Shown piece by piece: positions 1 to 64,000 of a DNA stretch of 64,000 nucleotides. This DNA is from Rebecca billardiae RCC1528 (taxonomy: Eukaryota; Protista; Haptophyta). Positions within the stretch are counted from its first letter, which is position 1, and the number at the start of each line of letters is the position of its first letter. Where the stretch lies: contig OZ251236.1 in assembly GCA_965240325.2 (NCBI GenBank), forward strand, positions 1,364,001 through 1,428,000. The letters run 5' to 3'. Position numbers and translations under genes: made by a program. The notes under the pieces are model-generated. The model made no database searches and had not been told where the DNA came from. It saw only the letters and a list, made by a program, of their open reading frames with translations.

Positions 1-1440
1 AGCGCTGTGTTTGACCACGAGACAGTGCCGTCGCCCGCGATGGCAGCTGCAAGCTGATCGTGCGCTCGCCGCTCCCAGACGATGCAGCAGCCACGGACGT
101 CACACACGGCACGGGGCGAGTGTGCCTCGAGCCTGCACCACATCTTCGCCCGCGGCTGCCCTCGCAAGGCGATGTAGGTCACACGCCGCGCACCGCGCGC
201 GTGGCCGTGATGGGTCGGCACAGCCCAGTCAAAGACACGGCATCGTATCGCCCTCTGGCCGCCAGCAGCATCACCTCTGCCGTCTGCGAGCGACTCGTAG
301 TTGCAGCAGCAGCTGCCAAGAGCTTGCCACAAAGAAACTGCGCGACGGGCGTCAGCGCCGACGCGCGTGGACGCGGGTCGGCACCGGGGCGGGGCGCGAG
401 GGGGGAAAGAGGCACGAATGCGATGCCGACGGCCGTTGGGACCCACCGCAGCCGCGCGCACCTGCGCTGAGTCTGTCGGATTGAACGATCGTGCGGCGGC
501 GGCCTACATGGGCAGTGGCGGCTTTCTGCGTTCGGAGCCTCGGCTGCCCGCCCGTCAATGCGCGAGCTATAAAGGCCGTACCATGGCATAGTATTAATCA
601 TGAAGGGAGATATTATGAAGATTTGTCCGCTCAAGTTTATCGTTCATATTCGTCAAGCTCTCCCGGTGAGTCCCGGACGCGCCGGTATTAAATGGGAGAG
701 AATCAAGGGTCGTGCGTGAAGCGGTAGAAATTCTTATGCTCATGAGATTTCATCAGGCCCGTCAGGATTGCCACCCGCATTGACGTCGTATCAGTAGATG
801 ACCAAAACTATATCAGCAAGGGTAGCTTGATAACCATATGATACAAGGGCGCGCGGGAACGTCGATTCAAGCTGCCCGCGCAATACCATATCGCGTCGCT
901 TTGATGAATCTGAGCAGTGAACAGCTATCCAGAGAATTAGTTCGATATCTCACCTTTTTATGGTCAGTTCAACACACGAATCTTGACTATCAGAAAGGTA
1001 TCAGAGATGACTTCGTCTATTTGATTCCGATTTCTTCTATTACTTACTATCCAAGGATTAAGGAGCAGTACAAACGCAATCATGAGCAGCGAAATGGGGT
1101 CTCTATGCTGCGGATTTCACACCTAAATCCGCCTACAAAAATCCCCCAAATCCTGCGCGCATCCTCTTTTTTGATTTTGCGGAGCACGTGCGCCGCCCCC
1201 CCCCGGCTTTCGCTCACGCTCAGACCTTTCGGGGGGGGCGTGCGCCATCACAGTAGAACTCATCAGTGTGAAGACTCCGCGGCCTGAGTCGAACTACTAT
1301 ATCTACTCTCTCTCTCTCTCTCTAGCTATCAGCCGCGTGATTTGTGAGTACGGTCCGACGGCATGTCACGCCGGCCGGCGGCGGCACTCACACGCTCGGG
1401 ACCAGTCTAACCATCAGCAGTGTAAGTATCAGCAGTGTAA

Positions 1441-1444
<4 letters not shown>

Positions 1445-1507
<63 letters not shown>
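1445..1507. repeat. (CT)n microsatellite
   Basis: Pure CT dinucleotide run. Confidence 0.95.
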
Positions 1508-1508
<1 letters not shown>

Positions 1509-2214
1509 GTATCAGTATGACTATGCGCGCCCGGGCCGCGTGGTTTAGACTGTATCAGACTCAGAGGACCGCGGTAATCGGGAATACGGTAGTAGCTAGG
1601 GTGCGGCACTACGACTACGCAGCGGGCTCATCATTTAATTCACTTTATACTTAGTTCGTCCGTGCTAGCTAGTACGTAACGTTCACTACGTAGTCGACTC
1701 GGCGACTCCGGCGACCGGCGGCGAGCCGCGTGTCACGCGGCGAGCCGCGCGGCTGTTGTCTTACGTTGATTACTGTAGTCATTCGCCGAGCCGCCCTGCT
1801 GCCGCTGCGCGACCGCGTATCGTCAGCCGATATATATCGTCAGCATTCCGTCCGATCGATCATTACGGATCAGCGCGCGCGGCTGCGTCGTATCTGAGCC
1901 TCGGATGTCCGCGGCGGCATTCTCTCCGACTCCGTCCGCGATATCAGTATCAGCAGCATTGATTGAGTATAGCTAATAATCATATGATTCAATCAGATTG
2001 ACATCCGCCATCCGGATACTGCTGCTGCTAGCTTCTACCGGCCTGTACGACAGCACGGCGGTAGTACTAGTAGTCATCACTGCGTCTGCTGCTGTCTACA
2101 CTGATACTTGATAGTGATACACTGATGGCTGATACTACAGTATAGTAGTACTGCTCAGGGCAGCATCACTGCACCGAGTAGTACTAGTTAGCAGTATAGC
2201 AGTACGAGTATTCT

Positions 2215-2652
2215 GAGTTTATTTGATTTAACGTGCGTAAGGCTCACGGTGGCAGGTTGCCGCGCCATCCTTCATCGCACGCTCTCCGAAGGCGAAGAGA
2301 GACCTGGAAACTGGTTTGAACCCGCCATGACCTCAGAGTCAGACGCAAGAGCACGCCAGTACTCCCACAGTATATATATATATATATTTAACGACGTGGC
2401 AGCATCGGACAAGCGTCAGGCTCAGAGTGCAACAGACACATAGAATGCGTCCGCGCCTTCCGTCCAGGTCAGACAGTGCGCCACCCGTATATATATAGTA
2501 TTCTACTCGGACACTATCAGCTAGCTAGCGCGCGCATTAACTACGTACGGCGCTACCATCGGCGACGGCTTCATGCGCAGGTGACAGTTGGCGGGCGTCA
2601 ATCTCGCCGGCCTGAGCTGTGTGCGTCTCTTATTCTTAGTAGTAGTGAACTG
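2215..2652. mobile_element. Degenerate copy of the Tc1/mariner-type MITE family (see 46791-47002)
   Basis: 2229-2353 aligns to 46805-46918 (taacgtgcgtaa...ggctcacggtggcaggttgccgcgccatccttcatcgcacgctctcc...gacctcaga...cgcaagagcac). Ends GTGAACTG|TA; the right end is shared with 7718-7766. Confidence 0.6.
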
Positions 2653-2716
2653 TAGCCGACTGTGACTGAGCCGTCACGGTAGTATTAGTATCGTCGCGTC
2701 GTCGAGTGAGCCGTCG

Positions 2717-5700
2717 TTATGGCAGCCTCGCGACCACAGCCACCGATGTGCCGCGGTTCCCCAAAGCCACGGCTGTAGTTGCGGCAGAATTCAGCGGCGT
2801 GACAACCCCCACGGCCGCCTGGATGCGCATGAGCGCGTTCGAGCCCCGCCGGCTGCGCGGCGTTTCGCCCGGCGAGTCGGCGGGCGACGCGCTCCGCGGC
2901 GAGTTGAACTGCGAGCCGAATGGCGACGTGCCGGGCGACGACACCGGAGTCGAGCGGCCGGAGGGCGTCTCGGGCGCCACCTGCACGGCGTGCCCGATAG
3001 ACGCGGCGACGGAGACGAACGCCTGCACGGCCGCGCCAGCGTCAGCACCCCTCGGGAAGCGCAGCTCGAGCTGCTCGCCCGCCGCGGTGCCGAAGCGCAC
3101 GCGCCCGCGGCCGGGCGCGACGCGCCGGATGTCCTTCACGTCGATGCACACCCGCGCGCTGCCCGCAAGCGGCTTGAAGGTGAGGTGCGCGGACGCGCCC
3201 GCGCACAGCAGCGACATGTGCCCGGGCACACTCGAGCGCAGGCACGCGAACGAGCCGAGCTTGCGCGTGTCCTCTGGCAGCGCGAGCAGGTCGATCAGGG
3301 CGCGCGTCGAGCGCGCGCGGATCAGCAGGCACTGCGAGCTGAGCGCGTCCCACGGCATGGACGCCTCCATGCGGATGGCGTCCTCCTCCTCGTCCCCTTC
3401 GCCGTCGGCCCCGGCGCTCGCGCCGCCCGCCGCCGCGTCCTCGCCCCCCGCCGGGAAGGCGACGTCGAAGCACAGCTTGAGGAAGAGCCCACCGGCGGCG
3501 GCTGCGCCCTCGCCGTCGGGCCGCGCCGTGCTGAGCAGCTGGTTCAGCTCGATGAGCTCGAGCATCTGCGCGGCGGAGAGGCGCACGGCGGTGCACGACG
3601 CCGCCGCGAGCGCGGACGGGGTCGCCTGCGCCACCAGCTGGCGCAGCAGGAAGAGCGAGATCAGCTCCGCGTCCTCCGCCGAGTGGCCGCCGCGCCGCAC
3701 GCGGAACGTGGAGGTGTTTTCGTACCGCTCGACCACGCGCGAGCAGCGGCCCGGCTCGACGAGCGTGAGGCTGAGCGTGAGCGTGACTGTGCGGCCGGCG
3801 AGCGTGCGCAGCTTGTGCTCGCATGCATCCTCGCACCCGCCCAGCCCGCCGTCGTGCAGGTAGTCCGGGGCGCACGCCACGCTCGGCTCTGCGTGCGCGC
3901 TCGGAGGCGCGGGCCGGCTGAGCGCCGGCAAGGGCGCACGCACGCGCGCCTCGCTGCCATCGTCGTCGCCGCCGCCGAGCTCGCCAAGCACGTCCGCGCC
4001 GCCGGCGCGCAGGTAGTCCTCGTGCTGCGCCGATGGGGTGGCAAACTGCTCGGCGCTTGGCCCGCGCACGGCCGCGCCCAGCGCACGGCCGTGTGCCACG
4101 CCTGCACGGTGCCGAGGGCCGGCCGCGCCTCCACCCAACGCGGCGCCGGCCGCTGGGTGGAGATAGTCTGAGCGTGCGTCCAATGCGGCGCCGGCCGCTG
4201 GGTGGAGATAGTCTGAGCGTGCGTCCGCTGTGCCGTGGGCGGCGTGCGGTGGGGCCAGGTTGGGCTGCGCACGCCGGCTGGCGTGCACTGCTGCGTCCAC
4301 CTCGGCCCACCCGTCCTCTCCGCCGGGCATCGGCGCCAACCGACCGCCCTCCTCCTCCTCCTCCTCCTCCTCCTCCTCCTCCTCCTCATCTGCGCAGCTC
4401 GCGTCCGGTGCAGAACGGTGCGAGGCGCGCGCGCGCCGCTTCGAACGCCGCGCGAGCGCGCCCTCGCCCTGGTTGAGTGCGCGCGAGCCCGCGTCGTACT
4501 CGGCGTGGGCCACACCCTCGCCCTCGCAGGCCGCTCCGTGCCACTGCGCCGGGCGGCGAGCGGCCCTGCGCTCAGCATGGGGGCTGCCACCCTCCCAGCC
4601 ATCAGAGTGCGCCTGCGCAGCGGCACGTGTCGGGCTGCGCTCTGCCCAGCTCGCGCCCGCGGCCGAGACGGCCGAGGCGTGCTCGAAGCGCGAGCTGAGC
4701 TCGCGCACCACGTCGTCCGCCAGCTCGTCGGCGCCCGTCTGCGCGCCGCGCACGTCGCGCCGAGCGAGTGCGTGCGTGCCGTCGTGCAGCGCCGCCGAGC
4801 CGGTGTCGTATTCAGCGCGCCCCTCGCTGCTGGCGAGCCGGTGCAGGCTGGCGCGCATCGCTCTCGCGGCGGTGCGCGGGCGCGCGGGCGTGAGCGCCGC
4901 CTCGTGCCACAGCTCGTCCGCGTCCGCCTCGCTCTCCACGTCACCCTCCGCCGCGGAGGAGACGGTGGACACCGAGGCGCGCGGGTCGCGCTCGCGGCCG
5001 CGGCCCGAGCGCGCGGCTGCTGCGCGCGTGGGCAGCACGTCGACGCACACCGCGGCGAGGACATCCTCGCGCGTGGCCTCGCGCGAGCGCACGCGCGTCA
5101 GCATGTGCTCCAGCTCCTCGAGCGACGTGCCGCCCTTGGCGCCGCTCGGCTGAGCCGTCCGGTCGTTTGGCGCGTCGGCAGCCGGCGGCAGGAGCCGATG
5201 TCGCCGTGACGAGCCCGCAGGCACCGGCCGCGGCGGCTTGGCGACGTAGTCTGGCCGCGGCGCGCTGCCGAGCGGCCGCGTGGGCGGGAGCGGTGCCCGC
5301 GCAGGCGGCGTGTGCCACACGCTCGCGGCGTGCTCCGGCTCAGCCGCAGCGACGCCTCGCGCCCCGGGCGCACCAGCATAAGGCAGCCCCCTGCGAGAGG
5401 GTGGCTTTGCGCTCGGCGTGCCCGCGGGAGGTGACGCCTCGCGGGTGGCGCCGCGCTCGAGTGCTGTCGGCCCGAGTGCCATGCTCGCACCGTGGTACGG
5501 CAGAGGCGGGCGCACGTCCTCTTGCGGAGGAGCCTGGGCCGGCAGTTTGCTCGCGGCACTGGCCGCACCGGCCGCGCTCACGCGCGTGCTCATCGCGGCG
5601 CGGCCTGAGAAAGGCAATGCGGGGAGCGATCGAGCAAGGCTGTCGACTGCGTGCACGCTGCTCCTCAAGGCCTGGCCCGTCCGTGGGGGCGGCCCCGTGC

Positions 5701-5884
5701 GCTTGCCCGCCCCGGCGTACGGCAGCGCGCTCGCATCCGCCAGTGCTGCCTCATCGTCCAGCAAGCGCGCAGCGCCGTAGAGCGCCGTCGCGTCCTGCCG
5801 CCGGCGCTGCATGGTGTGCTCCGCGTCGTTGAGTAGGTCGAGCACGCGATCGCGCGATGCGATATCCGCTCCTGCGGATCGCAT
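2717..5884 (-). CDS. Hypothetical protein, low-complexity N-terminus with a C-terminal GRAM/PH-like domain
   Basis: 1055-aa ORF with GC3-rich codons. The C-terminal LGSFACLRSSVPGHMSLL...HLTFKP...VCIDVKDIRRV segment resembles GRAM. Contains a poly-Glu tract and a 45-bp internal duplication (DARSDYLHPAAGAAL x2). Start codon uncertain. Confidence 0.65.
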   Translation of the reverse strand: MRSAGADIASRDRVLDLLNDAEHTMQRRRQDATALYGAARLLDDEAALADASALPYAGAGKRTGPPPRTGQALRSSVHAVDSLARSLPALPFSGRAAMSTRVSAAGAASAASKLPAQAPPQEDVRPPLPYHGASMALGPTALERGATREASPPAGTPSAKPPSRRGLPYAGAPGARGVAAAEPEHAASVWHTPPARAPLPPTRPLGSAPRPDYVAKPPRPVPAGSSRRHRLLPPAADAPNDRTAQPSGAKGGTSLEELEHMLTRVRSREATREDVLAAVCVDVLPTRAAAARSGRGRERDPRASVSTVSSAAEGDVESEADADELWHEAALTPARPRTAARAMRASLHRLASSEGRAEYDTGSAALHDGTHALARRDVRGAQTGADELADDVVRELSSRFEHASAVSAAGASWAERSPTRAAAQAHSDGWEGGSPHAERRAARRPAQWHGAACEGEGVAHAEYDAGSRALNQGEGALARRSKRRARASHRSAPDASCADEEEEEEEEEEEEEGGRLAPMPGGEDGWAEVDAAVHASRRAQPNLAPPHAAHGTADARSDYLHPAAGAALDARSDYLHPAAGAALGGGAAGPRHRAGVAHGRALGAAVRGPSAEQFATPSAQHEDYLRAGGADVLGELGGGDDDGSEARVRAPLPALSRPAPPSAHAEPSVACAPDYLHDGGLGGCEDACEHKLRTLAGRTVTLTLSLTLVEPGRCSRVVERYENTSTFRVRRGGHSAEDAELISLFLLRQLVAQATPSALAAASCTAVRLSAAQMLELIELNQLLSTARPDGEGAAAAGGLFLKLCFDVAFPAGGEDAAAGGASAGADGEGDEEEDAIRMEASMPWDALSSQCLLIRARSTRALIDLLALPEDTRKLGSFACLRSSVPGHMSLLCAGASAHLTFKPLAGSARVCIDVKDIRRVAPGRGRVRFGTAAGEQLELRFPRGADAGAAVQAFVSVAASIGHAVQVAPETPSGRSTPVSSPGTSPFGSQFNSPRSASPADSPGETPRSRRGSNALMRIQAAVGVVTPLNSAATTAVALGNRGTSVAVVARLP

Positions 5885-6015
5885 CGGAGCCCAAGCCGAG
5901 GCGCGCTCGTCGCGTGCGCAAAGACGAGGGCGGAAGGTCCTTCAGCGGTCCCTTTAGCAACCGACCGGCGCAAACCGTCGCGATTTTTGCCGCCCAGGAA
6001 CACTCCTCGCACATT

Positions 6016-6070
6016 TCCGGTAAGCCGACGGAAGTCCGTCGGCCGGACATGGCTCCGGAAAATCCGGAAG
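6016..6070. promoter_or_regulatory. Candidate bidirectional promoter element
   Basis: Lies between divergent ATGs at 5884 and 6141. Has a 9-bp inverted repeat gccgacgga-ag-tccgtcggc (6024-6043) and clustered CCGGAA/CGGAAG motifs. Confidence 0.3.
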
Positions 6071-6140
6071 CACAATGTGGTTACAAGCGCTCAAGCCAGG
6101 ACGCTCGGAGCCCTTCCGCGAGAGGGACGCGAAACAAACA

Positions 6141-7354
6141 ATGACGGCCGCGGCGCGCACGCCACCACCGCGCGCCAAGGACAGGCGAGGGAGCGGTGGC
6201 TCGTCCCCGGGAGCCGCGGCGAGCGGCGGCGCTTTGTCGCCAAGCATTCGCATCGCCCCTGGCACCAACGGCTCGCTCGTCATCAGCCCGACGCAGGCCA
6301 ACGCGGATGCCAAGAAGCCGACAAATATCAAGCGGGGCATGCCGCTCTATTTGCAGAACCGCCCGGCGTCGCCCAACGAGCTGGGCGGCACGCGCAAGCT
6401 GCAGGCGCCGCAAGTCCTATCCACCAAGCACTCCGCACCCGCCTACTCCTTCGGCGGCTCGACAGCGCGCACGCGCTTGCCCTCGTCGACTTCGCCCGGC
6501 CCGGTGTACGGGCTGGGCTCGACGCTCGGCGGCGCAAACATCAGCTTTGGCACGTCGGAGCAGCGGCCGCGCCCGGGGCACCAGCGGCGGTACTCGCGCC
6601 AAACGCTCACGCCCAGCCCGGCGTCGTACTCGCTGCCGCCCTCGATCGGCAGCGGGCAGGTGCTCGAGCGCATGCGCTCGGCGCCGTCCGTCTCCTTTGG
6701 GACGGCGCCGCAGCGCGCGCTGCCCTTCTCCTCGCAGAACACGCCCGGCGCAAAGTACCAGATCGACGCGGCGCTCACGCGCACGGGCAAGGCCGCCGCC
6801 ATAGGCCTCGCCTGGTCCAACCAGCCGCGCTACCCGGACATGAAGGACGTCGCGTCGCTGCCCGGCCCCGCCTCGTACGACATTGTCTCGTCGATCGGCG
6901 CGGGCAACATCGAGTCGACGCTCTCCAACGCGCCCGCGGTCGGCTTCGGCACGGCGATGCGCTCCGAGACGGACTTCATGGCGCTCGAGCTGCGGCAGAA
7001 GCAGCACATTCCGGGCGTGGGCACGTACGACCACACCTCGATGCTCGGCGAGCAGCACGTGTCGGACAAGCGCTCGCCCGGCGGCGTGGTGTGGCCACAC
7101 GCGGACCGCTTCAAGCCCATCGCCGTCGAAGAGAAATTCATCGATGGCCAGGGGTTCGGTGCGCGCGCGCGCGGTCGTGCGCGCGCTCCGCGACCCACTG
7201 CGCCGCGGGCGCGCACCGTCAGCGTGGTGCCGCGCCCCGCGCGCCCGTATTCATTCTCTGACCCTCTCGCCACTGCGGTCGCTTCGCCACGCGCCGCGCC
7301 GCAGCGTCGGAGCGGAGCGATATCCTGCCCGGCCCGGGCCAGTACGTCGTCTGA
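6141..7354 (+). CDS. SHIPPO/STPG (ODF3-like) PGPGxY-repeat axonemal protein; join(6141..7158,7305..7354)
   Basis: Repeats PGPVYG, PSPASY, PGAKY, PGPASYD and PGVGTYD, with APAYSFG/APSVSFGT/APAVGFGT motifs. Splicing the GT-AG intron 7159-7304 gives the terminal repeat ASERSDILPGPGQYVV*. Confidence 0.88.
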
Positions 7355-7717
7355 GGCGGCCGACCGGTGGCGGTGTCCGTGCCGACGGTTGGAGCGGGAC
7401 AGTCGGCGATCGCGTGGGCTGCCTAGGGCAGCCTAGGGCACGCACATAACGACTGCCAGTCACAGCCACTCGGTGTAATCGCCGACGACCGATGACACTG
7501 CGGGCGTGTGATACTCCGAGCCGATGGCGACGGGCGACTCCGTGCATCCGACGCGGCGAGACCGTGACGCGGACGAAACTCTGCCATGTAGTGGGGGCCA
7601 CTGGCAGCGACTTGGCCTTACTGCAGTCAAGTAGCGTATCGCGTAGCCATACTAGTAGCAGTAGTATAGTATCATTGTAGCAATACTCTCTGTAGCCAGC
7701 TGAGACCGTGTGCTAAC

Positions 7718-7766
7718 AATCTCGCCTGCCTGAGCTGTGTGCGTCTCTTTTATTCTTAGTAAACTG
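7718..7766. mobile_element. Solo right end of the MITE family
   Basis: aatctcgcc..cctgagctgtgtgcgtctctt..attcttagtaaactg|ta matches 2600-2654. Confidence 0.5.
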
Positions 7767-8472
7767 TAGCTAACCGCTGAACATCACAATCGTTCAACTG
7801 TACCGCACCGAACTGGTATTTAAAAGTGAAGTACTGTATCATCTAAGGGGTTAAGCCACTATAATTTAACTGTCAGGCAGCGCCATCGTGCCGACGTGCC
7901 CACGGGCCCACGACGTGCGCGAATTTGTGCGACATTCACAGCGACGAGGTCGCGGTCCCCGGCCGCTCCGACGCGCTCTTGACTTCCGCGTGGGACGTGC
8001 GGAGGTCAAGAACCCATCCTACTCGTCGACGGTGCCGACCTCGCCGCCCTGAATGTCGCACAAATTTGAGATTGGCACCTCGCGCGTGCAGGCCGCGACA
8101 CGCATGCCAGGTCCGCGCGGCGCTCTGTGGGCAAGCGAGCCAAGGGGCGCAGCGAGTCCGGTGCGGCTGTCGTACGGGTCGAGCGCGAGCGCCGAGTCGC
8201 AGCCGCGCGCGCGCCGCGCCGCTGGCGCCGGGTCGCCCGGGGGAGAAGGCGCAGCTGCAGTGCTCCTCTGCCATCACGCGATCCGCCGGCAGAAAGACCA
8301 GACTTTGCGCCCAGTTTTGACCAAAACGATGGGCTTTTAACTCCGCGCGATCTGGGTAACCTGACAGTTATAGTGGCTCGGCCCTTTAGTACAGACGAGT
8401 ACAATAGATGAAGTTAAATTGGCCACCCCCGGAGCCAACGTGGGCGACGACGACGCTGTATCCGGGGTCCTC

Positions 8473-10011
8473 ATGGTGGCGAACGCTTCCGCGGCGGTCA
8501 AACTCCTCTGGCGCATGTCGGGGCGCGGCGACGCGCGTGCGACGTTCATTCTGGCGCGGCGGGCTGAGGATGGCGACGGCATCGCGCAGGACGGGCGCGA
8601 AGCCTTTCGCCTGTACACCCTCGCCGCTGAGCGCGGCTTTGCCGAGGCACAGGATAGGATGGGCGACATATGTAAAGGAGGGAAGTTTACTCAGCCCGTG
8701 GACCTCGAGGCAGCCGCGCGCTGGTACCGGCTGGCAGCCGAGCAGGGCTTTGCTCAAGCGCAGTTCAATCTGGGCCGCTGCTACACGCAAGGCAAGGGCG
8801 TGCGGCAGGATCGGGACGAGGCAGCGCGCTGGTACCGGCTGGCAGCAGAGCAGGGCGTTGCTGAGGCGCAGCACGGTCTGGGCGGGCGCTACACGACTGG
8901 TGAGGGTGTGCAGCAGGATCGGGGCGAGGCAGCGCGCTGGTACCGGCTAGCGGCCGAGCAGGGCGTTGCTGAGGCGCAGTTCAATCTGGGCGCGTGCTAT
9001 GCACAAGGCGAGGGTGTGCAGCAGGATCGGGGTGAGGCAGTGCGCTGGTACCGGCTGGCAGCCGAGCAGGGCTATCCTCGAGCGCAGTGCAATCTGGGCA
9101 TATGCTACGCGCAAGGCAAGGGTGTGCCGCAGAATTGGGGCGAGGCAGCGCGCTGGTACCGGCTGGCAGCCGAGCAGGGCTATCCTCGAGCGCAGTGCAA
9201 TCTGGGCATATGCTACACGACTGGTGAGGGTGTGCAGCAGGATCGGGGCGAGGCAGCGCGCTGGTACCGGCTGGCTGCCGAGCAGGGCGTTGCTGAGGCG
9301 CAGTTCAATCTGGGCGCGTGCTACTACGCGCAAGGCGAGGGTGTGCCGCAGGATCGGGGCGAGGCGGTGCGCTGGTACCGGCTGGCGGCCGAGCAGGGCC
9401 ATGCTGAAGCGCAGTGCAATTTGGGCATGCGCTACCAGATAGGCGAGGGTGTGCGGCAGGATTGGGGCGAAGCAGTGCGCTGGTACCGGCTGGCGGCCGA
9501 GCAGGGCTATGCTGAAGCGCAGCACGATCTGGGCGGGTGCTACGCGCGTGGCGTGGGTGTGCCGGAGGATTGGGGCGAGGCGGCGCGCTGGTTCCGCTTG
9601 GCTGCTGATGGCGGGAACGCACGTGCGCTCATCAAGCTGGGGGCGCTGACGCTAAGAGGCATGGGAGTGGAGCGTGACGTGGAGGAGGGCGCGCGGCTGC
9701 TGCGCAGTGCCCAAGAGCTCGATCCCGACCTCAGACAAGAAGCGTGCGACGTGCTGGCTGCGTTAGCTGCCGACCGTGAGGTGGCCTCCCAGTGCTGCAT
9801 CGCCTGCGGACGCACAGGCCGTCTGAGGAAGTGCCAGCGGTGCCGCGTGGCGGTCTTCTGCTCGCCGGAGCACCAGCGCAGCTCGTGGACGCTACACAAG
9901 CAGACCTGTGCCCTGTGGTGCATGGAGGCCCGCATGCGAGAGAGAATGGCAGAACTGGAACTGGCAGGTGAAGCCTCTGCCGCCGCTGCGCCTGCTGGCG
10001 CTGTCGAGTAG
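8473..10011 (+). CDS. Sel1-like repeat protein (11 repeats) with C-terminal MYND-type zinc finger
   Basis: 36-aa repeats AQxNLGxxYxxGxGVxQDxxEAxRWYRLAAEQG followed by CIAC...CQRC..FCSPEHQRSSWTLHKQTC. First in-frame ATG is at 8473. Confidence 0.92.
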   Translation: MVANASAAVKLLWRMSGRGDARATFILARRAEDGDGIAQDGREAFRLYTLAAERGFAEAQDRMGDICKGGKFTQPVDLEAAARWYRLAAEQGFAQAQFNLGRCYTQGKGVRQDRDEAARWYRLAAEQGVAEAQHGLGGRYTTGEGVQQDRGEAARWYRLAAEQGVAEAQFNLGACYAQGEGVQQDRGEAVRWYRLAAEQGYPRAQCNLGICYAQGKGVPQNWGEAARWYRLAAEQGYPRAQCNLGICYTTGEGVQQDRGEAARWYRLAAEQGVAEAQFNLGACYYAQGEGVPQDRGEAVRWYRLAAEQGHAEAQCNLGMRYQIGEGVRQDWGEAVRWYRLAAEQGYAEAQHDLGGCYARGVGVPEDWGEAARWFRLAADGGNARALIKLGALTLRGMGVERDVEEGARLLRSAQELDPDLRQEACDVLAALAADREVASQCCIACGRTGRLRKCQRCRVAVFCSPEHQRSSWTLHKQTCALWCMEARMRERMAELELAGEASAAAAPAGAVE

Positions 10012-10045
10012 TCCCTGGGCAATTGGGCATTGCCGGATGATACAA

Positions 10046-11895
10046 TGGCGGGCCGTAGGTCCGCCCCTTATAGTAGTGCCCGGGAAAAAGATAAGAAAAA
10101 GAAAAGAAAAAGAAAATCGCCTCGCCAAGATGGCGGGCCGTAGGTCCGCCCCTTATATGTGGCGTTCTCTCGACCACGGGCAGCTGCGCCTCCGCACTGC
10201 CCGCGCCCGTCGTTCGTTGGTAAAATCCCGACCTATGTAACATGATCGTGTCCCAATCATGATCATCATCGTGGACTGTCCCAAGACGCAGTTCACGCCA
10301 CGACCATCCAGCTCTCGGTCGTGCTCGACGCTTCGAGCGAGCAGGGCATGGCGGAGTGGTTAGACATATATATAGTAGTGCCCGGGAAAAAGATAAGAAA
10401 AAGAAAAGAAAAAGAAAATCGCCTCGCCAAGAAAAGAAAATCGCCTCGCTCACTACCGGGCGCCCTCGCAGCTCCCACTGGGGACGCTCGGCCGAAAAAG
10501 GGTTGCCCATGGCGCGGAGCGCATGGGCGGCGCGCGCCAAATCCAACGCCGGCGTGGACATCGCGCGAGGATTCCCTAGACAGGTTTTCGCCCGATTCGC
10601 GATTGCTGCCCTCGTCGTCTCGCGTGCAGTTCGAACGGGGGCCAAATCGACCCGTTTGGAGCGGTACGCTCGGCGCGTCGACACGATCGCGCGACCTGGG
10701 GCGGTCCTCGCCCGACTTGCACGTCGAGCGCTCGCACGGGCCATAGTAGCAAGCGCTGCGCACGACAGCCGCCTCGCGCGATCCACCGCCGCGCGTCGGG
10801 CTCGGTGCGGAAAGGCCCTCATCACGAGGCGTCTCGCGGGCGGGAAGCGCCATCGCACGCGACGCAAGATTTGGCGCGGCCTTCTGAACTCGATCGCCGG
10901 AATCCGCGCACCGGAGTCCGGTCTGTCCGGACTGTCTGTCGCCTCGCGGTCCCTCAGCCGATTTGAGCCGAAAGCCCACGTCCGGCCTGCATGGCGTCGA
11001 CGGTGACCAATGCGACGGAAGCGCAGCGCCAACGGCGCACGACGCGCAGCGGGCGCACCTCCCGGGTCTGTCGCCGTGGCAGCAACCGCGTCTTCGCGAG
11101 TTGGCGACCCACGCCGCAGCGCGACACGGACAAGCCCGTGATGCCATCCGCAGAGAGATGAAACGTCGAGCATGCAACATCGACGCATCCTCGTCGGTGG
11201 CGCAGGCGCTGCGGGACGAGGCGGAAGTCGTCACGCCGGTGACGGATGCGCTGCGATTCGTGTGCCCGCGTGAGCAGCTCTTGCCCACTCTCGATCGCGC
11301 GTGGCACACGCTGTCGCTGTGCGCGCGCGCGCGCACAACCAACAGCTCCTCGTGCCGCCGAACACGCGGGCGCCAGACCTGTCGAAGATGCGAACAGCGA
11401 TGACCGCGTGAACGTCAACGCGCTCGTGCTCAGCGTGGCGGCCGTGTACGACGTCAACGCGACCTGCGCCGAGCCCATCATGCCCGAAGAGGACATCGGC
11501 AAGCATCCTCGCGACGACCGCTCTCGGCTGGCGGCAGGAGGACATGCACATGATCTACTCTGGCGGCTTCGTCGGCGGCGAGGCGCTCGATTACGCCATC
11601 GCGGTCGAGATGCGGCACATACAGCGCGTACCCGCGCTCGCGCGGAGCAACGGGCTACCCGCCCCGCCCCGCGTGCTGCACATTCCCTCGTGGATGTGGG
11701 AGTCTCGCTGATGCGCACCGAGCCAGTACCGAGACGTGTACACGTGGGAGACTACTTCAGGTGTCACTGGTCCTCGCCCTCGACTGTCCGTCACCCACGG
11801 CCACGAGCGAATGTGGAAAGACGCGAACCCGCAGAGGATACATTGCGACAGCACTGGCACGGCCCGCCGACCCCCCCGCCCGCCAGGGCACAGTT
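10046..11895 (+). mobile_element. Dispersed ~1.5-kb repeat, copy A, with duplicated terminal pieces at 10046-10155; carries a decayed intron-containing gene fragment
   Basis: 10371-11895 aligns along its length to the reverse complement of 54986-56510. Terminal hairpin ggcgggcc-gta-ggtccgcc and a (GAAAA)n tract. Confidence 0.8.
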
Positions 11896-12092
11896 TTTCA
11901 TTTACAATTACCTATGCGTCAGCAAATAAACAGTTTGGCGCTTTTCGGCCGCAACTCAACAGAAGGATGGCGCCGTGCAGAGCAGCAGAGGCGGCGGCCG
12001 GCGGCGCCGCTTTTTTCATTTATTCTTCATAGATGATGGAAGCGTGATGGCGGCGGCCGCGCTCAGATCGCCGTTTGGGATGTAGGAGGCTC

Positions 12093-13295
12093 ATGGCTGC
12101 GCTCCTGCTGCCGCCGTGGCTCGCGATCGCTGCTGTTACGGGACCGGTCCCGCAGAGAGTGGCCGTGTGCTTCGCCGGCCAATTCCCTCGTGGCGCGGCC
12201 CCTTCAGCGCGCGCGCACGACGTCTTCGGCCTGCGAGCAGATGCGTCTGTGGATTTTGACGCATACGTCGCGACTTCCGACGCTGAGCACGAGGTGCCCC
12301 CGCCAGGGCTCAGTCAAGCGCGGCCAGTCAACGCGAGCGCGCTGGCGCTGCACCTGCGCCGTCGCTGCGGCTTCTCGAGGGCTGACGTCTCGACCGAGCC
12401 CTACGACCCGGTGCCACACGCTCACCTGGCCGCGCGCGTGCTGCGCGTGCCGCTGTGCTGCAGAGTTGGCGAGGAGCAGCACGCGTGGATGCCGCACCGG
12501 GTGGTCAGCTGGTTCGCATCCGTGCAGCGGTGCGCGCGGATGATCGCGCGCGAGCCGCGGGGCACATACGACCTGGTGCTCCTCACGCGGCTCGACGTTT
12601 GGGACGCGCTGCGCGTCTCGCCCGATCTCGGCGCGCCGGGCGGCGCGACCGACGACGGGCGCGCGCGCAAGGGGCGGGCAAGCACGCTCGGCCCGCTGGG
12701 CTCCGCGGGCAGCGGCGGCGCTGCGACGCTCGCGCTCGCGTCGGTCCGCGAGTACGACGCGATCGCGTGGCGGCAGCGCGGCGTGACCAAGGACCAGGCC
12801 CTGCTGCTGCTGAGCGAGCGGCTGTGGAGCGCGGGCCTCGCCTCTGTGCACGACGCGCTGCCGGGGCTGGTGGCGCGCGCGCTCGGGCCTGCAGCGGTAG
12901 CGTCCGGGGCCGGGTGCGAGGCGGTGGTGCCCGAGGCGCTGCTGCGACAGCACCTGGACCGCGCGCTGCCGTCGGGTGCGGCGCGCTTCCTCCACTCGCG
13001 CCGCGCGCTCCACTTCAAGGTCCCCATCTTCCGCGCCAAGCACGACGCTTGGTTTGCGCGCGCGGTGCGCGCGCAGCTCGAGTGTGCGGCCGCCGCGCGG
13101 GCCGCGCGCGGCGGCGAGGCGGGGCGAGAGGCCGCTGCCGTCCTCGTGCTCGTGCGCGACCCGCACGCGTGGCAGTGTGGTGACGAGCGCGGCCCCGCTG
13201 CCGCTCAGCCCGCTGCAACGGTAGAGAGACCACAGACACAGTGCAGGCCGCGGCGGCCGGCCCTACCTGCGACGACGCACGGTGAGTATTATTAA
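12093..13295 (+). CDS. Secreted or Golgi glycosyltransferase-like protein
   Basis: Hydrophobic N-terminus, RVAVCFAGQFPR motif, YDLVLLTRLDV motif and downstream PEALLRQHL, the pattern of algal/viral GT-like proteins. 3' end uncertain (possible intron near 13220). Confidence 0.6.
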   Translation: MAALLLPPWLAIAAVTGPVPQRVAVCFAGQFPRGAAPSARAHDVFGLRADASVDFDAYVATSDAEHEVPPPGLSQARPVNASALALHLRRRCGFSRADVSTEPYDPVPHAHLAARVLRVPLCCRVGEEQHAWMPHRVVSWFASVQRCARMIAREPRGTYDLVLLTRLDVWDALRVSPDLGAPGGATDDGRARKGRASTLGPLGSAGSGGAATLALASVREYDAIAWRQRGVTKDQALLLLSERLWSAGLASVHDALPGLVARALGPAAVASGAGCEAVVPEALLRQHLDRALPSGAARFLHSRRALHFKVPIFRAKHDAWFARAVRAQLECAAAARAARGGEAGREAAAVLVLVRDPHAWQCGDERGPAAAQPAATVERPQTQCRPRRPALPATTHGEYY

Positions 13296-13552
13296 AGAGT
13301 GCGGTCCGCTCGCGGTCCGCCGTCCGCGGCCTAGCTGGCTAGCACACACACGTGGCACAGCCGAGACAATATGCAGCATATATAGTAGTACAGCCTGACA
13401 GTCACAGTGTTAGTGGGCCAAGCTGGCCTTTAAGCCGCGAGATTGAAGATGGAGCAGGCGAGATTGGCAGATTGCAGCCGCGCGCAACGCCGCCTCAGTT
13501 TTCCGCGCGTGCATCATCATCGGCGGGGCGAGGGAGGCCTCGGATCGCGACG

Positions 13553-15315
13553 ATGCAGCCGCCGCCCTTTTCGCCACCGGGCTCCCCGCCCTCCCCGCCG
13601 CCGCTCCCGCCCTTCTCGCCGCCGCTCCCGCCCTTCCCACCGCCCTTCCCGCCGTCGCCCCCGCCCTTGGAGCTGCCGCCGGGCGCGTGGGTCTCGTGGG
13701 TTCGCGACACGCTGATTTGGTCGGTCGTGGGCATCCTCTTGCTGATCATCGCGCGCGAGATCGGCCGTCGCTTCTCGCGCTTCGTCGGGCTGATCGTGCT
13801 CGCGGGCCAGCTCCCCGGCGACGTGCCGGCCTTCGTCGACAAGCTCTCCGAGGACCCCAAGGAGACGTTCATGTCGCTCTCGCGCGAGGAGATCTGGCAC
13901 TTCATCAAGTGCGCGATTGTGTCGCCGCAGAAGATGACGGTGCTCGGGCACGACGACACGCTCGAGCGGCTCGAGCGCATCCGCCTCCGCTTCCAGGACA
14001 GCGGCTGGCGCCACATCAACATCCGCACGGCCGACGGCGTCAAGCTCGACGGCTGCCTGTTCCAGCCGCCCGCGGGCGCGCGCGAGCAGCGCTGGGTGGT
14101 CTTCATGAACGCGAACATGCAAAAGTACGAGGAGTGGCTCTTCTACTTCCACCGGTACGTGAAGGACGTGGGCGTCGGCATGCTCGTCTTCAACTGGCGC
14201 GGCGTCGCCTTCTCCGAGGGCTGCGCCATGACGATCCGCGACCTGGTGAAGGACGGCACGGCCGCGCTCAACTACCTGGTGGACCAGGGGGTGCCGCCCG
14301 AGCACATCCTCGTGCACGGGCTGTCGATCGGCGCGTGCATCGCCGCGACGGTGCGCTCGCGCGAGCCGAGGCTGGCGCACGGCCCCGTGCTCCTCGACCG
14401 CCCCTTCGCCAAGCTCTCCGACGTCGTGTACGGCTACGCCTCGTTTGCCACCACCAAGCGGCCCAAGCCGGGAGAGCCGCGGCCCAAGAAGAGCTGTCGG
14501 GACTGGGCCAAGCTGGTGGTGCTCGAGCTGATCGCCGGCTTCGCGTGGCTCATCCTGCTCTGCACGTGGTGGCAGGTGCGCGCCGCGCGCTCTCGCGCCC
14601 TCGCCGTGCCTCTCGCCCGCGGCGCGCTCGCCAGCGCGGCGCGCTCACTGTGAGCTCCGGCGTGCGCGCGCGCGGGCGCGCCTCCGCACCGCGCGCGCCG
14701 CAGGGCCGCACGCTGCACGCCTTTGAGCGGCTGTACGCGACGCGCATCGTCACCTTCCACCAGCGGGACAACATCATCCACTTCAAGCGCGCCTCGCTGT
14801 ACCAGCACCTGTACAAGCGGCACAGGGCGCCGCGCAGAGCCGCGGAGGCCGCCACGGCCGCGCCGGCCGCGGCTCGGCCGCGCGTGAGCGCCATCCCGGC
14901 GCGCGGCGACCCAAACCACCCGTGGTACGCGATCGAGCTGCGCGGCATCCACCCGGAGTGGCTGCCGCACGACATGCCGCTCTACCTCGACCGCTCGTGG
15001 GACGAGGCGATGCCGCTCATCGCGTCCGTACTCGGCCTGAGCCCGGCCGAGCGCGTGCCCGAGGCGGACGAGGCGGGCGGCAGCAACGGCGCGTCGGCTG
15101 CGGCGCCGCCCGGCGCACAGGCGGACGGGGCGGCGGCGGGCGCGGGCGCTCCGCCTCCGCGGGAGGGCGGGCGCGGCACGATCGCCGAGCGCGCGCGCAA
15201 CGCCGCGGCGCGCATCGTCGGCGGGGGCGGCGCCTCGTCCCCGACCCGGCGCGGGCGCAGCTCGGCCGACGACTCGACGGATGTGCAAAATGGCGCCTAC
15301 GCGCGGATGCTCTGA
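13553..15315 (+). CDS. Membrane alpha/beta hydrolase (ABHD13/ABHD17/Bem46-like); join(13553..14575,14704..15315)
   Basis: IRTADGVKLDG, VFNWRGV, nucleophile elbow GLSIG and DRPF. After the intron 14576-14703 come the candidate catalytic Asp (RDNII) and His (LPHDMP). Pro-rich N-terminus followed by a TM helix. Confidence 0.88.
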
Positions 15316-15969
15316 ATCTGATGGCTTTTTGAAACTACAGTTTAATGGATACTGTATACCTTAATACCTGGTGCCACGTGCACTCGGCAATGCCCGAGGT
15401 CGTGGCGGTCGCTGACGAGCCTGACGACGACAGACGAGCCACGAGTTGACTCGCTGAGAGACACTAGCTCCGAGCTACCGGGCTGTCCGGGCCAGAGTTT
15501 TTTTTAAAAAGGATATACGAACTATCGGCGTTCTGGACCGTTACCATACATGACCTGTGACAAGAATAGCATCATCACGTTTCATCGTTTTACCCACCAC
15601 CCATTCAGACGAATCTGAACAGTGAACGATGAGGACTGAGGAGGGGCTACCGTATGCGCTATTAATAGAACGGCTCTGAGATTGATAGTGTTGAGTATCT
15701 CACCATATCTGTGGCTTGGAACGTCGCGGCGAAACCCCACAAACCGCGATCATATTGACGAACGAAGCGCCGTTATTACGGGTAACTTTGCTAATTGGCG
15801 TCGGAGATGGGCCGTGGGCACTCATGGGCGCGCGGGCGTGGGCCCAACCGGCACGGGGTACCCGCACCCGAGCGAGAGCGAGAGCGGGAGCGTCGTGTTC
15901 TCATCTGCGGGGGCCGCCGCGGCCGCCCGACGGAGAGGGTCACCCCACCGCGCCTACGCGCCGGGTGCG

Positions 15970-18900
15970 ATGTGGCTACTCGTGGTGTTTGCCGCGGCAT
16001 TGAGCGCCGCGCAGCTGGGTGGGCATGCCTCCGTCTCGGATGATGGCTCGAGAGTCGCACTCCACGCGACTGAGATGTCGGAGACCTCGCCTCGACAGTC
16101 GCACGCGCCGGCGGCGCGCAAAGTGCCGCAACATGCTGCCGAGACACTGAGCGTCGCCGCGTTCAGCTTCGCGGCTGCAGTGCCCTCTGTCGTGCCCGAC
16201 GCCCCGAAAGACATCCCAGCGAAAGACGTCCCACCGCTGCCAACCCTCAACTTTGCGTCCTCCGCCGTTGTCGGTGCCCCTGCCGAAGCCTTCAGCTTCG
16301 CGCCGCTGAGTGGTCCGGTGCTGAGTATGGCCCCTGGGCCCGTGCCCGTGGTCTCGTCGCCAGCGCATCTGCAGACGACGCCGCCCTCGCCGCAGCCGCC
16401 GCCGCCCTCGCCGCCGCCGCCCTCGCCGCCGCCGCCCTCGCCGAGTGTTCTATCTGTGCTGCAGGCCATCTCTGCGCCCTCCAGCCTCGCGCCGCTGAGT
16501 GGCCCTGCGCTGAGTATGGCCCCTGGGCCCGTGCCCGTGGTCTCGTCGCCAGCGCATCTGCAGCCGCCGCCGCCCTCGCCGCCGCCGCCCTCGCCGCCGC
16601 CGCCCTCGCCGCCGCCGCCCTCGCCGCCCGACACGTCTGTGCCGCCGATCACCTCTGCGCCCGTGCCGGAGCTGATCTCCACAGTCGTCACCCAGCTGCC
16701 GTCCCCGCTGTCGCTGCAGGTGCTCTCCGCGCCCTTCTCGGCCGTCCTCTCCCGCATCGATGCCATGTCGCTGCCCGCCTCGCCGCCCCTGCCGCCGGGC
16801 CCAGGCCCCGGAGAGCCGCCGTTGCCGACCCTGTCCCTCCCGGTCTCCTCGCTGCCCGGCCTGAGCCTGCCGTCCCGGCCCTTGCCCTCGGTCCAGCCGC
16901 CGCCGCCGCCCTCGCCGCTGCCGCTTGCGCTGCAGCCGCCGCCCTCGCCGCCCTCGCCACCGCCGCCCTCGCCGAGTGTTCTGTCTGTGCTGCAGGCCAT
17001 CTCTGCGCCCTCCAGCCTCGCGCCGCTGAGTGGCCCTGCGCTGAGTGTGGCCCGTGGGCCCGTGCCCGTGGTCTCGTCGCCAGCGCAGCTGCAGCCGCCG
17101 CTCTCGCCGCAGCCGCCGCCGCCCTCACCGCCGCCGCCCTCGCCGCCGCCGCTGCTGCTCTCGCCGCAGCCGCCGCCGCCCTCGCCGCCGCCGCCCTCGC
17201 CGCCGCCGCTGCCGCTCTCGCCGCAGCCGCCGCCGCCCTCGCCGCCGCCGCCCTCGCCGCCGCCGCTGCAGCTTGCGCTGCAGCCGCCGCCCTCGCCGCC
17301 CTCGCCGCTCGCTCTGCAGCCGCCGCCCTCGCCGCCCGACACGTCTGTGCCGCCGATCACCTCTGCGCCCGTGCCGGAGCTGCTCTCCACAGTCGTCACC
17401 CAGCTGCCGTCCCCGCTGTCGCTGCAGGTGCTCTCCGCGCCCTTCTCGGCCGTCCTCTCCCGCATCGATGCCATGTCGCTGCCCGCCTCGCCGCCCCTGC
17501 CGCCGGGCCCAGGCCCCGGAGAGCCGCCGTTGCCGACCCTGTCCCTCCCAGTCTCCTCGCTGCCCGGCCTGAGCCTGCCGTCCCGGCCCTTGCCCTCGGT
17601 GCAGTCGCCGCCGCCGCCCTCGCCGCCGCCAGCACCCTCGCAGCCGCCGCCCTCGCCGGCGCAGCCGCCGCCCTCGCCGCCGCCCGCGCCGCAGCCCTCG
17701 CCGCCGCCTCTGCCGCCGCCCGTGTCGCCGCCCTCGCCGCCTCTACCCCCCTCGCCGCCCCCCGGCCCGCTCGGCGGCGCGTTTGCGCGCGTGTACCTCA
17801 CCGCTGCCTCGCCCGGCGCGCTCGTGCACGACTCGGAGGCGTCGGCGTCCAACCGTCACGCCGCCGACTTTGGCTTCTTCCAGCTGGGCGGGGACGAGGC
17901 GGGCGCGCAGGGCGCGCTGGGCGGCGTGCTCGAGGGCTTTGAGGGCGACGACGCGCTGCTCGACCCGGACGGCACCGACGCCTTCGCCCTGTCCAAGCGG
18001 AAGGCGGGCACGGCGCGCGCGTGGGTGCGCACACCCACCGTGTACGCGGACCGCTCGGACGTGCGCGCCACGTACCAGCTGCACGACGCGGCGGGCCGCA
18101 CGGCCGTGGAGCTCTCCGGGCTCAGCGTGTCGCTCACGCTCGCCAACGCCGCCGGCGAGACCGAGCTCACGTCGTGCGCCGCGCCCGACGCGGTCAGCGG
18201 CGTGGGCGAGTGCTCGGGCACGGCTCCGGCCGCGTGGTTCGGGTCGTCGGAGGCGGCGGGCGTCGACGTGACGGTGGCCGTGTCCTACTCGGGCGCGGAG
18301 GTGGCGAGCGTCGAGCTGAGCGGCGCGATCAGCCTCGCGCCCGCGCCCTCGTTCCCCGAGCTGAGCGCCGCGGGCGTGCGCGTCTCCTTCGCCACCTCGC
18401 CCCGCTTCCCCGGCGACGAGGTCGTGGCGAGCGTGTACGCGCACACGGGCGGGTTCCCGCTGAACGCGTACCATCTGAGCGTCGCCTTCAACGCGAGCGT
18501 GCTCGAGCTGGTGTCGGTGGTGGGCGCGGCGGAGTTCAGCGCGCCGGTGACCCTGGAGGGCGAGGGCACGGTCGGCGTGATCTCGGCGGGCGTGCAGGCG
18601 GCCACCACCGAGGCGCAGGTGACGGGCGACGCCGTGCCGCTGTGCACGCTCACGTTCGAGCTGCCCGCGGGCGCGCCGGCCGGCGTCGCGTCGGGCGCGC
18701 TGTCCGTCGTGGTCGAGCAGCTCGTCAACTGGATCAACAACCCGTTCGTGCAGGGCGCGGACGCGCGCGTCGACGACGAGCGCGGCGCGCCGGCGGGCAC
18801 GAGCGGCCAGCTCACCGTCGAGCACGCCGCCGTGCTCGCCATCGCGGCGTTCGTCGCGGACACGGGCAACGCCGTGCGCGTGAACACGGCGCCGCTCACC

Positions 18901-21900
18901 GGCTCGGCCGACGCCGCGAGCGTCGACGCGGTCGTCCTCACCTCGCGCGCGGCGGACGCGCCCGCCGCGGCGAGCGCGAGCGCGTCGTACGAGCTGTCGT
19001 GCGCGCTCGCCAGCGCCGCCGACGGCGCGGCCCTCGCGGTGAGCAGCGGCTGCGCGCTCTCGGCGGGCGCGACGCAGACGAGCGGCACGAGCGGCGCGGC
19101 GGTGCGCGCGCAGCTGGCAGGCGGCGGCTCGGCGCTCGAGGACACCCTCGACGTGCGCGTGTGGTACCCGCGCGACGTGCGAGTCGAGCTCGGCGCGCCG
19201 ACGCTCAGCGCGATCAGCGGGCTGCTCCGCCGCGCGTCGGGCGTCGCGTGCGAGACCGCCGACCCCGCCTCCGCGCAGTCCGCGTACCGCCGCTCGCGCG
19301 TGCGCGTGCTCGCCTCCTTCTCCCTCGACGCCTCCAGCGGCTTTGGCGGCGCGGGCACGACCGCCGCGCTGCTCGGCCTGGAGGCGCAGGGCGGCGTGCT
19401 CGACGTCACGAGGCACGTGAGCGTAGGCAGCTCGGACGCGACGGTCGCCGTCGTCGTGCAGGACAGCGTGAGCGGCGCCGCGTACGTCGAGGCGGTGCCC
19501 GGCGCGCCGAGCGGCGCGCGCGCCAACATCACGCTCGCCTCCGCGCCGGACGCGGGCCTCGCGCCGCCCGCCACCGTCACGCTCGACGCCGACGCGCCGC
19601 TGGGCGTGGACGCGCTCACCGTCCTCGCGTTCACCGGCGCGGCGTGGAGCACCGGCCCGCCCGCCACCACGCCGCGCGCCGGCCCGTTCAGCGCGGCGTT
19701 CAGCCTCGAGCAGCTGCTGAGCGCGGAGGGCGACGAGGCGCGCGTCGTCGCGTGGGCGGCGCTGAGCGACGGCACCGTCGAGCGCGTGCCCCACGCCGAG
19801 CTGCGGCTGAACACGACGACGAGCTCGCTCGAGGTGGCGCGCGGCGCGGGCACGGACGACGCGTGGCGGGCCACCGTCGCGCTCAATGCCGTCTCGCAGG
19901 AGGGCGAGCTGCTGCCCGCCGAGTGGCGCGCGTGCGCCGAGGCGGCGGTCGGCTCGGGCGCGGCGCTCGTGAGCCTCGCGCTGCCCGCGCCCACGGCCGT
20001 GCGGCTGAGCGCCACCGCCACGCGGCTCGCCGACGCGTCGGACGGCGCGTCGCAGCCGCCCGTCAGCCTGCCGAGCAGCGCGACCCTCACCGCGCTCGTC
20101 GACTTTGAGGACGGCAGCTCGATCGACTACTCGGCCGACTCGCGGCTCACGCTCGAGCTGAGCGCCGGGAGCGCGTGCGCGACGCTCAGCGCGCAGACGC
20201 TCGGCATCGCCGCCGGCGCCGCGGCCGACACGGCGTGCGTGGGCACCGGCGCGGTCGCGGTGACGGCCACGCTGGGCGCGTTCAGCCTGCAGGCCACGCT
20301 CTCGCTCGACGTGGTCGCCCTCTCCTCCGTCGAGATCACGCGCACCAACTACCCGACGGACTCGTCGACGGCGTCGGTGACTGCGCTGAGCACGCTCGCG
20401 CTGGTCGGCTGCACCGGCCACTACCAGCGCGCGCAGCTCGGCGCCGTCGCGACGCTGAGCGACGGCAGCAGCGCGGACGTGACCGCGCAGGCCAGCTTCA
20501 CCTCGAGCGACACCGCCGTCGCCGCCGTCGCCGCCTCCGGCTCCGCCGTGCTGCTCGTGCCCGCCGCGGCGGGCACCACCGAGCTCGTCGGCGCGTGGGA
20601 GGGCTTGGCCTCGGCGGCGGCGGCCGTCAGCGTGACCGACACGCCCGTGCAGCCCAGCGCACTCGCGCTCAGCTCGGGCGGGCTGACGAGCTTCGACCTG
20701 GGCAGCGTCGCGGGGAGCTCGGCCGCGACGCTCGCCGCGCGCGTCGAGTTTGACGACGGCTCGGCGTGGCCGGACGCGCTGCTGCTCTCGGCGTGGATGG
20801 CGCCGGCGTCGCTCCTCACGCTCAGCTCGGCGGACTCGGCCGCGGTTGGCGTCGGCGCGGACGGCACGCTCACGCTGCTCGACAACGCCGCCGAGCGCGT
20901 GGAGGTGTCGGCGTCGTGGGCGTGCGCGCCGGCGCAGGTGGCCGCGTCGACGGTGAGCGTCGCGCCCAACCTCGAGCCGAGCGCGCGCGACGTCGACCTC
21001 GGCGCGTCGAGCGGCCTGCAGTTCCAGCCCGACAGCGGCGCGGGCACGCTCGAGGTCTCAGTGCGCGTGCACACGGCCGGCGAGGCGCTCGTCAACTTCC
21101 AGATCGAGATCTCGCTGGACGACAGCCGGCTGCGCGCGAGCGCGTGCGCGGTGCAGCTCTCGTGGGCGGCGTGCACGATCAACGACCCGACCTCACGCGT
21201 GCTTCTCATCGGCGACAACACGCAGGCCACCGACTCGGGCAGCAGCCTGCCCATCGCCACCATCACGTTTGACATCCTCGCCGAGGGCAGCGCGCCCTTC
21301 GAGGCCACGGTCGTCGAGCTCGTCACCGTCTCCTCCGCGGGCGCGGAGACGCGCACGACGGACGCGGAGGTGGTCGCGGGCGCGGGCAGCGCGCTGCTGC
21401 CCGCGCCGCCCGCGCGCCGCCGGCTGCGCGCCGACGGCGCCGCCGTCGTGCCGGCGGCGAGCGCGCGCCGCGCGCCGCTCGGCCGGCCGCGCCGCGGCCT
21501 GCAGAGCTGCGACGCGTGCGCCGCGCAGGTGTACGGCGACGTGTCGGGCGACTGCACCTTCACCTCGTACGACGTGCGCATCGCTTCGCTCGTGATCCTC
21601 GGCTCGGCAGAGTACCCGCTCGAAGACTTGTGCGAGTGGCGCGCGTCGCAGCTCGACCCGAGCCTCGACGGCTCGGTGAGCGCCGTCGATGCGGCCTACC
21701 TGCTGCTCGCGCTCGGCGGCAAGCGCCGCTTTGTGGCGGCGAGCGCGCTCTCGCCCGCGGGCACGCTGTACGGGGCGTCGGTCGGGGCGGAGTGCAGCCT
21801 GAGCGTCACGCTCGTCGACGACAGCTCGACGCCGGTCGACGGCTCGCAGACCTCCGTGCGCGCCGAGGTGTCGTACGCCGCGATCGCCTCGCTCGTCGAC

Positions 21901-24900
21901 GACAGCGGCGGCGTGCGCGAGAGCGTGCTCAACAGCACGGGCGCTGTCGAGCCGGCGCTCTCGCCCGAGGGCAACTGGCTCTTCGAGCTCGAGCCGCTCG
22001 GCGGCGGCGTGTTCGAGCTCGGCTTCCGGCCCAACACGCCGAGCGGCGCGTGGCCGCAGGCGGGCGAGCTGCGCGTCGCGTTCATGGTCGAGACGACCGA
22101 CGCGCTCGGCGGCACGGAGGACGCGCGCGCCGCGCCCTTCCTCGGCTCGTCTGCTGATCCGTACGGCGCCGGCGGCTTCTCCTTCTCGCCGATACTGAGC
22201 GTGGACGTCTCGCTGGGCGCGGTGCCGCCGCCGAGCGCGCCGCCGCCGCCGCCGCCGCCGAGCGCGCCGCCGCCGCCGCCGCCGCCGAGCGTGCCGCCGC
22301 CGCCGCCGCCGAGCGTGCCGCCGCCGCCGCCGCCGAGCATGCCGCCGCCGCCGCCGCCGAGCGTGCCGCCGCCGCCGCCGCCGAGCGTGCCGCCGCCGCC
22401 GCCGCCGAGCGTGCCGCCGCCGCCGCCGCCGAGCGTGCCGCCGCCGCCGCCGCCGAGCGTGCCGCCGCCGCCGCCGCCGAGCGTGCCGCCGCCGCCGCCG
22501 CCGAGCGTGCCGCCGCCGCCGCCGCCGAGCGTGCCGCCGCCGCCGCCGCCGCCGCCGAGCGTGCCGCCTCCGCCTCCGCCGAGCGTGCCGCCTCCGCCGC
22601 CGCCGAGCGTGCCGCCGCCGCCGCCGCCGAGCGTGCCGCCGCCGCCGCCGCCGAGCGTGCCGCCGCCGCCGCCGCCGAGCGTGCCGCCGCCGCCGCCGAG
22701 CGTGCCGCCGCCGCCGCCGCCGAGCGTGCCGCCGCCGCCGCCGCCGAGCGTGCCTCCGCCGCCGCCGCCGAGCGTGCCGCCGCCGCCGCCGCCGAGCGTG
22801 CCTCCGCCGCCGCCGCCGAGCGTGCCGCCGCCGCCGCCGCCGAGCGTGCCGCCGCCGCCGCCGCCGAGCGTGCCGCCGCCGCCGCCGCCGAGCGTGCCTC
22901 CGCCGCCGCCGCCGAGCGTGCCGCCGCCGCCGCCGCCGAGCGTGCCGCCGCCGCCGCCGCCGAGCGTGCCGCCGCCGCCGCCGCCGAGCGTGCCGCCGCC
23001 GCCGCCGCCGAGCGTGCCGCCGCCGCCGCCGCCGAGCGTGCCGCCGCCGCCGCCGCCGCCGCCGAGCGTGCCGCCGTCGCCGCCGCCGAGCGTGCCTCCG
23101 CCGCCGCCGCCGAGCGTGCCTCCGCCGCCGCCGCCGAGCGTGCCGCCGCCGCCGCCGCCGAGCGTGCCGCCGCCGCCGCCGCCGAGCGTGCCGCCACCGC
23201 CGCCGCCGAGCGTGCCGCCGCCGCCGCCGCCGAGCGTGCCTCCGCCGCCGCCGCCGAGCGTGCCGCCGCCGCCGCCGCCGAGCGTGCCGCCGCCACCGCC
23301 GCCGAGCGTGCCGCCGCCGCCATTGGAGCCGCGGCCTCCGCCCTCGCCGCCGCCCCCGCCGCCGCCACCAGGACCGCCACCGGCGCCGCCACCGCCGCCG
23401 CAGCCGCCACCGCCTCCGCCGAGCCCGCCGCCGAGCCCGCCACCAAGACCGCCGCCGCCGCCGCCGCCTGCGCCGCCCCCAAGCCCGCCACCGCCGCCGC
23501 GAACGCAGCCGTTCCCGCCGCCGAGCTCACCGCGCCCGCCTCCCAGCCCGCCGCCACCGCCACCGCCAGCCCCACCCCCGAGCCCGCCGCCCAGCCCGCC
23601 GCCGCCGCCGCCGCTGCCGCCACCGAGCCTGCCGCCGCCGCCGCCGCCGACTCCACCGCCGAACCTACCACCGCCGCCAAGCTTGCCGCCAAGCCTGCCG
23701 CCGCCGCCGCCCTCTCCGCCGCCCTCCCCGCCGCCGAGCCCGCCCCCGCCGCCGTCGCTGCCACCAAGCCCACCGCCGAGCCCGCCACCGAGCCCGCCGC
23801 CACCGAGCCCGCCGCCGCCGCCCACACCTCCGCCGAGCCCACCACCACCGCCGCGCACCGAGCCGTTCCCTCCGCCGAGCCCGCCGAGCCCGCCGCCGAG
23901 CCCGCCGCCGTCGCCTCCGCCGCTGCCGCCGCCGAGCCCGCCGCCGAGCCCGCCGCCGAGCCCGCCGCCGAGCCCGCCGCCGAGCCCGCCGCCGCCGAGC
24001 CCGCCGCCGCCTTCGCCGCCACCCACGCCGCCGCCCTTGCCGCCACCCTCGCCGCCGCCGCCCTCGCCGCCGCCCTCGCCGCCACCGCCCCCACCGCCCA
24101 GCCCGCCGCCCAGCCCGCCGCCACCCTCCCCGCCACCGAGCCCGCCGCCGACCCCGCCGCCCAGCCCGCCGCCCTCGCCGCCGCCGCCCAGCCCGCCGCC
24201 ACCGCCGCCGCCCTCGCCGCCGCCGCCCAGCCCTCCGCCGCCCAGCCCGCCGCCCCCGCTGCGCGAGAACGCCACCACCTTCACCGCGGTCGTGGCCGTG
24301 CCGCAGCAGCTCGCGCTCGGCCCGGAGTGGTGGCTGCCGGACGGCTCGCGGCTCAAGTGGCTGCCCGCCGCGGAGGGCGGCGGCGGCGTGAACTGCTCCG
24401 CGCCCGCGCTCGACGCGTACGGCGCCGAGCAGACGCTCGTCGGCGGCAACGCCACGTTCACCTTCGCCGAGCCCGCGTGGGCGCTGCGCTTCTGCTACTT
24501 CGCGCCCGTCGGCAGCGGCAGCCCGGGCGCGGGCGCGTGGACGGAGGAGCCCACGTACTACCTGGATGCGCAGGAGGTGCTGGGCAGCTCTCGCGCGTTC
24601 GTGGTCGAGGGCGTGCTCTCGCGCGTCACCTTCTCGGGCATCGGCGTCAAGACGGGCGACGCCGCCAAGTTCGTGGCCGCGGCGGACGCCGCCTCGCTCG
24701 GCTGCGCGGACGCGCCCGCCGCGCACGACGGCGGCGCCGCGCTCTCGCTCGTCGGCTCGCGCGTACAGCCGACGTTCCCCGAGCGCACGACGGGGCTGGT
24801 TTTGTGCTACCGCTTCCGCACGCACGCGTACAAGCTGTACGCCGCGATCACGCTCGACGTGTACGGCCTCGGCGGCGCGCCCACCGCGTTCACGTTCGTC

Positions 24901-27900
24901 GCAGGCGTGGCCGAGGCCGTGTCGCTCAGCGGCGAGGGGCTGGCCGCGGGCGACGTGATCAAGTGGGTGCCGGCGGGCGCGAGCAGCTGCGCGCTCACGG
25001 AGGATGCTGCCCTGGGCGGGCTCATCACGCTGCCCACCGCCGGACAGAGCCCCGCCTTCGCCATCGGCTCGGGCGCGCTCGGCCTGCAGCTGTGCTTCAA
25101 GTTTGGCGGCCGGCCGTTCAAACTCTACCCGACGCACACGCTGGACGTGCTGCAACTCACCGGGCCGGTCGCGACGCTCGGCGTGGTGGGTGTGGCCGAG
25201 CGCGTGACGTTCAGCGGCGTCGGGCTCGCGCCCGGCGACCGCGCCTTCTGGCTGCTGCCCGGCGCGGCCACCGCCGCCGCGTGCGCCGAGGACGGCCCCA
25301 GCAGCGCGCGCGCCTCGGCGGTGTCCACCGTGGACGCGCAGCTGGCGGCCAACTTCAGCGTGCCCGCCGCGGGTCTCGGGCACGCGGTGTGTTACGCGCA
25401 CGGCGCCGAGCCGTTCGCGCTGTACGGCGGCATCGCGCTCGACGTGCACGAGGTCTCGTCGCCCGCGGCCTCGCGCGCCGTCGTCGGGCTGCCCGCCGCG
25501 GTCGCCTTTGGCGGCGTGGGCGTGTCGCTCGAAGGCTCCGCCTTCTTCTGGGCGGAGGGCGCGGCCGCCTGCCTCGCGGGCGCGGCCGTCGCGGCGTACG
25601 GCGGCGAGCGCAACATGAGCGGCAGCGTGGGCGCGTTCGAGCTGCTCGCGCCGCCGCCCACCTCCGCGCCGCTCGGGCTGTGCTACCGCTTCGGCCCGTC
25701 CGAGCCGTGGGCGCACTTCCCCGCCGTCTCGCTCGAGCCGCTGCACGTGAGCGCGCCCGCGCTCTCTGCGGTCGTGGTGGGCGTGCCGGAGACGCTGAGC
25801 TTCGAGGGGTACGGGCTGGGCGAGGGCGACACGGCCAAGTGGCTCAGCCCGGGCGCGAGCGACTGCTCGGCCACGCCCGCCGGCTTCGGCGGCGAGCAGG
25901 CCGTCTCGGCGGCCGGCACCGCCACCTTTGACTTCAGCGCCGCCGGCCTCGGCCTCGAGCTCTGTTTCACGTTTGCGGGCGCGCCGCCGCGGCTGTACAG
26001 CGCGGGCTCGGGCGCGGCGCGGCTGCTCGACGCGCACGCGGTGCAGGGCCCCGCGGCCACGGTCGCCGTCGTTGGCGTGGCGGAGGCCGTCCTCTTCACC
26101 GGCGTGGGCATCGGCGAGGGCGACGCCGCGTACTGGGTGCCCGCCGGCACGGCATCGTGCGCCGACGCGCCGCCCTCGTCCGCGTACGGCGGCGCGCAGA
26201 ACGTGAGCGCGGCCGGCGGCGCGAGCTTCACGTTCACGCAGACGACCGCGTCCGAGCCGGACGGGCTCGTGCTGTGCTATGCCTTCGCGGGCGAGCCGTA
26301 CGCGCTCTTCGCCGCCGTCGCGCTCCACGCGTACGACGTGGACGGCCCTGCGTTCACGCGCGCCGTCGTCGGCGTCGCCGAGACGGTGGCCTTCTCCGGG
26401 CACGGCGTGAGCGCGGCCGACTCGGCCAAGTGGGTGCTGGGCAGCGCGACGGACTGCTCCACGACCAACAGGCGGTACGGCGGCGTGCGCACCGTCGACG
26501 CCGCCTCGAGCGTCTCCGTGAGCTTCAGCGCCACCGGCCTTGGCCTGCGGCTGTGTTACGCGTTTGCGGGCGAGCCGTACAAGCTGTACGCGGCCCTCAC
26601 GCTCGACGCGGTGCAGGCGCAGACGCCCGCGTCCACGCTCGCGGTGGTGGGCGTGGCCGAGCCGGTGACGTTCGGCGGGGTCGGGCTGAGCGCGGGCGAC
26701 CAGGCCTTCTGGGCCGCGTTCAACAACACGGCGATCGACTGCGCGGCCGAGCTCAGCGCGGCCGACACGCTGTCGGGCGCGTACGGTGGCGTGCAGACGC
26801 TCGACGGCTCGCTCGGCGCGACGTTCACGTTTGGCGCGGCGCACGCGGACCTGCGGTTGTGCTTCAAGCACGCGGACGAGCCGTACACGTACCGCGCCGG
26901 GCTGCGCCTCGTCGCGGCCGAGGTGCAGGGCCCGGCGTCCACGGTCGCGGTCGCGGGCGTCGCCGAGCCGTTCAGCGTGCAGGGCGTGGGCGTGAGCGCG
27001 GCCGATGCGGGCTACTGGGTGCGCGCCGCGGCGGACTGCCCGGCGGGCGGAGGCGGCGAGCTCGCCGAGCTCGGCGGCGCGTTCGCCGTCGGCGCGGCGG
27101 GCGGCGCCTCCTTCACGCCGACCGTCGCCGCCTTCGGCCTCAGCCTGTGCTACCGCTTCGCCGCGGAGGCGTGGGCGCACTACGCGGACGTGACGCTCGA
27201 CGTGTTCGCTCTCTACTCGTACACGGGCGGTACGCGCGCGGTCGTGGGCAGCGCCAAGGCGGTGACGTTTGTGGGCGACGGCGTGAGCAGCGACGACCGC
27301 GCGTACTGGGCGCCCGCGGGCACCGCCTCGTGCGCGCTGCAGCCGCCGCTCGTGCAGTGGGGCGGCAGCAAGGCGGTGAGCGCGGCCGCGCGCGCGTCGT
27401 TCACATTCCTGCCCGGCACGGGCGCCCTCGGGTACGTTCTTTGCTACCGGTTCGGCGCGGAGCCATACACGCTGTACGCCAACCTGACGCTGGACGTGCT
27501 GCAGATCTCCGGCCCGTTCGTCGTGCTCGCCGTCGTCACCGTCGAGGAGTCGATCACCTTCCAGGGCGTCGGCCTCGGCGAGGGCGACGAGGCGTACTTT
27601 GTGCCGAGGGGCGCGGGCGCGGCCGGCTGCGCCGAGGCCAACCGGATCTCGGGCGACGCGAACGCGCTGATCAGCGGCGGCGTGGGCGCGTTCACGTTCC
27701 CCGCGGTCGCGACGGGCCACCGCCTGTGCTACCGCTTCGGCCCCGCGTCCGAGGGCCTGCCCTGGCGCCAGTTCGCCTCGATCACCCTCTCGGTCACGCT
27801 GCCGGACGACCCGTTCGCGCTCGCCGCCTTCAGCGCCCTCACGCCCACCGGCGCGCCGATCGGGAGCGGGTTTGGGTCGACGAGCGTCACCGTGGTCGGC

Positions 27901-30900
27901 TCCGGCTTCGACCTGGGCGCGCAGACCAAGGCTGGCATCATCTACTGCATCTTCTCCGACGGCGCGTCCGAGGCGCGCGTGCTGGTGGACACGATCACGC
28001 CCACGCAGATCAACTGCACCGCGCCCGCGCTCGACGCCGAGGCGCTGCGCTCGCTCTCGCTCGTCGCGGACGAGACGGACTCGAGCGGCGACCCGCGCGA
28101 GCCCGTCGCGATCACCAACGAGTTCGCCTACTTCGACATGGGCGCGGTGAGCGTCACCGAGCTGATGCCGCCGGGCGCGCCGCAGGGCACGCAGGACGCG
28201 CTGCTCGCGGTGCGCGGCACCAACTTCACAGACTACGGCGGCCTCACCTGCGCCTTCATCGGGCCAAACTTTGGCGGCGGGCGCGTGGAGGTGGCGGCGA
28301 CGCTGCCGGACGCGGGCAGCGCCGAGGTGCTCTGCACCGCGCCGTACGTCTCGCCGCTCGTCACGCCGGGCGACATCGCGGTCGAGCTCTCGCTCAACGG
28401 CCAGGCGTTCACCGACGACGGCGCGCAGTTCACGCTGTACACGGCGCTCGTCTCCGCGGCCGAGCCGAGCGGCGCGCCCGTCGGCGGCGCCGACCCCGCA
28501 GTCACGCTGTACGGCTCGGGCTTCCTCGAGCTCGGCGCGACGCGCTGCTACTACACCTCCGCGGCCGGCGCCGTCGTCGAGTCCGCCGGCGAGGTGCTCG
28601 ACGCCTCGACGGCGACGTGCGACTCGCCCTCGGGCGCGAGCGCAGACGCGTACACCGTCTCGCTCTCGCTCAACGGCGGCGTCAACCTCGTGCCCGTGCT
28701 CTTCGACGAGATCGGCTTCGAGCTGTACGACATGGCGGACGTGGCGGTGACCAAGCTCGTGCCGCCCGGCGGGCCGGTCGCGGGCGGCACGCGCGTCACC
28801 GTCTTCGGCGCGGGCTTCGACGAGTACGGGGACGCGTCGAGCGACAGCAGCCGCCGGCTGTGCTGCGTGCTCGACGGCGCGGGCGCGTGCACGGCGCACG
28901 CGACGCTGCTCGCCGACGCGGCGGACGGCTCGTCGCGCGCGCTGTGCACGGTGCCGCCGGCGCGGCTCGCGGGCAACGTGACGCTCGACATCTCGCTCAA
29001 CAACGGCACGCTCGCCTCCACCACGGACTCGGCCGTGCGCTTCGTGTACCACGACGAGCCGACGCTGCTGAGCGTCAGCCCGGCCGTCGGCGACGCGATC
29101 GGCGGCACGACCGTCACGCTCACGGGCTCGGGCTTCGCCGCGCTCGCCGAGGCGGCCGTGGGGTACGGCGCGGACCCGGCCTCGTTCCTGCGCGTGCGCT
29201 TCGGGCCGACGACCGCCGCGGCGCCGCTCTCGTTCAACGACACGCACATCGTGCAGCTGTCGAGCTGGGGCGCGGAGGGCGGCGCGGCGGTGCGCGTGAG
29301 CCTCAACGGGCGCCAGTTCGCGCCCACCGACGCGGCGGCCGCGCCGACGTTCAGCTTCCAGGGGCTGCACGCGCCCGAGGTCTCCGAGGCCCTCTTCACC
29401 GACGAGGGCACCGCGCTCAAGGTCGTGCTCGACGGGCAGGACACGAACCGCGGCGGCATGGTCGGGCTGGGCGGCTGCTCCGCCGTGCTCGACGACGCGA
29501 GCGTGTCGCTCATCCAGGGCGCCGCGAGCGCCGAGCCGCTCTGCTTCTGGCAGGACAGCTCGACGATCGTCGCGCAGCTCAACTCGCTCACGGCGCTGCG
29601 GCCGGGCGACACCGTCTCGCTCCGAGCCGACGTGATCACGCCGCTGCTGTACACGGGCGCGTGCCCCGGCACGCGCGGGCTGTGCGCGTCGGGCTCGGCC
29701 GAGATCGACGCCGACTTCCCGTGCGCCTCGTGCCCCACGCCCGTCGCGGACATCTCCGGCCCGAGCCAGATCTCGCAGTGCCCGAACGAGGTGCTGCGCC
29801 TCGACGGCACCGCGTCGTCCGGCGGCGGCGCCGTGCCGCTCACGTACACGTGGCGCGTCGACCCGAGCCGCTCCGACTTTGCGGACGCGATCAACGCGCA
29901 GCTCGCGACGCAGACCGGCCCGGTGGTCGAGCTCAGCGCGCTGCAGGGCGACAGCTACGTCTTCCTGCTGCGCGTCTCGTCCTTCCTCGGGCGGCGCTCG
30001 GCGCTGGTCGAGTGGCCCGTCTCGCGCGGCGGCGGCGCGTCGCCCGCGCTCGCCATCGACGGCCCGAGCGTGCAGCTCGCGCGCCCGTCGGAGGAGCTGC
30101 TGCTGCAGGGCGTCGCGACGCTCGCCGACTGCTGGCCCGTGGCGCAGGACGCCGACGTCGTCTTCTCGTGGAGCTACCTCGGCTCGAGCGTGAGCGCGAG
30201 CGGCGCGGCCGCGGGGCTCGCGCTGCCGCTCGACGAGCCGGACAAGTCCGGGCTGCTCATCCCCGCGTTCACGCTGCTCTCGGGCTACTCGTACGAGCTG
30301 CAGCTCGACGCGTACATGCTGGCCGAGCCGAGCGCGGCGACGAGCGCGAGCGTGACGGTGTCCGTCGAGGCGCAGGAGCTGCAGATCATCATCGCGGGCA
30401 GCGACCGGCAGACCTCGGCGGACGCGGCCGTCTCGATCGACGCGTCCAACTCGTTCGACCCCAACGTGCCCACGCTGGAGGGCAAGAGCGGCCTGAGCTT
30501 CGCGTGGGCGGTGGCGCTGAGCGCGAACGGCACGGCGGGCGAGGCGGTAGCGTTCGACGCCGCGCTCGGCGTCGACCTGACGACGAGCGTGCTCGCGCTG
30601 CCCGCGAGCGCGCTGCCCGCGGGCGAGTACGTCGTGACGCTCACCCTCTCGAAGCCGGGCATCGCCGCCGCGTCCTCCTCGCTCGAGCTGCAGGTGGTCG
30701 GGGCGTCGAACTTGCCGACGATCACCTTCGAGCCGCTCACCGCGCTCAAGTACAACCCGACGTGGGAGCTGCCGACCGAGCGCGTCACCGTCTCCGCTAG
30801 CGTGGGCGGCCAGGGCCAGAGGTCGTACGCGTGGCGCGCGTACGTGAACGTGGACGGGGTGCGCTCAGCGTCGGCGCTCGACCTCGCCGACACGGCGACG

Positions 30901-33900
30901 ACGACGACGGGCGCGGACAAGGCGAACCTCGCGTTCCGCAGCGGCGTGCTCACGCCGGGCGCGCAGTACACCTTTGAGCTCACCGCGAGCGTCGGCGGCG
31001 CGGACGCGGTCGGCAGCGTGGACGTGCTCATCAACAAGCCGCCGTTCGGCGGCTCGCTCAGCGTCGAGCCGGCGTCGGGCGGCAGCGCGCTCGAGACGGC
31101 GTTCTCGCTGCAGGCGCTCAGCTGGACCGACGACGCCTCCGACCTCCCGCTCGAGTACGCGTTCTCGTACACGTTCGCGGCGGACGGCGCGGGCGCGCTG
31201 CCCAAGGCGCTCTCCGCGACCGTGCGCTCGCCCACGCTGCTCGACGCGTACCTGCCCGAGGGCGCGCTCACGCTGCGCGTGCGCGTCTTCGACTTCTGGG
31301 GCTCGTCGGTCGACGCGACCGCGGGCGCGACGGTGCTCGCGCCCTCGTCCATCGACTGCGACGCGATCATCGCGCAGGCGCAGGGGCAGGTGGCGATTGG
31401 CAACGTGGCGCGCTCGATGCAGCTGCTCGCAGCGCTCGCGCAGGACGGCAGCTGCACCAACTCCGGCGCGCGCCGCCGCCGGCTGGGCGAGGCGGCGCGG
31501 CCCGTGCCGCGCGGCGCGCCGCGCCACGCGCGGCGCGCGCTGCAGGCGGCCAACGCCACCAACGGGACCGCGGCCAACTTCACGTGCGACGTGGCCGAGT
31601 CGGTGGTCGAGGAGATGCTGACGATCGTGGGCAGCGCGGGCAACGCCTCCGTCTCGACCGCCACCGGCCGGAAGCAGCTCGCCGGCGCGATCGCCGACAT
31701 CTTGCTCGGCACAAACTCGAGCGAGCTCACGCCGTGCGCGCAGCTCGAGGCGCTCTCGCTCGCGCTCTCGCTCATCCTCGACTCGACGAGCTCGGGGATG
31801 GACGAGAGCGCCGCCAGCGCGCTCTTCTCGTCGGTGCTCTCCGTGCTCGGCGCCAACGCGAGCGCGCTCGACCCGACCGTGCTGGGCGCGATCAACACGC
31901 TCGCGACCGACTCCGCGTCCGGCCTGGCCGCCTCGTTCCTCACGGGCAAGGTGGCGGGGGAGGAGTTCGACGAGATCACGGGGGACGGGCTGGCGCTCTC
32001 GGCCGGGCGCTCGTCCTCCGTCGCCAACTCGAGCATCGCCGCGCCCGGCGGCAGCGGCGGCATCGCCGTGCCGATCAGCGCGCTCGACGACGTGCAGAAC
32101 GCCTCGGTGGTGGACGTGGTGCAGTACCTGTTTGCGCGCAACACGAACGGCGACCCGACGGCGCAGCTCGGGCTGGGCGAGCTGCAGACGCCGGTGTACT
32201 CGATCACCTTCTCCTCGGCGTCCACGGGATCCGAGCTCTCCGTCGCCGGCCTCGACGAGCCCATCGTGATCGCGATCCCGCTCACCGCGTCGCACGAGCT
32301 GCAGTACGGCGCGTCGGGCGTGTGCGCAGAGTTCGACCGCTGCAACGGCCGCGGCGCGTGCGTGCTCGAGCCGCACAACGCGAGCGCGCTCGCCCTCGAC
32401 CCGAACGCGACGGCGCCCGGCGCGGCGTGCGTGTGCGACGCGCCGTGGTACGGCCCGAGCTGCCTCGAGCGCGCCGTGTGCCACTTCTGGGACGTGGCGG
32501 AGGGCGCGTGGTCGACCGACGGCTGCTCGACCGTGCCCACGCCGCCGGGCGGCGACAACACGACGCTGTACTGCGCGTGCACGCACCTCACCGAGTTCGG
32601 CGGCGTGAGCGTGCCCACCAGCCCCGCCGAGTTCCGCGAGGACGCGTCGGCGGTGAACGTGAACACGCTCTCCACCGACGACGCGACCGCCATCTTCACG
32701 ACGCCGCCCGATCAGCTGCTGGCGGAAAACCCGTCAATCTTCATCCTCGTGTTCACGCTGCTCGGCTGCACCGTGCTGTTCGTGATCCTCGGCTACGTCA
32801 AGGACGCGCACGACGACCGGGTGCGCGCGTCCAAGGTGGCGGCGGGCGAGGCGGCCGAGGAGGACAAGCCCGAGGCCGCGGAGGACAAGATGGAGCGGCG
32901 GCTCGACGAGCTCGACCGGCGCGTGCTCGAGGCGCGCGCCAAGGCGGCACGCGTGATCTCCTCGCGGGTGAAGGGCAAGGTGGTGCGCACGCAGACGGCC
33001 AAGGCGCGCGAGCTGGCCAAGGAGGACCCGGCGGCGGCGCGCCGCTCGATCCAGGAGATGGAGGCCGAGCGCGAGCAGCTCGCGCAGGAGCAGGCGCGCG
33101 CCGACAGCGCCAAGCCCAAGGACCACTACCTCACGCGCGCGATGCGCGCGATGCGCAGCGCGGTCGAGTCCGACCACACCGTGCTCGGCCTCTACTACGG
33201 CCACGACCGCGAGATCCGGCGGCCGCAGCTCGTGATGATCCTGATGACGCTGCTGATGCTCGAGGTGCTGATCGAGTGCATGCTCTTCACGCCCGACGAC
33301 CCCGCGGACGCGGGCAAGCCCGTCAACCTCGTCGTGATCGTCTTCAACGCCTTCATCTGCGCGGGCCTCGCCGCGCCCGCCATCGTCATCATGAAGCTGC
33401 TCTGGAACTGGGGCTACGAGAAGCCCGCGCCCATACTCCGGCGGCTCGGCCGGATCGCGACCAAGGCGACCGCGCCGGGCGCGAAGGCGAAGCGCAAGAA
33501 CATGATCCGCCGCTCCATGAACATGGGAGACCTGACCTCCCCGAGGCCGGGGACTGCGGGCAGCGGCCGCTCGACGGGCAGCGACGGAGCCGCCGCGAGC
33601 GCGGGCGTGCGGCTCGGCGCGCCCGCCGGCGCCGCCGCGCCTGACCGCGCCAAGCCGGCGCCGCCGCCACCGCCCTCGCCGCCGCGTCCCACGCCCCCTG
33701 GCCGATCGGGGCCGCGCTCGCCCTTCGCCCGCCCGCCGGCGCGCCTGCGGCCGGCGGCCGTCGCGCCGGTCAGCCCCGAGGTCGACGGCGACGACGACAT
33801 CGAGTCTGTGCGGCTGGCGGACTCGCCGCGGGGCACGCCGCCCGGCAGCCCGGCGGGCGGCAGCGGCGCGGGCTCGCCGGCGTCGCCCTCGGTGCGCGTC

Positions 33901-35497
33901 GTGCAGTCGACGCGGCGCAGGCCGTCGCTCGTGCGCGCCGGCGCCGGCGGCTCGCGCGGCAGCTCGCCGCGCGCCATGTCTGCGCAGCCGGCGCCAGACC
34001 CGCCGCGCGCGGGCGCGCAGGTGCGCTCGGCCTGGAGCTGTGCGGAGCCGTCCGCGAGCACGCGGCTCCACGTGCTGTCGCCGCCCGTGACGCTCCCCGG
34101 CTCGCCGCGCCCGCCGAGCACGCCGGGCGGCCCTGAGGACGACTCGGGCGAGGGCGCCTCCATGGCCGTGCAGTCCATCGGCGGAGGATCCAGATCCGCC
34201 TCTCCGCCGCCCGCGATTGGCGCGGACGCGTCCACGGTCGCGTCGCGCACGCCCGCGCCCGCACCCGGAGGCGCCCCGGGCACGCCCGACTGGCGGCGCG
34301 AGCGGAGCGACCGGGTGAACACGCCCGCCGGGTCGACGGGCGCGCCCGGGTCCGGCGGCTCCGAGCCATCCGCCCGCACGCCCAAGGGGACCGTGAGGCC
34401 GCCTCAGCGCCAGCCGCGGCCCTCGGCGGGGCGCGAGCCTCGGCCGTCGGGAGAGCGCGCGCCGCGCATCTCGCGCCCCTCCCGCACCTCCATGGTCGAC
34501 GACATCCCCGTCGAGCAGCGCGACAAGGTGGTGGCGGTCGCGATGGAGTCGCGCCGCCGCGCCGAGGCGGCCGAGGCGCGCGGCCTCTCCTCGTACATCG
34601 TCACCGAGCGCGAGCTGAACGATCTGTGGCGCGCCTTCTGCAAGTACGACAAGGACAAGTCTGGCACGCTCGCGGCGACCGAGCTGCGCAGCCTAATGGC
34701 GAGCCTCGGCATGCACCTCTCGCCCGAGCAGGCGGAGATGTGCGCGCCGCGCCGCGCGCCGCCGCGCCGCCTCGCCTCCGCCGCGCGCCGCGCCGCCGCG
34801 CACCTGCCTCCCGCCCGCCCGCCCGCCCACCCACCTCTCGCTGAGCCGTCCGCGCCCGGCCGCGCGCGCGCACGCGCAACCTGCGCGCAGGGTGCGCGGC
34901 CAGCTCGACCAGAGCAACTCGGGCGGCATCAACTTCGCCGAGCTGCTCGAGTGGTACACGGATCGCATGGGGGTGCGTGCGCGGCGCGCGGCGCGGCCGC
35001 GCTGAGCGCCTGCAGCACTGCGCGCGCGCACGGCGCCCCGAGCCCCGCCTCTCCGACTGACGCGCGCGCCGTCCGCGCCGCCCCCGCCCTGGGCGCAGGC
35101 GTTTGAGGAGGCGGAGGCGGAGCGGCGCGCCAAGCGCTCCAAGCTGCGCGTGATCTGGGAGGACAAGCTCAAGCTGCCGCGCATGGCCAAGATCGTGCTC
35201 GCGTGGCTCTCCTGCTGGACCCTCTTCGCCGTGTGCGCGTGGCTGTCGATCAGCTTCGCCATCGTGTTCGGGGAGGCGCGCTTCAACGCGCTCGTGCAGT
35301 CGTGGGGCATCGCGCTCTCGCAGACGTTTGTCGTCGAGGAGCCGTGCATCATCTGGATCTACCTCGCCATCCCTCTCATCCTTGACCGGCTCACGTCGAA
35401 CGACTTCACCGCTGAGCTCGTCAACGAATGCCTCTCCAGCGGCATCGGCTCCGCCATCGGCAAGTGCTTCAGCCTGTGCAAGGACTTGAGCGCGTGA
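15970..35497 (+). CDS. Giant (~6416 aa) polycystin-1-like/GPS surface receptor with TMEM132-like, cohesin, dockerin, extensin-like, IPT, REJ, EGF and EF-hand modules; join(15970..34739,34891..34972,35099..35497)
   Basis: Signal peptide MWLLVVFAAALSAA, an 18.8-kb open frame and GPS motif CHFWD..WSTDGC...CACTHLTEF. Two GT-AG introns restore a second EF-hand (LDQSNSGGINFAEL) and join the terminal 2-TM exon in frame. Confidence 0.9.
22225..24260 (+). repeat. Coding minisatellite: ~40+ copies of a 24-bp unit (SVPPPPPP), then SPPP-type repeats
   Basis: agcgtgccgccgccgccgccgccg tandem array 22288-23320, followed by an (SPPP)n/(SPPPP)n extensin-like tract. Confidence 0.95.
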
Positions 35498-35572
35498 TAG
35501 CAGCAGCAGACTAGCAGTAGTAGTCGTAGCAGCAGTAGAGGCGTGCGCGCTGCGATGATGATGATGATATAG

Positions 35573-35608
<36 letters not shown>
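35573..35608. repeat. (CT)n microsatellite between convergent genes
   Basis: Interrupted CT run. Confidence 0.85.
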
Positions 35609-35609
<1 letters not shown>

Positions 35610-35857
35610 GATGCTCTCTCGATCTCTTGTCTCTCTCCGTCTCTGCTCTCCGTCTCTCTCTGACTCTCACCATCTCTCTCTCCGTGGTTACTCTCAGTAC
35701 GGCCGTACGGGTGAGTACGGCTGCTGATGACTCTCGTCGTGTAGTGCCCGCCGTGATGAAATCGATCTAGTAGACTATCGACGAGACGAAGTAAACTGTA
35801 GCGTCGTAGTTGATGTACCCGGGCCTCTCAGAGTCAGACGATGATGATGATGATTCA

Positions 35858-37893
35858 TCAGGCTGCAAAGCTATCTGGGGTCTTGCCGACACCACCGGCC
35901 AGCGAGTGAACGGCGCGGGCGGCGTCAAGGGCGAGCTTGTCTGCGAGCTGCTGCGTCGCGGCCTCAGCGTAGATGCGCACGACGTCCTCCGTGCCCGATG
36001 GGCGGGCGAAGCAGCGCCCGCTCGGGGTTGCCGCCATCAGCCGCTCGAGCTCGGCCCGGAGTGCAGGCGGGGCGAGTACGCTCGCCTCGTCCTCGCTGCA
36101 GACGACCACCTGCGCCCGCACGCGCGCGCGCATGCCGTCGGATGTGACGGTGGCGCGAGGGCCGCGCGCAAAACTCCGGCCACGCGAGCCCACGCGCGCG
36201 TCGCGCGGGGCCGCGCGCGCCGCGCGCGCACCGTCCGGTCGGCAACCGGCAGCTTGGTCTGCCGCGAGGGCAGGTCCTCGTACAGCGCGTCCCACGCGCC
36301 CACGCCCCAGCGCAGCCGACGAAGCACGGCGTCCACGGCCAGCATGTCGCTGAGCGCGTCGCCCACGGCCTGCGCGGCGCGCGGCGCGGGGCGCGTCAGC
36401 GGCGGCGAGGGCTCGGCGCGCGGCCGCGCGGCCGTGTGCGCCCACAGCCACCGCGCACACACCTGGTTGATCAGCCTGTGCGCGGCGAGGAGCGTGCGCG
36501 CGGCGGCGGCGCGTGCCGACGCATCGCGGTCGGCGCTCGCGCCGCCCGCGCCCGCGGCGGCGACACGGGTGAGCCGCTCGAGCAGCCGCTCGGAGAAGAG
36601 CACCGTGCCATGGCCGTTCGCCTCAAAGTAGACGGCCAGGTCGAAGGCCAGCGCGCAGTGGTGCAGGAACTTGACCCCCGTCTTGGCCACGGCGATGTGC
36701 ACGCCCTGCGAGCGCAGGTACGCGCTCGATGCGCCGTTCGCGTACGCCGTCTGGACGACGGCCATCGTGGGCGCGTCGGCGTCGGCTGCGGGCGGCGTCG
36801 AGGTGCCGAGCAGCCCCGCGCGCGCCAGCTGCTCGCGCAGGAACGACGCGAGCAGCGCCGCCATCTTGTCCCCGTCCAGCAGCCGCCACTGCCCCGCCTC
36901 CCCGTACGTGTGGAAGACGACGCGGTCCGCGTCGCCGTCGAGCGAGCACGCGCGCCCGCCGGGCTCGAGCGCGGCCGCGGTGTCGAGGGAGCGCGGCGGC
37001 GTGCGCGACTTCTGGACGTGCTCCGCGCCGCACCCCGCGTTGAGCGCGCCCTCGCCGGGCCGGTTCACCACGATCAGCTCGGGCGCGGCGTCGCTGTGCC
37101 CGCCGCCGCCGCCGTGCGCGCCCTCACGCTCGTGCTCAGCGCCCAGGGCCTCGCGCAGCGCCTCGGCGAGCGGCGCAATCTTGAGCGCGCCCACGCCGCA
37201 CGCGCCGTCGACGTGCAGCGGCGTGGGCGGCGCGGCGGGCGACGAGGCGTCCGCGCGGAGCAGCTCCGCGTACGCGCCCGCGAGCATGCGGAAGTAGCCC
37301 GCTTCGCCACACCACTCTGGGCGGCCCCAGAAGCGCCCGGCTGCGGCCTCGCCGTTGGCCATGCGCACGGCGTGGTGGAGCTGCGGTGTGGTGAGCACGC
37401 CGAAGCTGGAGACCTGCGCGCCGCAGAGCTCCGCACCGCGCGACGCGAGAGCGGCGAGCCGCTCGCTGCTGGGCCGCGTGTCCCACGCGAGGAACACGCG
37501 CGGCGCCGGCTGCGCGCTCGCAGCCGCATCGGCGCTCCCGCCGATGCCCGCGAGCACAGTGGCGACCTGGTCGTCCGGTGCGTTGGCCAGCGCCTCGCAG
37601 TGCGCCTCCCAGCTCTGCGCGAGCATGCCCCCGTCCGGATCGACGAGCTTCACGCCATTGTCCGGCTCGGCATTGTGCGACGCGGTGACGACGAGGCCGA
37701 CTGCCAGCCCGAGCGTGCGCGAGCGCGCGGCCGCGAGCATGCCCATGCGCAGCAGCGTCGAGTCGAGCAGGGAGGCGCGCGTGCGGAAGCCGGCCACGCC
37801 ATAGCGCAGCTGCACGTCCTTCGGCCGCGGGAACGCGCGCGCCGCCGACGCCACGTCGACGACGCCGCTGAAGTCGAGGCCCTCCACAGCCAT
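35858..37893 (-). CDS. PGM3: Phosphoacetylglucosamine mutase; complement(join(35858..36109,36232..36369,36463..37893))
   Basis: YGVAGFR, TASHNAEPDNGVK, TTPQLHH, DGDADR, VQTAYANG, TGVKFLHH, YFEANGHGT, INQ|AVGDALSD and RPSGTEDVVRIYAEA. Two phase-0 GT-AG introns give 606 aa. Confidence 0.96.
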
Positions 37894-37939
37894 CGTGATT
37901 GGCCGGTGCTCGCCTCCGAAGGAAGCGGCCCGGCCGGCA

Positions 37940-39397
37940 ATGGCCGTGTGGCTGGCCCTCGCAGTGCTGCTGGCGTCACGCCCGGCCGCGACACCACGCA
38001 CTCTGGGCGCGCGCGCCAGCTCCGGCCAGGTCGGGGTCGGATACACCTCGCGGCGACCGCGCACGCGCCACGCGGCGCTGCTGTGCGATGGTGGAGGACG
38101 AGTCGCTGCCGCTTCGGTCGCCGACGTGCTGCGTGCCGCCGGAGTGGACGCGGCGCGCGTGCTCGAGGCAGCGCCGGAGCTGCAGCAGCTCAACGTGCGC
38201 GACGTGCGCGACTCTCTCGACTTTGTCGAGCGCTACGTCGGCGGCGCTCGGCTGCCGCAGTTCGTCCTCAAGCACCCATACGCGCTGCACTGGGCGGCGG
38301 GCGCGATTGAGAAGCTGCTGAGCGATGAGCTCGGCTGCGGCCCCGCGGAGATCTCGCGGCTGCTGCGCGGCGCGAACTTTTTGCTCGCGCCGGCGGCCAC
38401 GGACGCCGCGCTCGAGGTCGTGCGCTTCCTGCGCGACGAGCTCGAGCTCGGCGCCGAGCGCACGCGCGCGGCCGTCCTCCGGTTCCCGCGCGTGCTCACC
38501 CTCCCGGTCTCACGCGCGCACGCGGGCGGAGCGCAGGCGGCGGCGCGTGGAGGCGGCGGCGGGGCGGGCGCGGGGGCACAGCCTGTCGGCAGCACGCTGC
38601 GCGAGCGCGTCGCCTTCCTGCGCGACGCCGGCCTCACCGACCGCGGCGCGCTCGCGCGCGCGCTGTGCCGCCACCCGCAGCTGCTCGGGCTGGACGTGGC
38701 GGCCAACCTGCGCCCCACGTGCGCCTTCTACGCGGCGCTGGGCGTGCGCGTGGAGCGGCTGCTGTGCGCGCACCCGCAGGCGCTCTCGCTCAGCCTCGAG
38801 GCCAACGTCGCGCCCAAGGTCGCCTTCTGGACCTCCGTCGGCGTGCCGGACGTGGGCGCGCTCGTCTCGGCGCATCCCGTCGTGCTCTCACTCTCGCTCG
38901 CGGCCAACCTCGAGCCCAAGACGCGCTACCTGCAGGGGCTGGGCATCGGCGGGCTGGGCCGCGCGCTGCAGGCGTACCCGCAGGTGTACACGCTCTCGCT
39001 CGCCGCGAACATCGCGCCCACCGTCGAGTTCCTCCGCCGGTGCGGGTACGACGTGGGTAAGGAGCTGCGGCTGCGGCACCTGGCCGCGTCGCTGCCCAAG
39101 CGCATCGTGCCTCGGTACGAGTTGTGGCGGCGCACGCCGCCGCGCGTGGCGAGCTGGCGGCCATCGATCCCCGAGCTGTGCGTGCTCGGCACGGCCGCGT
39201 TCTGCGCGCGCCTCGGCGTCGAGCAGTCCGCGCTCGCCGAGCTCGAGCGCGCCATCGGCCCGGTGGTGCGCGAGCTCGCCAAGGTGGACCCCGACGCGCT
39301 CGTGCAAGCGTTTGCTCACGAGGAGCCCGAGTGGGAGTGGGAGGGGGACGGCCGGTCTGCGCGCGCACCGCCGAGCGAGCAGGGCGCGCCGTCGTGA
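37940..39397 (+). CDS. mTERF-family repeat protein, probably plastid-targeted
   Basis: Repeats HPQLLGLDVAANLRP, HPQALSLSLEANVAPK, HPVVLSLSLAANLEPK and YPQVYTLSLAANIAP, terminal SLPKRIVPRY. N-terminal signal peptide plus an Arg/Ser-rich segment. Confidence 0.88.
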   Translation: MAVWLALAVLLASRPAATPRTLGARASSGQVGVGYTSRRPRTRHAALLCDGGGRVAAASVADVLRAAGVDAARVLEAAPELQQLNVRDVRDSLDFVERYVGGARLPQFVLKHPYALHWAAGAIEKLLSDELGCGPAEISRLLRGANFLLAPAATDAALEVVRFLRDELELGAERTRAAVLRFPRVLTLPVSRAHAGGAQAAARGGGGGAGAGAQPVGSTLRERVAFLRDAGLTDRGALARALCRHPQLLGLDVAANLRPTCAFYAALGVRVERLLCAHPQALSLSLEANVAPKVAFWTSVGVPDVGALVSAHPVVLSLSLAANLEPKTRYLQGLGIGGLGRALQAYPQVYTLSLAANIAPTVEFLRRCGYDVGKELRLRHLAASLPKRIVPRYELWRRTPPRVASWRPSIPELCVLGTAAFCARLGVEQSALAELERAIGPVVRELAKVDPDALVQAFAHEEPEWEWEGDGRSARAPPSEQGAPS

Positions 39398-39721
39398 GGC
39401 GGCGGACTCGCGCAGTGGTGAAAGGGCGATGGCTGCGACCGCGTCGCGTTGACAGTCTTACATATTCATGCTATCGACAATCGACCACCACCAGGGCCAG
39501 GGCAAAGGGCGCTCTTCAATTCAAGCAGGGGCCAGAGCCAGAGGCAGAGAGAGAGGGGGTCCACAGCCGTGTGAGAGTGTCCGAGGGGAGGGAGCGTTTG
39601 CCCGGAAAAGACACGCCGAGGATCCCGCGGAATATTCTTTCATCAGCCTGACGTGCCACTTATTTGCGAGTAGGGCGGCGGTGATCAACAACTCAAGCAA
39701 CGTCCGCCCGCGCCCGTCCAG

Positions 39722-40540
39722 ATGGGGCCCATCCTGTGCCGCCGGCTGCGCGTGAGCTGGCTCCACCTCCTTGGCCTCACACTGCTCGTCACAGCTGTGA
39801 CGTTGGCTCTTCCTATCATGGCACGTCCGTTCAAGGGCCGCCACCCTGATGTCGTGTCAGAATATGATTCTGCTGCCGCAACATACGACACGAGGTGGCG
39901 CGTGTATGTGAATGAGACTGTGGAGCGCACCCTGCAGCTCGCGCTCCCCGCGCTGCTGGAGCTCCAATGTGGGGACGCGTGCTCTGTGATTGATGTTGGA
40001 TGCGGTACCGGGGCCTTCTCAGCCGCGCTGCGTGCGCGCTTTCCCACGTGGACGTTCAAGTGCTCCGACCCGTGTCCGCTGATGCTCGAGCGCGCAGAAG
40101 CAAAGGACCTGCACATCGTCGAGGCGCCCGCCGAGAGCTTGCCTTTCGCCGACGGTACGTTTGATCTAGCTACCAGTGTCTCGTCCTTTCATTTCTGGCG
40201 GGATCGGCGTGCTGGCCTGCGCGAGGTGGCCCGCGTGCTGAAGCCGGGTTCTGGTCTCTTCGTGGCCACTGACTGGAATGCGGATTATTTCAGCATCCGC
40301 GCCCTCAGCCGCTGGTTGCTGCTGGCAGGATACCCGGCGGAGGACGCGGATGTGCTCTCTCTGCCAATGGCGCACGACCTCATCACGAAAGCGGGCTTTG
40401 CCGTCGTACGCGCCGAATCGTACACGCTTGTGAACGGGCGCATGCGGCCCCTGGGCGCCGCTGTGCCCATCGGGCCTCGATGGGGCATGTTTACCGTGGT
40501 GGCGACGACTGCGTCTCCGCCCAGCGCCGCCGAGCTGTAG
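39722..40540 (+). CDS. Class I SAM-dependent methyltransferase (Methyltransf_11/UbiE-like) with N-terminal membrane anchor
   Basis: VIDVGCGTG, AESLPFADGTFDL, SFHFW and LREVARVLKPG. Confidence 0.9.
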   Translation: MGPILCRRLRVSWLHLLGLTLLVTAVTLALPIMARPFKGRHPDVVSEYDSAAATYDTRWRVYVNETVERTLQLALPALLELQCGDACSVIDVGCGTGAFSAALRARFPTWTFKCSDPCPLMLERAEAKDLHIVEAPAESLPFADGTFDLATSVSSFHFWRDRRAGLREVARVLKPGSGLFVATDWNADYFSIRALSRWLLLAGYPAEDADVLSLPMAHDLITKAGFAVVRAESYTLVNGRMRPLGAAVPIGPRWGMFTVVATTASPPSAAEL

Positions 40541-41096
40541 CTCATTTCTCGTATGCTGTCTTTGAATGCGCCGCTGCCCGCCATGACGATCGGCGTCGCG
40601 GACTGCGGGCGAATGGCTCATTGGCTCAATCTACGACTACGGCAGACTGACTGCGAGTAGTACTTGTACTATTATTATAAGCACTGCTAGTTTACTGCTA
40701 GCTGCTACCGGTGCGAGATTCTGTGAGCTCAGAGCAGATTTCAGAGTCCTGAGATCGATCGACTCTGCTGACATCCGCGCGGAGAGTGATGTCTGATGTG
40801 AGAAGTGACGACTGACGATGAGTCCGTTATGATGATTGATGCGCGCTCGGACTTGGCCCGGACCGGCGCCGGCCGGCAGCTGCTTATTCAGTCATCGGTG
40901 AGTGCCAGTCGGCCAGTCCGGCAGCACCCGTGCCGCGTTTCGCGAAATAACGTAGTCATCGCCGCCGCCAGTCAGCATCGGACCGGACAACCCGCGTGAT
41001 GGCACGTGTGAGTGTCATGTGACGTGATGCTGCTGCCTGCTGTCAGTGCTCGGAGTAGCTGCTCAATATCTCACTCTCTCAGTCTCTCTCTACTGT

Positions 41097-41233
<137 letters not shown>

Positions 41234-41590
41234 CTCAGCTACTGATTCTGAGTGCCGGTCGATCGTACAGCAGTAGTCATTTTCTGACGTGTGCGAGTGT
41301 GCGACGTGACTATCTACGTACGGTCTCAGTGATGATGACGACGCGTGTAAACTGTAAAAGTGACTAAACTGTGGGCCAACGGTAGTGTGGGCACCGCTTA
41401 GCGGCCGTACGCGTGTTGAGCCCCCGCGAGCCCGGGGCCGGCAGGCACCCCGTGGCCCGCAGTCGCGGACGACGACGACCCGATGCCGATGGCCGATTCG
41501 ATAGCGGATCGGATTATCGCGCGCATTGTCAGTCCGACCCCGCCTGCTGGCACGGCTTCGCACGGCTAGTATCATCATATATCAGTCAGG

Positions 41591-43834
41591 TCATCGCGAA
41601 GTCCCTGCTGCATCGTCAGCAGTGATGGGCAGCCCTTCGTGCAGCTTGAGCCGTTGGGCAAGCGCGGCCTTGTTGCCCGTCCTGGGCAGGCCGCGGCTGA
41701 CGAGCGCAGCCTTCAGCTCGCGCACGAGCATGGCGTCGATCGCTGGCGCGGAGAGCGGGGCTGTGAGTCTCGCGCCAGAGTCGTCAGCGACAGCGGCAGC
41801 TCCCGCCTCACCACGCCGCGTCGGGGCTCCACCGTCCGGCGGACCGCCGCCCTCGCTGAGCGCGAGGCGCACAAAGGCGCGGTGCAGCTCGACCATCGCG
41901 CGCGTGTCGAGCGCGCAGTACTCGAGCAGCTCCCGGCGCACGCGCTCGACAGCCTCCGCGCCCAGCTCCCCGCTGCTGAGGGAGGCGAACGCGACGGCCG
42001 CCGTGCCGCCGTCCCCGATCGCGTCCCTCGCGTACGCGCCCTCGACGTGCGGCGCGAGCGTGGGCAGGGCGACCTTGAGCGAGCTGCGCCCGCGCATGCG
42101 CGCGTGCGACACGCCGTTGCGCACGACGGGCTCGAGGTCGAGCAGCCGCGACACCACCTCGGCGCAGCGCGCGCGGTGCTCGGGGAAGAGCTCGGCCAGC
42201 TTCCGCAGCTGCGTCGCCTCGTACGGCGAGTAGACGACAATCGGACCGCTCGAGCCGAGAGCGTCGAGCAGCTGCTCGAGCAGCTCGCGCCGGCAGTCGC
42301 GCGCGCCCTCAGAGAGGTGCTCTGAGTGCTCGAGCACCCACGGGCTGGGCTGCCCGCTCGCGCCGCGCAGCGCGTCCGGCGCGAACGGGCCGCGCGCGCC
42401 GTGCGCGTCCATGTGCGCGCACGCGCGCTCGAGCACGTCCAGCATGGCCGCGGACTCGCCCTCGGGCGCAGGCGCGGCCGAGCCCGAGCCCGGGCCCGGC
42501 GCGCGTGCGCGCAGCGCGTGCAGCGAGTACTGCGTGAGTACCGTCTCGAACGGCGCGAGCGAGGGGAAGGGGGGCACGATGGAGGACGCCGCCTCGAAGT
42601 CGAGGTAGTACAGCGGCGGGCGGAGCTTGCCGAGCGCCTGCGCCAGCGGCTGGCGCGCGTCCACGTGCACGGCGGCGGCGTCGCCGCGCAGCACGGCGCG
42701 CCGGAAGCGCGCCTGCGCCGCTGTGAGCAGACGCTCAGCGTCCGCGCCCAGCGCCGCCACCTCGAGGCCGGGCGTGATCTCGGCGATCTCCTCGAAGCGG
42801 CGCTGGCTGATGCGAGGGAGCTCCCACAAGGGATGCTCCAGCCCCGCGCCGGCGCATGCATCAACCGCCGGGCAGCTCTTGCACGCCACGGCAGCGACGA
42901 CGGGTGGTGGCTCCTCGGCAGCCGTCACCGCCTCCGCCCATTCGACCGAGCCCACAGCCGCGGCGGCACTGACGGCCAGCGCGCCCTCGGCCGCACCGGC
43001 CTCCTCGCCCGGCGCCGGCGGCGCGATGACAGTGCTGATTCGCTCGAGCACCTCCTCGGTCATGTCTACCGCCGCATACAGCGGCGTCGCTCCCTCCTGC
43101 GCCGCAAGCGCGCCGCCCGCCACGTCGAGCGTCGCGCCGCGCTGCCCGGCCACCCCCAGCCGCTCTGGGTCGGTCTCCAGCCTGTACTCGGGGTTGACGG
43201 CGTACAGGTAGGCACGGCGCACCGGGAGGCCGCTCTCGCGCGCGACGTGCACGGTGAACGCCAGGTCGGGCACCTTGGCCTGCGCGTTCGAGGCGAGCAC
43301 GGACTTGACCTCAACCACGTCCCAGCCGTGCTCGCCATCGATGCTCGCGCGCTTCGGCGCGTCGAGCGCTTCGTGTGCCCTGTGCGGGTGGCCTGCCCCA
43401 CCCTCGCCGAGCGGCGGTAAGAGCACCGCGTCGGCGCGCACTATGCAGTCGTCGATACTGAAGGTGGCCTGCGCGATGGCTGTGGACACCGTCCCGTCCG
43501 CGTGCCGCGCTTGCTCGGCGTCCCAGACTCGCTCAGCCGTCTCCATGGCGGCTTCTCTCCCCGTGAGAGTACTCGGCAGCTCGACCGAGTGGACGGCGGG
43601 CAGGGCACGACCTAGCACGTACGCTTCGAAGCGCTGCCCCTGCTCGGCAAGGTGCTCCTGCTGCGCGCTCGGTGGGGGCATGTGCTGCCGGCGGCGGACG
43701 TACCAACCCAGCCTCGGGCACTTGGCCGCCGCAAGGTATGCCGCCTTGGTGAACGGGCCGGCGGGCCTAGCACACTCGACCGCCGCGGTCGCCGCGGAGA
43801 GGGACAGCAGTCTGTGCCACGCCGCCATAACCAT
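41591..43834 (-). CDS. DUF2779-type predicted nuclease (Cas4/RecB-like PD-(D/E)xK plus RNase H-like domain) with C-terminal SAP domain
   Basis: FTKAAYL..KCPRLGW, RADAV...VVEVKS, CKSCPAVDAC, PLYYLDFE..PF..QYSLH, SSLKVALP, LLEYCALDTRAM and SAP LVRELKAALVSRGLPRTGNKAALAQRL. Intronless; likely ATG 43834 or 43828. Confidence 0.85.
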   Translation of the reverse strand: MVMAAWHRLLSLSAATAAVECARPAGPFTKAAYLAAAKCPRLGWYVRRRQHMPPPSAQQEHLAEQGQRFEAYVLGRALPAVHSVELPSTLTGREAAMETAERVWDAEQARHADGTVSTAIAQATFSIDDCIVRADAVLLPPLGEGGAGHPHRAHEALDAPKRASIDGEHGWDVVEVKSVLASNAQAKVPDLAFTVHVARESGLPVRRAYLYAVNPEYRLETDPERLGVAGQRGATLDVAGGALAAQEGATPLYAAVDMTEEVLERISTVIAPPAPGEEAGAAEGALAVSAAAAVGSVEWAEAVTAAEEPPPVVAAVACKSCPAVDACAGAGLEHPLWELPRISQRRFEEIAEITPGLEVAALGADAERLLTAAQARFRRAVLRGDAAAVHVDARQPLAQALGKLRPPLYYLDFEAASSIVPPFPSLAPFETVLTQYSLHALRARAPGPGSGSAAPAPEGESAAMLDVLERACAHMDAHGARGPFAPDALRGASGQPSPWVLEHSEHLSEGARDCRRELLEQLLDALGSSGPIVVYSPYEATQLRKLAELFPEHRARCAEVVSRLLDLEPVVRNGVSHARMRGRSSLKVALPTLAPHVEGAYARDAIGDGGTAAVAFASLSSGELGAEAVERVRRELLEYCALDTRAMVELHRAFVRLALSEGGGPPDGGAPTRRGEAGAAAVADDSGARLTAPLSAPAIDAMLVRELKAALVSRGLPRTGNKAALAQRLKLHEGLPITADDAAGTSR

Positions 43835-45741
43835 GCTGGATGGAGCGACACTTTGCCGCGTTGCGAGCAGACACCGACGCCGAGCCGCTGCGGCCACCTC
43901 CCGCGCAGCGCGGCCGAGGCGCGCAGTTTTCCCCCGTGCTGGCTGCTCCTGGCCTTCTGGTTGTACTCTCCTCCGGACTGCGCCGCCATCGTACCTCGGC
44001 GAGTCGGCGGGCACAGGCGCCCAGCCCGCGTGAAGCGAGTGCGATGGCGGAGAGTACCAGCCAGTGCTCCGGCCAACGATGGCGGCGGCGCGGCGCAGCC
44101 ACCGCAACCAAAGGACCATCAAATCCGCGACGAGCTCAGGGGTCGGTCGCGGTCGCAGCGCCGCCATTCCCCGATTGGCCACCAAACCTGGACGAGGACT
44201 TCCAGGCCGCAACCACCGGTGACGGATCACTCCACATACCAGGCATCAGCTGATCAGGTGAGGTGCGCTCGCGCTCGTGAGCCTCGCAACACGTCTTGCT
44301 CGCGCGGCGATGATTACACGCATGAACGGCAAGTACACCGTGCGCCGATCAACAACGAAAATCAAAATCCATGAGCCCGCTTGGCAGCCCAACGCTGGCG
44401 TCGGGCGTTCGCTCACTTCAGCCTGCTGCTCACAATCGATCTTCCCGCCCCCTCGCCCCGTCCTGCGATCCCGCAGGCGTGGCGCAGCAGTTTGCAGATT
44501 CAGCAGCATCAAATCATCAATGCAATCCATAATCGTCCTGACTGCTGCCGGGGTACGGGACTCATCGTCCGCGCGATTGCGGTATGTTCGCTTTTTTGGC
44601 AACCGCCAAGCGCCCGCCTTGGTCGGGGCCAAGATAGCAGAGATCGACCGATTAGTTAGATCCGGGCCGCGAAGCCGTTACGGGCTTAACGAGTCTGACA
44701 TAGCCACGGTCGTGATGACCGGACCGTCCGACACTGTTACTACTACCGCAGTGATCAGCTGTAATCGGCCATCCCCGCCCGCTTCCTTATGATTAGTTAG
44801 ACAATGATGATTCTTTGTTATTGTCAATCACGTATCCATCCGTTGCTGTTGCCAATAACGCCAAATACTTGTGTCAGGCGTATTGCCGTACGTGGATGAT
44901 GGCAACCCAATCTAGATACTTATTCAATCACAATTTCTTTGTTCAGCTGTATTGCCGCCGTCGCGTAGTATGGGTCGGTTGAGTTGCCGTTGCGCATCTT
45001 GCCATTGATTGGCTTGGATTCGCCACCGCCGGCGTGCGCGGCGTGCCCTTAGTGAGAGTCGAGTGAGCAGGCCGAGCTGATCCCAGGTAATCTAGGCTAC
45101 TGGTACAGTCCGTAAAAAAGTGATACGTTGCTCTGAACGACGGCGCGCTCACAGTTGAATGTCGTCGTCGTCGTTGGGAGCAGCGGGCGCATCGCTCAAT
45201 GCTGACAATGACAATGACAAGAGAGAATATCAGCACGATACGACACCGTCGACGACCGGACGTTCCGCCGTTAGTGCGGGTCATCACCGTATTAATAATA
45301 GATAGTCAGGAAGTCATACTAGTTAAGTGCATGCGTAAGTAGCTATCATCAACGGCGATCGATCTAAGTCCGGACACCGAACGTGATATATACGTACATA
45401 ATAGCGTCATTATATATTCCGAGCCCGCGCTCCCGTCTTAGGCCTTAGCGCATCCACAGATTGAGATTAGCAGTAGCAGAAGTCTGCTACATCTGTCATC
45501 ACTCACATCAGCCAATCGGCGCAGGGCTGATGATGACAACATCGCTGCCACGATCGGTGCATGGTCAGACCGTGCGGCCGGCAGGCCCAGCAGCCGCTCG
45601 AGGCCTGCCGAGTGCGCGCCAATTCTAACTAGAACTTTGCCAACGAGTATCAGTACGCGTGATGAAGACTCAGGATGAGAGCCAATTATTAATATATATC
45701 AACAGCACCGTCAATAATAGTTTTCAGCGAGCAGCATCAGA

Positions 45742-46575
45742 TCAGGAGGCGAGGCAGTTCGGCGGCTTAACAATCCACCAAGCTGGCCATTCATAGCAAT
45801 CATACGACCACGTCACATGCACGGTGGCGAAGTGAGAGCGTGCGAAATCTTGGAGCGCTGAGATCACTCCCCAGCGACTCCCAGGATTGTAAGGAACGCG
45901 ACCAACAATTGCCCCCTTCCCTGCAGTCTTCATGGGAAGTATCTTGTTCTGGTAGCGCTCCTTCGTAATATACTCGGTATCCTTAATGTCCCCATAGTCG
46001 TCACCGCTCAGCAACCCGCCCTCACGCAGCTTGGGCCACCACGCGCTAAGGTCCTTGGTGAGCGCATCGTGTGTGTGCAGAGCATCGATGTACAGCCAGT
46101 CAAAGTATCCGTCAGGGAACTGGGAGGCGGCGTCTGCCGAAAGAGCGCGCACCATCGTGTAGCGCGAAGCGTTTCCATTCACTGCGCGGTCAATCGCCCT
46201 CTCGGCCATCGCCATCACATCCATGTTTATCCGGTCATCCCTGAAGTTCTTGTCGGGAGGGTCACCCGGTCGCCAGGCCCACGCGTCGATCGCGTAGTAG
46301 TGGCCGAGCCAGTGCTTGACGTTCTTGGCAGAAAATTCTCCTCGGAAGACTCCAATCTCCGCAGCCCGGCCCGTGCGGAAGAAATGCCGCTGCGCCATCG
46401 CGGCAAAATCATCGCGGCACGGAGGTACTGCGAGAGAACTCGCAAAGCGCATGTGCTCAGAGACCTCAGCAAAGCACGCGGCTGCTTCGCTCTTGCCTTG
46501 CGCGCCGGACGCTATTCCCACTGCAGTCCATCTTACGAGCAGCCGCAGCCAGCACGAGCGCCCCGCGCGTGACAT
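45742..46575 (-). CDS. Class I SAM methyltransferase (Methyltransf_24-like) with signal/anchor peptide
   Basis: AEIGVFRGEFS, AIDAW and FPDGYFDWLYIDALHT..DLSAWWPKLREGGLLSGDDY. Confidence 0.9.
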   Translation of the reverse strand: MSRAGRSCWLRLLVRWTAVGIASGAQGKSEAAACFAEVSEHMRFASSLAVPPCRDDFAAMAQRHFFRTGRAAEIGVFRGEFSAKNVKHWLGHYYAIDAWAWRPGDPPDKNFRDDRINMDVMAMAERAIDRAVNGNASRYTMVRALSADAASQFPDGYFDWLYIDALHTHDALTKDLSAWWPKLREGGLLSGDDYGDIKDTEYITKERYQNKILPMKTAGKGAIVGRVPYNPGSRWGVISALQDFARSHFATVHVTWSYDCYEWPAWWIVKPPNCLAS

Positions 46576-46790
46576 GGCTGCTCTCACAGTCAGCTTCTCT
46601 CCCGCCACGACGCCGACGACGGCAAGGGTGGTCCCGGGCGGGCGACGACGGCAAGGGCGGTGCCGACACCCGGCCAGAGCCTAGCTGTAGAGTTAGATTC
46701 CACCCGTGACCCGTCCCGGACCGCGATGACGGGCATCGGCCCAGATAGTATGGCCAGATTTCTGCTGAGATTGAGGTGACGTACAGTTTA

Positions 46791-47002
46791 CAGTTTATTC
46801 GTTTTAACGTGCGTAATAAGGCTCACGGTGGCAGGTTGCCGCGCCATCCTTCATCGCACGCTCTCCAAGAGACACCTGAAACTGCGGTTTGAACCCATGA
46901 CCTCAGACGCAAGAGCACTCAAGATGGCGCGCCATACTGTTGGCGGCGGCGTCAATCACGCCTTAACCAAGTGTGATGCGCACGTTAAAACAGAGTAAAC
47001 TG
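46791..47002. mobile_element. 212-bp MITE of Tc1/mariner/pogo type
   Basis: TA|CAGTTTATTCGTTTTAACGTGCG ... CGCACGTTAAAACAGAGTAAACTG|TA: ~24-bp TIRs starting CAGT with flanking TA. The interior is repeated at ~2230-2355. Confidence 0.8.
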
Positions 47003-47434
47003 TAGCCGTACTCACCAAGTCACCATTGTCAGCATGATGGGCGGCAGATGGGCCGTCCTCGCGGACGACGCGGATGTTAGTTATGAGTTGTGACCCGCAT
47101 GTGAGGCTTCTGAGGACTGAGTATCCTAGACCTTAAATTCAGACGATTTATATGACGACGACTTCGCGTCGTCAATTGATATATATATATATATATGTCA
47201 GCAGTCGTCGTCATCAGCATCATCTCGATCTTCGGACTGTACGTCACCCGGTCCGATACCGTGGGCGTGGACAGCAGTCGGCGTCCGTCCGATCCGGCAG
47301 CTAGCCGTCACTGCCCGTCATATCAGACATATACTTATCGACTATGTCTATGATGTCAGTAGGGATGATGATGGATGCTCTGCTGAGTGCTGTGAGTCAG
47401 ACGCAGAGTCATCATCAATGATGGTCCGTACTCG

Positions 47435-49984
47435 TCAATGTCGCTCGCCATCGTCCACCTGCTTGATGTCGACGTCAGCACTGACACCGAAGAAGAGCGC
47501 GCGGCCGCCATCCAGCACGTCCAGGTCGCCGCTCATGTGCGCCACGCGCGCGCTCATCACGACGGGCTCCGCCTCGGGCCACAGGTTGAACGTCTCCTCC
47601 TCCTGCATCGGCGGCATCGAGTACACGCCCACCAGCACCATGTTCAGCCGCTCGCGCAGGTGCTCGTTGAGCAGCTTCTCGACCTTCTTCTTGACCGGGC
47701 CGAATCGCGAGAGCACGTCCTTGACGCCGTACTCGAGCACGCGCGGGTCGGCGAAGCGGTGCCACAGCTCGACGTTCGACGCGGTCAGCTCGCGCACGTC
47801 GACGCTCAGGCTGAGCTCGTCCTCGCTCGGCGCTCGGCACCACTCGCCGTCCTCCCGGCGCAGCGTCTCGATCAGCCCCGCGAGCTTCTCCGGGATGCTC
47901 CCCGGCCCCCACAGCTGGAACGGGCCGTGCGCACTCACGTCGATGGCCGTGCTGCCGTCGCCGGTGACGCTCAGCACGTCGAGCGAGTCGTCCCACTCCG
48001 CACTGAGGAGCTCCGGGCGCCTGCCGTCCGCCTCGGAAGCGGACGCGTCGCGCGTGCGGGCGGCCTCCGCCTCGTCAGCCGCCTGCACGATCGCTTCGGA
48101 CATCTCGAGCCGCGCCTGAGCCGCACGCCTGCTTGTGCTCGGGCACACGATCAGAAAGATCACGCAGCCCAAGCACACGAGAGCCGCGACCAGCCGGACC
48201 GGGAGCAATGGCTGCCGGACGAGGGCGACGACAGCGCGGCCCCGGCCGGAGCCGACGGGCGCACCGGTCGGTGGCGGCGCTCCACGGGTCCCCGTGCTGG
48301 CCTCCGCGTCGCCGCTTGCTTTGGGCTGCGAGCCGAAGCGACGTGCGCACGCGGGCACGAAGCTCGCCACGAGCGCCACGAGCGCGCACAGGGCCAGCAC
48401 CCAGTAGGAGACCACCAGGGGGCCGGTGCAGCACGGCGCGCTCGGCACGCCCGCCGCGTCGACGTACCCGATGTCGGCGCGCATCCCAAAGTCGGCCGCC
48501 ATGCGCAGCAGGGTGGCGTTGGCGCACGTTGGGCTGGGGATGCTCGAGAAGTGCAGCTGCGGCGCGCGCGTCGCGACGAACCGCGTTGACAGCATCCAGC
48601 GCGCCGAGTGGTAGTTGACGTAGTAGAGAGCGTGCCGCAGCCGCTGCAGCACGTCAGACTCTGAGCCAGCGGGCCGTGGCATCCGCGGCACCTCCACGTA
48701 CAAGGCGCCGGACTGGTAGAGCACGGCGAGGGCGACATTGAGGATGTCCGCCGAGCCGAACAGCTGCAGCGCGTGCGCGCGCGCCTGCGCGCTCGCGCTG
48801 TGCAACGCCGCCTTGTTCAGCGGCGGCGCGCCCCATCGCCGCACGACCTCGAGCTCAGCGCCCGCGTGCGTGTCGCCCAGCGCCGCGTGCCCGCGCACCT
48901 CCGACATGTACGCGTTGAAGAACAGCGCAAGGTAGTGCTCGCCGTCGGGCCGAGAGACGACGCTCGCGGGCTCCGACGCGCCGTACGTGAGCACGAACGG
49001 CATCCCCTCGACGATCGGGATGCCCTGCACCGCCGACGCCTGCGCGGAGTTCTCGTTGACGCTGTCAAACGCTGCGCCCATGTGCTCACACAGCATCGAG
49101 CGCACCTCCGACGCGATCGCCTGCTTGAGCGGCTCCTCCACCAGGCGCAGGATGAACTGCTCCGCCGGCGCGGCGTCGGGCAGCGAGATGTGCAGCTGCT
49201 CCATCCGCACGTCGCAGCCGCTCTCGCGCAGCTGGTAGCAGCCAAGCTCGGCCGCGCGCGCGCCCGCCGCGCGCTGCTCGGCCGCCGAGCCGAGCTGGCA
49301 TGGGCTGGCGTAGTCAATGTCGACCGAGACGGCGATGCCGACGTCACGCGCACTGACGGAGACGCGCGTGGTATCCTCGATGCGGATGAAGAACGTCTGC
49401 CACGCATGAGCCATGGCGCCGAACTCGAGCCCCAGGCCCCGCCCCGGGGTGGTCATGACAGTCGCTCGTGCTCCGGTGCCGCCATCGCCCGCCGACAGCA
49501 CGACGCGCATGGGGCCCTCGAGCCACAGGTTGATCCACTGGTCGTGGAGCTCCCAGTTCGAGCCGCGCATTTGCGGCAGGCCGCGCTCGGAGATGGAGTG
49601 CAACACCACGGGGAAGAGCTGCGAGATCGTCTGCGTGAGCGTCGACTCGCGCACCATCGCGGCGCCGGTGGTGCTGTCCGGCGTTGTGGGTGTGGGGCTG
49701 GGCAGGCCGTCGGAGGGCGAGCCGCCGTGAGACGGGCCGTGTGCGGTTGTCAGAGCCACGATGAGCACGACCAACGCCACGACGACCACGCAACACAGAG
49801 AGCCGCCGCAGTACAGTGCGCACTGATCGGTTCTGCCCGCCGGGGCTGCCGTTGCCTCCGCCTCTAAGGCTGCCGCGCCTGGAGCCGCGTCATGGGTGTC
49901 GGCAGGCGCCTTGGCGCCTTCTGGGTCCAGTTCGCTCCATGCGTGCTCGCGATCGGGCGTCACCCGGCTGCCGCACGCCCCCAT
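47435..49984 (-). CDS. BPI/LBP/CETP (TULIP) fold membrane protein with three predicted TM helices
   Basis: MGACGS start and Cys-rich TM. BPI1-like GCDVRMEQLHISL...FILRLVEEPLKQAIASEVRSMLCEHM; BPI2-like FGSADILNVALAVLYQSGAL. Confidence 0.72.
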   Translation of the reverse strand: MGACGSRVTPDREHAWSELDPEGAKAPADTHDAAPGAAALEAEATAAPAGRTDQCALYCGGSLCCVVVVALVVLIVALTTAHGPSHGGSPSDGLPSPTPTTPDSTTGAAMVRESTLTQTISQLFPVVLHSISERGLPQMRGSNWELHDQWINLWLEGPMRVVLSAGDGGTGARATVMTTPGRGLGLEFGAMAHAWQTFFIRIEDTTRVSVSARDVGIAVSVDIDYASPCQLGSAAEQRAAGARAAELGCYQLRESGCDVRMEQLHISLPDAAPAEQFILRLVEEPLKQAIASEVRSMLCEHMGAAFDSVNENSAQASAVQGIPIVEGMPFVLTYGASEPASVVSRPDGEHYLALFFNAYMSEVRGHAALGDTHAGAELEVVRRWGAPPLNKAALHSASAQARAHALQLFGSADILNVALAVLYQSGALYVEVPRMPRPAGSESDVLQRLRHALYYVNYHSARWMLSTRFVATRAPQLHFSSIPSPTCANATLLRMAADFGMRADIGYVDAAGVPSAPCCTGPLVVSYWVLALCALVALVASFVPACARRFGSQPKASGDAEASTGTRGAPPPTGAPVGSGRGRAVVALVRQPLLPVRLVAALVCLGCVIFLIVCPSTSRRAAQARLEMSEAIVQAADEAEAARTRDASASEADGRRPELLSAEWDDSLDVLSVTGDGSTAIDVSAHGPFQLWGPGSIPEKLAGLIETLRREDGEWCRAPSEDELSLSVDVRELTASNVELWHRFADPRVLEYGVKDVLSRFGPVKKKVEKLLNEHLRERLNMVLVGVYSMPPMQEEETFNLWPEAEPVVMSARVAHMSGDLDVLDGGRALFFGVSADVDIKQVDDGERH

Positions 49985-50040
49985 CGGCACGCGAGGACGC
50001 GATCGACGCGCGCCCGCGACCTCGAAAAGCGAGCGGGCGC

Positions 50041-51378
50041 GATTAGTTAGTCCGGCTTGAGGACCTTGGTTGTATAACCGCTCGGTTATGCGGGTATAAC
50101 TCACCGGTAGCCCTCATGAGGGCGGGCTGGCAGCCAGGGTCCGGCTGCCTGGAGGTTTTCCGGTCGTCAAGCCGAGCCAGGCCCGGATTGGGCGCGGGTC
50201 TGGATTTGCTCAGCAGCTGCTCAGCAAGCGATGCGCGTCTGGGTGCGGCCGCGCTCGCTGGCTGCACCTGCGGCGCTGCGGCCGGCGTGGCTGCTCTGGT
50301 CACCGCTGCGCTGGTGGCTGCTCCTCCTCTGGGAGTTGTTTCTTCCAGGTGCGTGTGCGTCGGCGGTAGGCCGCCCTCAGCCCTCGCTCTCTCCACTCGT
50401 GCACCTGCCCTGCTTGCTCTCTGCTTTCGATGGGGGCGCCTCGGAGCCGCTTCGAGGCGTCCCCGTCTGCAATCTTCTCATGCTCTATCTGCTTTCGATG
50501 GGGGCGCCTCGGAACCGCTTCGAGGCGTCCCCGTCTGCAATCTATCTTCTCATGCTCTGCTTTCGATGGGGGTGCCTCGGAACCGCTTCGAGGCGTCCCC
50601 GTCTGCAATCCTCTCATGCTCTGCTTTCGATGGGGGCACCTCGGAACCGCTTCGAGGCGTCCCCGTCTGCAATCTTCTCATGCTCTGCTTTCGATGGGGG
50701 CGCCTGGGAACCGCTCCCAGGCGTCCCCGTCTGCAATCTTCTCACGCTTCGCAGTCTCGCTTGCCTTCATCGCCTGGCGGGTGGGTGCTGCTCTCTCCTT
50801 CTCTGCCTCCTCCTCTGCAGTCTGCCGTGCACTGCTGTGTGTGGGATGCGACCTGCTACCTTATCTGACGCTACGCGTGCGTGTCTCGCGCCTGCTTCCC
50901 CCCTGCGCCGCCGCCGCCGCGCATGTCTTCGTGCCCACTGTCGCATGCCGTCTGGATCGTCCTTACTCATACAACCCTGCGGGGAGCCCCTCTGGGCCTC
51001 TGCCGCCTTCGGTCCTCGCGCTACCCCTTCGGCGGCCTCGGCCTCTTCGGGCCCCCGGCCACCACCCCTGCGGGGTGTGGCATTCCACACCTCCTTCTGG
51101 GTGGAGGCCCTCGAGGCCTCTGCCTCCTGGGGCGCCGCGCTCTGCCCAAACTTGCGTTGGGGGGGGGGGGGGGGGGGGGCGTCGGCTGCCAGCGCCTGCG
51201 GTCTACGTGCTCCATCGAGTACTTCCTCTTCGGCGTCTAGGCGGTCATCGGCTTCTGTCGGCGTAGTTGCTCGAATGCATCGGCGAGTCCTTCCTGGTCG
51301 GCGTCGCATCCTGGACGGCTTCGGGGGTGTGACCTAGTCACCTCACGCGTTTATCAACGCGGCCCCCACCTCAATCTA
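50041..51378. mobile_element. Unclassified insertion-like segment rich in hairpins, running into the assembly gap
   Basis: Abrupt compositional change at gattagttag (CTAACTAA on the minus strand), several short inverted repeats at 50075-50150, an internal tandem array and a poly-G tract. No recognisable transposase or RT. Confidence 0.4.
50419..50747 (+). repeat. Five tandem 64-bp units, each containing a 17-bp stem-loop
   Basis: Unit ctctgctttc-gatgggggcgcctcgga-accgc-ttcgaggcgtccccgtc-tgcaatcttctcatg. Confidence 0.93.
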
Positions 51379-51578
51379 NNNNNNNNNNNNNNNNNNNNNN
51401 NNNNNNNNNNNNNNNNNNNNNNNNNNNNNNNNNNNNNNNNNNNNNNNNNNNNNNNNNNNNNNNNNNNNNNNNNNNNNNNNNNNNNNNNNNNNNNNNNNNN
51501 NNNNNNNNNNNNNNNNNNNNNNNNNNNNNNNNNNNNNNNNNNNNNNNNNNNNNNNNNNNNNNNNNNNNNNNNNNNNNN
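51379..51578. other. Assembly gap (200 N)
   Basis: Run of N. Confidence 1.
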
Positions 51579-52301
51579 CTGGCGAGGTGCGAGCGGCGGG
51601 TCGCGGAAGCGAACGAGGCCTTGCATCTGCGCACGAACGCGCGCGACCGCCAGGCTCGGTGGCACCTCGAGGCGCTCCGACGGCGGCTGCCTCCTCAGGC
51701 GCTGCGCGGGCCGAGCACTGCCGAGCTCCTGCGCACGCGCGATGATCTGGTGGGGCAGGTGCGCCGCCTGCGCGAGCGCCAGGATGAGTCGAAGCGACGA
51801 TTGCGCGAGGTGACCGGCGCGTTGGACGCCCAGCAGCGGCGCGGCGACCGGATCGTCGCCCAGGTCGGGCCACTCGTGGACGAGCTGACCGCCCGCACGC
51901 GCGGCGAGCACCTCGCAGCTGTGCTTAGCACAGTCATCGTGCCCGCGCTTCGCCGAGCTCTCGAGCCGCACGAGCAGGGGGCGCGCGAGTTCAAGAGCGA
52001 CTCGTTGGGCTCTGTCCCGTGTCATGCCATGCTGGCGATGGGCCACTTCTACCTGAGCCGGTGCTCGCTGTGGAATGCTTCACACAGAGCAGGAGCGCCA
52101 AGCCCAACGGCGCAGAGCAATCCGGTGACACCCTCGGAGCACCTGCACCGCCGGGCGAAGGACATCGCAGCGACAGGCTCATGCTGCTCGGACGCGGCTC
52201 ACGCGGCACACACCGCCGTCACGATTCACGACAAGGCGGCCTTGCGCTTCGTCGAATCGGCTCTGGACCGGCTAACCGCACTCCCGCCGACATCCTGGTG
52301 A
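51579..52301 (+). CDS. Partial coiled-coil-like coding fragment truncated by the gap
   Basis: Open frame with heptad-like LLRTRDDLVGQVRRLRERQDESKRRLREVTGAL; no family recognised. Confidence 0.35.
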   Translation: MARCERRVAEANEALHLRTNARDRQARWHLEALRRRLPPQALRGPSTAELLRTRDDLVGQVRRLRERQDESKRRLREVTGALDAQQRRGDRIVAQVGPLVDELTARTRGEHLAAVLSTVIVPALRRALEPHEQGAREFKSDSLGSVPCHAMLAMGHFYLSRCSLWNASHRAGAPSPTAQSNPVTPSEHLHRRAKDIAATGSCCSDAAHAAHTAVTIHDKAALRFVESALDRLTALPPTSW

Positions 52302-52869
52302 GGCATCACCGGAATCGCAGATCGGGCAACGACTAGCTACTCCACTACGTAGCGTCTGAATCCTGATGAGTGATGTCTGATGAGGCTGTCGGCACGGGCG
52401 TTCGTCGCGGTCATTCCGACTCGAGACTGCTCGACAGGCGACTCGGTGATCATCGATTACGGCGACGATCTATGTATATATATATATTGTTAAATAATTA
52501 GTTAATTATGGCCCGCGGTGTAGGGCGGAGCGCGTAGCGTGGAGCCCCGCCGGGGGCCCTCACTACGTTGTCAAAAAGATCTTTTGATCAAAGAAAAGGG
52601 GACGGGGGACGATTTTGAGGGGTGTTGGAGGGTGAGTTTTCGCTTTTTCGAGGGGTACGTTGGCCCATAGTGCTCTGCATTAGCAACTACGCGCTTGACG
52701 AAATAAGCGCGCCCACGCCATTCCGCATAAGTCGATAGACGGACGTGGGATCAGATACCCCGGGGGTTAACCAAGTGAGTATTTTTGTCATTCTTGTATG
52801 CTGGAGTACGAGTTTGCCGAGCGACGTTTGATTGTTTTGGGTCGAAAACAGCTATGAGGCCAGATGCTT

Positions 52870-53040
52870 CTGAATAGCGCTTTGTTTAAACACCTACCCG
52901 CCTGTCTCGATGGATGAACCGCCCTATAAATTAAAAGAGATTCTTTTGAATAGCGCTTGTTCAACCACATTACCCGCCTGCCTCGATGGATGAACCGCCT
53001 GTGCACTAATGTTAAACGAGATTCTTTGAATGGCGCCTAT
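52870..53040. repeat. Imperfect ~77-bp tandem repeat (about 2.2 copies) in an AT-rich segment
   Basis: tgaatagcgctt...tacccgcctg.ctcgatggatgaaccgcc...gagattcttt repeated. Confidence 0.8.
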
Positions 53041-53599
53041 GGCGGCTTGTTAAAACGCAACAAGTTACCCGCCTACAAACCGGGCCTAAGCGCAACCTTT
53101 TGAAAGTGCATGTTGATGTGCATGGTCAGGGTCCTCCTCAACTACTGCATGTCGGCGTACTGCGTGCGCGCGCGGCGCGCTGTTATTTACCGATGCATCA
53201 CTTGGTGCTGGAAACATAGGCCATACACGGGCACTTGGAAGTGATCAAGTTTTGCTACTTATTCACTAAACAGATTTTAGATACGCGAATAAGTTGGATA
53301 CTCGGAGCCGCCAGGCGCGCGCGCGGCGCCGTATATTTATTCGAGTAGCGAGGGAGTCCCCACGGCTGCTCGCTCGCTCGTTTGCGTTCGTCGCTGCGGC
53401 GCCCTGGCCGGGGACGTGCGTGTCGGCGCCGCGTACGCCGCGGTGCGCGCGTGGTGGCGGGAGCCGGCCGGCCGCTGGTCTCCCCCTCGCGCTCTGCTCT
53501 CGCCCTCGCGCTCCGCTCCGACGGCTCTCCCCGAGGCGTCGCGCGCGTCTCGGTCCGCGGTCTCGCCTCAGAGTCTCGCCAGGCCGTGCCGACGGCGCG

Positions 53600-54836
53600 C
53601 ACACAGCGCCCCGCTGCAAAGCATGCGCGACGAGATCGCGGCGGGGGCGGCGAGATCGCGGCGGAGGCGGCGGTCAACAGCCTGCCCGCGGGCGCGTTCG
53701 TCGCTCGAGGAGGAGCGCGCAAGGGCGAGCCGAGTCCGGAGCACGCTCACGAGCTCGTTGGCGACGCCTTGAGGATCGGAGCGCGCCCGGAGCCACGCAG
53801 CGGAGATGAGCCGGATGCGCCCGGAGTTCGCGCAGCTGAAGGGCGAGCTCGAGCACGCGAGCTCGCTCCTCGACGCCGAGCGCGAGCTCCTCCTCAACTC
53901 GGTCGACGGCGGCGCTGAGGTGCAGCAGCGTGAGGACGAGCAGCGGACGGCCAGTGCCGAACGCTCGCATGAGACACTGCTGCCACGCGAGCGCGGCCAG
54001 CGCGAGGAGCTGCGAGGGGAATGCGCCGCGCGCGTCGACGCGGCGATCACCGGGCTGCAGGCCTCGGCCGTCGACGCGTTGCGCACCCTCGCCGCCAGCC
54101 GCGACGAGTCCGCCGTCGAGCTGCAGCCGAGCTGCAGCCGAGCTGCGCGCGCACGGATGGGCGGCGTCACACAGGCTACACTGATGCCAGAGACTAGAGA
54201 GGCCGTGCTGCATGCCAGCACGTGTGCGCGGAGGCGCTGTGCGCCGAGCTGGCGAAGCGCGGCGCCGAGCTCGACGCGCTGCGCGACGCGGCGACGGACG
54301 CGCTGGGCGCGCGCGGCGCCCTCGTCGCGACGCCCCGTGCAGCAGCTCGAGCAGCCAGCTGTGGAGTAGACGGCCGTCGAGGCCGGATCGGCGCCGGTTG
54401 AGCGCGCACGGGCTCCGAGCCTGCCGCTGGCTGGCCGCCGCCGTCTTCGAGGCCGCCGACGCGGCGGAGGAGGCGGCGGGCGAGCACGGCGGCGCGGTGG
54501 AGCAGGCGCGCACGCGCGGCGGCAGGCGCGACGCCCCGCTCGCCTCGTTCCACCCCGAGCTCCCGCTCGGCCTCGGTCTCGGTGCGCGGCTGCGCAGCGG
54601 CAGGCCGGGGCAGCCGCGTGGCGCGCGCTCTCGCTCTGCCGGCACGAGGCGAGCCGGCTGAGCGACCAGCGGCCCGTCGTCGAGCGCATGGCGCAGCGCG
54701 AGCACCTCAAGCAGGTGCGCCCGCACGCGCGCACGCGCCGGCCCGCGCCACGGCGGCCGCTTCCCCGCGCGGCCCGGGCGGCGCGTCGGCGTCGGCGACA
54801 GTGACTCGGCCCGCCGGCCCGGTGGGCGGCAACTGA
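53600..54836 (+). pseudogene. Frameshifted coiled-coil gene remnant
   Basis: Coding-like codon bias (RPEFAQLKGELEHASSLLDAERELL...; LAAAVFEAADAAEEAAGEH) distributed over different frames with stops. Confidence 0.45.
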
Positions 54837-54985
54837 GTTGGCGGTGGCAGCTCAGGCGAACTGTTACGCATGTCAGACTGACGGCAGCCGACGGAGGGTG
54901 CACCGCGGGCCCCTAACTGCGTTGGTTCTACGGAAGGACCGCGGAACGCGGTCATTATATAAATAATAGTAATATATCGGTTCCG

Positions 54986-56510
54986 AACTGTGCCCTGTCT
55001 ACGGGCGGGGGGGTCGGCGGGCCGTGCCAGTGCTCTCGCAATGTTTCCTCTGCGAGTTCGTGTCTTTCCACATTCGCTCGTGGCCGTGGGTGACGGACAG
55101 TCGGACCAGTGACACCTGCTGAAGTTTTCCCACAAGTACGTACACGTCCGTCCGGCGTGCGCCATCAGCGAGGCCCACACCCACGAGGGAATGTGTGACA
55201 GCACGCGGGGCGGGGCGGGTAGCCCGTTGCTCTGCGCGAGCGCGGGTACGCGCTGTATGTGCCGCATCTCGACCGCGATGGCGTAATCGACTCATCGAGC
55301 GCCTCGCCGCCGACAAAGCCGCCAGAGTAGATCATGTGCATGTCCTCCTGCCGCCAGCCGAGAGCGGTCGTCGCGAGGACGCTTGCCGATGTCCGCTCCG
55401 GGCATGATGGGCTCGGCGCAGGTCGCGTTGACATCGTACATGGCCGCCACGCTGATCACGAGCGCGTTGACGTTCACGCGGTCGTCGCTCTTCGCCTCTT
55501 TGACAGGTCTGGCGCCCGCGTGTTTGGCGGCACGAGGAGCTGTTGGTTGTGCGCGCGCGCGCGCACAGCGACAGCGTGTGCCACTCGCGATCGAGAGTGG
55601 CCACGAGCTGCTCACGCAGGCACACGAATCGCAGCGCATCCGTCACCGGCGTGACGACGTCCGCCTCGTCCCGCAGCGCCTGCGCCATGGACGAGGATGG
55701 CGCGTCGATTTTGCATGCTCGACGATTCATCCCTCTGCGGATGGCATCACGGGCTTGTCTGTGTCGCGCTGCGGCGAGGGTCGCCAACTCGCGAGGACGC
55801 GGTTGCTGCCACGGCGACAGACCCGGGAGGTGCGTCCGCAGCGCGTCGTACGCCGTTGGCGCTGCGCTTCCGTCGCATTGGTCACCGTCGACGCCATGCA
55901 GGCCGGACGTGGAATTTCGGCTGAGGGACCGCGATCGACCAAGGGTGGTCGATCGACACAGCGACACTCGACAAGCGAGTGACTGCAGACTGACCGCCAA
56001 ATCTTGCGTCGCGTGCGATGGCGCTTCCCGCCCGCGAGATACCTCGTAATGAGGGCCTTTCCGCACCGAGCCCGACGCGCGGGGGTTTATCGCGCGAGGT
56101 GGTTGTCGTGCGCAGCACTTGATGCTATGGCCCGTGCGAGCGCCCGACGTGCAAGTCGGGCGAGGACCGCCCCAGGTCGCACGATCGTGTCGACGCGCCG
56201 AGCGTACCGCTCCAAACGGGTCGATTTAGCCCCCGTTCGACCTGCACGCGAGACGACGAGGGCAGGAATCGCGAATCGGGCGACAGGCCCCCTCGGGAGT
56301 CTTCTCACGATGTCCGCGCCGGCGTGGATCTGGCGCGCGCGACCCACGCGCTCCGCGCCATCGGGCACTTGTTTTCGGCCGAGCGTCCCCAGTGGGAGCT
56401 GCGAGGGCGCCCGGTAGTGAGCGAGGCGATTTTCTTTTATTCTGGACGAGTTCTTTTCTTTTTCTTTTCTTTTCCCCGGGCAGTACAAGGGGTGGACCTA
56501 CGGCCCGCCA
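54986..56510 (-). mobile_element. Dispersed ~1.5-kb repeat, copy B (inverted relative to 10371-11895)
   Basis: Colinear reverse-complement similarity including the terminal hairpin (56491-56509) and (TTTTC)n tract. Confidence 0.8.
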
Positions 56511-57077
56511 TATATATGTATACTCGTATATAGATAGCTTAGAGCGCCCGGCGACATCATGTACAAGTCATGCACACGGTCGTCGAGTGACGGTCGTGGT
56601 GCACCCGGAGTGGCAGATTTCTTATGCTGACCGACGGCGCCAGCGCATATATTATTATTAGTATGATTCCATATACGACTGCTATAACCGTACTAAGCGC
56701 GCCTCTCCGACGACCGGATGAACAGACGCGAGTCTTACAGCAGATCAGAGTCTGTCATTATCGATTCTGACGGTGACAGCTCTATGATCCGCAGCGGTCT
56801 GTCTGTCTGTGACAGCCGACTCAGTCACGTCACGGCACGCGACTATAATGCTGTGTGTCGCAGCAGCCAATTATGACTGCCTGTGTGATGATGAATATAT
56901 TATAAGCAGTCTGCAGCGAGCACCGTGGCCATCGTCGTCGGCTGGCGAGCGCGCAGAGTCTAGTCATCATTTCAACAATGACTCAGCTTAGCCGAGTAGT
57001 AACTCAGGCCGTGCAGTGCCGTGCGGACGATGCCCAAATTGAAATGCGGCCAGGCGCTGAGACTGCATTCGAATCAC

Positions 57078-57953
57078 TCATCGCATCAGAGGGCGCGCGG
57101 CATTGCTATCCACGCGCGTGTAGAAGGCGTTCCCGTGGCCAAATGGTGGCATCGCCCGCATTTCGCGCCGGAAGCCGGCCTGCACCAGCAGGGCGTGCAG
57201 ATCGCCTTCCTTGGTTCCGCCCTGGTAGTGTTCGCATGAGGACACCTCTGTCATGACGTTGCGCACGTGACGCAGGGCGTGTGGCGCACCATGGAGCACT
57301 TCGAGCTCGCTCCCTTGCACGTCAAGGTACAGAAAGTCAAACTCGTCCGGTTTAAGCCCACGATGCGCCAGGAGGTCGTCGAGCGTGACTGTCGTCACAG
57401 TGGTGGGCGGCAGCTGCTGCAGGAAGGGAAAGGCCGCCTTGTGCCCCTCGCCGAGCGGCTTGAGCGACGACGAGATGGAGTTATCAACGCGATGCAGCTG
57501 CGCGGGTGCGCCGGTTGTGCAGCCGACGGCCTCCATCGCGACGACATCGACGTTGGACCGGCCAGCGGCCGCGATGCTCGCTCGGAGTGGCGCTTCACAC
57601 TCCGGCTGGCATTCGATCCACACGACACGCGGGATGCTCAGAGCCGTGTAGAGACCGGCCTCGCCGCCATTATTTGCACCGACGTGAAGCACACCTTTGA
57701 TCAGCTTGCTGCTACTGGTACCTGCGGCGCGCTCGAGGACCGCGCGGTAGTCCAGCTCAAAAGTCCCGTTGCCAAGGAGGAAGTACACGGCCATCTTGAA
57801 GAACATGCGCACGCCCCACCAGCGAATCAGCCAAGGCGCTCCAGCGGCAAATGCAAGGCAGCGGTGTGCTCGTCGCGCCAGTGAACTGTCACCAGGGGGG
57901 TAGAGGATCGAGTAGATCGCTCGCTCACCCGGCGTTGCGCCGTCGCTCGCCAT
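57078..57953 (-). CDS. FkbM-family methyltransferase
   Basis: GVLHVGANNG, VWIECQP, SSSL, VTLDDLL and FDFLYLDVQGSELEVLHGA..VMTEV. Hydrophobic N-terminal segment; ATG at 57953. Confidence 0.92.
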   Translation of the reverse strand: MASDGATPGERAIYSILYPPGDSSLARRAHRCLAFAAGAPWLIRWWGVRMFFKMAVYFLLGNGTFELDYRAVLERAAGTSSSKLIKGVLHVGANNGGEAGLYTALSIPRVVWIECQPECEAPLRASIAAAGRSNVDVVAMEAVGCTTGAPAQLHRVDNSISSSLKPLGEGHKAAFPFLQQLPPTTVTTVTLDDLLAHRGLKPDEFDFLYLDVQGSELEVLHGAPHALRHVRNVMTEVSSCEHYQGGTKEGDLHALLVQAGFRREMRAMPPFGHGNAFYTRVDSNAARPLMR

Positions 57954-58126
57954 GCGCTCGATCTCAGCACGGACGGACGGGTCGATTTGCGCGGTCGGCC
58001 CGCTGCTTTTCGCGGCCAAGCGGAAGGGCCCGCGCGCGCGGAAGAAGCTTTGCACCCGCGAGCCGGACTCTCCAAATCCGGGGAACTTACAGTCAGACCG
58101 TCTGAATCGGCCCCCTCGCTCAGACC

Positions 58127-60654
58127 GGTCTGAGCGAGGGCCAGATTCAGACGGTTTTTGGGCCCGCCCCACTGGCGAGCGCGCTGCGGGACGCGCCTCG
58201 CACTGGGGGCGGTGCACACTACACTCACGGCGCGCCGCGATGTGTTCGGGCGGTGGATGGGGCTGAATCGGGCGAGAGTGACGGTGCGATCGGCCGCGAT
58301 GCGTCTGCCATCACCCAGTGAGCTCGTGCGGTGCCATCTCGCCCTTCGCTTCGTCGCCACTCGCAATCGCACCAGTCGCGCGCGTCCATGGCTTGCCTTG
58401 GGCGCGCTGTGTTCTCGCGCAGTGTGTGCTTGGCAGCAGGGTGCTCGTGGCCGGTGGTTGCCGTCGCAGAGGATCGGAATGTGCGCAGCTACGCTACATC
58501 CCAGACACCATGTGCCCGTCCTCGTCGAGCGTTGGAGAGACACGCGTGTCGCGCATGCACTCGCGGAAGCAGGCTGACAGCGGCGCGCGGGCGTGGCTGC
58601 GCGCGCATGGTGCACCACACAGCTGCCCCCGCCATGAGCACCAGCTGTGTACGCACCTCTTCCGTGTTGTCTGATCCGCCAGGCCGCCACGGTGCGGAGA
58701 CTGCGCGCGTGAGACACCGACAGTCAGCGGCCACAGTCGACACGGTTGCGTGCGGCAGCAATCTGGCTCACAGCTTTCTCTCGGAAGCGATGGCCACGTC
58801 GACCGGCTGGCAACGTCGATCACTCGATGCGCTCAGCGATGGCGCGACATCGCTGCCACCTACCGCTGGGGACTCCTCGCGCAATAAAGCCCTCGTTCCT
58901 CGTCGGAAGGGCGGGCGCGATCGCTCCGCGCATCGCTCACGCTGCTCGCATTGCTCACGGCCACGCTTGCGCTCACGCTCGCGACATCGGCCGCGCCACC
59001 GCCCGTGGTCGTACTCTCGGTCACCACCGCCGTGGTGGTTTCGGGTGCTTACGTTTGACCTGGTCTACCGTGCGCCGGCAGCCGCCAGGCGAGTGCATTG
59101 GCCTCCGGCCGGCAGGGCGGCCGTTCTCGCTCTGCGAGTGCGCGCGCTGGCGCGAACTGCTTCGGCACGCATGCCCGGCGTCCTGATTCAGACGGCAAGT
59201 GCATCTACATCCGCCCGACACGCCGCCCACTGAGCGCCAGGCGCCGGACCGATGGTGCTATTGCTGCAGCTGGGCGGATCAGGTGCCGAGCTTCTGACGC
59301 TGTGCACGTTGCGAAACCCACCGCCATTGCCGCACCCGTCCGCATGCGCATCGGACGGCGCTGCTTGAGGCGCTGCCGTCAGGCGCGCGGCGGGCGGCCT
59401 CCGCCCTCGGCACCGCCGCCGAAGTGCGAGACGCGGAAGCGGCTGTCTCGCCCACGTACAGCGCTGCTCTGCGCGCCGCGCGGGACACGCCCACCACGCC
59501 CGGTTCGTGCAAACTCCCGAGGCTCCGAGCGCCGACGCTGTATGTGACGAGTGGAGCCCTGCTGCACAGCTTCTGACACGCTAAGTCTCGGACTCTGCTG
59601 CAAGCTGCATTTAATAAAAACAAATGGCGGTGGAATAAAAAGTTAAAAGTGGCTGCAGCAACTCCCATTCCACAAGTCATCTCCCCTCATAACGCTAGTA
59701 CGGCTGCGTTGAGGCTACCAACACGAGCAACAGCAGTTGCTGTCTCAGCCGCAACATCTGCAGCAGCTGCTGGTCCTTGGAGCAGCACTCCCGCGACAGC
59801 GCGCCCCCGAAGGAGCTGCGCGCGCGGCTGCTCGGACGACGGTGCCCATTGCCGCCGCTCAGCCGAGCATCGTGCCACAGCTGCCGGAGGTGCAAGGGCT
59901 GCGAGTGCTGTTGGCGAGTGCGGGTGTGCCAGTGGCAGCGAGTGGGGTGACTGCCACCGGCGCTGCTGCTGTTTCATCAATCGAAGCTGCAGCAACGGCT
60001 GCATCAGCTGCTGCACGCCATGGCATGTGCCAGTGACCTGTGTGCGCCGTGGCCGCTGACTGTCGGTGTCTCACGCGCGCAGTCTCCGCACCGTGGCGGC
60101 CTGGCGGATCAGACAACACGGAAGAGGTGCGTACACAGCTGGTGCTCATGGCGGGGGCAGCTGTGTGGTGCACCTTGTCACGCGCGCGCAGCCACGCCCG
60201 CGCGCCGCTGTGCAGCCTGCTTCGCGAGTGCATGCGTGACACGCGTGTCTCTCCAATGCTCGACGAGGACGGGCACATGGTGTCTGGGATGTAGCGTAGC
60301 TGCGCACATTCCGATCCTCTGCGACGGCAACCACCGGCCACGAGCACCCTGCTGCCAAGCACACACTGCGCGAGAACACAGCGCACCCAAGGCAAGCCAT
60401 GGACGCGCGCGACTGGTGCGATTGCGAGTGGCGACGAAGCGAAGGGCGAGCTGGCACCGCACGAGCTCACTGGGTGATGGCAGACGCATTGCGGCCGATC
60501 GCACCGTCACTCTCGCCCGATTCAGCCCCATCCACCGCCCGAACACATCGCGGCGCGCCGTGAGTGTAGTGTGCACCGCCCCCAGTGCGAGGCGCGTCCC
60601 GCAGCGCGCTCGCCAGTGGGGCGGGCCCCAAAACCGTCTGAATCTGGCCCTCGC
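58127..60654. mobile_element. Foldback/MULE-like non-autonomous element with ~600-bp terminal inverted repeats
   Basis: 58134-58734 is the near-identical reverse complement of 60049-60654, around a ~1.3-kb interior with no recognisable ORF. Confidence 0.8.
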
Positions 60655-60663
60655 CAGGGCAGT

Positions 60664-62098
60664 CACTACAAAAAATCCCCGCCAGCGGAGCATCGGGCAA
60701 GACCCAGACCCTCCGCCGGCGGAGATTTTTGTGGCCACGAAAAATCCCCGCTGGCGGAGCATGGAATGCTCCGCTGGCGGAGCCTGGGCTTGCAGGATTG
60801 ACACAACAAACTAGTTATACCAGAAGTCTGTCAACCACCGAACAGCAGTCACCTCCGCTGGTGGAGCTCGCTAATGAGCCATGCCTTTGTAAACTAATAC
60901 ACTCGGCACTTGAACTGAGCTCCGCTGGCGGAGCTTCGGGGGCGCCGAATGCCATTCTTGATGACCCACCTGACTTGAACTGAGCTCCGCTGGCGGAGCG
61001 TCGGTGGTCAGCGCCGTGTGTCATATTGGAGAAATAATGCTAAGCCTTTCAACGCATTCATACTCTGCGCTGTGCCACACATTCAACCTCCGCTGGCGGA
61101 GCTCACTGGCCTATTCGACTTGAACTGAGCTCCACTGGTGGAGCCTCGGCTGCGCCGAATGTCCTAATGTCCTTAATCGATGACCCACTCTCGACTTGAG
61201 CTGAGCTCCCCTGGCGGAGCTTTGGTGGCGCCGCATGCCATATTGGAGTAACGCGGAAGCGTCAACCGTAGTCATATCTACATTGAGACTCAACCTCCGC
61301 TGGCGGAGCTCGCGGACCTACTAGTATTCAACTTTAACTGAGCTCCGCTGGCGGAGCCTCGGCTGTGTCGAATGTCCTTATCGATGGCCGACGTCTTGAC
61401 TTGAGCTGAGCTCCGCTGGCGGAGCTTTGGTGGCGCAGCATGCCATTTATGGGAATAATGTGAAGCCGTTAACCATAATCATATCCATATTGACACTCAA
61501 CCTCCGCTGGCGGAGCTCACGGACCTATTCGACTTGAGCTGAGCTCCGCTGGCGGAGCTTTGGTGGCGCCGCATATCATATTGGAGTAATGCGAAGCCGT
61601 CAACCGTAATCATATATCCATATTGATACTCAACCTCCGCTGGCGGAGCTCACGGACCTATTCGACTTGAACTGAGCTCCGCTGGCGGAGCCTCGGCTCC
61701 GCCGAATGTCCTTATCGATGGCCCACGTCTTGACTTGAGCTGAGCTCCGCTGGCGGAGCTTTGGTGGCGCCGCATGTCATATTGGAGTAATGCAAAGCCG
61801 TTAACTACCGTAATCATATCCATATTGACACTCAACCTCCGCTGGCGGAGCTCGCGGGCCTATTCAACTTGAACTGAGCTCCGCTGGCGGAGCCTCGGCT
61901 GCGCCGAATGTCCTTATCGACATCTGGCCCACGACTTGACTTGAGCTGAGCTCCGCTGGCGGAGCTTTGGTGGCGCCGAATGTCATATTGGAGTAATGCG
62001 AAGTCGTTAACCGTAATACTATCCATATTGACACTCAACCTCCGCTGGCGGAGCTCACGGACGTATTCAACTTGAACTGAGCTCCGCTGGCGGAGCCT
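60664..62098. mobile_element. Left end of a CACTA (En/Spm)-like element with a subterminal repeat array
   Basis: Begins CACTACAAAAAA, followed by ~23 copies of the quasi-palindrome CTCCGCTGGCGGAG, mostly in a ~200-bp three-part unit. No matching right TIR is seen in the window. Confidence 0.6.
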
Positions 62099-62689
62099 CT
62101 GCTTGTGGTTTGCTGCAATTGGGGCTGGGCAGCCTGGGCTCAGCATGGGGCAGCTGTTCACAGCCCAGGCGGGGCGTCACCGCCTGTGAGCCGTCGGTGG
62201 GCAGGGCCGACGGCGTCGCAGAGCTCATGCGTGGGAGCAGCGCGTCGAGGAAGCGATCAAGGTCGAGAAGGAAGGGGCAAGCAGCAGGGGCTGCCTGTAC
62301 GTTTGTACATGCCTCCACACCGGTGCACATCACCCTTGCTCACTGCAGTCGTGAACAGTGCTGCCACTCATCTCATCATCGCTCACCATGCAGTGACGGC
62401 CGAGCTGCGGCGAACTCTCACAGGCACCGAACACGCATCGGCTGTGCCCGCTGGTGCTGGCATGCGCTGTCCTCTACTTGCTGTCGGACAGCAAGGAGAC
62501 GGCACAGCCGCATCTGCGAGCGGGCGAGGTGATGCTGTCCAGTGTCCTCTGCTCAGCGAGGCTGAGAGGCTGAGCACGGATCACGGATAGTGAGCCCTGG
62601 TATCTCAACGCATCCAGGAGAGCAGTTGGTGCATGCCTGTGCTCAGACGTGCAGGACCAACCATCCGGTGCTGATTCAAGCACCCGCGC

Positions 62690-63600
62690 CAACAGCGGCG
62701 GCACTCAACTCCACGCTGCTGATGCGGCCGCACAGCTGCAGGGATGGTACCACGGCGGGCGACGGCGGGCGCTGCAGCTGGCAGCTCGGTGGTGCCTGCC
62801 CGATGGGCCTGGGCGCCGGGCGCACCGAGCGCGATGACGCCTCTCGCATCGCCCAGCGCGCTGGAGCCGCTGTCATCCGACGCTGCTGTGCCCGCGCCCA
62901 GCTTGGGCTGCAGCAGCTGCGCTCGACTCCGCGCCGAGTGCGGCGGCAGCAGCGGGGATGGTGCCACCGCGGGCTGCGGCAGGCGCTGCAGCTGGCAGCT
63001 CGGTGGTGCGCGCCCGAGGGGCCTGGGCGCTGGGCGCAGCGAGCGCGGTGACGTTGCTCGCCTCGCCCAGCGCGCTGGAGCCGCTGCCACCGGGCGCTGC
63101 TGTGCCCGCGTCGAGCGTGGGCTGCCGCAGCTGCGCTCGACTCCGCGCCGAGTGCGGTGGCAGCAGGGATGTTGCCACGTCGGGCGGCGGCTATCACTTT
63201 GGCTGGCAGCTCGGTGGTGCCTGCCCGAGGGGCCTGGGCGGTGGACGCACCGAGCGCGATGACGTTGCTCGCCTCGCCCAGCGCGCTGGAGCCGTTTGCC
63301 ATCCGGCGCTGCGGTGTCCGCGCCCAGCCGGAGCAGCACGAGGTGCGCTCGACTCCGCACCCGTGCGGCGGCAGCAGCAGGGATTGTACCACGGCGAGCG
63401 GCGGCAGTCGCTGCAGCTGGTAGCTCGACGGTGCCTGCCCAAGGGGCCTGGGCGACGGACGCGCCGAGCGAGCTGACGCCCCTCGCTTCCCCTATCACGC
63501 TCGAGCCGCTGCCATTTGATGCTGCTGAACCGTTCGGGCAGCTGCGGACTGTGCGCTCGACTCCACGCCGCGTGCGGCCGCAGGCAGCAGCAGCAGCAGG
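62690..63600. repeat. GC-rich ~214-bp tandem repeat, about 4 copies
   Basis: gctgcagctggcagctcggtggtg recurs at 62771, 62985, ~63199 and 63410. Confidence 0.88.
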
Positions 63601-64000
63601 CTGGTAATTAACAGCTGCTGCTCAGATCTCCGTGACTGCTCGGTTGCTGCGTATGAGCCAGGTGAGTGAGCCGCTGAGTCGCAGGGGCCGCGTGAATTGA
63701 CTTGCGACCGCACGCCGGTATATAGGCTTAAGACGGCGTACGTCCGAGTCCCGATCAGCAGCGCAGGAGTTTTGAGAACGCGGTGACGAGTCACACGCAG
63801 CTACTCTTCTTATGATGGCGCTATACTTTTTTCTGTACGTAGTAGTAGTAGGTTACGACTACGCTGCCGGCCTCGCCCTCAGCATTACATTGACGGCGTA
63901 TGGTAGCGCAGGTCCGCCTGATGACCGTTTTATTGCGCGTCTTCATGATGATGATGACGATATGACGATAACGACTCCTCCGACTCCTGAGTCACATAAG

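Follow-up and report, generated by a model that had tools for sequence, protein, structure and literature searches.

Within the window, a 64,000-nucleotide stretch of DNA from the Pavlovales-type haptophyte Rebecca billardiae RCC1528 (Haptophyta), one gene on the + strand encodes a protein of 6,416 aa, from the ATG at 15970 to the stop at 35497 (Table 1). A frame scan found that the frame opens at 15640 and runs to a stop at 35106, with its first ATG at 15970; this ATG opens 18,770 nt of single frame, and two short GT–AG introns complete the coding sequence. The end at 35497 requires both introns (34740–34890 and 34973–35098), which are frame-consistent. From base composition, the probability of 6,256 stop-free codons is ~1e-30, and the other two + frames contain 100 and 14 stops. 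GC3 is 0.96–0.99 in globular segments on either side of the proline stalk. The giant frame contains no N, the only gap in the window being 200 N at 51379–51578. An in-frame intron candidate in the cohesin–dockerin linker (21448–21528) was rejected because it would delete the conserved second RR-x-L motif and a Cys pair; further in-frame introns may lie within the low-complexity cytosolic loop of exon 1. The original prediction of a single protein of ~6,400 aa agrees with this model of one frame plus two predicted introns, and each module that it listed was recovered near its predicted position. Searches with the spliced model were run exon by exon. Profile and fold searches supported the TIG, REJ, GPS, cohesin and dockerin assignments, whereas the TMEM132 domains taken alone fall below cut-off; Pfam matches to Pesticin, EAV_GS, MRP-S27 and Invasin_D3 were taken as noise.

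Table 1. Features of the giant gene and its predicted protein
Feature	Position	Strand	Basis or remark
Exon 1	15970–34739	+	18,770 nt, starting at first ATG
Probable signal peptide	15970–16020	+	short hydrophobic N-terminus, judged by eye
Pro/Ser-rich N-terminal block, recent internal duplication	16182–17770	+	sequence comparison
Cassette start	17800–18340	+	conserved in relatives; no Pfam match
First cohesin-like domain, TMEM132 position	18358–18813	+	hhalign
TMEM132-like Ig domains and additional conserved beta domains	18874–21000	+	conservation in relatives
TMEM132 4th/5th/6th-like Ig domains	18874–19836	+	Pfam, below cut-off
Second cohesin	21043–21400	+	predicted fold
Flexible linker, RR-x-L motifs at 21418 and 21490 on either side	21401–21510	+	
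Dockerin, two 12-residue Ca2+ loops (starts 21538, 21655)	21514–21735	+	profile, fold
Conserved post-dockerin beta domain	21736–22220	+	conservation, AF2 model
Proline stalk	22225–24260	+	678 aa, 75% Pro
12 repeats of ~98 aa with conserved Cys pair	24265–27804	+	divergent IPT/TIG-like beta sandwiches (predicted)
5 IPT/TIG domains	27823–29370	+	Pfam TIG
PKD-like domains and REJ module	29380–31360	+	Pfam REJ 30274–31356
Second linker, RR-x-L motifs at 31477 and 31531	31471–31542	+	overlooked in the original prediction
GAIN-like region, EGF-like insert 32335–32466, GPS 32476–32601	31543–32601	+	Pfam, conservation
TM1 (32737), charged cytosolic loop, TM2 (33229), TM3 (33334)	32737–33400	+	
Low-complexity Pro/Ser/Gly/Arg-rich cytosolic loop	33401–34620	+	
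EF-hand 1	34621–34710	+	Pfam EF-hand_6 1.4e-5, 24.9 bits vs cut-off 25
Intron 1, predicted	34740–34890	+	151 nt, GT–AG
Exon 2	34891–34972	+	encodes EF-hand 2
EF-hand 2	34891–34972	+	Pfam EF-hand_1 0.012
Intron 2, predicted	34973–35098	+	126 nt, GT–AG
Exon 3	35099–35497	+	TM4, TM5, short tail, TGA

The N-terminal block contains a duplication (16289–16974 versus 17009–17679) that is 85% identical, with 2 differences in 262 nt in one part. Behind it lies one conserved cassette, present in 753 relatives, the nearest from Diacronema lutheri, that unites the TMEM132-like domains and the second cohesin with the dockerin and another beta domain. The TMEM132 arrangement of a conserved region, a cohesin and then three Ig domains is present; the cassette start is probably, by its position alone, the TMEM132 region preceding the cohesin, and the first cohesin, overlooked before, aligns with the second in hhalign (98.4%, E = 1e-14). 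For the TMEM132-like region of the original prediction, the domain order, the cohesin in front and the relatives, which clear the Pfam cut-off for the 4th domain, speak in its favour, whereas its own scores for the 4th, 5th and 6th domains (5e-5, 0.018 and 0.023, in the correct order) are all below cut-off. The head modules had been said to occur normally in separate proteins; this is not supported, as TMEM132 has its own cohesin and coherins, lefftyrins and hedglings of choanoflagellates and sponges carry the full set in the same order (PMC6030884). The set was published as holozoan in origin, with a vertebrate cohesin that has no known partner and no detectable dockerin in vertebrate TMEM132 (PMC6030884). 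The giant protein lies outside Holozoa, the assigned place of origin, and shares the extended cassette with dockerin with cadherin-bearing relatives. Unlike coherins, lefftyrins and hedglings, it has no cadherin repeats (no match in its scanned pieces, while P0047 has them) and is joined to a REJ–GPS base. Unlike TMEM132, with its single TM and PP1/WIRS tail, it has ~3,900 more extracellular residues and five helices after the Ig domains.

The second cohesin, originally called at ~21040–21400, has no Pfam match, and its best 11 fold matches are all cohesins (Z 12.4–13.9). The dockerin, called at ~21530–21720, scores 0.034 in Pfam alone and 1.7e-8 when its family profile is compared with solved dockerins, with a fold match (Z 9.7) that covers all 62 residues at an rmsd of 1.7 Å, so that both calls are upheld. 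Among relatives, Asp at loop position 12 is invariant and position 1 is strongly conserved. The cohesin fold and the two-loop dockerin are like those of a cellulosomal pair. Unlike in cellulosomes, there are no enzymes and no scaffoldin array, and the two partners, whose binding is predicted, are neighbours in one chain with a probable processing linker between them. The cohesin–dockerin piece gave no matches in phages. An AF2 model of the cohesin, linker, dockerin and next domain has a pLDDT of 89 and a pTM of 0.88, with the 33-aa linker at pLDDT 56–67; we read the high pTM despite this linker as a predicted fixed mutual orientation of cohesin and dockerin. The modelled contact could be between the cohesin and the post-dockerin domain instead of the canonical cohesin–dockerin interface. 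No clear covariation between the two domains was found, mutual information being noise save for one Cys pair.

Among cohesin–dockerin linkers, 78 of 161 contain RR-x-L, against 9.7 when shuffled and 0.5 for windows taken upstream. Of 149 distinct linkers, 112 have a basic motif at each end, and the four Arg positions are 63–91% conserved. The 5,590-aa ectodomain contains four RR-x-L motifs (shuffled mean 0.49), all within the two pairs. Judged by sequence, these motifs appear to be of site-1-protease type, RRxL being the cleavage site of plant S1P/SBT6.1 (PMC13082318). In a 27-row clade that includes a cadherin-bearing coherin-like protein, the linker motifs are mostly furin-type, unlike here. 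The split between furin and RR-x-L types in essence reflects a single change on the tree and hence does not represent independent co-evolution.

The proline stalk, found where predicted (22225–24260), is built of ~41 Ser-Val-Pro6-type units followed by Ser-Pro3-5 extensin-like units, with 38 Ser-Pro3 motifs (extensin/HRGP-type), and would be about 210 nm long if polyproline II. The 12 repeats noted before as unassigned are present, with 93–104 aa each, 26–49% identity to a reference copy and two invariant Cys. A fold search with their predicted structure (pLDDT 94) returned IPT/TIG-containing proteins in 8 of the 9 best rows, with Z of only 6.9–8.0, which suggests that they may fold like divergent IPT/TIG domains. 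Sequence profiles did not connect them to the IPT domains of this protein, and no homologues were found by word search, metagenome scan, HMM on the relatives' proteins, PDB sequences or Foldseek; they match only unnamed Atlas clusters (features 0.95–0.96), with TM scores of 0.76–0.81 to clusters from Haptophyta, Euglenozoa and unassigned sources. The five predicted IPT/TIG domains are above the Pfam cut-off (TIG, 4e-30). Stalk and Ig domains together would make a head-bearing rod of about 0.3 µm.

At the membrane-proximal end, REJ (Pfam 3.7e-44, 151 bits) and GPS (4.5e-8; ADGRG3 GPS match, E = 0.006) are above cut-off, as foreseen, with the predicted GPS cut at His-Leu|Thr between 32589 and 32590 (Thr5541). 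The EGF-like insert scores 0.02 in Pfam. Outside GPS, the GAIN-like region has no Pfam or PDB matches and is conserved in the metagenome protein P0155 (E = 6e-10). The post-REJ RR-x-L motif also occurs in Cymbomonas and Mesostigma. The five hydrophobic helices of the original prediction are present before the stop; between TM3 and TM4 lies an EF-hand pair that it had overlooked, predicted to be cytosolic from the positive-inside pattern. No Pfam match was found for PLAT after TM1, where a charged helical-type loop lies, for PKD_channel or for a 7tm domain, the five helices being widely spaced. TM1–5 gave no PDB sequence matches to PKD1, and TM2–5 did not align to the P0155 contig; the helices share the 1+2+2 spacing of PKD1 and carry possibly PKD1-like motifs. 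The overall plan is that of PKD1, PKD1L, PKDREJ, sea-urchin REJ and Ectocarpus Esi0130_0068, with a signal peptide (probable here), a long Ig-like ectodomain that includes PKD-like domains and REJ, a GPS ahead of TM1 and several helices (PMC3321182, PMC4700764). Unlike this family, the giant protein has five helices rather than eleven, no PLAT and no TOP/channel domain, and it has a TMEM132–cohesin–dockerin head, a proline stalk, an IPT-like rod, an EGF-like insert, ~48 residues from GPS cut to TM1 and a cytosolic EF-hand pair.

Already known are the TMEM132–cohesin cassette in choanoflagellate and sponge cadherins and REJ–GPS receptors in algae, as in Ectocarpus (PMC4700764). No description of the combined architecture was found in the literature searched, as the original prediction had supposed. 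The fusion of cassette and REJ is nevertheless not unique: an N-terminal cassette, a spacer and then REJ also occur in database entries from Cymbomonas (CYMTET_51513, CYMTET_13313) and Mesostigma (Mv19333) and in P0155, which further shares the Pro stalk, GPS and a similar TM1, all in the same order. Unlike the giant protein, the green-algal relatives use filamin repeats and have apparently one helix and no His-Leu-Thr GPS, P0155 has neither an Ig rod nor RR-x-L motifs after REJ, and none of these has the 12 repeats. When the C-terminal half was used as query in a full-length search, IPT-rich proteins were the only matches.

We put at roughly 50% the probability that the protein is a long-reach surface tether or sensor whose pieces are held by a cohesin–dockerin clasp and GAIN/GPS; of the roles considered, adhesion or mechanosensing fits this giant surface protein best, and the flagellum, haptonema or scale layer that the original prediction gave as possible sites is conjectural. 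During secretion, a subtilase of site-1 type would cleave at the two RR-x-L motifs that separate cohesin from dockerin and so remove the spacer, the post-REJ pair would probably be cut by the same type of subtilase, and GPS autoproteolysis would free an 876-aa membrane piece. The TMEM132-like head, probably cut off in this way, is predicted to be held on the rod by the bacterial-type cohesin–dockerin pair in a strong, Ca2+-dependent and detachable bond, while the rod would stay on the membrane piece through GAIN. The presumably hydroxyproline-glycosylated stalk and Ig rod would raise the head by ~0.3 µm, and binding or pull would be relayed to the five-helix core. Since this core has no pore, it would have to act through a partner, e.g. 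a PKD2-type channel; the EF-hands may read cytosolic Ca2+. Adhesion GPCRs and Notch have pre-cut ectodomains that are non-covalently held and releasable by force, and the predicted arrangement is analogous. Unlike them, the giant protein has no 7TM domain and no NRR, and possibly has three cleavage points in series. More tentatively, a cleaved in-cis cohesin–dockerin pair may be a general detachable clasp in eukaryotes, whose spacer would be cut on either side by a convertase belonging to the lineage, a site-1-type enzyme in algae and a furin-type one in holozoans. Here, the clasp would hold the TMEM132-like head in a way that needs Ca2+ and withstands force; coupled in series with the GAIN/GPS of a polycystin base that has no channel, it would make the protein a two-fuse tether or mechanosensor. 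The TMEM132 ectodomain would then long predate Holozoa or have been widely transferred.

Several features would also suit a structural role as a coat or as a filament that is shed (a component of periplast, hair, scale or mucilage), in which the cuts and GPS serve maturation and release and the membrane piece acts chiefly as an anchor and signals little: the extensin-like stalk and 17 Ig-like spacers, the lack of a channel or catalytic domain, and the tandem cassettes of the very long proteins P0008 and P0010, which have no detected membrane helix. We consider this rather unlikely, since a plain anchor needs no five-helix core, long cytosolic loop or two EF-hand motifs, all of which are kept. 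It is less likely again that an exposed rod-tip dockerin and freed cohesin heads swap partners in trans, forming a cellulosome-like network or cell–cell bridges. Each cassette does have two cohesins and one dockerin, Prymnesium, Diacronema and others have multi-cassette proteins, and dockerin positions 10–11 vary strongly among relatives; however, cohesin and dockerin are adjacent in the cassette without exception, and their arrangement is fixed in the single-chain model.

The architecture could also be real and the clasp wrong, with the linker staying intact as a flexible hinge and both cohesin and dockerin serving as structural domains. The cohesin's expected docking face is not more conserved than the opposite face (p = 0.78, crude test), dockerin loop 1 has Ser and Thr in place of the relatives' Asn and Asp, and low-complexity loops rich in Arg are a common feature of GC-rich genomes. 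Such a hinge is improbable, given that the double motifs are position-specific, far exceed their frequency in shuffled sequence and change in type between clades. The ~43 near-identical 24-nt units of the stalk array (27 identical) and the recent N-terminal duplication would speak for a mis-join across the array or for two separate genes. This is hardly credible, because there is no gap, array unit lengths are all multiples of three, the stalk directly follows the dockerin with no second signal peptide or stop, and the head–stalk–REJ order recurs in independent assemblies, with cassette plus REJ in Cymbomonas, Mesostigma and P0155.

In summary, our data place the TMEM132 set, published as holozoan, in haptophytes and green algae with an adjoining dockerin, and the cohesin–dockerin linker is conserved as if for cutting. 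A 405-aa fragment offers a small, directly testable system for binding partners of eukaryotic cohesins. Finally, the REJ–GPS front half of polycystin-1 is used here without a channel to anchor large heads, which bears on the role of polycystin-1 before animals.

The giant receptor put forward in the original prediction is a real reading frame: a single + strand frame is open over 15640-35106, with its first ATG at 15970, and carries the domain calls described below. From base composition, the probability of 6,256 stop-free codons is near 1e-30; the other two + frames contain 100 and 14 stops, and GC3 is 0.96-0.99 in the globular segments either side of the stalk. The 3′ end requires two predicted introns, both frame-preserving, which divide an EF-hand pair, and the last exon downstream of them encodes two helices and ends with TGA at 35495-35497. 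With both introns removed the receptor is 6,416 aa long; its homology searches were run exon by exon. The N-terminal Pro block (16289-17679) contains a recent in-frame duplication of ~700 nt, one unique part of which differs at 2/262 nt.

In the head, the Pfam TMEM132 4th, 5th, and 6th domains are present in order, all below cut-off. As the domain at 18358-18813 matches that at 21043-21400 with 98.4% probability, the receptor has two cohesins. A structure model covering the second cohesin, the linker, the dockerin, and the next domain (94 input sequences, pLDDT 89) bore out the cohesin and dockerin calls: its first domain matches bacterial cohesin in the top 11 rows (Z 12.4-13.9), and its residues 173-239 match dockerin (Z 9.7, rmsd 1.7 Å, 62/62). 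The family profile matches solved dockerins at 1.7e-8. The head modules had been described as normally found in separate proteins. Residues 890-2085 have 753 relatives at E<=1e-3 with the same domain order, TMEM132 contains cohesin, and choanoflagellate and sponge cadherins share the TMEM132 domain set (PMC6030884); therefore, the supposedly separate TMEM132, cohesin, and dockerin modules are one cassette. Its closest match is Diacronema lutheri KAG8459670 (41% identity), followed by Prymnesium parvum and Pavlovales CCMP2436. In the cassette tree, the receptor's cassette is sister to a Diacronema cassette (SH-aLRT 98), in an enclosing clade (support 99) whose every named row is haptophyte. The gene probably comes from a Pavlovales-type haptophyte.

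The stalk as assembled has 678 aa, 75% of them Pro, and would extend ~210 nm if polyproline II; every unit-length variant keeps the frame. Repeat analysis confirmed the 12 repeats that follow. One of them was modelled as a beta sandwich (pLDDT 94), for which eight of the nine best fold matches are IPT/TIG-containing proteins at middling Z scores (6.9-8.0), and unnamed haptophyte and euglenozoan clusters match the fold with TM ~0.8. No sequence homologues were found by word search, metagenome scan, or among PDB sequences. Together with the five Pfam TIG domains, the repeats would form a rod of 17 Ig-like units, estimated at about 65-70 nm. By eye, the Diacronema protein (P0007) has a stretch at residues ~2950-3090 that looks like one such unit, which the repeat HMM did not detect.

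At the base, the predicted REJ and GPS are both firm in Pfam (4e-44 and 4.5e-8), with a predicted His-Leu|Thr cut at residue 5541. Outside the GPS, the putative GAIN region aligns with the metagenome protein P0155 at 6e-10 but gave no Pfam or PDB match to a GAIN fold. GAIN domains are known in Tetrahymena and Dictyostelium (PMC3321182), and Ectocarpus is known to have a REJ-GPS protein (PMC4700764). Five helices lie downstream of the GPS; the charge pattern predicts cytosolic TM1-2 and TM3-4 loops, the latter containing the EF-hand pair. Comparison with PDB sequences did not demonstrate PKD1 homology of the helices. Exon 3 resembles a mostly haptophyte unnamed cluster of 1,598 members (0.94), which is weak evidence.

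The putative clasp linker between cohesin and dockerin has ~33 residues of low model confidence; because the whole-model pTM is nonetheless 0.88, we read the flanking modelled domains as probably held in a fixed arrangement. Of 161 homologous linkers, 78 contain RR-x-L; the figure falls to 9.7 when the sequences are shuffled and to 0.5 for windows lying upstream. Basic motifs lie at both ends in 112/149 distinct linkers, and four Arg positions are 63-91% conserved. The plant site-1 protease SBT6.1 cuts at RRxL (PMC13082318). All four ectodomain RR-x-L motifs fall in two pairs, in the clasp linker and after the REJ. The latter site recurs in the REJ proteins of Cymbomonas and Mesostigma, where one motif occupies the corresponding position, and is absent from P0155. 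Furin-type motifs occur in 21 rows of a well-supported 27-row clade, whose only scanned member, P0047, has cadherin repeats; on the tree, the split from RR-x-L amounts to essentially a single switch, which is no proof of co-evolution. Neither docking-face conservation on the cohesin nor covariation supported cohesin-dockerin docking. Nine proteins of 5,000-6,200 aa (P0027, P0028, P0040, P0044, P0047 (L002), P0048, P0058, P0062, and P0074) have about three cassettes each, with furin-type double sites separating cohesin from dockerin. These probable holozoan coherins possibly share the clasp, which PMC6030884 does not mention in coherins.

From this anatomy, we infer the functional steps. Most likely, with a probability of about 0.5, the precursor would be cleaved at the paired RR-x-L motifs and the GPS, the head being suspended from the rod tip via cohesin-dockerin, ~0.3 micrometre up, and the rod attached to the membrane piece via GAIN. 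Force or Ca2+ loss could shed the head, and the pore-less core would signal via a partner and read cytosolic Ca2+. A structural coat is a distinctly less probable reading, a trans-acting network is unlikely, and an uncut hinge slightly more so. A mis-join across the Pro repeat is very improbable, because independent assemblies share the same cassette-to-REJ logic: Cymbomonas CYMTET_51513 (cassette, Pro/Thr stretch, filamin repeats, REJ-like region), Mesostigma Mv19333 (cassette, filamins, REJ at 1e-24), and P0155 (cassette, Pro stalk, REJ at 1e-30, GPS, TM1).

No operon-like link was found between the receptor and its immediate neighbours (DUF818-like hydrolase, PGM3, and mTERF); other neighbouring genes encode SHIPPO-repeat and Sel1-MYND proteins. 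A segment near 57827-58717 recurs inverted near 60020-60814.

Coordinates of the receptor introns, second linker, and surrounding features
Feature	Position	Strand	Remark
Sel1-repeat array fused to MYND finger	8422-10008	+	10 stretches, 108-nt units
DUF818-like hydrolase	13490-15315	+	upstream neighbour
Second linker	31471-31542		RR-x-L motif at either end; REJ upstream, GAIN-like helices downstream
Predicted intron 1	34740-34890	+	GT-AG
Predicted intron 2	34973-35098	+	GT-AG
PGM3	36037-37890	-	downstream neighbour
mTERF	37943-39394	+	downstream neighbour
879-aa ORF	41591-44230	-	nuclease-like in appearance, SAP-like tail
889-aa ORF	47435-50104	-	hydrophobic segments, no Pfam match
Tandem array	50419-50748		64 nt, 5 copies, non-coding
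Scaffold gap	51379-51578		exactly 200 N, outside receptor gene
Tandem array	60908-63515		about 200-214 nt units, non-coding

By analogy, the receptor may work like polycystin-1 or a cleaved receptor of the adhesion-GPCR type. It is not a member of PKD1 proper, since its base has neither PLAT nor channel domain, nor of TMEM132 proper, whose adjacent single helix it lacks, nor of the coherins, as it has no cadherins. A literature search that took in few subscription journals found no paper describing this architecture, nor any reporting the cassette from algae. The TMEM132 domain set has been assigned a holozoan origin (PMC6030884); the novelty here is that the cassette occurs in algae.

What the first reader, a model, noticed from the sequence alone, without database searches (positions are those of the whole stretch)
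21040..21720. Cohesin - basic cleavage linker - dockerin: a possible detachable or polymerising clasp
Seen: a cohesin-like domain (TLEVSVRVHTAGEALVNFQIEISLDDSRL...IATITFDIL) is followed by RRRL (21415-21426) and RRGLQ (21490-21504). Next comes a dockerin-like pair of Ca-binding loops, YGDVSGDCTFTSYDV and LDPSLDGSVSAVDAAYLL. Known: cohesin and dockerin bind each other Ca-dependently with very high mechanical strength, and multibasic motifs are proprotein-convertase sites. Inference: after cleavage the head could be held on the stalk non-covalently, exchanged or cross-linked between molecules, giving a cellulosome-like assembly system on a eukaryotic surface. Caveat: 21448-21528 (GTGCC...GCAG, 81 nt) might be an in-frame intron, though RRRL would remain.
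Basis: partly seen in the sequence, partly recalled or inferred. Interest (0 to 1): 0.8.

Follow-up and report, generated by a model that had tools for sequence, protein, structure and literature searches.

The report
Cohesin, twin basic sites, dockerin joint
A giant surface receptor of a haptophyte-type alga contains a true cohesin and a true calcium-loop dockerin joined by an exposed loop with two conserved protease-type basic sites, so the protein is probably nicked there and held together without a covalent bond; neither cutting nor binding has been shown.

Summary
Bases 20968-21741 encode one conserved unit: cohesin, a loop of about 35 residues, then a type I dockerin. It lies in frame in a 6,474-codon ORF.

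Pfam does not hit the window's own copy. However, 43 of 70 homologous units hit Cohesin and 38 of 70 hit Dockerin_1. The family profile finds solved dockerins at E 8e-9. An AlphaFold model (pLDDT 91, pTM 0.87) matches cohesins at Z 12-13 and dockerins at Z 9.5 (1.8 A over 67 residues).

The basic motifs are not chance:
- Arginines in the loop cluster far beyond composition.
- 65 of 95 family loops carry two clusters at fixed positions.
- The window has both clusters. Both also read RRxL, the plant S1P/SBT6.1 motif, and one is a strict furin site.

The proposed 81-nt intron is rejected, because it would remove site B and a Cys kept in about 90% of units.

Cleavage, Coh-Doc binding and any cellulosome-like polymerisation remain untested, and no RNA run was listed.

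The scan had already found this cassette on other pieces of this genome. New at this locus:
- The cassette sits in a REJ-GPS-TM receptor.
- A second twin-RRxL loop lies further down the ectodomain.

Relatives include haptophytes, a green alga and choanoflagellate-type cadherins.

The parts
20968..21003 (+). Conserved N-terminal motif NLxPxxxDVDLG of the unit (window reads NLEPSARDVDLG)
   Evidence: Family frequencies are N 98%, L 95%, P 82%, D 97%, D 100% and G 97% over 98 aligned units. It is more conserved than the cohesin core. Its role is unknown.
20974..21405 (+). Cohesin domain (Coh2 of this protein), a beta jelly-roll
   Evidence: AF2 pLDDT is 92-98 over model residues 9-152. Foldseek's top 50 hits are almost all cohesins at prob 1.0. 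VIA-align gives Z 13.4-12.0 with rmsd 2.4-3.0 A over about 127 residues to 4ums, 5nrk, 6kgc and 1ohz_A. PF00963 hits 43 of 70 homologous units, best E 2.1e-14.
21376..21381 (+). Conserved Ala-Gly that closes the cohesin and marks the linker start
   Evidence: A is 93% and G 94% in the family. Site A lies 12-14 residues after it in most units.
21406..21507 (+). Exposed linker between cohesin and dockerin
   Evidence: pLDDT is 55-80 in model residues 151-190, against above 94 on both sides. The choanoflagellate unit shows the same pattern. Arg is 13.7% in family linkers against 3.8% in the parent proteins.
21415..21426 (+). Basic site A: RRRL (ORF residues 1912-1915), an RRxL/dibasic motif
   Evidence: The last Arg sits 14 residues after the conserved AG, in the family's main position bin. 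A1 shows ARRRRL conserved in metagenomic relatives.
21484..21501 (+). Basic site B: RPRRGL, combining a strict furin-type RPRR (1935-1938) with an overlapping RRGL (1937-1940)
   Evidence: It is one of only two R-x-[KR]-R motifs in the whole ORF. In the family alignment the last Arg of this cluster is the most conserved linker residue (about 90%). The family's second cluster lies 15-20 residues before the GD of loop 1.
21448..21528 (+).
   Evidence: Removing it would delete site B, Cys187 (69%) and Cys190 (87-90% conserved). Homologues carry the equivalent segment. One of them is a transcriptome-derived choanoflagellate protein whose unit is 100% identical to P0084 through the linker.
21508..21741 (+). 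Type I dockerin domain (CxxC lead-in, two Ca loops, three helices, KRRF tail)
   Evidence: The local dockerin HMM hits here only in the whole window. The A2 profile matches PDB type I dockerins at E 7.9e-9 to 5e-7 across both loops. VIA-align gives 4fl4_A Z 9.5, rmsd 1.8 A over 67 of 68 residues, and 2ccl_B Z 9.1, rmsd 1.6 A over 62 of 62. PF00404 hits 38 of 70 units.
21535..21573 (+). Ca-binding loop 1, GDVSGDCTFTSYD
   Evidence: The EF-hand-like ligand positions 1, 3, 5 and 12 read D, S, D, D. Family frequencies there are D 99%, N/D/S 64/26/10%, D/N 81/18% and D 100%. Cys at position 6 is 88% and Phe at position 8 is 85%.
21655..21690 (+). Ca-binding loop 2, DPSLDGSVSAVD
   Evidence: Positions 1, 3, 5, 9 and 12 read D, S, D, S, D. 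The family has D 84%, D/T/N/S 55/19/16/9%, D/N 57/35%, D/N/T/S 60/13/11/5% and D 100%. The window uses minority Ser ligands.
18403..18675 (+). Second, TMEM132-type cohesin (Coh1) in the same protein, with no dockerin of its own
   Evidence: The cohesin HMM built from A2 gives E 5e-7. hhalign of A2 against this region gives prob 88%, E 3e-6. BLASTP of Coh1 against Coh2 gives E 2e-4. It lies upstream of the Ig_TMEM132_4th/5th hits.
31471..31542 (+). Second twin basic loop of the ectodomain (ARRRRL, then RRAL 19 residues later), inside or just after the Pfam REJ envelope and before the EGF/GPS region
   Evidence: The 5,544-residue ectodomain has four RRxL motifs against 0.45 expected. They fall in two pairs, this one and the Coh-Doc linker.
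32581..32601 (+). GPS motif (THLTEFG) of the same protein, a separate self-cleaving type of non-covalent joint near the membrane
   Evidence: Pfam GPS E 3.8e-7 and REJ E 1.1e-42.

Best explanation
Bases 20968-21741 encode one copy of a conserved eukaryotic module: a cohesin, a loop of about 35 residues, and a type I dockerin.

Shown here:
- Both domains have the bacterial cohesin and dockerin folds and belong to those families by profile.
- The Ca-ligand positions are occupied by oxygen donors.
- The loop is predicted to be flexible.
- The loop carries two basic clusters at family-conserved positions. Site A is RRRL, 14 residues after the cohesin's closing Ala-Gly. Site B is RPRRGL, just before the dockerin's CxxC lead-in.

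Inferred:
- The dockerin sits on its own neighbouring cohesin in cis, in a Ca2+-dependent way.
- During secretion a Golgi subtilase cuts at one or both sites. In this alga it would be an S1P/SBT6.1-like enzyme reading RRxL, or a kexin/furin-like enzyme reading the dibasic or RxRR motif. Cutting at both sites would remove a spacer of about 22 residues.
- The N-terminal TMEM132-like adhesive head then stays attached only through the non-covalent Coh:Doc contact. What it is attached to is the dockerin, polyproline stalk, TIG/REJ/GPS region and membrane anchor.
- The joint would act as a calcium- and force-sensitive coupling, for release, shedding or exchange of the head. This is analogous to furin-nicked Notch and to the GAIN and SEA junctions.

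The same protein has a GPS site and a second twin-RRxL loop nearer the membrane.
For: Family size and unity of the module: 307 representatives at E<=1e-3, with most matches spanning query residues 2-265 in one stretch, and 97 full units.

Domain identity:
- Pfam Cohesin hits 43 of 70 units and Dockerin_1 hits 38 of 70.
- The profile matches PDB dockerins at 7.9e-9 and cohesins at about 1e-3.
- AF2 gives pLDDT 91.1.
- Foldseek returns cohesins at prob 1.0.
- VIA gives Z 13.4 for cohesin and Z 9.5 at 1.8 A for dockerin.

Cis packing: pTM is 0.87 for 271 residues, of which the cohesin alone is 144. That value requires confident mutual placement of the two domains. A choanoflagellate unit gives pTM 0.85.

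Linker exposure: pLDDT 55-80.

Site conservation:
- R-x-[KR]-R occurs in 48 of 95 unique linkers, against 11.6 +/- 3.0 in composition-preserving shuffles (maximum 23).
- Its density is 1.51 per 100 aa, against 0.064 in the parent proteins.
- A dibasic motif occurs in 86 of 95 linkers.
- 65 of 95 linkers have two separated clusters at fixed distances from the AG and GD landmarks.
- RR(x)L occurs in 24 of 32 close relatives, and strict furin-type sites in 33 of 62 distant ones.

In this ORF Arg is 3.0% of the ectodomain. All four RRxL motifs (0.45 expected) fall in two short loops.

RRXL is described as the motif cut by the Golgi protease SBT6.1/S1P (PMC11371470).
Against: - There is no direct evidence of cleavage, of Ca binding or of Coh-Doc binding.
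- No RNA run was listed for this locus.
- I could not read the model's coordinates, so it is untested whether the predicted contact uses the canonical cohesin 8-3-6-5 face.
- The ESM Atlas search matched only the cohesin half, so it gives no independent support for the packing.
- The two AF2 runs share one alignment and are not independent.
- Eight of 95 linkers have no dibasic motif and 22 have only one cluster, so double cutting cannot be universal.
- The window's loops use Ser where most relatives have Asn or Asp, and the copy falls below Pfam's thresholds.
- A convertase of the required specificity was not identified in this genome. There are only unverified first-reader notes of subtilisins.
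Confidence: 0.45

Rival explanations
1. Uncut cis clasp. The cohesin and dockerin form a permanent folded super-domain within an intact chain. The loop is never cleaved. Its arginine clusters do something else, for example binding acidic polysaccharides of the cell covering, or acting as slack that pays out about 15 nm when force opens the clasp.
For: pTM is high for the intact chain in two family members. 30 of 95 linkers lack the two-cluster arrangement. No cleavage data exist. The motif flavour varies between RRxL, RRL and RxRR, which would also fit a looser electrostatic role.
Against: The clusters sit at fixed distances from domain landmarks and are ordered into convertase-type motifs, well beyond what Arg content gives. 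A charge patch would not need fixed positions or a following Leu. The same twin RRxL pattern recurs in an unrelated loop of the same ectodomain.
Confidence: 0.25
2. Trans assembly. After or without cutting, the dockerin binds a cohesin of another molecule (Coh1 or Coh2). This would chain or cross-link the giant proteins into a surface lattice, cellulosome-like reading.
For: The protein has two cohesins but one dockerin, so one cohesin is always free. Earlier notes report that paralogues in this genome carry several cassettes per chain (not tested here). From my own knowledge, bacterial and archaeal proteins with both modules can self-associate.
Against: Coh2 and Doc are adjacent one-to-one in 97 units, and AF2 packs them in cis. 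There are no dockerin-bearing enzymes or multi-cohesin scaffoldins in the window. No binding data exist.
Confidence: 0.15
3. Artefact. The motifs are a by-product of the 75% G+C content (CGC/CGG codons). Alternatively, part of the linker is an intron, and the cohesin and dockerin resemblance is superficial.
For: G+C is 75% in this part of the window, and long spurious ORFs occur on the other strand. The window copy has no direct Pfam hit.
Against: Arg is only 3.0% of the ectodomain, yet four RR pairs sit within 27 residues here. The same sites occur in AT-richer relatives that use Lys, Asn and Ile freely, with sites such as RTKRQ and RLKRQ. The folds match at Z 13 and Z 9.5. The candidate intron holds conserved residues.
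Confidence: 0.02

Closest known systems
Bacterial type I cohesin-dockerin pairs of cellulosomes (for example Clostridium thermocellum CipA cohesin with Xyn10B dockerin, PDB 1ohz/2ccl)
   Same: The two folds are the same (Z 12.1 to 1ohz_A; Z 9.1, rmsd 1.6 A to 2ccl_B). The duplicated EF-hand-like Ca loops, each followed by a helix, are the same.
   Different: Here both modules are adjacent in one eukaryotic chain, one-to-one, with a conserved loop of basic sites between them. No enzymes or multi-cohesin scaffold are present. The dockerin has extra conserved cysteines (a CxxC lead-in and a Cys in loop 1). After cutting, force would pass through the cohesin N-terminus and the dockerin C-terminus.
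TMEM132 ectodomain cassette and the choanoflagellate/sponge cadherins coherin, lefftyrin and hedgling (Sanchez-Pulido and Ponting 2018, PMC6030884)
   Same: Ig_TMEM132_4th/5th hits lie downstream of a cohesin (Coh1) in the same protein. Distant relatives of the unit are cadherin giants with the same Ig domains.
   Different: [quoted passage not shown] This family adds a second cohesin plus a dockerin and the basic-site loop. The window protein ends in REJ-GPS-TM-EF-hand rather than a TMEM132 tail.
Proteolytically nicked, non-covalently held ectodomain junctions: furin-cut Notch heterodimerisation domain, GAIN/GPS of adhesion GPCRs and polycystin-1, SEA domain of mucins (comparison from general knowledge)
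   Same: The proposed logic is the same: cut in the secretory pathway, stay associated, separate under force or ligand. The same protein also carries a GPS motif.
   Different: The holding contact would be a Ca-dependent cohesin-dockerin pair. Two sites would excise a spacer. Cutting would be done by an external subtilase, not by autoproteolysis.
Plant S1P/SBT6.1 substrates with RRXL sites (pro-RALF23 and others; PMC11371470)
   Same: The motif is the same, RRxL, in a secretory-pathway protein. The window has RRRL and RRGL, and 24 of 32 close relatives have RR(x)L.
   Different: Those are small peptide precursors. Here the sites lie between two domains that probably stay bound. No S1P orthologue was examined in this genome.
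Non-cellulosomal cohesin of Archaeoglobus fulgidus (PDB 2xdh)
   Same: It is a cohesin used outside any cellulosome, and it matches the model at Z 12.0. From memory, its parent protein also carries a dockerin.
   Different: It is an archaeal protein with no convertase-type loop and no adhesion-receptor context.

Membership tests
Cohesin (Pfam PF00963) | Nine-stranded beta jelly-roll fold of cohesins | tested here: met
   Foldseek's top 50 hits are nearly all cohesins at prob 1.0. VIA gives Z 13.4-12.0 with rmsd 2.4-3.0 A over about 127 residues.
Cohesin (Pfam PF00963) | Direct match of this copy to the Pfam model | tested here: not met
   No hit at E<=1 for the window copy.
Cohesin (Pfam PF00963) | Homology through the family (relatives of this copy match the model) | tested here: met
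   43 of 70 aligned units hit PF00963, best 2.1e-14. The profile finds PDB cohesins 3l8q and 7uvg at about 1e-3.
Cohesin (Pfam PF00963) | Binds a dockerin | not testable with these tools
   The only support is AF2 packing of the two domains in one body (pTM 0.87). The interface was not inspected.
Dockerin type I (Pfam PF00404) | Two repeats, each an EF-hand-like loop (O-ligands at positions 1, 3, 5, 9, 12) followed by a helix | tested here: met
   Loop 1 reads D-S-D-T-D and loop 2 reads D-S-D-S-D at those positions. D at position 12 is 100% conserved in both. The model has helices at 206-216, 229-234 and 245-255.
Dockerin type I (Pfam PF00404) | Dockerin fold | tested here: met
   4fl4_A gives Z 9.5, rmsd 1.8 A over 67 of 68 residues. 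2ccl_B gives Z 9.1, rmsd 1.6 A over 62 of 62.
Dockerin type I (Pfam PF00404) | Sequence-profile membership | tested here: met
   The family profile matches PDB type I dockerins at 7.9e-9 to 5e-7. 38 of 70 units hit PF00404. The window copy alone gives no hit.
Dockerin type I (Pfam PF00404) | Ca2+-dependent folding and cohesin binding | not testable with these tools
   Needs ITC or pull-down with and without EDTA.
Proprotein-convertase / S1P substrate | Recognition motif present (R-x-K/R-R, dibasic, or RRxL) | tested here: met
   RPRR at 1935-1938, RRRL at 1912-1915 and RRGL at 1937-1940.
Proprotein-convertase / S1P substrate | Motif conserved in position and enriched beyond composition | tested here: met
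   48 of 95 against 11.6 in shuffles, two fixed positions, and 24-fold density over the parent proteins.
Proprotein-convertase / S1P substrate | Site exposed in a secretory-pathway protein | tested here: inconclusive
   The low-pLDDT loop is a prediction. The signal-peptide-like MWLLVVFAAALSAA at 15970 and the hydrophobic segment after GPS were read from the sequence. No dedicated predictor was run.
Proprotein-convertase / S1P substrate | Actually cleaved, and a matching protease present in the organism | not testable with these tools
   No proteomic or RNA data. Subtilisin genes in this genome are only unverified notes.
Cellulosome | Scaffoldin with several cohesins that recruits dockerin-bearing enzymes | tested here: not met
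   The window holds two cohesins and one dockerin, all in one non-enzymatic chain.
TMEM132-like adhesion cassette | Cohesin followed by the TMEM132 Ig (BIG) domains | tested here: met
   Coh1 lies at 18403-18675. Ig_TMEM132_4th scores 30.6 bits, above the cut-off of 27. The 5th scores 19.8 bits, below its cut-off of 28.

The most novel reading that the evidence does not exclude
The cohesin, twin-basic-site loop and dockerin unit is an ancient eukaryotic junction. It is shared by haptophytes, green algae and choanoflagellate-type cadherins. A Golgi subtilase cuts it, and it then works as a Ca2+-dependent, force-rated non-covalent coupling. That would make it a third class of primed ectodomain joint beside GAIN and SEA. 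It would also identify the lost cis partner of the orphan cohesin in animal TMEM132 proteins.
Probability: 0.3. Interest if true: 0.8.

Novelty: new variant of a known kind. Interest (0 to 1): 0.6.

Why it matters
Cohesin-dockerin is among the mechanically strongest known protein pairs, and it is studied almost only as bacterial cellulosome glue.

Here the pair is built into eukaryotic adhesion receptors, with a conserved protease-type loop between the partners. That gives a concrete, testable idea for how giant surface proteins are assembled, shed or force-gated.

It also bears on the human TMEM132 family, which is linked to hearing loss and panic disorder. The cohesin of those proteins has no known partner (PMC6030884). 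In the related cadherin giants and algal proteins, a dockerin lies in the same chain.

The papers I could search do not describe the cassette or its basic-site loop.

Tried and rejected
- Direct Pfam scan of the window copy: no cohesin or dockerin hit at E<=1.
- phmmer of the copy against PDB sequences: only chance-level hits.
- RNA evidence: no run was listed, so read laying was not used and the splice question was settled by homology only.
- Word-index protein search: four short metagenomic fragments. Their contigs are low-coverage, fragmented assemblies and added little beyond a TMEM132 Ig hint upstream.
- ESM Atlas shape search: it matched only the cohesin half (TM about 0.45), so it gives no independent check of the cis packing.
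Only Diacronema lutheri, Prymnesium parvum, a Prymnesium MAG, Cymbomonas tetramitiformis and an Acanthoecidae transcriptome were identified.
- Two papers (Peer 2009, Nichols 2012) are not held.
- In-frame intron at 21448-21528: rejected.
- Composition artefact: rejected.
- A strictly furin-type reading: weakened in favour of dibasic/RRxL for the algal branch.
Full report
**What is there**

The finding lies in frame inside one open reading frame, 15682-35106 on the + strand (6,474 codons). A likely start is the signal-peptide-like MWLLVV at 15970. The window is very G+C-rich, about 75% here. It also shows long spurious ORFs on the other strand, so ORF length alone proves nothing. Pfam hits along this frame do show a real gene: Ig_TMEM132_4th and 5th, several TIG, REJ (1.1e-42), GPS (3.8e-7) and an EF-hand near the end.

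**Is it cohesin plus dockerin?**

The window's copy gives no Pfam hit even at E<=1 and nothing by phmmer against PDB sequences. It does belong to a large family.
- A full HMMER scan of 1.84 billion representatives found 307 proteins at E<=1e-3 and 149 at E<=1e-10.
- Most of these match query residues 2-265 as a single stretch.
- Local phmmer found 97 complete units among the top 150 proteins, often two or three per giant protein.

I aligned the window unit with 69 of these units (A2).
- 43 of the 70 hit Pfam Cohesin (best 2.1e-14) and 38 hit Dockerin_1 (best 7.3e-8).
- The A2 profile finds solved type I dockerins at 7.9e-9 to 5e-7, aligned across both calcium loops. It finds cohesins at about 1e-3.

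AlphaFold2 with A2 gives mean pLDDT 91.1 and pTM 0.87.
- Foldseek's top 50 PDB hits are almost all cohesins at probability 1.0.
- The Foldseek-independent VIA-align search gives cohesins at Z 13.4-12.0 (rmsd 2.4-3.0 A over about 127 residues).
- On model residues 193-263 it gives dockerins 4fl4_A (Z 9.5, 1.8 A over 67 of 68 residues) and 2ccl_B (Z 9.1, 1.6 A over 62 of 62).

The calcium-ligand positions are occupied. Loop 1 reads D, S, D, T, D and loop 2 reads D, S, D, S, D at positions 1, 3, 5, 9 and 12. Position 12 is Asp in 100% of relatives. The Ser residues are minority choices (5-10% in the family), which probably explains the missing direct Pfam hit. So both domain calls are correct.

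**The linker**

Model residues 151-190 have pLDDT 55-80, between blocks above 94. In the family the linker has a median length of 48 residues and is 13.7% Arg, against 3.8% in the parent proteins. The arginines are organised, not just abundant.
- R-x-[KR]-R occurs in 48 of 95 unique linkers, against 11.6 +/- 3.0 after shuffling each linker (maximum 23 in 500 shuffles).
- [KR]R occurs in 86 of 95, against 58.7 in shuffles.
- The density of R-x-[KR]-R is 1.51 per 100 residues, against 0.064 in the parent proteins.
- 65 of 95 linkers have two separated clusters. The first ends 12-14 residues after a nearly invariant Ala-Gly that closes the cohesin. The second ends 15-20 residues before the GD of loop 1, just ahead of a conserved CxxC.

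The window has both clusters in register: RRRL (21415-21426) and RPRRGL (21484-21501).

I tested that.
- Among units at least 33% identical to the window, RR(x)L occurs in 24 of 32 and strict furin-type sites in 14 of 32.
- Among more distant units, strict furin-type sites occur in 33 of 62 and RR(x)L in 18 of 62.

The common denominator is therefore a dibasic pair at two fixed places, with a lineage-specific flavour. RRXL is described as the motif cut by the Golgi subtilase SBT6.1/S1P in plants (PMC11371470). Both window motifs fit it, and RPRR also fits furin.

**Composition artefact?**

No. Arg is only 3.0% of the 5,544-residue ectodomain, yet four RR pairs lie within 27 residues of this linker. 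The ORF has only two R-x-[KR]-R motifs. All four ectodomain RRxL motifs (0.45 expected) fall in two pairs: this linker, and a second short loop at 31471-31542 (ARRRRL, then RRAL 19 residues on), inside or just after the Pfam REJ envelope and before the EGF/GPS region. My rough estimate is that four random motifs forming two such pairs has a probability of about 3e-4. Relatives with ordinary composition carry sites such as RTKRQ, RLKRQ and RYRRQ at the same place.

**The intron caveat**

The proposed intron 21448-21528 would remove site B, Cys187 (69% conserved) and Cys190 (87-90% conserved). The equivalent segment is present in metagenomic relatives. It is also present in a transcriptome-derived choanoflagellate protein, whose unit is 100% identical to P0084 through the linker. 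I reject the intron. No RNA run was listed for the window itself, so this rests on homology.

**Cis or trans?**

pTM 0.87 for 271 residues cannot be reached by the 144-residue cohesin alone. The dockerin must be confidently placed against it. A choanoflagellate unit modelled the same way gives pLDDT 89.2 and pTM 0.85, with a disordered linker at 165-200.

The support has three limits. The two runs share one alignment. I could not read coordinates or PAE. The ESM Atlas search matched only the cohesin half. So cis docking is a prediction, and its geometry is unchecked.

The protein also has a second, TMEM132-type cohesin at 18403-18675 and only one dockerin in the whole window. One cohesin is therefore free whatever the dockerin does.

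**Relatives and context**

Named relatives are Diacronema lutheri (48% identity over all matched stretches; 52% for its better-matching unit), Prymnesium parvum, a Prymnesium MAG and the green alga Cymbomonas tetramitiformis. The distant three-unit giants include an Acanthoecidae choanoflagellate protein. These are cadherin proteins with TMEM132 Ig domains and a Pfam dockerin. The window's organism is therefore a haptophyte-type alga. The species is undetermined, and no near-identical protein was found.

Sanchez-Pulido and Ponting described the cohesin of TMEM132 and of coherins. [quoted passage not shown] I found no paper in the library describing the cohesin-dockerin cassette or its basic loop in eukaryotes.

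**Earlier findings of this scan**

The scan has met the same cassette on at least seven other pieces of this genome, and its follow-ups reached similar readings. New at this locus:
- The cassette sits in a membrane receptor with REJ, GPS and an EF-hand.
- A second twin RRxL loop is present.
- The intron has been tested and rejected.
- The sites have been quantified by position.

**Most likely mechanism**

- Shown: two genuine domains and an exposed loop with two conserved basic sites.
- Inferred: the dockerin sits on its neighbouring cohesin. A Golgi subtilase (S1P-like or kexin/furin-like) nicks or excises the loop. The TMEM132-like head is then held on the dockerin, polyproline stalk, REJ-GPS and membrane part only by a Ca-dependent non-covalent contact. 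That contact can release or exchange under force or low calcium.

I give the full chain of inference about 0.45. The rivals are an uncut clasp (0.25), trans assembly (0.15) and artefact (0.02).

It is not a cellulosome, because it has no enzymes and no multi-cohesin scaffold. It works more like furin-cut Notch or the GAIN and SEA junctions, with a different holding device.

Noticed in passing
window 31471-31542: A second loop with twin RRxL motifs (ARRRRL, then RRAL 19 residues later) lies inside or just after the Pfam REJ envelope and before the EGF/GPS region. Together with the Coh-Doc linker it accounts for all four RRxL motifs of the 5,544-residue ectodomain. It may be cut by the same protease.
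   Followed up: partly
window 20968-21003: The motif NLxPxxxDVDLG at the very start of the unit is 95-100% conserved in 98 aligned units. That is more than any part of the cohesin core. It is not a feature I know from bacterial cohesins. It might be a metal site or the contact with the previous Ig domain.
   Followed up: no
window 32581-32601 and 29002-33000: A canonical GPS motif (CACTHLTEFG) follows a strong REJ domain and is followed by hydrophobic segments and an EF-hand. This is a polycystin-1/PKDREJ-like rear half joined to a TMEM132-like front half.
   Followed up: partly
window 22216-24258: About 680 residues of almost pure PPPPPPS/PPPSPPP repeats at 87% G+C form a stalk right after the dockerin and one further beta-rich domain.
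   Followed up: no
window 24259-28000: About a dozen tandem domains of about 100 residues, each with a conserved LCY[RA]F-like strand and a Cys pair. They have no Pfam match.
   Followed up: no
window 34700-35106: After the single EF-hand hit the ORF runs into Ala/Arg/Pro-rich low-complexity sequence. This looks like read-through of an intron or the 3' UTR, so the true C-terminus is probably elsewhere.
   Followed up: no
P0084 residues 3812-3869 (choanoflagellate-type relative): A Kunitz/BPTI protease-inhibitor domain lies about 100 residues after a Coh-Doc unit in a cadherin giant. This is curious, given the protease-site loop.
   Followed up: no

Follow-up and report, generated by a model that had tools for sequence, protein, structure and literature searches.

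A DUF2779 gene in a haptophyte nuclear genome

The window, the whole 64-kb stretch of DNA analysed here, carries on its minus strand (41591..43834) a complete, intronless coding sequence, which the open reading frame list and translation place from an ATG at 43834 to a stop codon at 41591-41593, with 747 codons plus the stop. The GC content at the three codon positions is 0.78/0.55/0.88 within the coding sequence and 0.74/0.67/0.68 in the in-frame extension of the open reading frame upstream (43835-44230); because by this measure the extension is noncoding, the start at 43834 stands. A longer N-terminus from the in-frame ATG at 44166 was likewise ruled out, since the stretch lacks codon periodicity and the orthologues begin where M1 does. 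Window positions 41202-43992 are matched by a public contig at 100% identity. The gene is present in one copy within the 64-kb window, is flanked by methyltransferases and other eukaryote-type genes and has a host-like GC3; it belongs to the nuclear genome of a haptophyte of the Pavlovales type (Rebecca billardiae RCC1528).

The protein matches Pfam DUF2779 (PF11074) with 85.5 bits against a gathering cut-off of 23.3 (E 4.7e-24) and Pfam SAP (PF02037) with 30.5 bits against a cut-off of 23.9 (E 2.6e-7), which confirms the DUF2779 identity and the C-terminal SAP domain proposed in the first-pass annotation. The motifs on which that annotation was built (KCPR, CKSCPAVDAC, RAD, EVKS, LDFE and YCALD) are all found in the translation where it had placed them. 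The features of the locus are as follows.

41591..43834, minus strand: complete, intronless CDS (open reading frame, translation, GC periodicity, identical public contig)
43757..43834, minus strand: N-terminal extension, residues 1-26, possible targeting peptide (prokaryotic homologues have no counterpart; pLDDT <50)
42839..43756, minus strand: Cas4/RecB-like PD-(D/E)xK domain, residues 27-332, with lineage-specific disordered inserts (VIA-align, conserved triad, PADLOC Cas4 profile)
43718..43720, minus strand: Cys39, first ligand of a presumed 4Fe-4S cluster (invariant in two alignments)
42854..42883, minus strand: CKSCPAVDAC, C318-x2-C321-x5-C327, the three other presumed Fe-S ligands (invariant in four alignments; translation checked)
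42632..42838, minus strand: helical linker, residues 333-401, with WELPR...LT..Q motifs (conserved among homologues; confident model)
41846..42631, minus strand: DUF2779 proper, DEDDy RNase H-like 3'-5' exonuclease domain, residues 402-663 (Pfam, VIA-align, invariant residues)
within 41846..42631, minus strand: Pavlovales-specific insert, residues ~444-498, inside the DEDDy domain
41744..41845, minus strand: disordered Gly/Ala/Pro-rich linker, residues 664-697 (pLDDT 30-45; variable among homologues)
41639..41743, minus strand: SAP domain, residues 698-732 (Pfam, PDB SAP matches, model pLDDT 82-90)

Two nuclease domains on one polypeptide

The N-terminal domain has one Cys, C39, in KCPR and three more, C318/C321/C327, in CKSCPAVDAC (positions checked on the translation), together with a PD-(D/E)xK triad formed by D135 (RAD) and E175/K177 (EVKS). 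In an alignment of 20 eukaryotic and prokaryotic homologues all four Cys are invariant and the triad residues are at least 90% conserved. The four Cys are presumed to form a 4Fe-4S staple of the nuclease domain.

Foldseek with the 747-residue model gave weak matches (E 1e-2 or worse), and VIA-align gave clear ones for the separate domains. Residues 23-332 of the predicted structure matched Cas4 (7mi4_A, Z 11.3/10.0; 4ic1, Z 10.0/8.8), and the N-domain model also matched MGME1 (5zyu, Z 9.0), RecE (Z 9.0) and EXO5 (Z 8.3). Nearly all of the top 20 hits of an exhaustive search with this model (pLDDT 85) were nucleases of the RecB/Cas4/lambda-exonuclease class. The PADLOC Cas4 profile matched the window protein at E 1.5e-3 and its homologues P0031 and P0021 at 1.5e-8 and 4.3e-5, respectively. 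Of the DUF2779/Cas4-like profile match expected from the first-pass annotation, the DUF2779 part holds, but the Cas4 family threshold was missed by the window protein (TIGR00372, 12.3 bits against a cut-off of 65), in which Pfam Cas_Cas4 (PF01930) also found no match. No cas genes were seen among the neighbours in the window, which are of eukaryote type, or among ten prokaryotic flanking genes that we checked.

In the whole model, residues 402-663 were matched by VIA-align to the Pol alpha exonuclease-like domain (Z 13.5), DnaQ (Z 10.4), ExoI (10.1) and TREX1/RNase T (9.5). The DEDDy-type residues D412/E414 (YLDFE), E539 and Y639/D643 (YCALD) are invariant among the 20 homologues, and provide the Exo I (DxE) and Exo III (Yx3D) motifs; the third acidic residue, that of Exo II, is a Glu (E539, in a Y-S-x-[FY]-E motif) assigned by alignment alone. 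With both folds matched and the Cys invariant, the earlier description of a dual nuclease with a Cas4-like 1+3 Cys arrangement is borne out. Because no catalytic or cluster residue has been lost, we predict that both nuclease domains should be active.

The helical linker between them (residues 333-401) was not matched by any Pfam model, even with the cut-off relaxed to E 10, and a helix-hairpin-helix reading of it was dropped for want of such support. The SAP stretch matched the solved SAP domains 1zrj (6.2e-5) and 2kvu (1.9e-4), and is modelled as a helix-turn-helix (helices 704-713 and 722-732, pLDDT 82-90).

A eukaryotic clade in a prokaryotic family

Word searches with the whole protein were dominated by Ala-rich words and returned 9 matches, whether a single protein or a 15-sequence profile was used; the informative homologue searches were a region-restricted search and an exhaustive HMMER search, and a C-domain alignment served as the query of the genome scan. 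At E 0.001 or better the DUF2779 family comprises 3,824 clusters (50% identity). Both the homologue searches and the tree show a family overwhelmingly of bacteria and archaea, as the first-pass annotation had supposed; the eukaryotic sequences are nested inside one prokaryotic subfamily. The searches recovered 15 eukaryotic sequences, all of which group in a single clade (support 100/100), which contains Pavlovales, Triparma, Amorphochlora, two diplonemids, one MMETSP transcript and further marine eukaryote-like contigs. The closest relatives of the window protein are eukaryotic (41-49% identity; best prokaryotic matches ~35-40%), and introns interrupt the orthologues of Pavlovales sp. CCMP2436 and Amorphochlora. 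Judged by sequence, the window protein is a member of a eukaryote-specific DUF2779 clade in an otherwise prokaryotic family.

The horizontal acquisition proposed earlier agrees with this nesting, but not as a private gain by the alga: because the eukaryote-only clade has 100/100 support and some orthologues contain introns, the transfer was neither recent nor confined to this lineage. Any transfer would be old, or else would have been followed by later spread among eukaryotes. The node joining the eukaryotic clade to its sister is weakly supported (56/37) and does not resolve the donor phylum. The scatter over four eukaryotic supergroups makes the clade a clean case for weighing ancient transfer against differential loss.

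The first-pass annotation had also pointed to the distribution of the SAP fusion, which among the 15 eukaryotic sequences proved to be limited to Pavlovales, one further relative and Triparma; the fusion may have arisen once or twice. A crude motif scan downstream of three SAP-less relatives (L003, L004 and L007) found no SAP exon.

DUF2779 homologues also occur on 21 IMG/VR viral contigs. A viral vector as the cause of the patchy distribution was rejected, since these 21 loci are of prokaryote type and do not lie near the eukaryotic clade. No conserved operon was found among the ten prokaryotic flanking genes examined, which vary by locus and are mostly of housekeeping type; one of them encodes an AbiEii-like toxin.

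Where the enzyme may work

The short targeting peptide suggested for the window protein is present as a leader (starting MVMAAWH...), which is, however, only weakly targeting-like, with 2 Arg and 1 Glu in 26 residues. Most eukaryotic members have an N-terminal extension of 20-65 amino acids, as against 4-8 in prokaryotes, and these extensions are basic, acid-poor and Arg/Ser/Ala-rich and sit directly before the first conserved residue; in Amorphochlora and P0053 the extension is almost nil. The leaders of Triparma, the Tara contig, P0014 and the diplonemids have no hydrophobic core, and that of the plastid-less diplonemids is of the classic Arg-rich kind. Basic, acid-poor extensions across the eukaryotic clade suggest mitochondrial targeting, and because they span the clade, plastid-less diplonemids included, the mitochondrion would be the most likely workplace. 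Counterpoints to the mitochondrial reading are the weak leader of the window protein, the two near-leaderless members, the usually nuclear SAP domain and a DUF2779-annotated protein of Leishmania infantum, which is listed under 'cytoplasm', a database annotation (PMC12464055, Table 3). DUF2779, Cas4 and RecB are not mentioned in the diplonemid and Euglena mitochondrial proteome papers and their supplements.

The same counterpoints would fit a nuclear enzyme, tethered to chromatin by its SAP domain and acting in DNA-end resection or repair, with an N-terminal extension that is not a targeting peptide. SAP domains are found mostly in nuclear proteins and are typical of DNA-repair and chromatin proteins, and the closest solved SAP matches are indeed nuclear proteins. 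We regard a nuclear role as possible, though well short of an even chance: the extensions are kept in most eukaryotic members and absent from all prokaryotic homologues, no basic nuclear-localisation cluster was obvious on reading the sequence by eye, and SAP cannot define the ancestral workplace, since most of the eukaryotic clade lacks it. The leader might instead act as a bipartite signal that sends the protein to the complex plastid, whose DNA the enzyme would then maintain. Import into complex plastids uses a signal-cleavage site followed by Phe, and LLSVA/F or LLSVV/F, which resembles such a site, occurs in three of the five Pavlovales sequences; P0004 and P0010 also have a nine-residue stretch at KD 2.3-2.5. 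The window protein, however, lacks the Phe and has a weak hydrophobic core (KD 1.6), the Triparma, Tara contig and P0014 leaders reach KD 1.2 or less, and diplonemids carry their Arg-rich leader with no plastid to send it to, which makes plastid targeting very improbable.

Defence against foreign DNA was the alternative role named in the first-pass annotation; the nuclease would then destroy viral DNA and would have been retained from an immune function in prokaryotes. We found no evidence for a defence role. In its favour are the Cas4-like N-domain, the AbiEii-like toxin beside one prokaryotic homologue, the occurrence of homologues on the 21 viral contigs, and the grouping of a mycoplasma DUF2779 protein under 'immunity connections' (PMC13621843). 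Yet the PADLOC defence-system models were unmatched apart from the weak Cas4 hits, the prokaryotic flanking genes vary and are mostly housekeeping-type, the viral-contig homologues are not close to the eukaryotic clade, and the eukaryotic gene is single-copy in the window among ordinary genes; we consider defence unlikely. A bacterial contaminant, or a bacterial gene inserted very recently and not functioning in the host, would fit the mostly prokaryotic family and the lack of introns here. This reading is effectively refuted by the eukaryote-type neighbours with host-like GC3 in the 64-kb window, by the eukaryotic clade, whose closest members are nearer than the best prokaryotic matches, and by the introns in orthologues; SAP and leader are, besides, eukaryotic additions, and we give this reading next to no probability.

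Proposed mechanism

We see an even chance that the gene encodes a eukaryotic DUF2779 double nuclease with a SAP tail that trims DNA ends, most likely in the mitochondrion. The polypeptide combines a nuclease of the Cas4/RecB/MGME1/EXO5 class, a conserved helical linker, a DEDDy 3'-5' exonuclease of the proofreading type and, in this sub-lineage, SAP. The SAP domain and linker would keep the enzyme on DNA, while the Cas4-like domain would thread and cut 5' single-stranded ends and the DEDDy domain would remove 3' ends, so that both strands would be trimmed or degraded at DNA ends, flaps or linear fragments. In the mitochondrion, one protein would then do what is done elsewhere by MGME1 or EXO5 plus a polymerase exonuclease.

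A broader proposal, which we hold tentatively and think rather doubtful, is that the eukaryotic clade is an unrecognised organelle-genome maintenance enzyme, in which a single protein joins an MGME1/EXO5-like Fe-S nuclease for 5' ends to a proofreading-type 3'-5' exonuclease. It would have been acquired once from a prokaryote and retained only in scattered protists (haptophytes, bolidophytes, chlorarachniophytes and diplonemids), where it would process or clear linear mitochondrial DNA ends, and some lineages would have gained SAP to tether it to the nucleoid. The predicted chemistry, with two distinct exonucleases in a single protein chain, suggests that the two strands of a DNA end would be processed in a coordinated way, and the eukaryotic branch, with its targeting-like leaders and SAP, offers a tractable way into the role of the DUF2779 family.

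Comparison with known systems

DUF2779 proteins have been read as dual nucleases before: the family was described as combining a Cas4-like and a DEDD(y/h) nuclease in 2014 (PMC3985635; RNase H-like family F.17 of Majorek et al.) and again in 2026 (PMC13621843), and the eukaryotic version with SAP and leader is a variant of this known but uncharacterised family. The window protein shares with it the order of an N-terminal DUF83/Cas4-like PD-(D/E)xK domain and a C-terminal DEDD(y) domain with the same catalytic residues, but is encoded by a eukaryotic nuclear gene and has a leader, lineage-specific inserts, SAP and all four Cys, whereas the mycoplasma protein MMSYN1_0389 keeps only two (PMC13621843). 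In COG2251/TM0106, uncharacterised as DUF2779 is, a Cas4/RecB-like nuclease is likewise fused to an RNase H-like exonuclease, in parallel to DUF2779 (PMC3985635). The match of the window protein to COG2251/TM0106 (TIGR03491; PF13482 RNase_H_2) is weak (E 0.006, 15.6 bits against a cut-off of 97.45), and because this is far below the cut-off COG2251/TM0106 is a different family; the homologue P0031 matches PF13482 at 4.2e-4.

The fold of residues 402-663 is that of DnaQ-like DEDD exonucleases (family B polymerase exonuclease domains, Pol III epsilon, ExoI, TREX1 and RNase T; Z 9.5-13.5), with DxE, Yx3D and the third acidic residue conserved. The window protein differs from them in that this third residue is a Glu by alignment, that there is no polymerase and that a large lineage-specific insert is present. 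For residues 23-332, Cas4 is the top structural match (SSO0001, 4IC1; Cas4-Cas1, 7MI4; type I-C Cas4, 8D3L; Z 8.7-11.3), with the same layout of one N-terminal Cys and C-x2-C-x5-C at the domain end, and the same D...E-x-K triad; unlike Cas4, the window protein is below the family thresholds, lies outside any CRISPR context and carries a second nuclease on the same chain.

MGME1 and EXO5 are eukaryotic mitochondrial/nuclear RecB-type exonucleases that act on single-stranded DNA at DNA ends in organelle genome maintenance, and EXO5 has a Cas4-like Fe-S cluster. They belong to the same fold class as the N-domain of the window protein, with a sequence relationship that is undetectable, and have a single nuclease each, with neither a DEDD domain nor SAP; we infer a functional analogy. 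If the window protein is organellar, some protists may maintain their organelle DNA with a nuclease toolkit unlike the MGME1, EXO5 and DNA2 of animals and yeast.

Two predicted nuclease domains and a SAP tail

The window protein matches DUF2779 in Pfam (85.5 bits versus a cut-off of 23.3) as well as SAP (30.5 versus 23.9), and its only NCBIfam matches, with Cas4 and the TM0106 RecB-like family, are sub-threshold. When residue conservation was scored over 20 homologues, eukaryotic and prokaryotic, C39, C318, C321, C327, D412, E414, E539, D566, Y639 and D643 were invariant (20/20), and D135, E175 and K177 were conserved in at least 90%. The cysteines are arranged as 1 + C-x2-C-x5-C, which is also that of the 4Fe-4S ligands in Cas4 SSO0001.

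A search for solved relatives with the family profile returned none except SAP domains (1zrj, 2kvu). Modelled in full with AlphaFold2 (pLDDT 77.5, pTM 0.71), the protein shows three folded regions plus a linker made of helices; in this model residues 23-332 match Cas4 (7mi4_A, Z 11.3 over 188 residues, rmsd 4.3; 4ic1, Z 10.0), and residues 402-663 with the 3'-5' exonuclease domains of Pol alpha (Z 13.5) and Pol epsilon (11.1), and further with DnaQ (10.4), ExoI (10.1), and TREX1 and RNase T (9.5). A second model, of residues 22-402 and built from a 36-sequence alignment (pLDDT 85.3, pTM 0.84), was compared against all 48,161 PDB representatives. Its best matches belong almost entirely to one nuclease class: Cas4 (Z 10.0, 8.8, 8.7), human MGME1 (9.0), RecE (9.0), the AdnAB nuclease (8.5), EXO5 (8.3), AddB (7.3), lambda exonuclease (7.3) and Dna2 (7.2), with unrelated folds appearing from about Z 5 downwards. 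Sequence conservation and fold therefore support the assignment of both nucleases, confirming a protein with two predicted nuclease domains, one Cas4-like and one 3'-5' exonuclease-like. The first-pass annotation had described just such a DUF2779/Cas4-like double nuclease with SAP, a description that Pfam, residue conservation and fold bear out; every motif it quoted was found in its place when the translation was checked.

Two eukaryotic homologues, P0023 (Amorphochlora amoebiformis) and P0053 (L007 603-2225), have lost E175/K177, and P0053 also D135, while retaining the DEDDy residues and all four Cys. Because these PD-(D/E)xK residues are lost, their Cas4-like domain may be catalytically dead.

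The gene and its surroundings

Features of the window around the nuclease gene

36040-38193, minus strand: phosphoacetylglucosamine mutase, AMG1 type (AMG1_III E 3e-40, PGM_PMM_I 8e-17)
39722-40540, plus strand: class I SAM-methyltransferase gene flanking the nuclease gene (Methyltransf_11/25 E 3e-21)
41090-41276: (CT)n/(GA)n dinucleotide microsatellite of about 90 units, ~300 bp downstream of the nuclease stop
41591-43834, minus strand: nuclease gene, one uninterrupted ORF of 747 codons (ORF listing and translation)
43835-44230, minus strand: in-frame ORF extension, 132 further open codons 5' of the nuclease start, with an ATG at 44166 (codon-position GC 0.74/0.67/0.68)
45745-46608, minus strand: class I SAM-methyltransferase gene flanking the nuclease gene (Methyltransf_24 E 1.6e-16)
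47438-50104, minus strand: 889-codon ORF, otherwise unannotated (sub-threshold LBP/BPI/CETP N-terminal match, E 0.009)

The codon-position GC of the nuclease CDS (0.78/0.55/0.88) is a strong coding signature. This periodicity is absent in 43835-44230, which rules out a longer N-terminus from the ATG at 44166; the stretch is probably 5' UTR or intergenic, and at such high GC content long spurious ORFs are to be expected. Orthologues begin at the same point in the alignment, and since the upstream extension is non-coding, the start at 43834 holds. GC across the window is 55-87% (2-kb windows), and a 6,474-codon ORF is present.

The nuclease gene is single-copy within the window. Public contig L088 is 100% identical to 41202-43992, with its 3' end inside the (GA)n microsatellite. 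The AMG1-type mutase is an ordinary eukaryotic housekeeping gene, and the two flanking methyltransferase genes are unrelated to one another; all three are neighbours of eukaryotic type. Among named relatives the protein is closest to a hypothetical protein from Pavlovales sp. CCMP2436 (BLASTP, 41% identity, 96% query coverage), and we regard the window as nuclear DNA from a haptophyte of the Pavlovales type.

An old and patchy eukaryotic clade

An exhaustive HMMER search over 1.84 billion cluster representatives gave 3,824 matches at E <=0.001 and 139 at <=1e-30. Among the eukaryotic relatives are the bolidophytes Triparma strigata and T. verrucosa (annotated 'SAP domain-containing protein'), the chlorarachniophyte Amorphochlora amoebiformis (a 24.9-kb gene with >20 exons), the diplonemids Namystynia karyoxenos and Artemidia motanka, one MMETSP transcript and one Tara Oceans contig on which the neighbouring genes are of eukaryotic type; at least two introns interrupt the orthologue from Pavlovales sp. 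CCMP2436.

In a maximum-likelihood tree of 65 rows and 487 columns (LG+C20+F+G4 PMSF; ultrafast bootstrap/SH-aLRT), all 15 eukaryotic sequences form a single clade (100/100), which is also found in a quick tree of 135 rows. The clade is nested inside a prokaryotic subfamily with C-P-T-x-G-W and CxxC signatures, whose members include bacteria (Planctomycetota, among them Caulifigura and Phycisphaerae, Latescibacterota, Gemmatimonadota, Nitrospirota, Elusimicrobiota) and archaea (Methanoregulaceae, Methanomicrobiales, Theionarchaea and the Asgard Candidatus Borrarchaeum; loci L010, L011, L014, L015, L031). The sister node of the eukaryotic clade is poorly supported (56/37) and singles out no donor. 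The homologues carried by 21 IMG/VR contigs are of prokaryotic type and do not fall near the eukaryotic clade.

As to prokaryotic affinity, the horizontal acquisition proposed in the first-pass annotation stands. The clade to which the gene belongs is, however, old and eukaryote-wide, though patchy, and the data do not fit a transfer that is recent and private to this alga. A single ancient acquisition, then differential loss or eukaryote-to-eukaryote spread, fits the data.

Two further observations concern the prokaryotic and viral members. One Methanoregulaceae copy clusters tightly with a deltaproteobacterial copy (support 100), a grouping that suggests frequent inter-domain transfer. The 55-kb viral contig IMGVR_UViG_3300032737_000190 (L096/L106) carries two separate DUF2779 homologues ~17 kb apart.

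SAP is present in 5/5 Pavlovales-type sequences, their sister P0010 and Triparma, and absent from the remaining eukaryotic members and the prokaryotic members examined. This distribution needs two changes on the best tree, and a tree with all SAP-bearers together, a grouping chosen after the tree was known, is not rejected (p-AU 0.147); the sequences are therefore compatible with either one or two fusion events.

Localisation and possible role

Ahead of K30, the first residue that is conserved, there are 4-8 residues in prokaryotic proteins and 20-65 in eukaryotic members, except Amorphochlora (8) and P0053 (13). The eukaryotic extensions are Arg/Ser/Ala-rich and acid-poor. The leaders of Triparma, the Tara contig, the homologue P0014 and the diplonemids are without a hydrophobic core (best 9-residue KD <=1.2), which disfavours a signal peptide and, the diplonemids being plastid-less, favours a mitochondrial presequence. 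The window protein itself has a short, weakly basic leader. SAP is typically nuclear. For a Leishmania infantum protein annotated DUF2779 the location is given as 'cytoplasm' (PMC12464055), and both points count against a mitochondrial home. On balance we infer that the chances of a mitochondrial location are about even; residence in the nucleus or cytosol is rather unlikely. In the leaders of three Pavlovales sequences an 'SVA/F'-like motif might mark a plastid-type cleavage site. A plastid location is very improbable. Organellar use of the protein is plausible.

The substrates of RecB/Cas4/MGME1/EXO5-class nucleases are single-stranded DNA ends; DEDDy domains take off 3' nucleotides. Since both predicted active sites are intact on one chain, which also has a conserved linker and ends in a DNA-binding SAP tail, the protein would most likely trim or degrade the two strands of DNA at ends, flaps or linear fragments. 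Within an organelle, such activity could process replication or recombination intermediates, or clear linear DNA. Prokaryotic gene neighbourhoods added nothing further on function, and we found no support for the defence role suggested earlier.

Comparison with known DUF2779 proteins

Full-text literature searches turned up no experiments on any DUF2779 member. The family has been assigned to the 3'-5' exonuclease clade of the RNase H-like superfamily, co-occurring with a DUF83 PD-(D/E)xK domain (Majorek et al. 2014, PMC3985635), and mycoplasma MMSYN1_0389, which has only 2/4 Cys, has been read as a double nuclease that combines a Cas4-like with a DEDD(y) domain (2026, PMC13621843). What is new here is a eukaryotic, leader-bearing, SAP-fused variant of this known but uncharacterised family.
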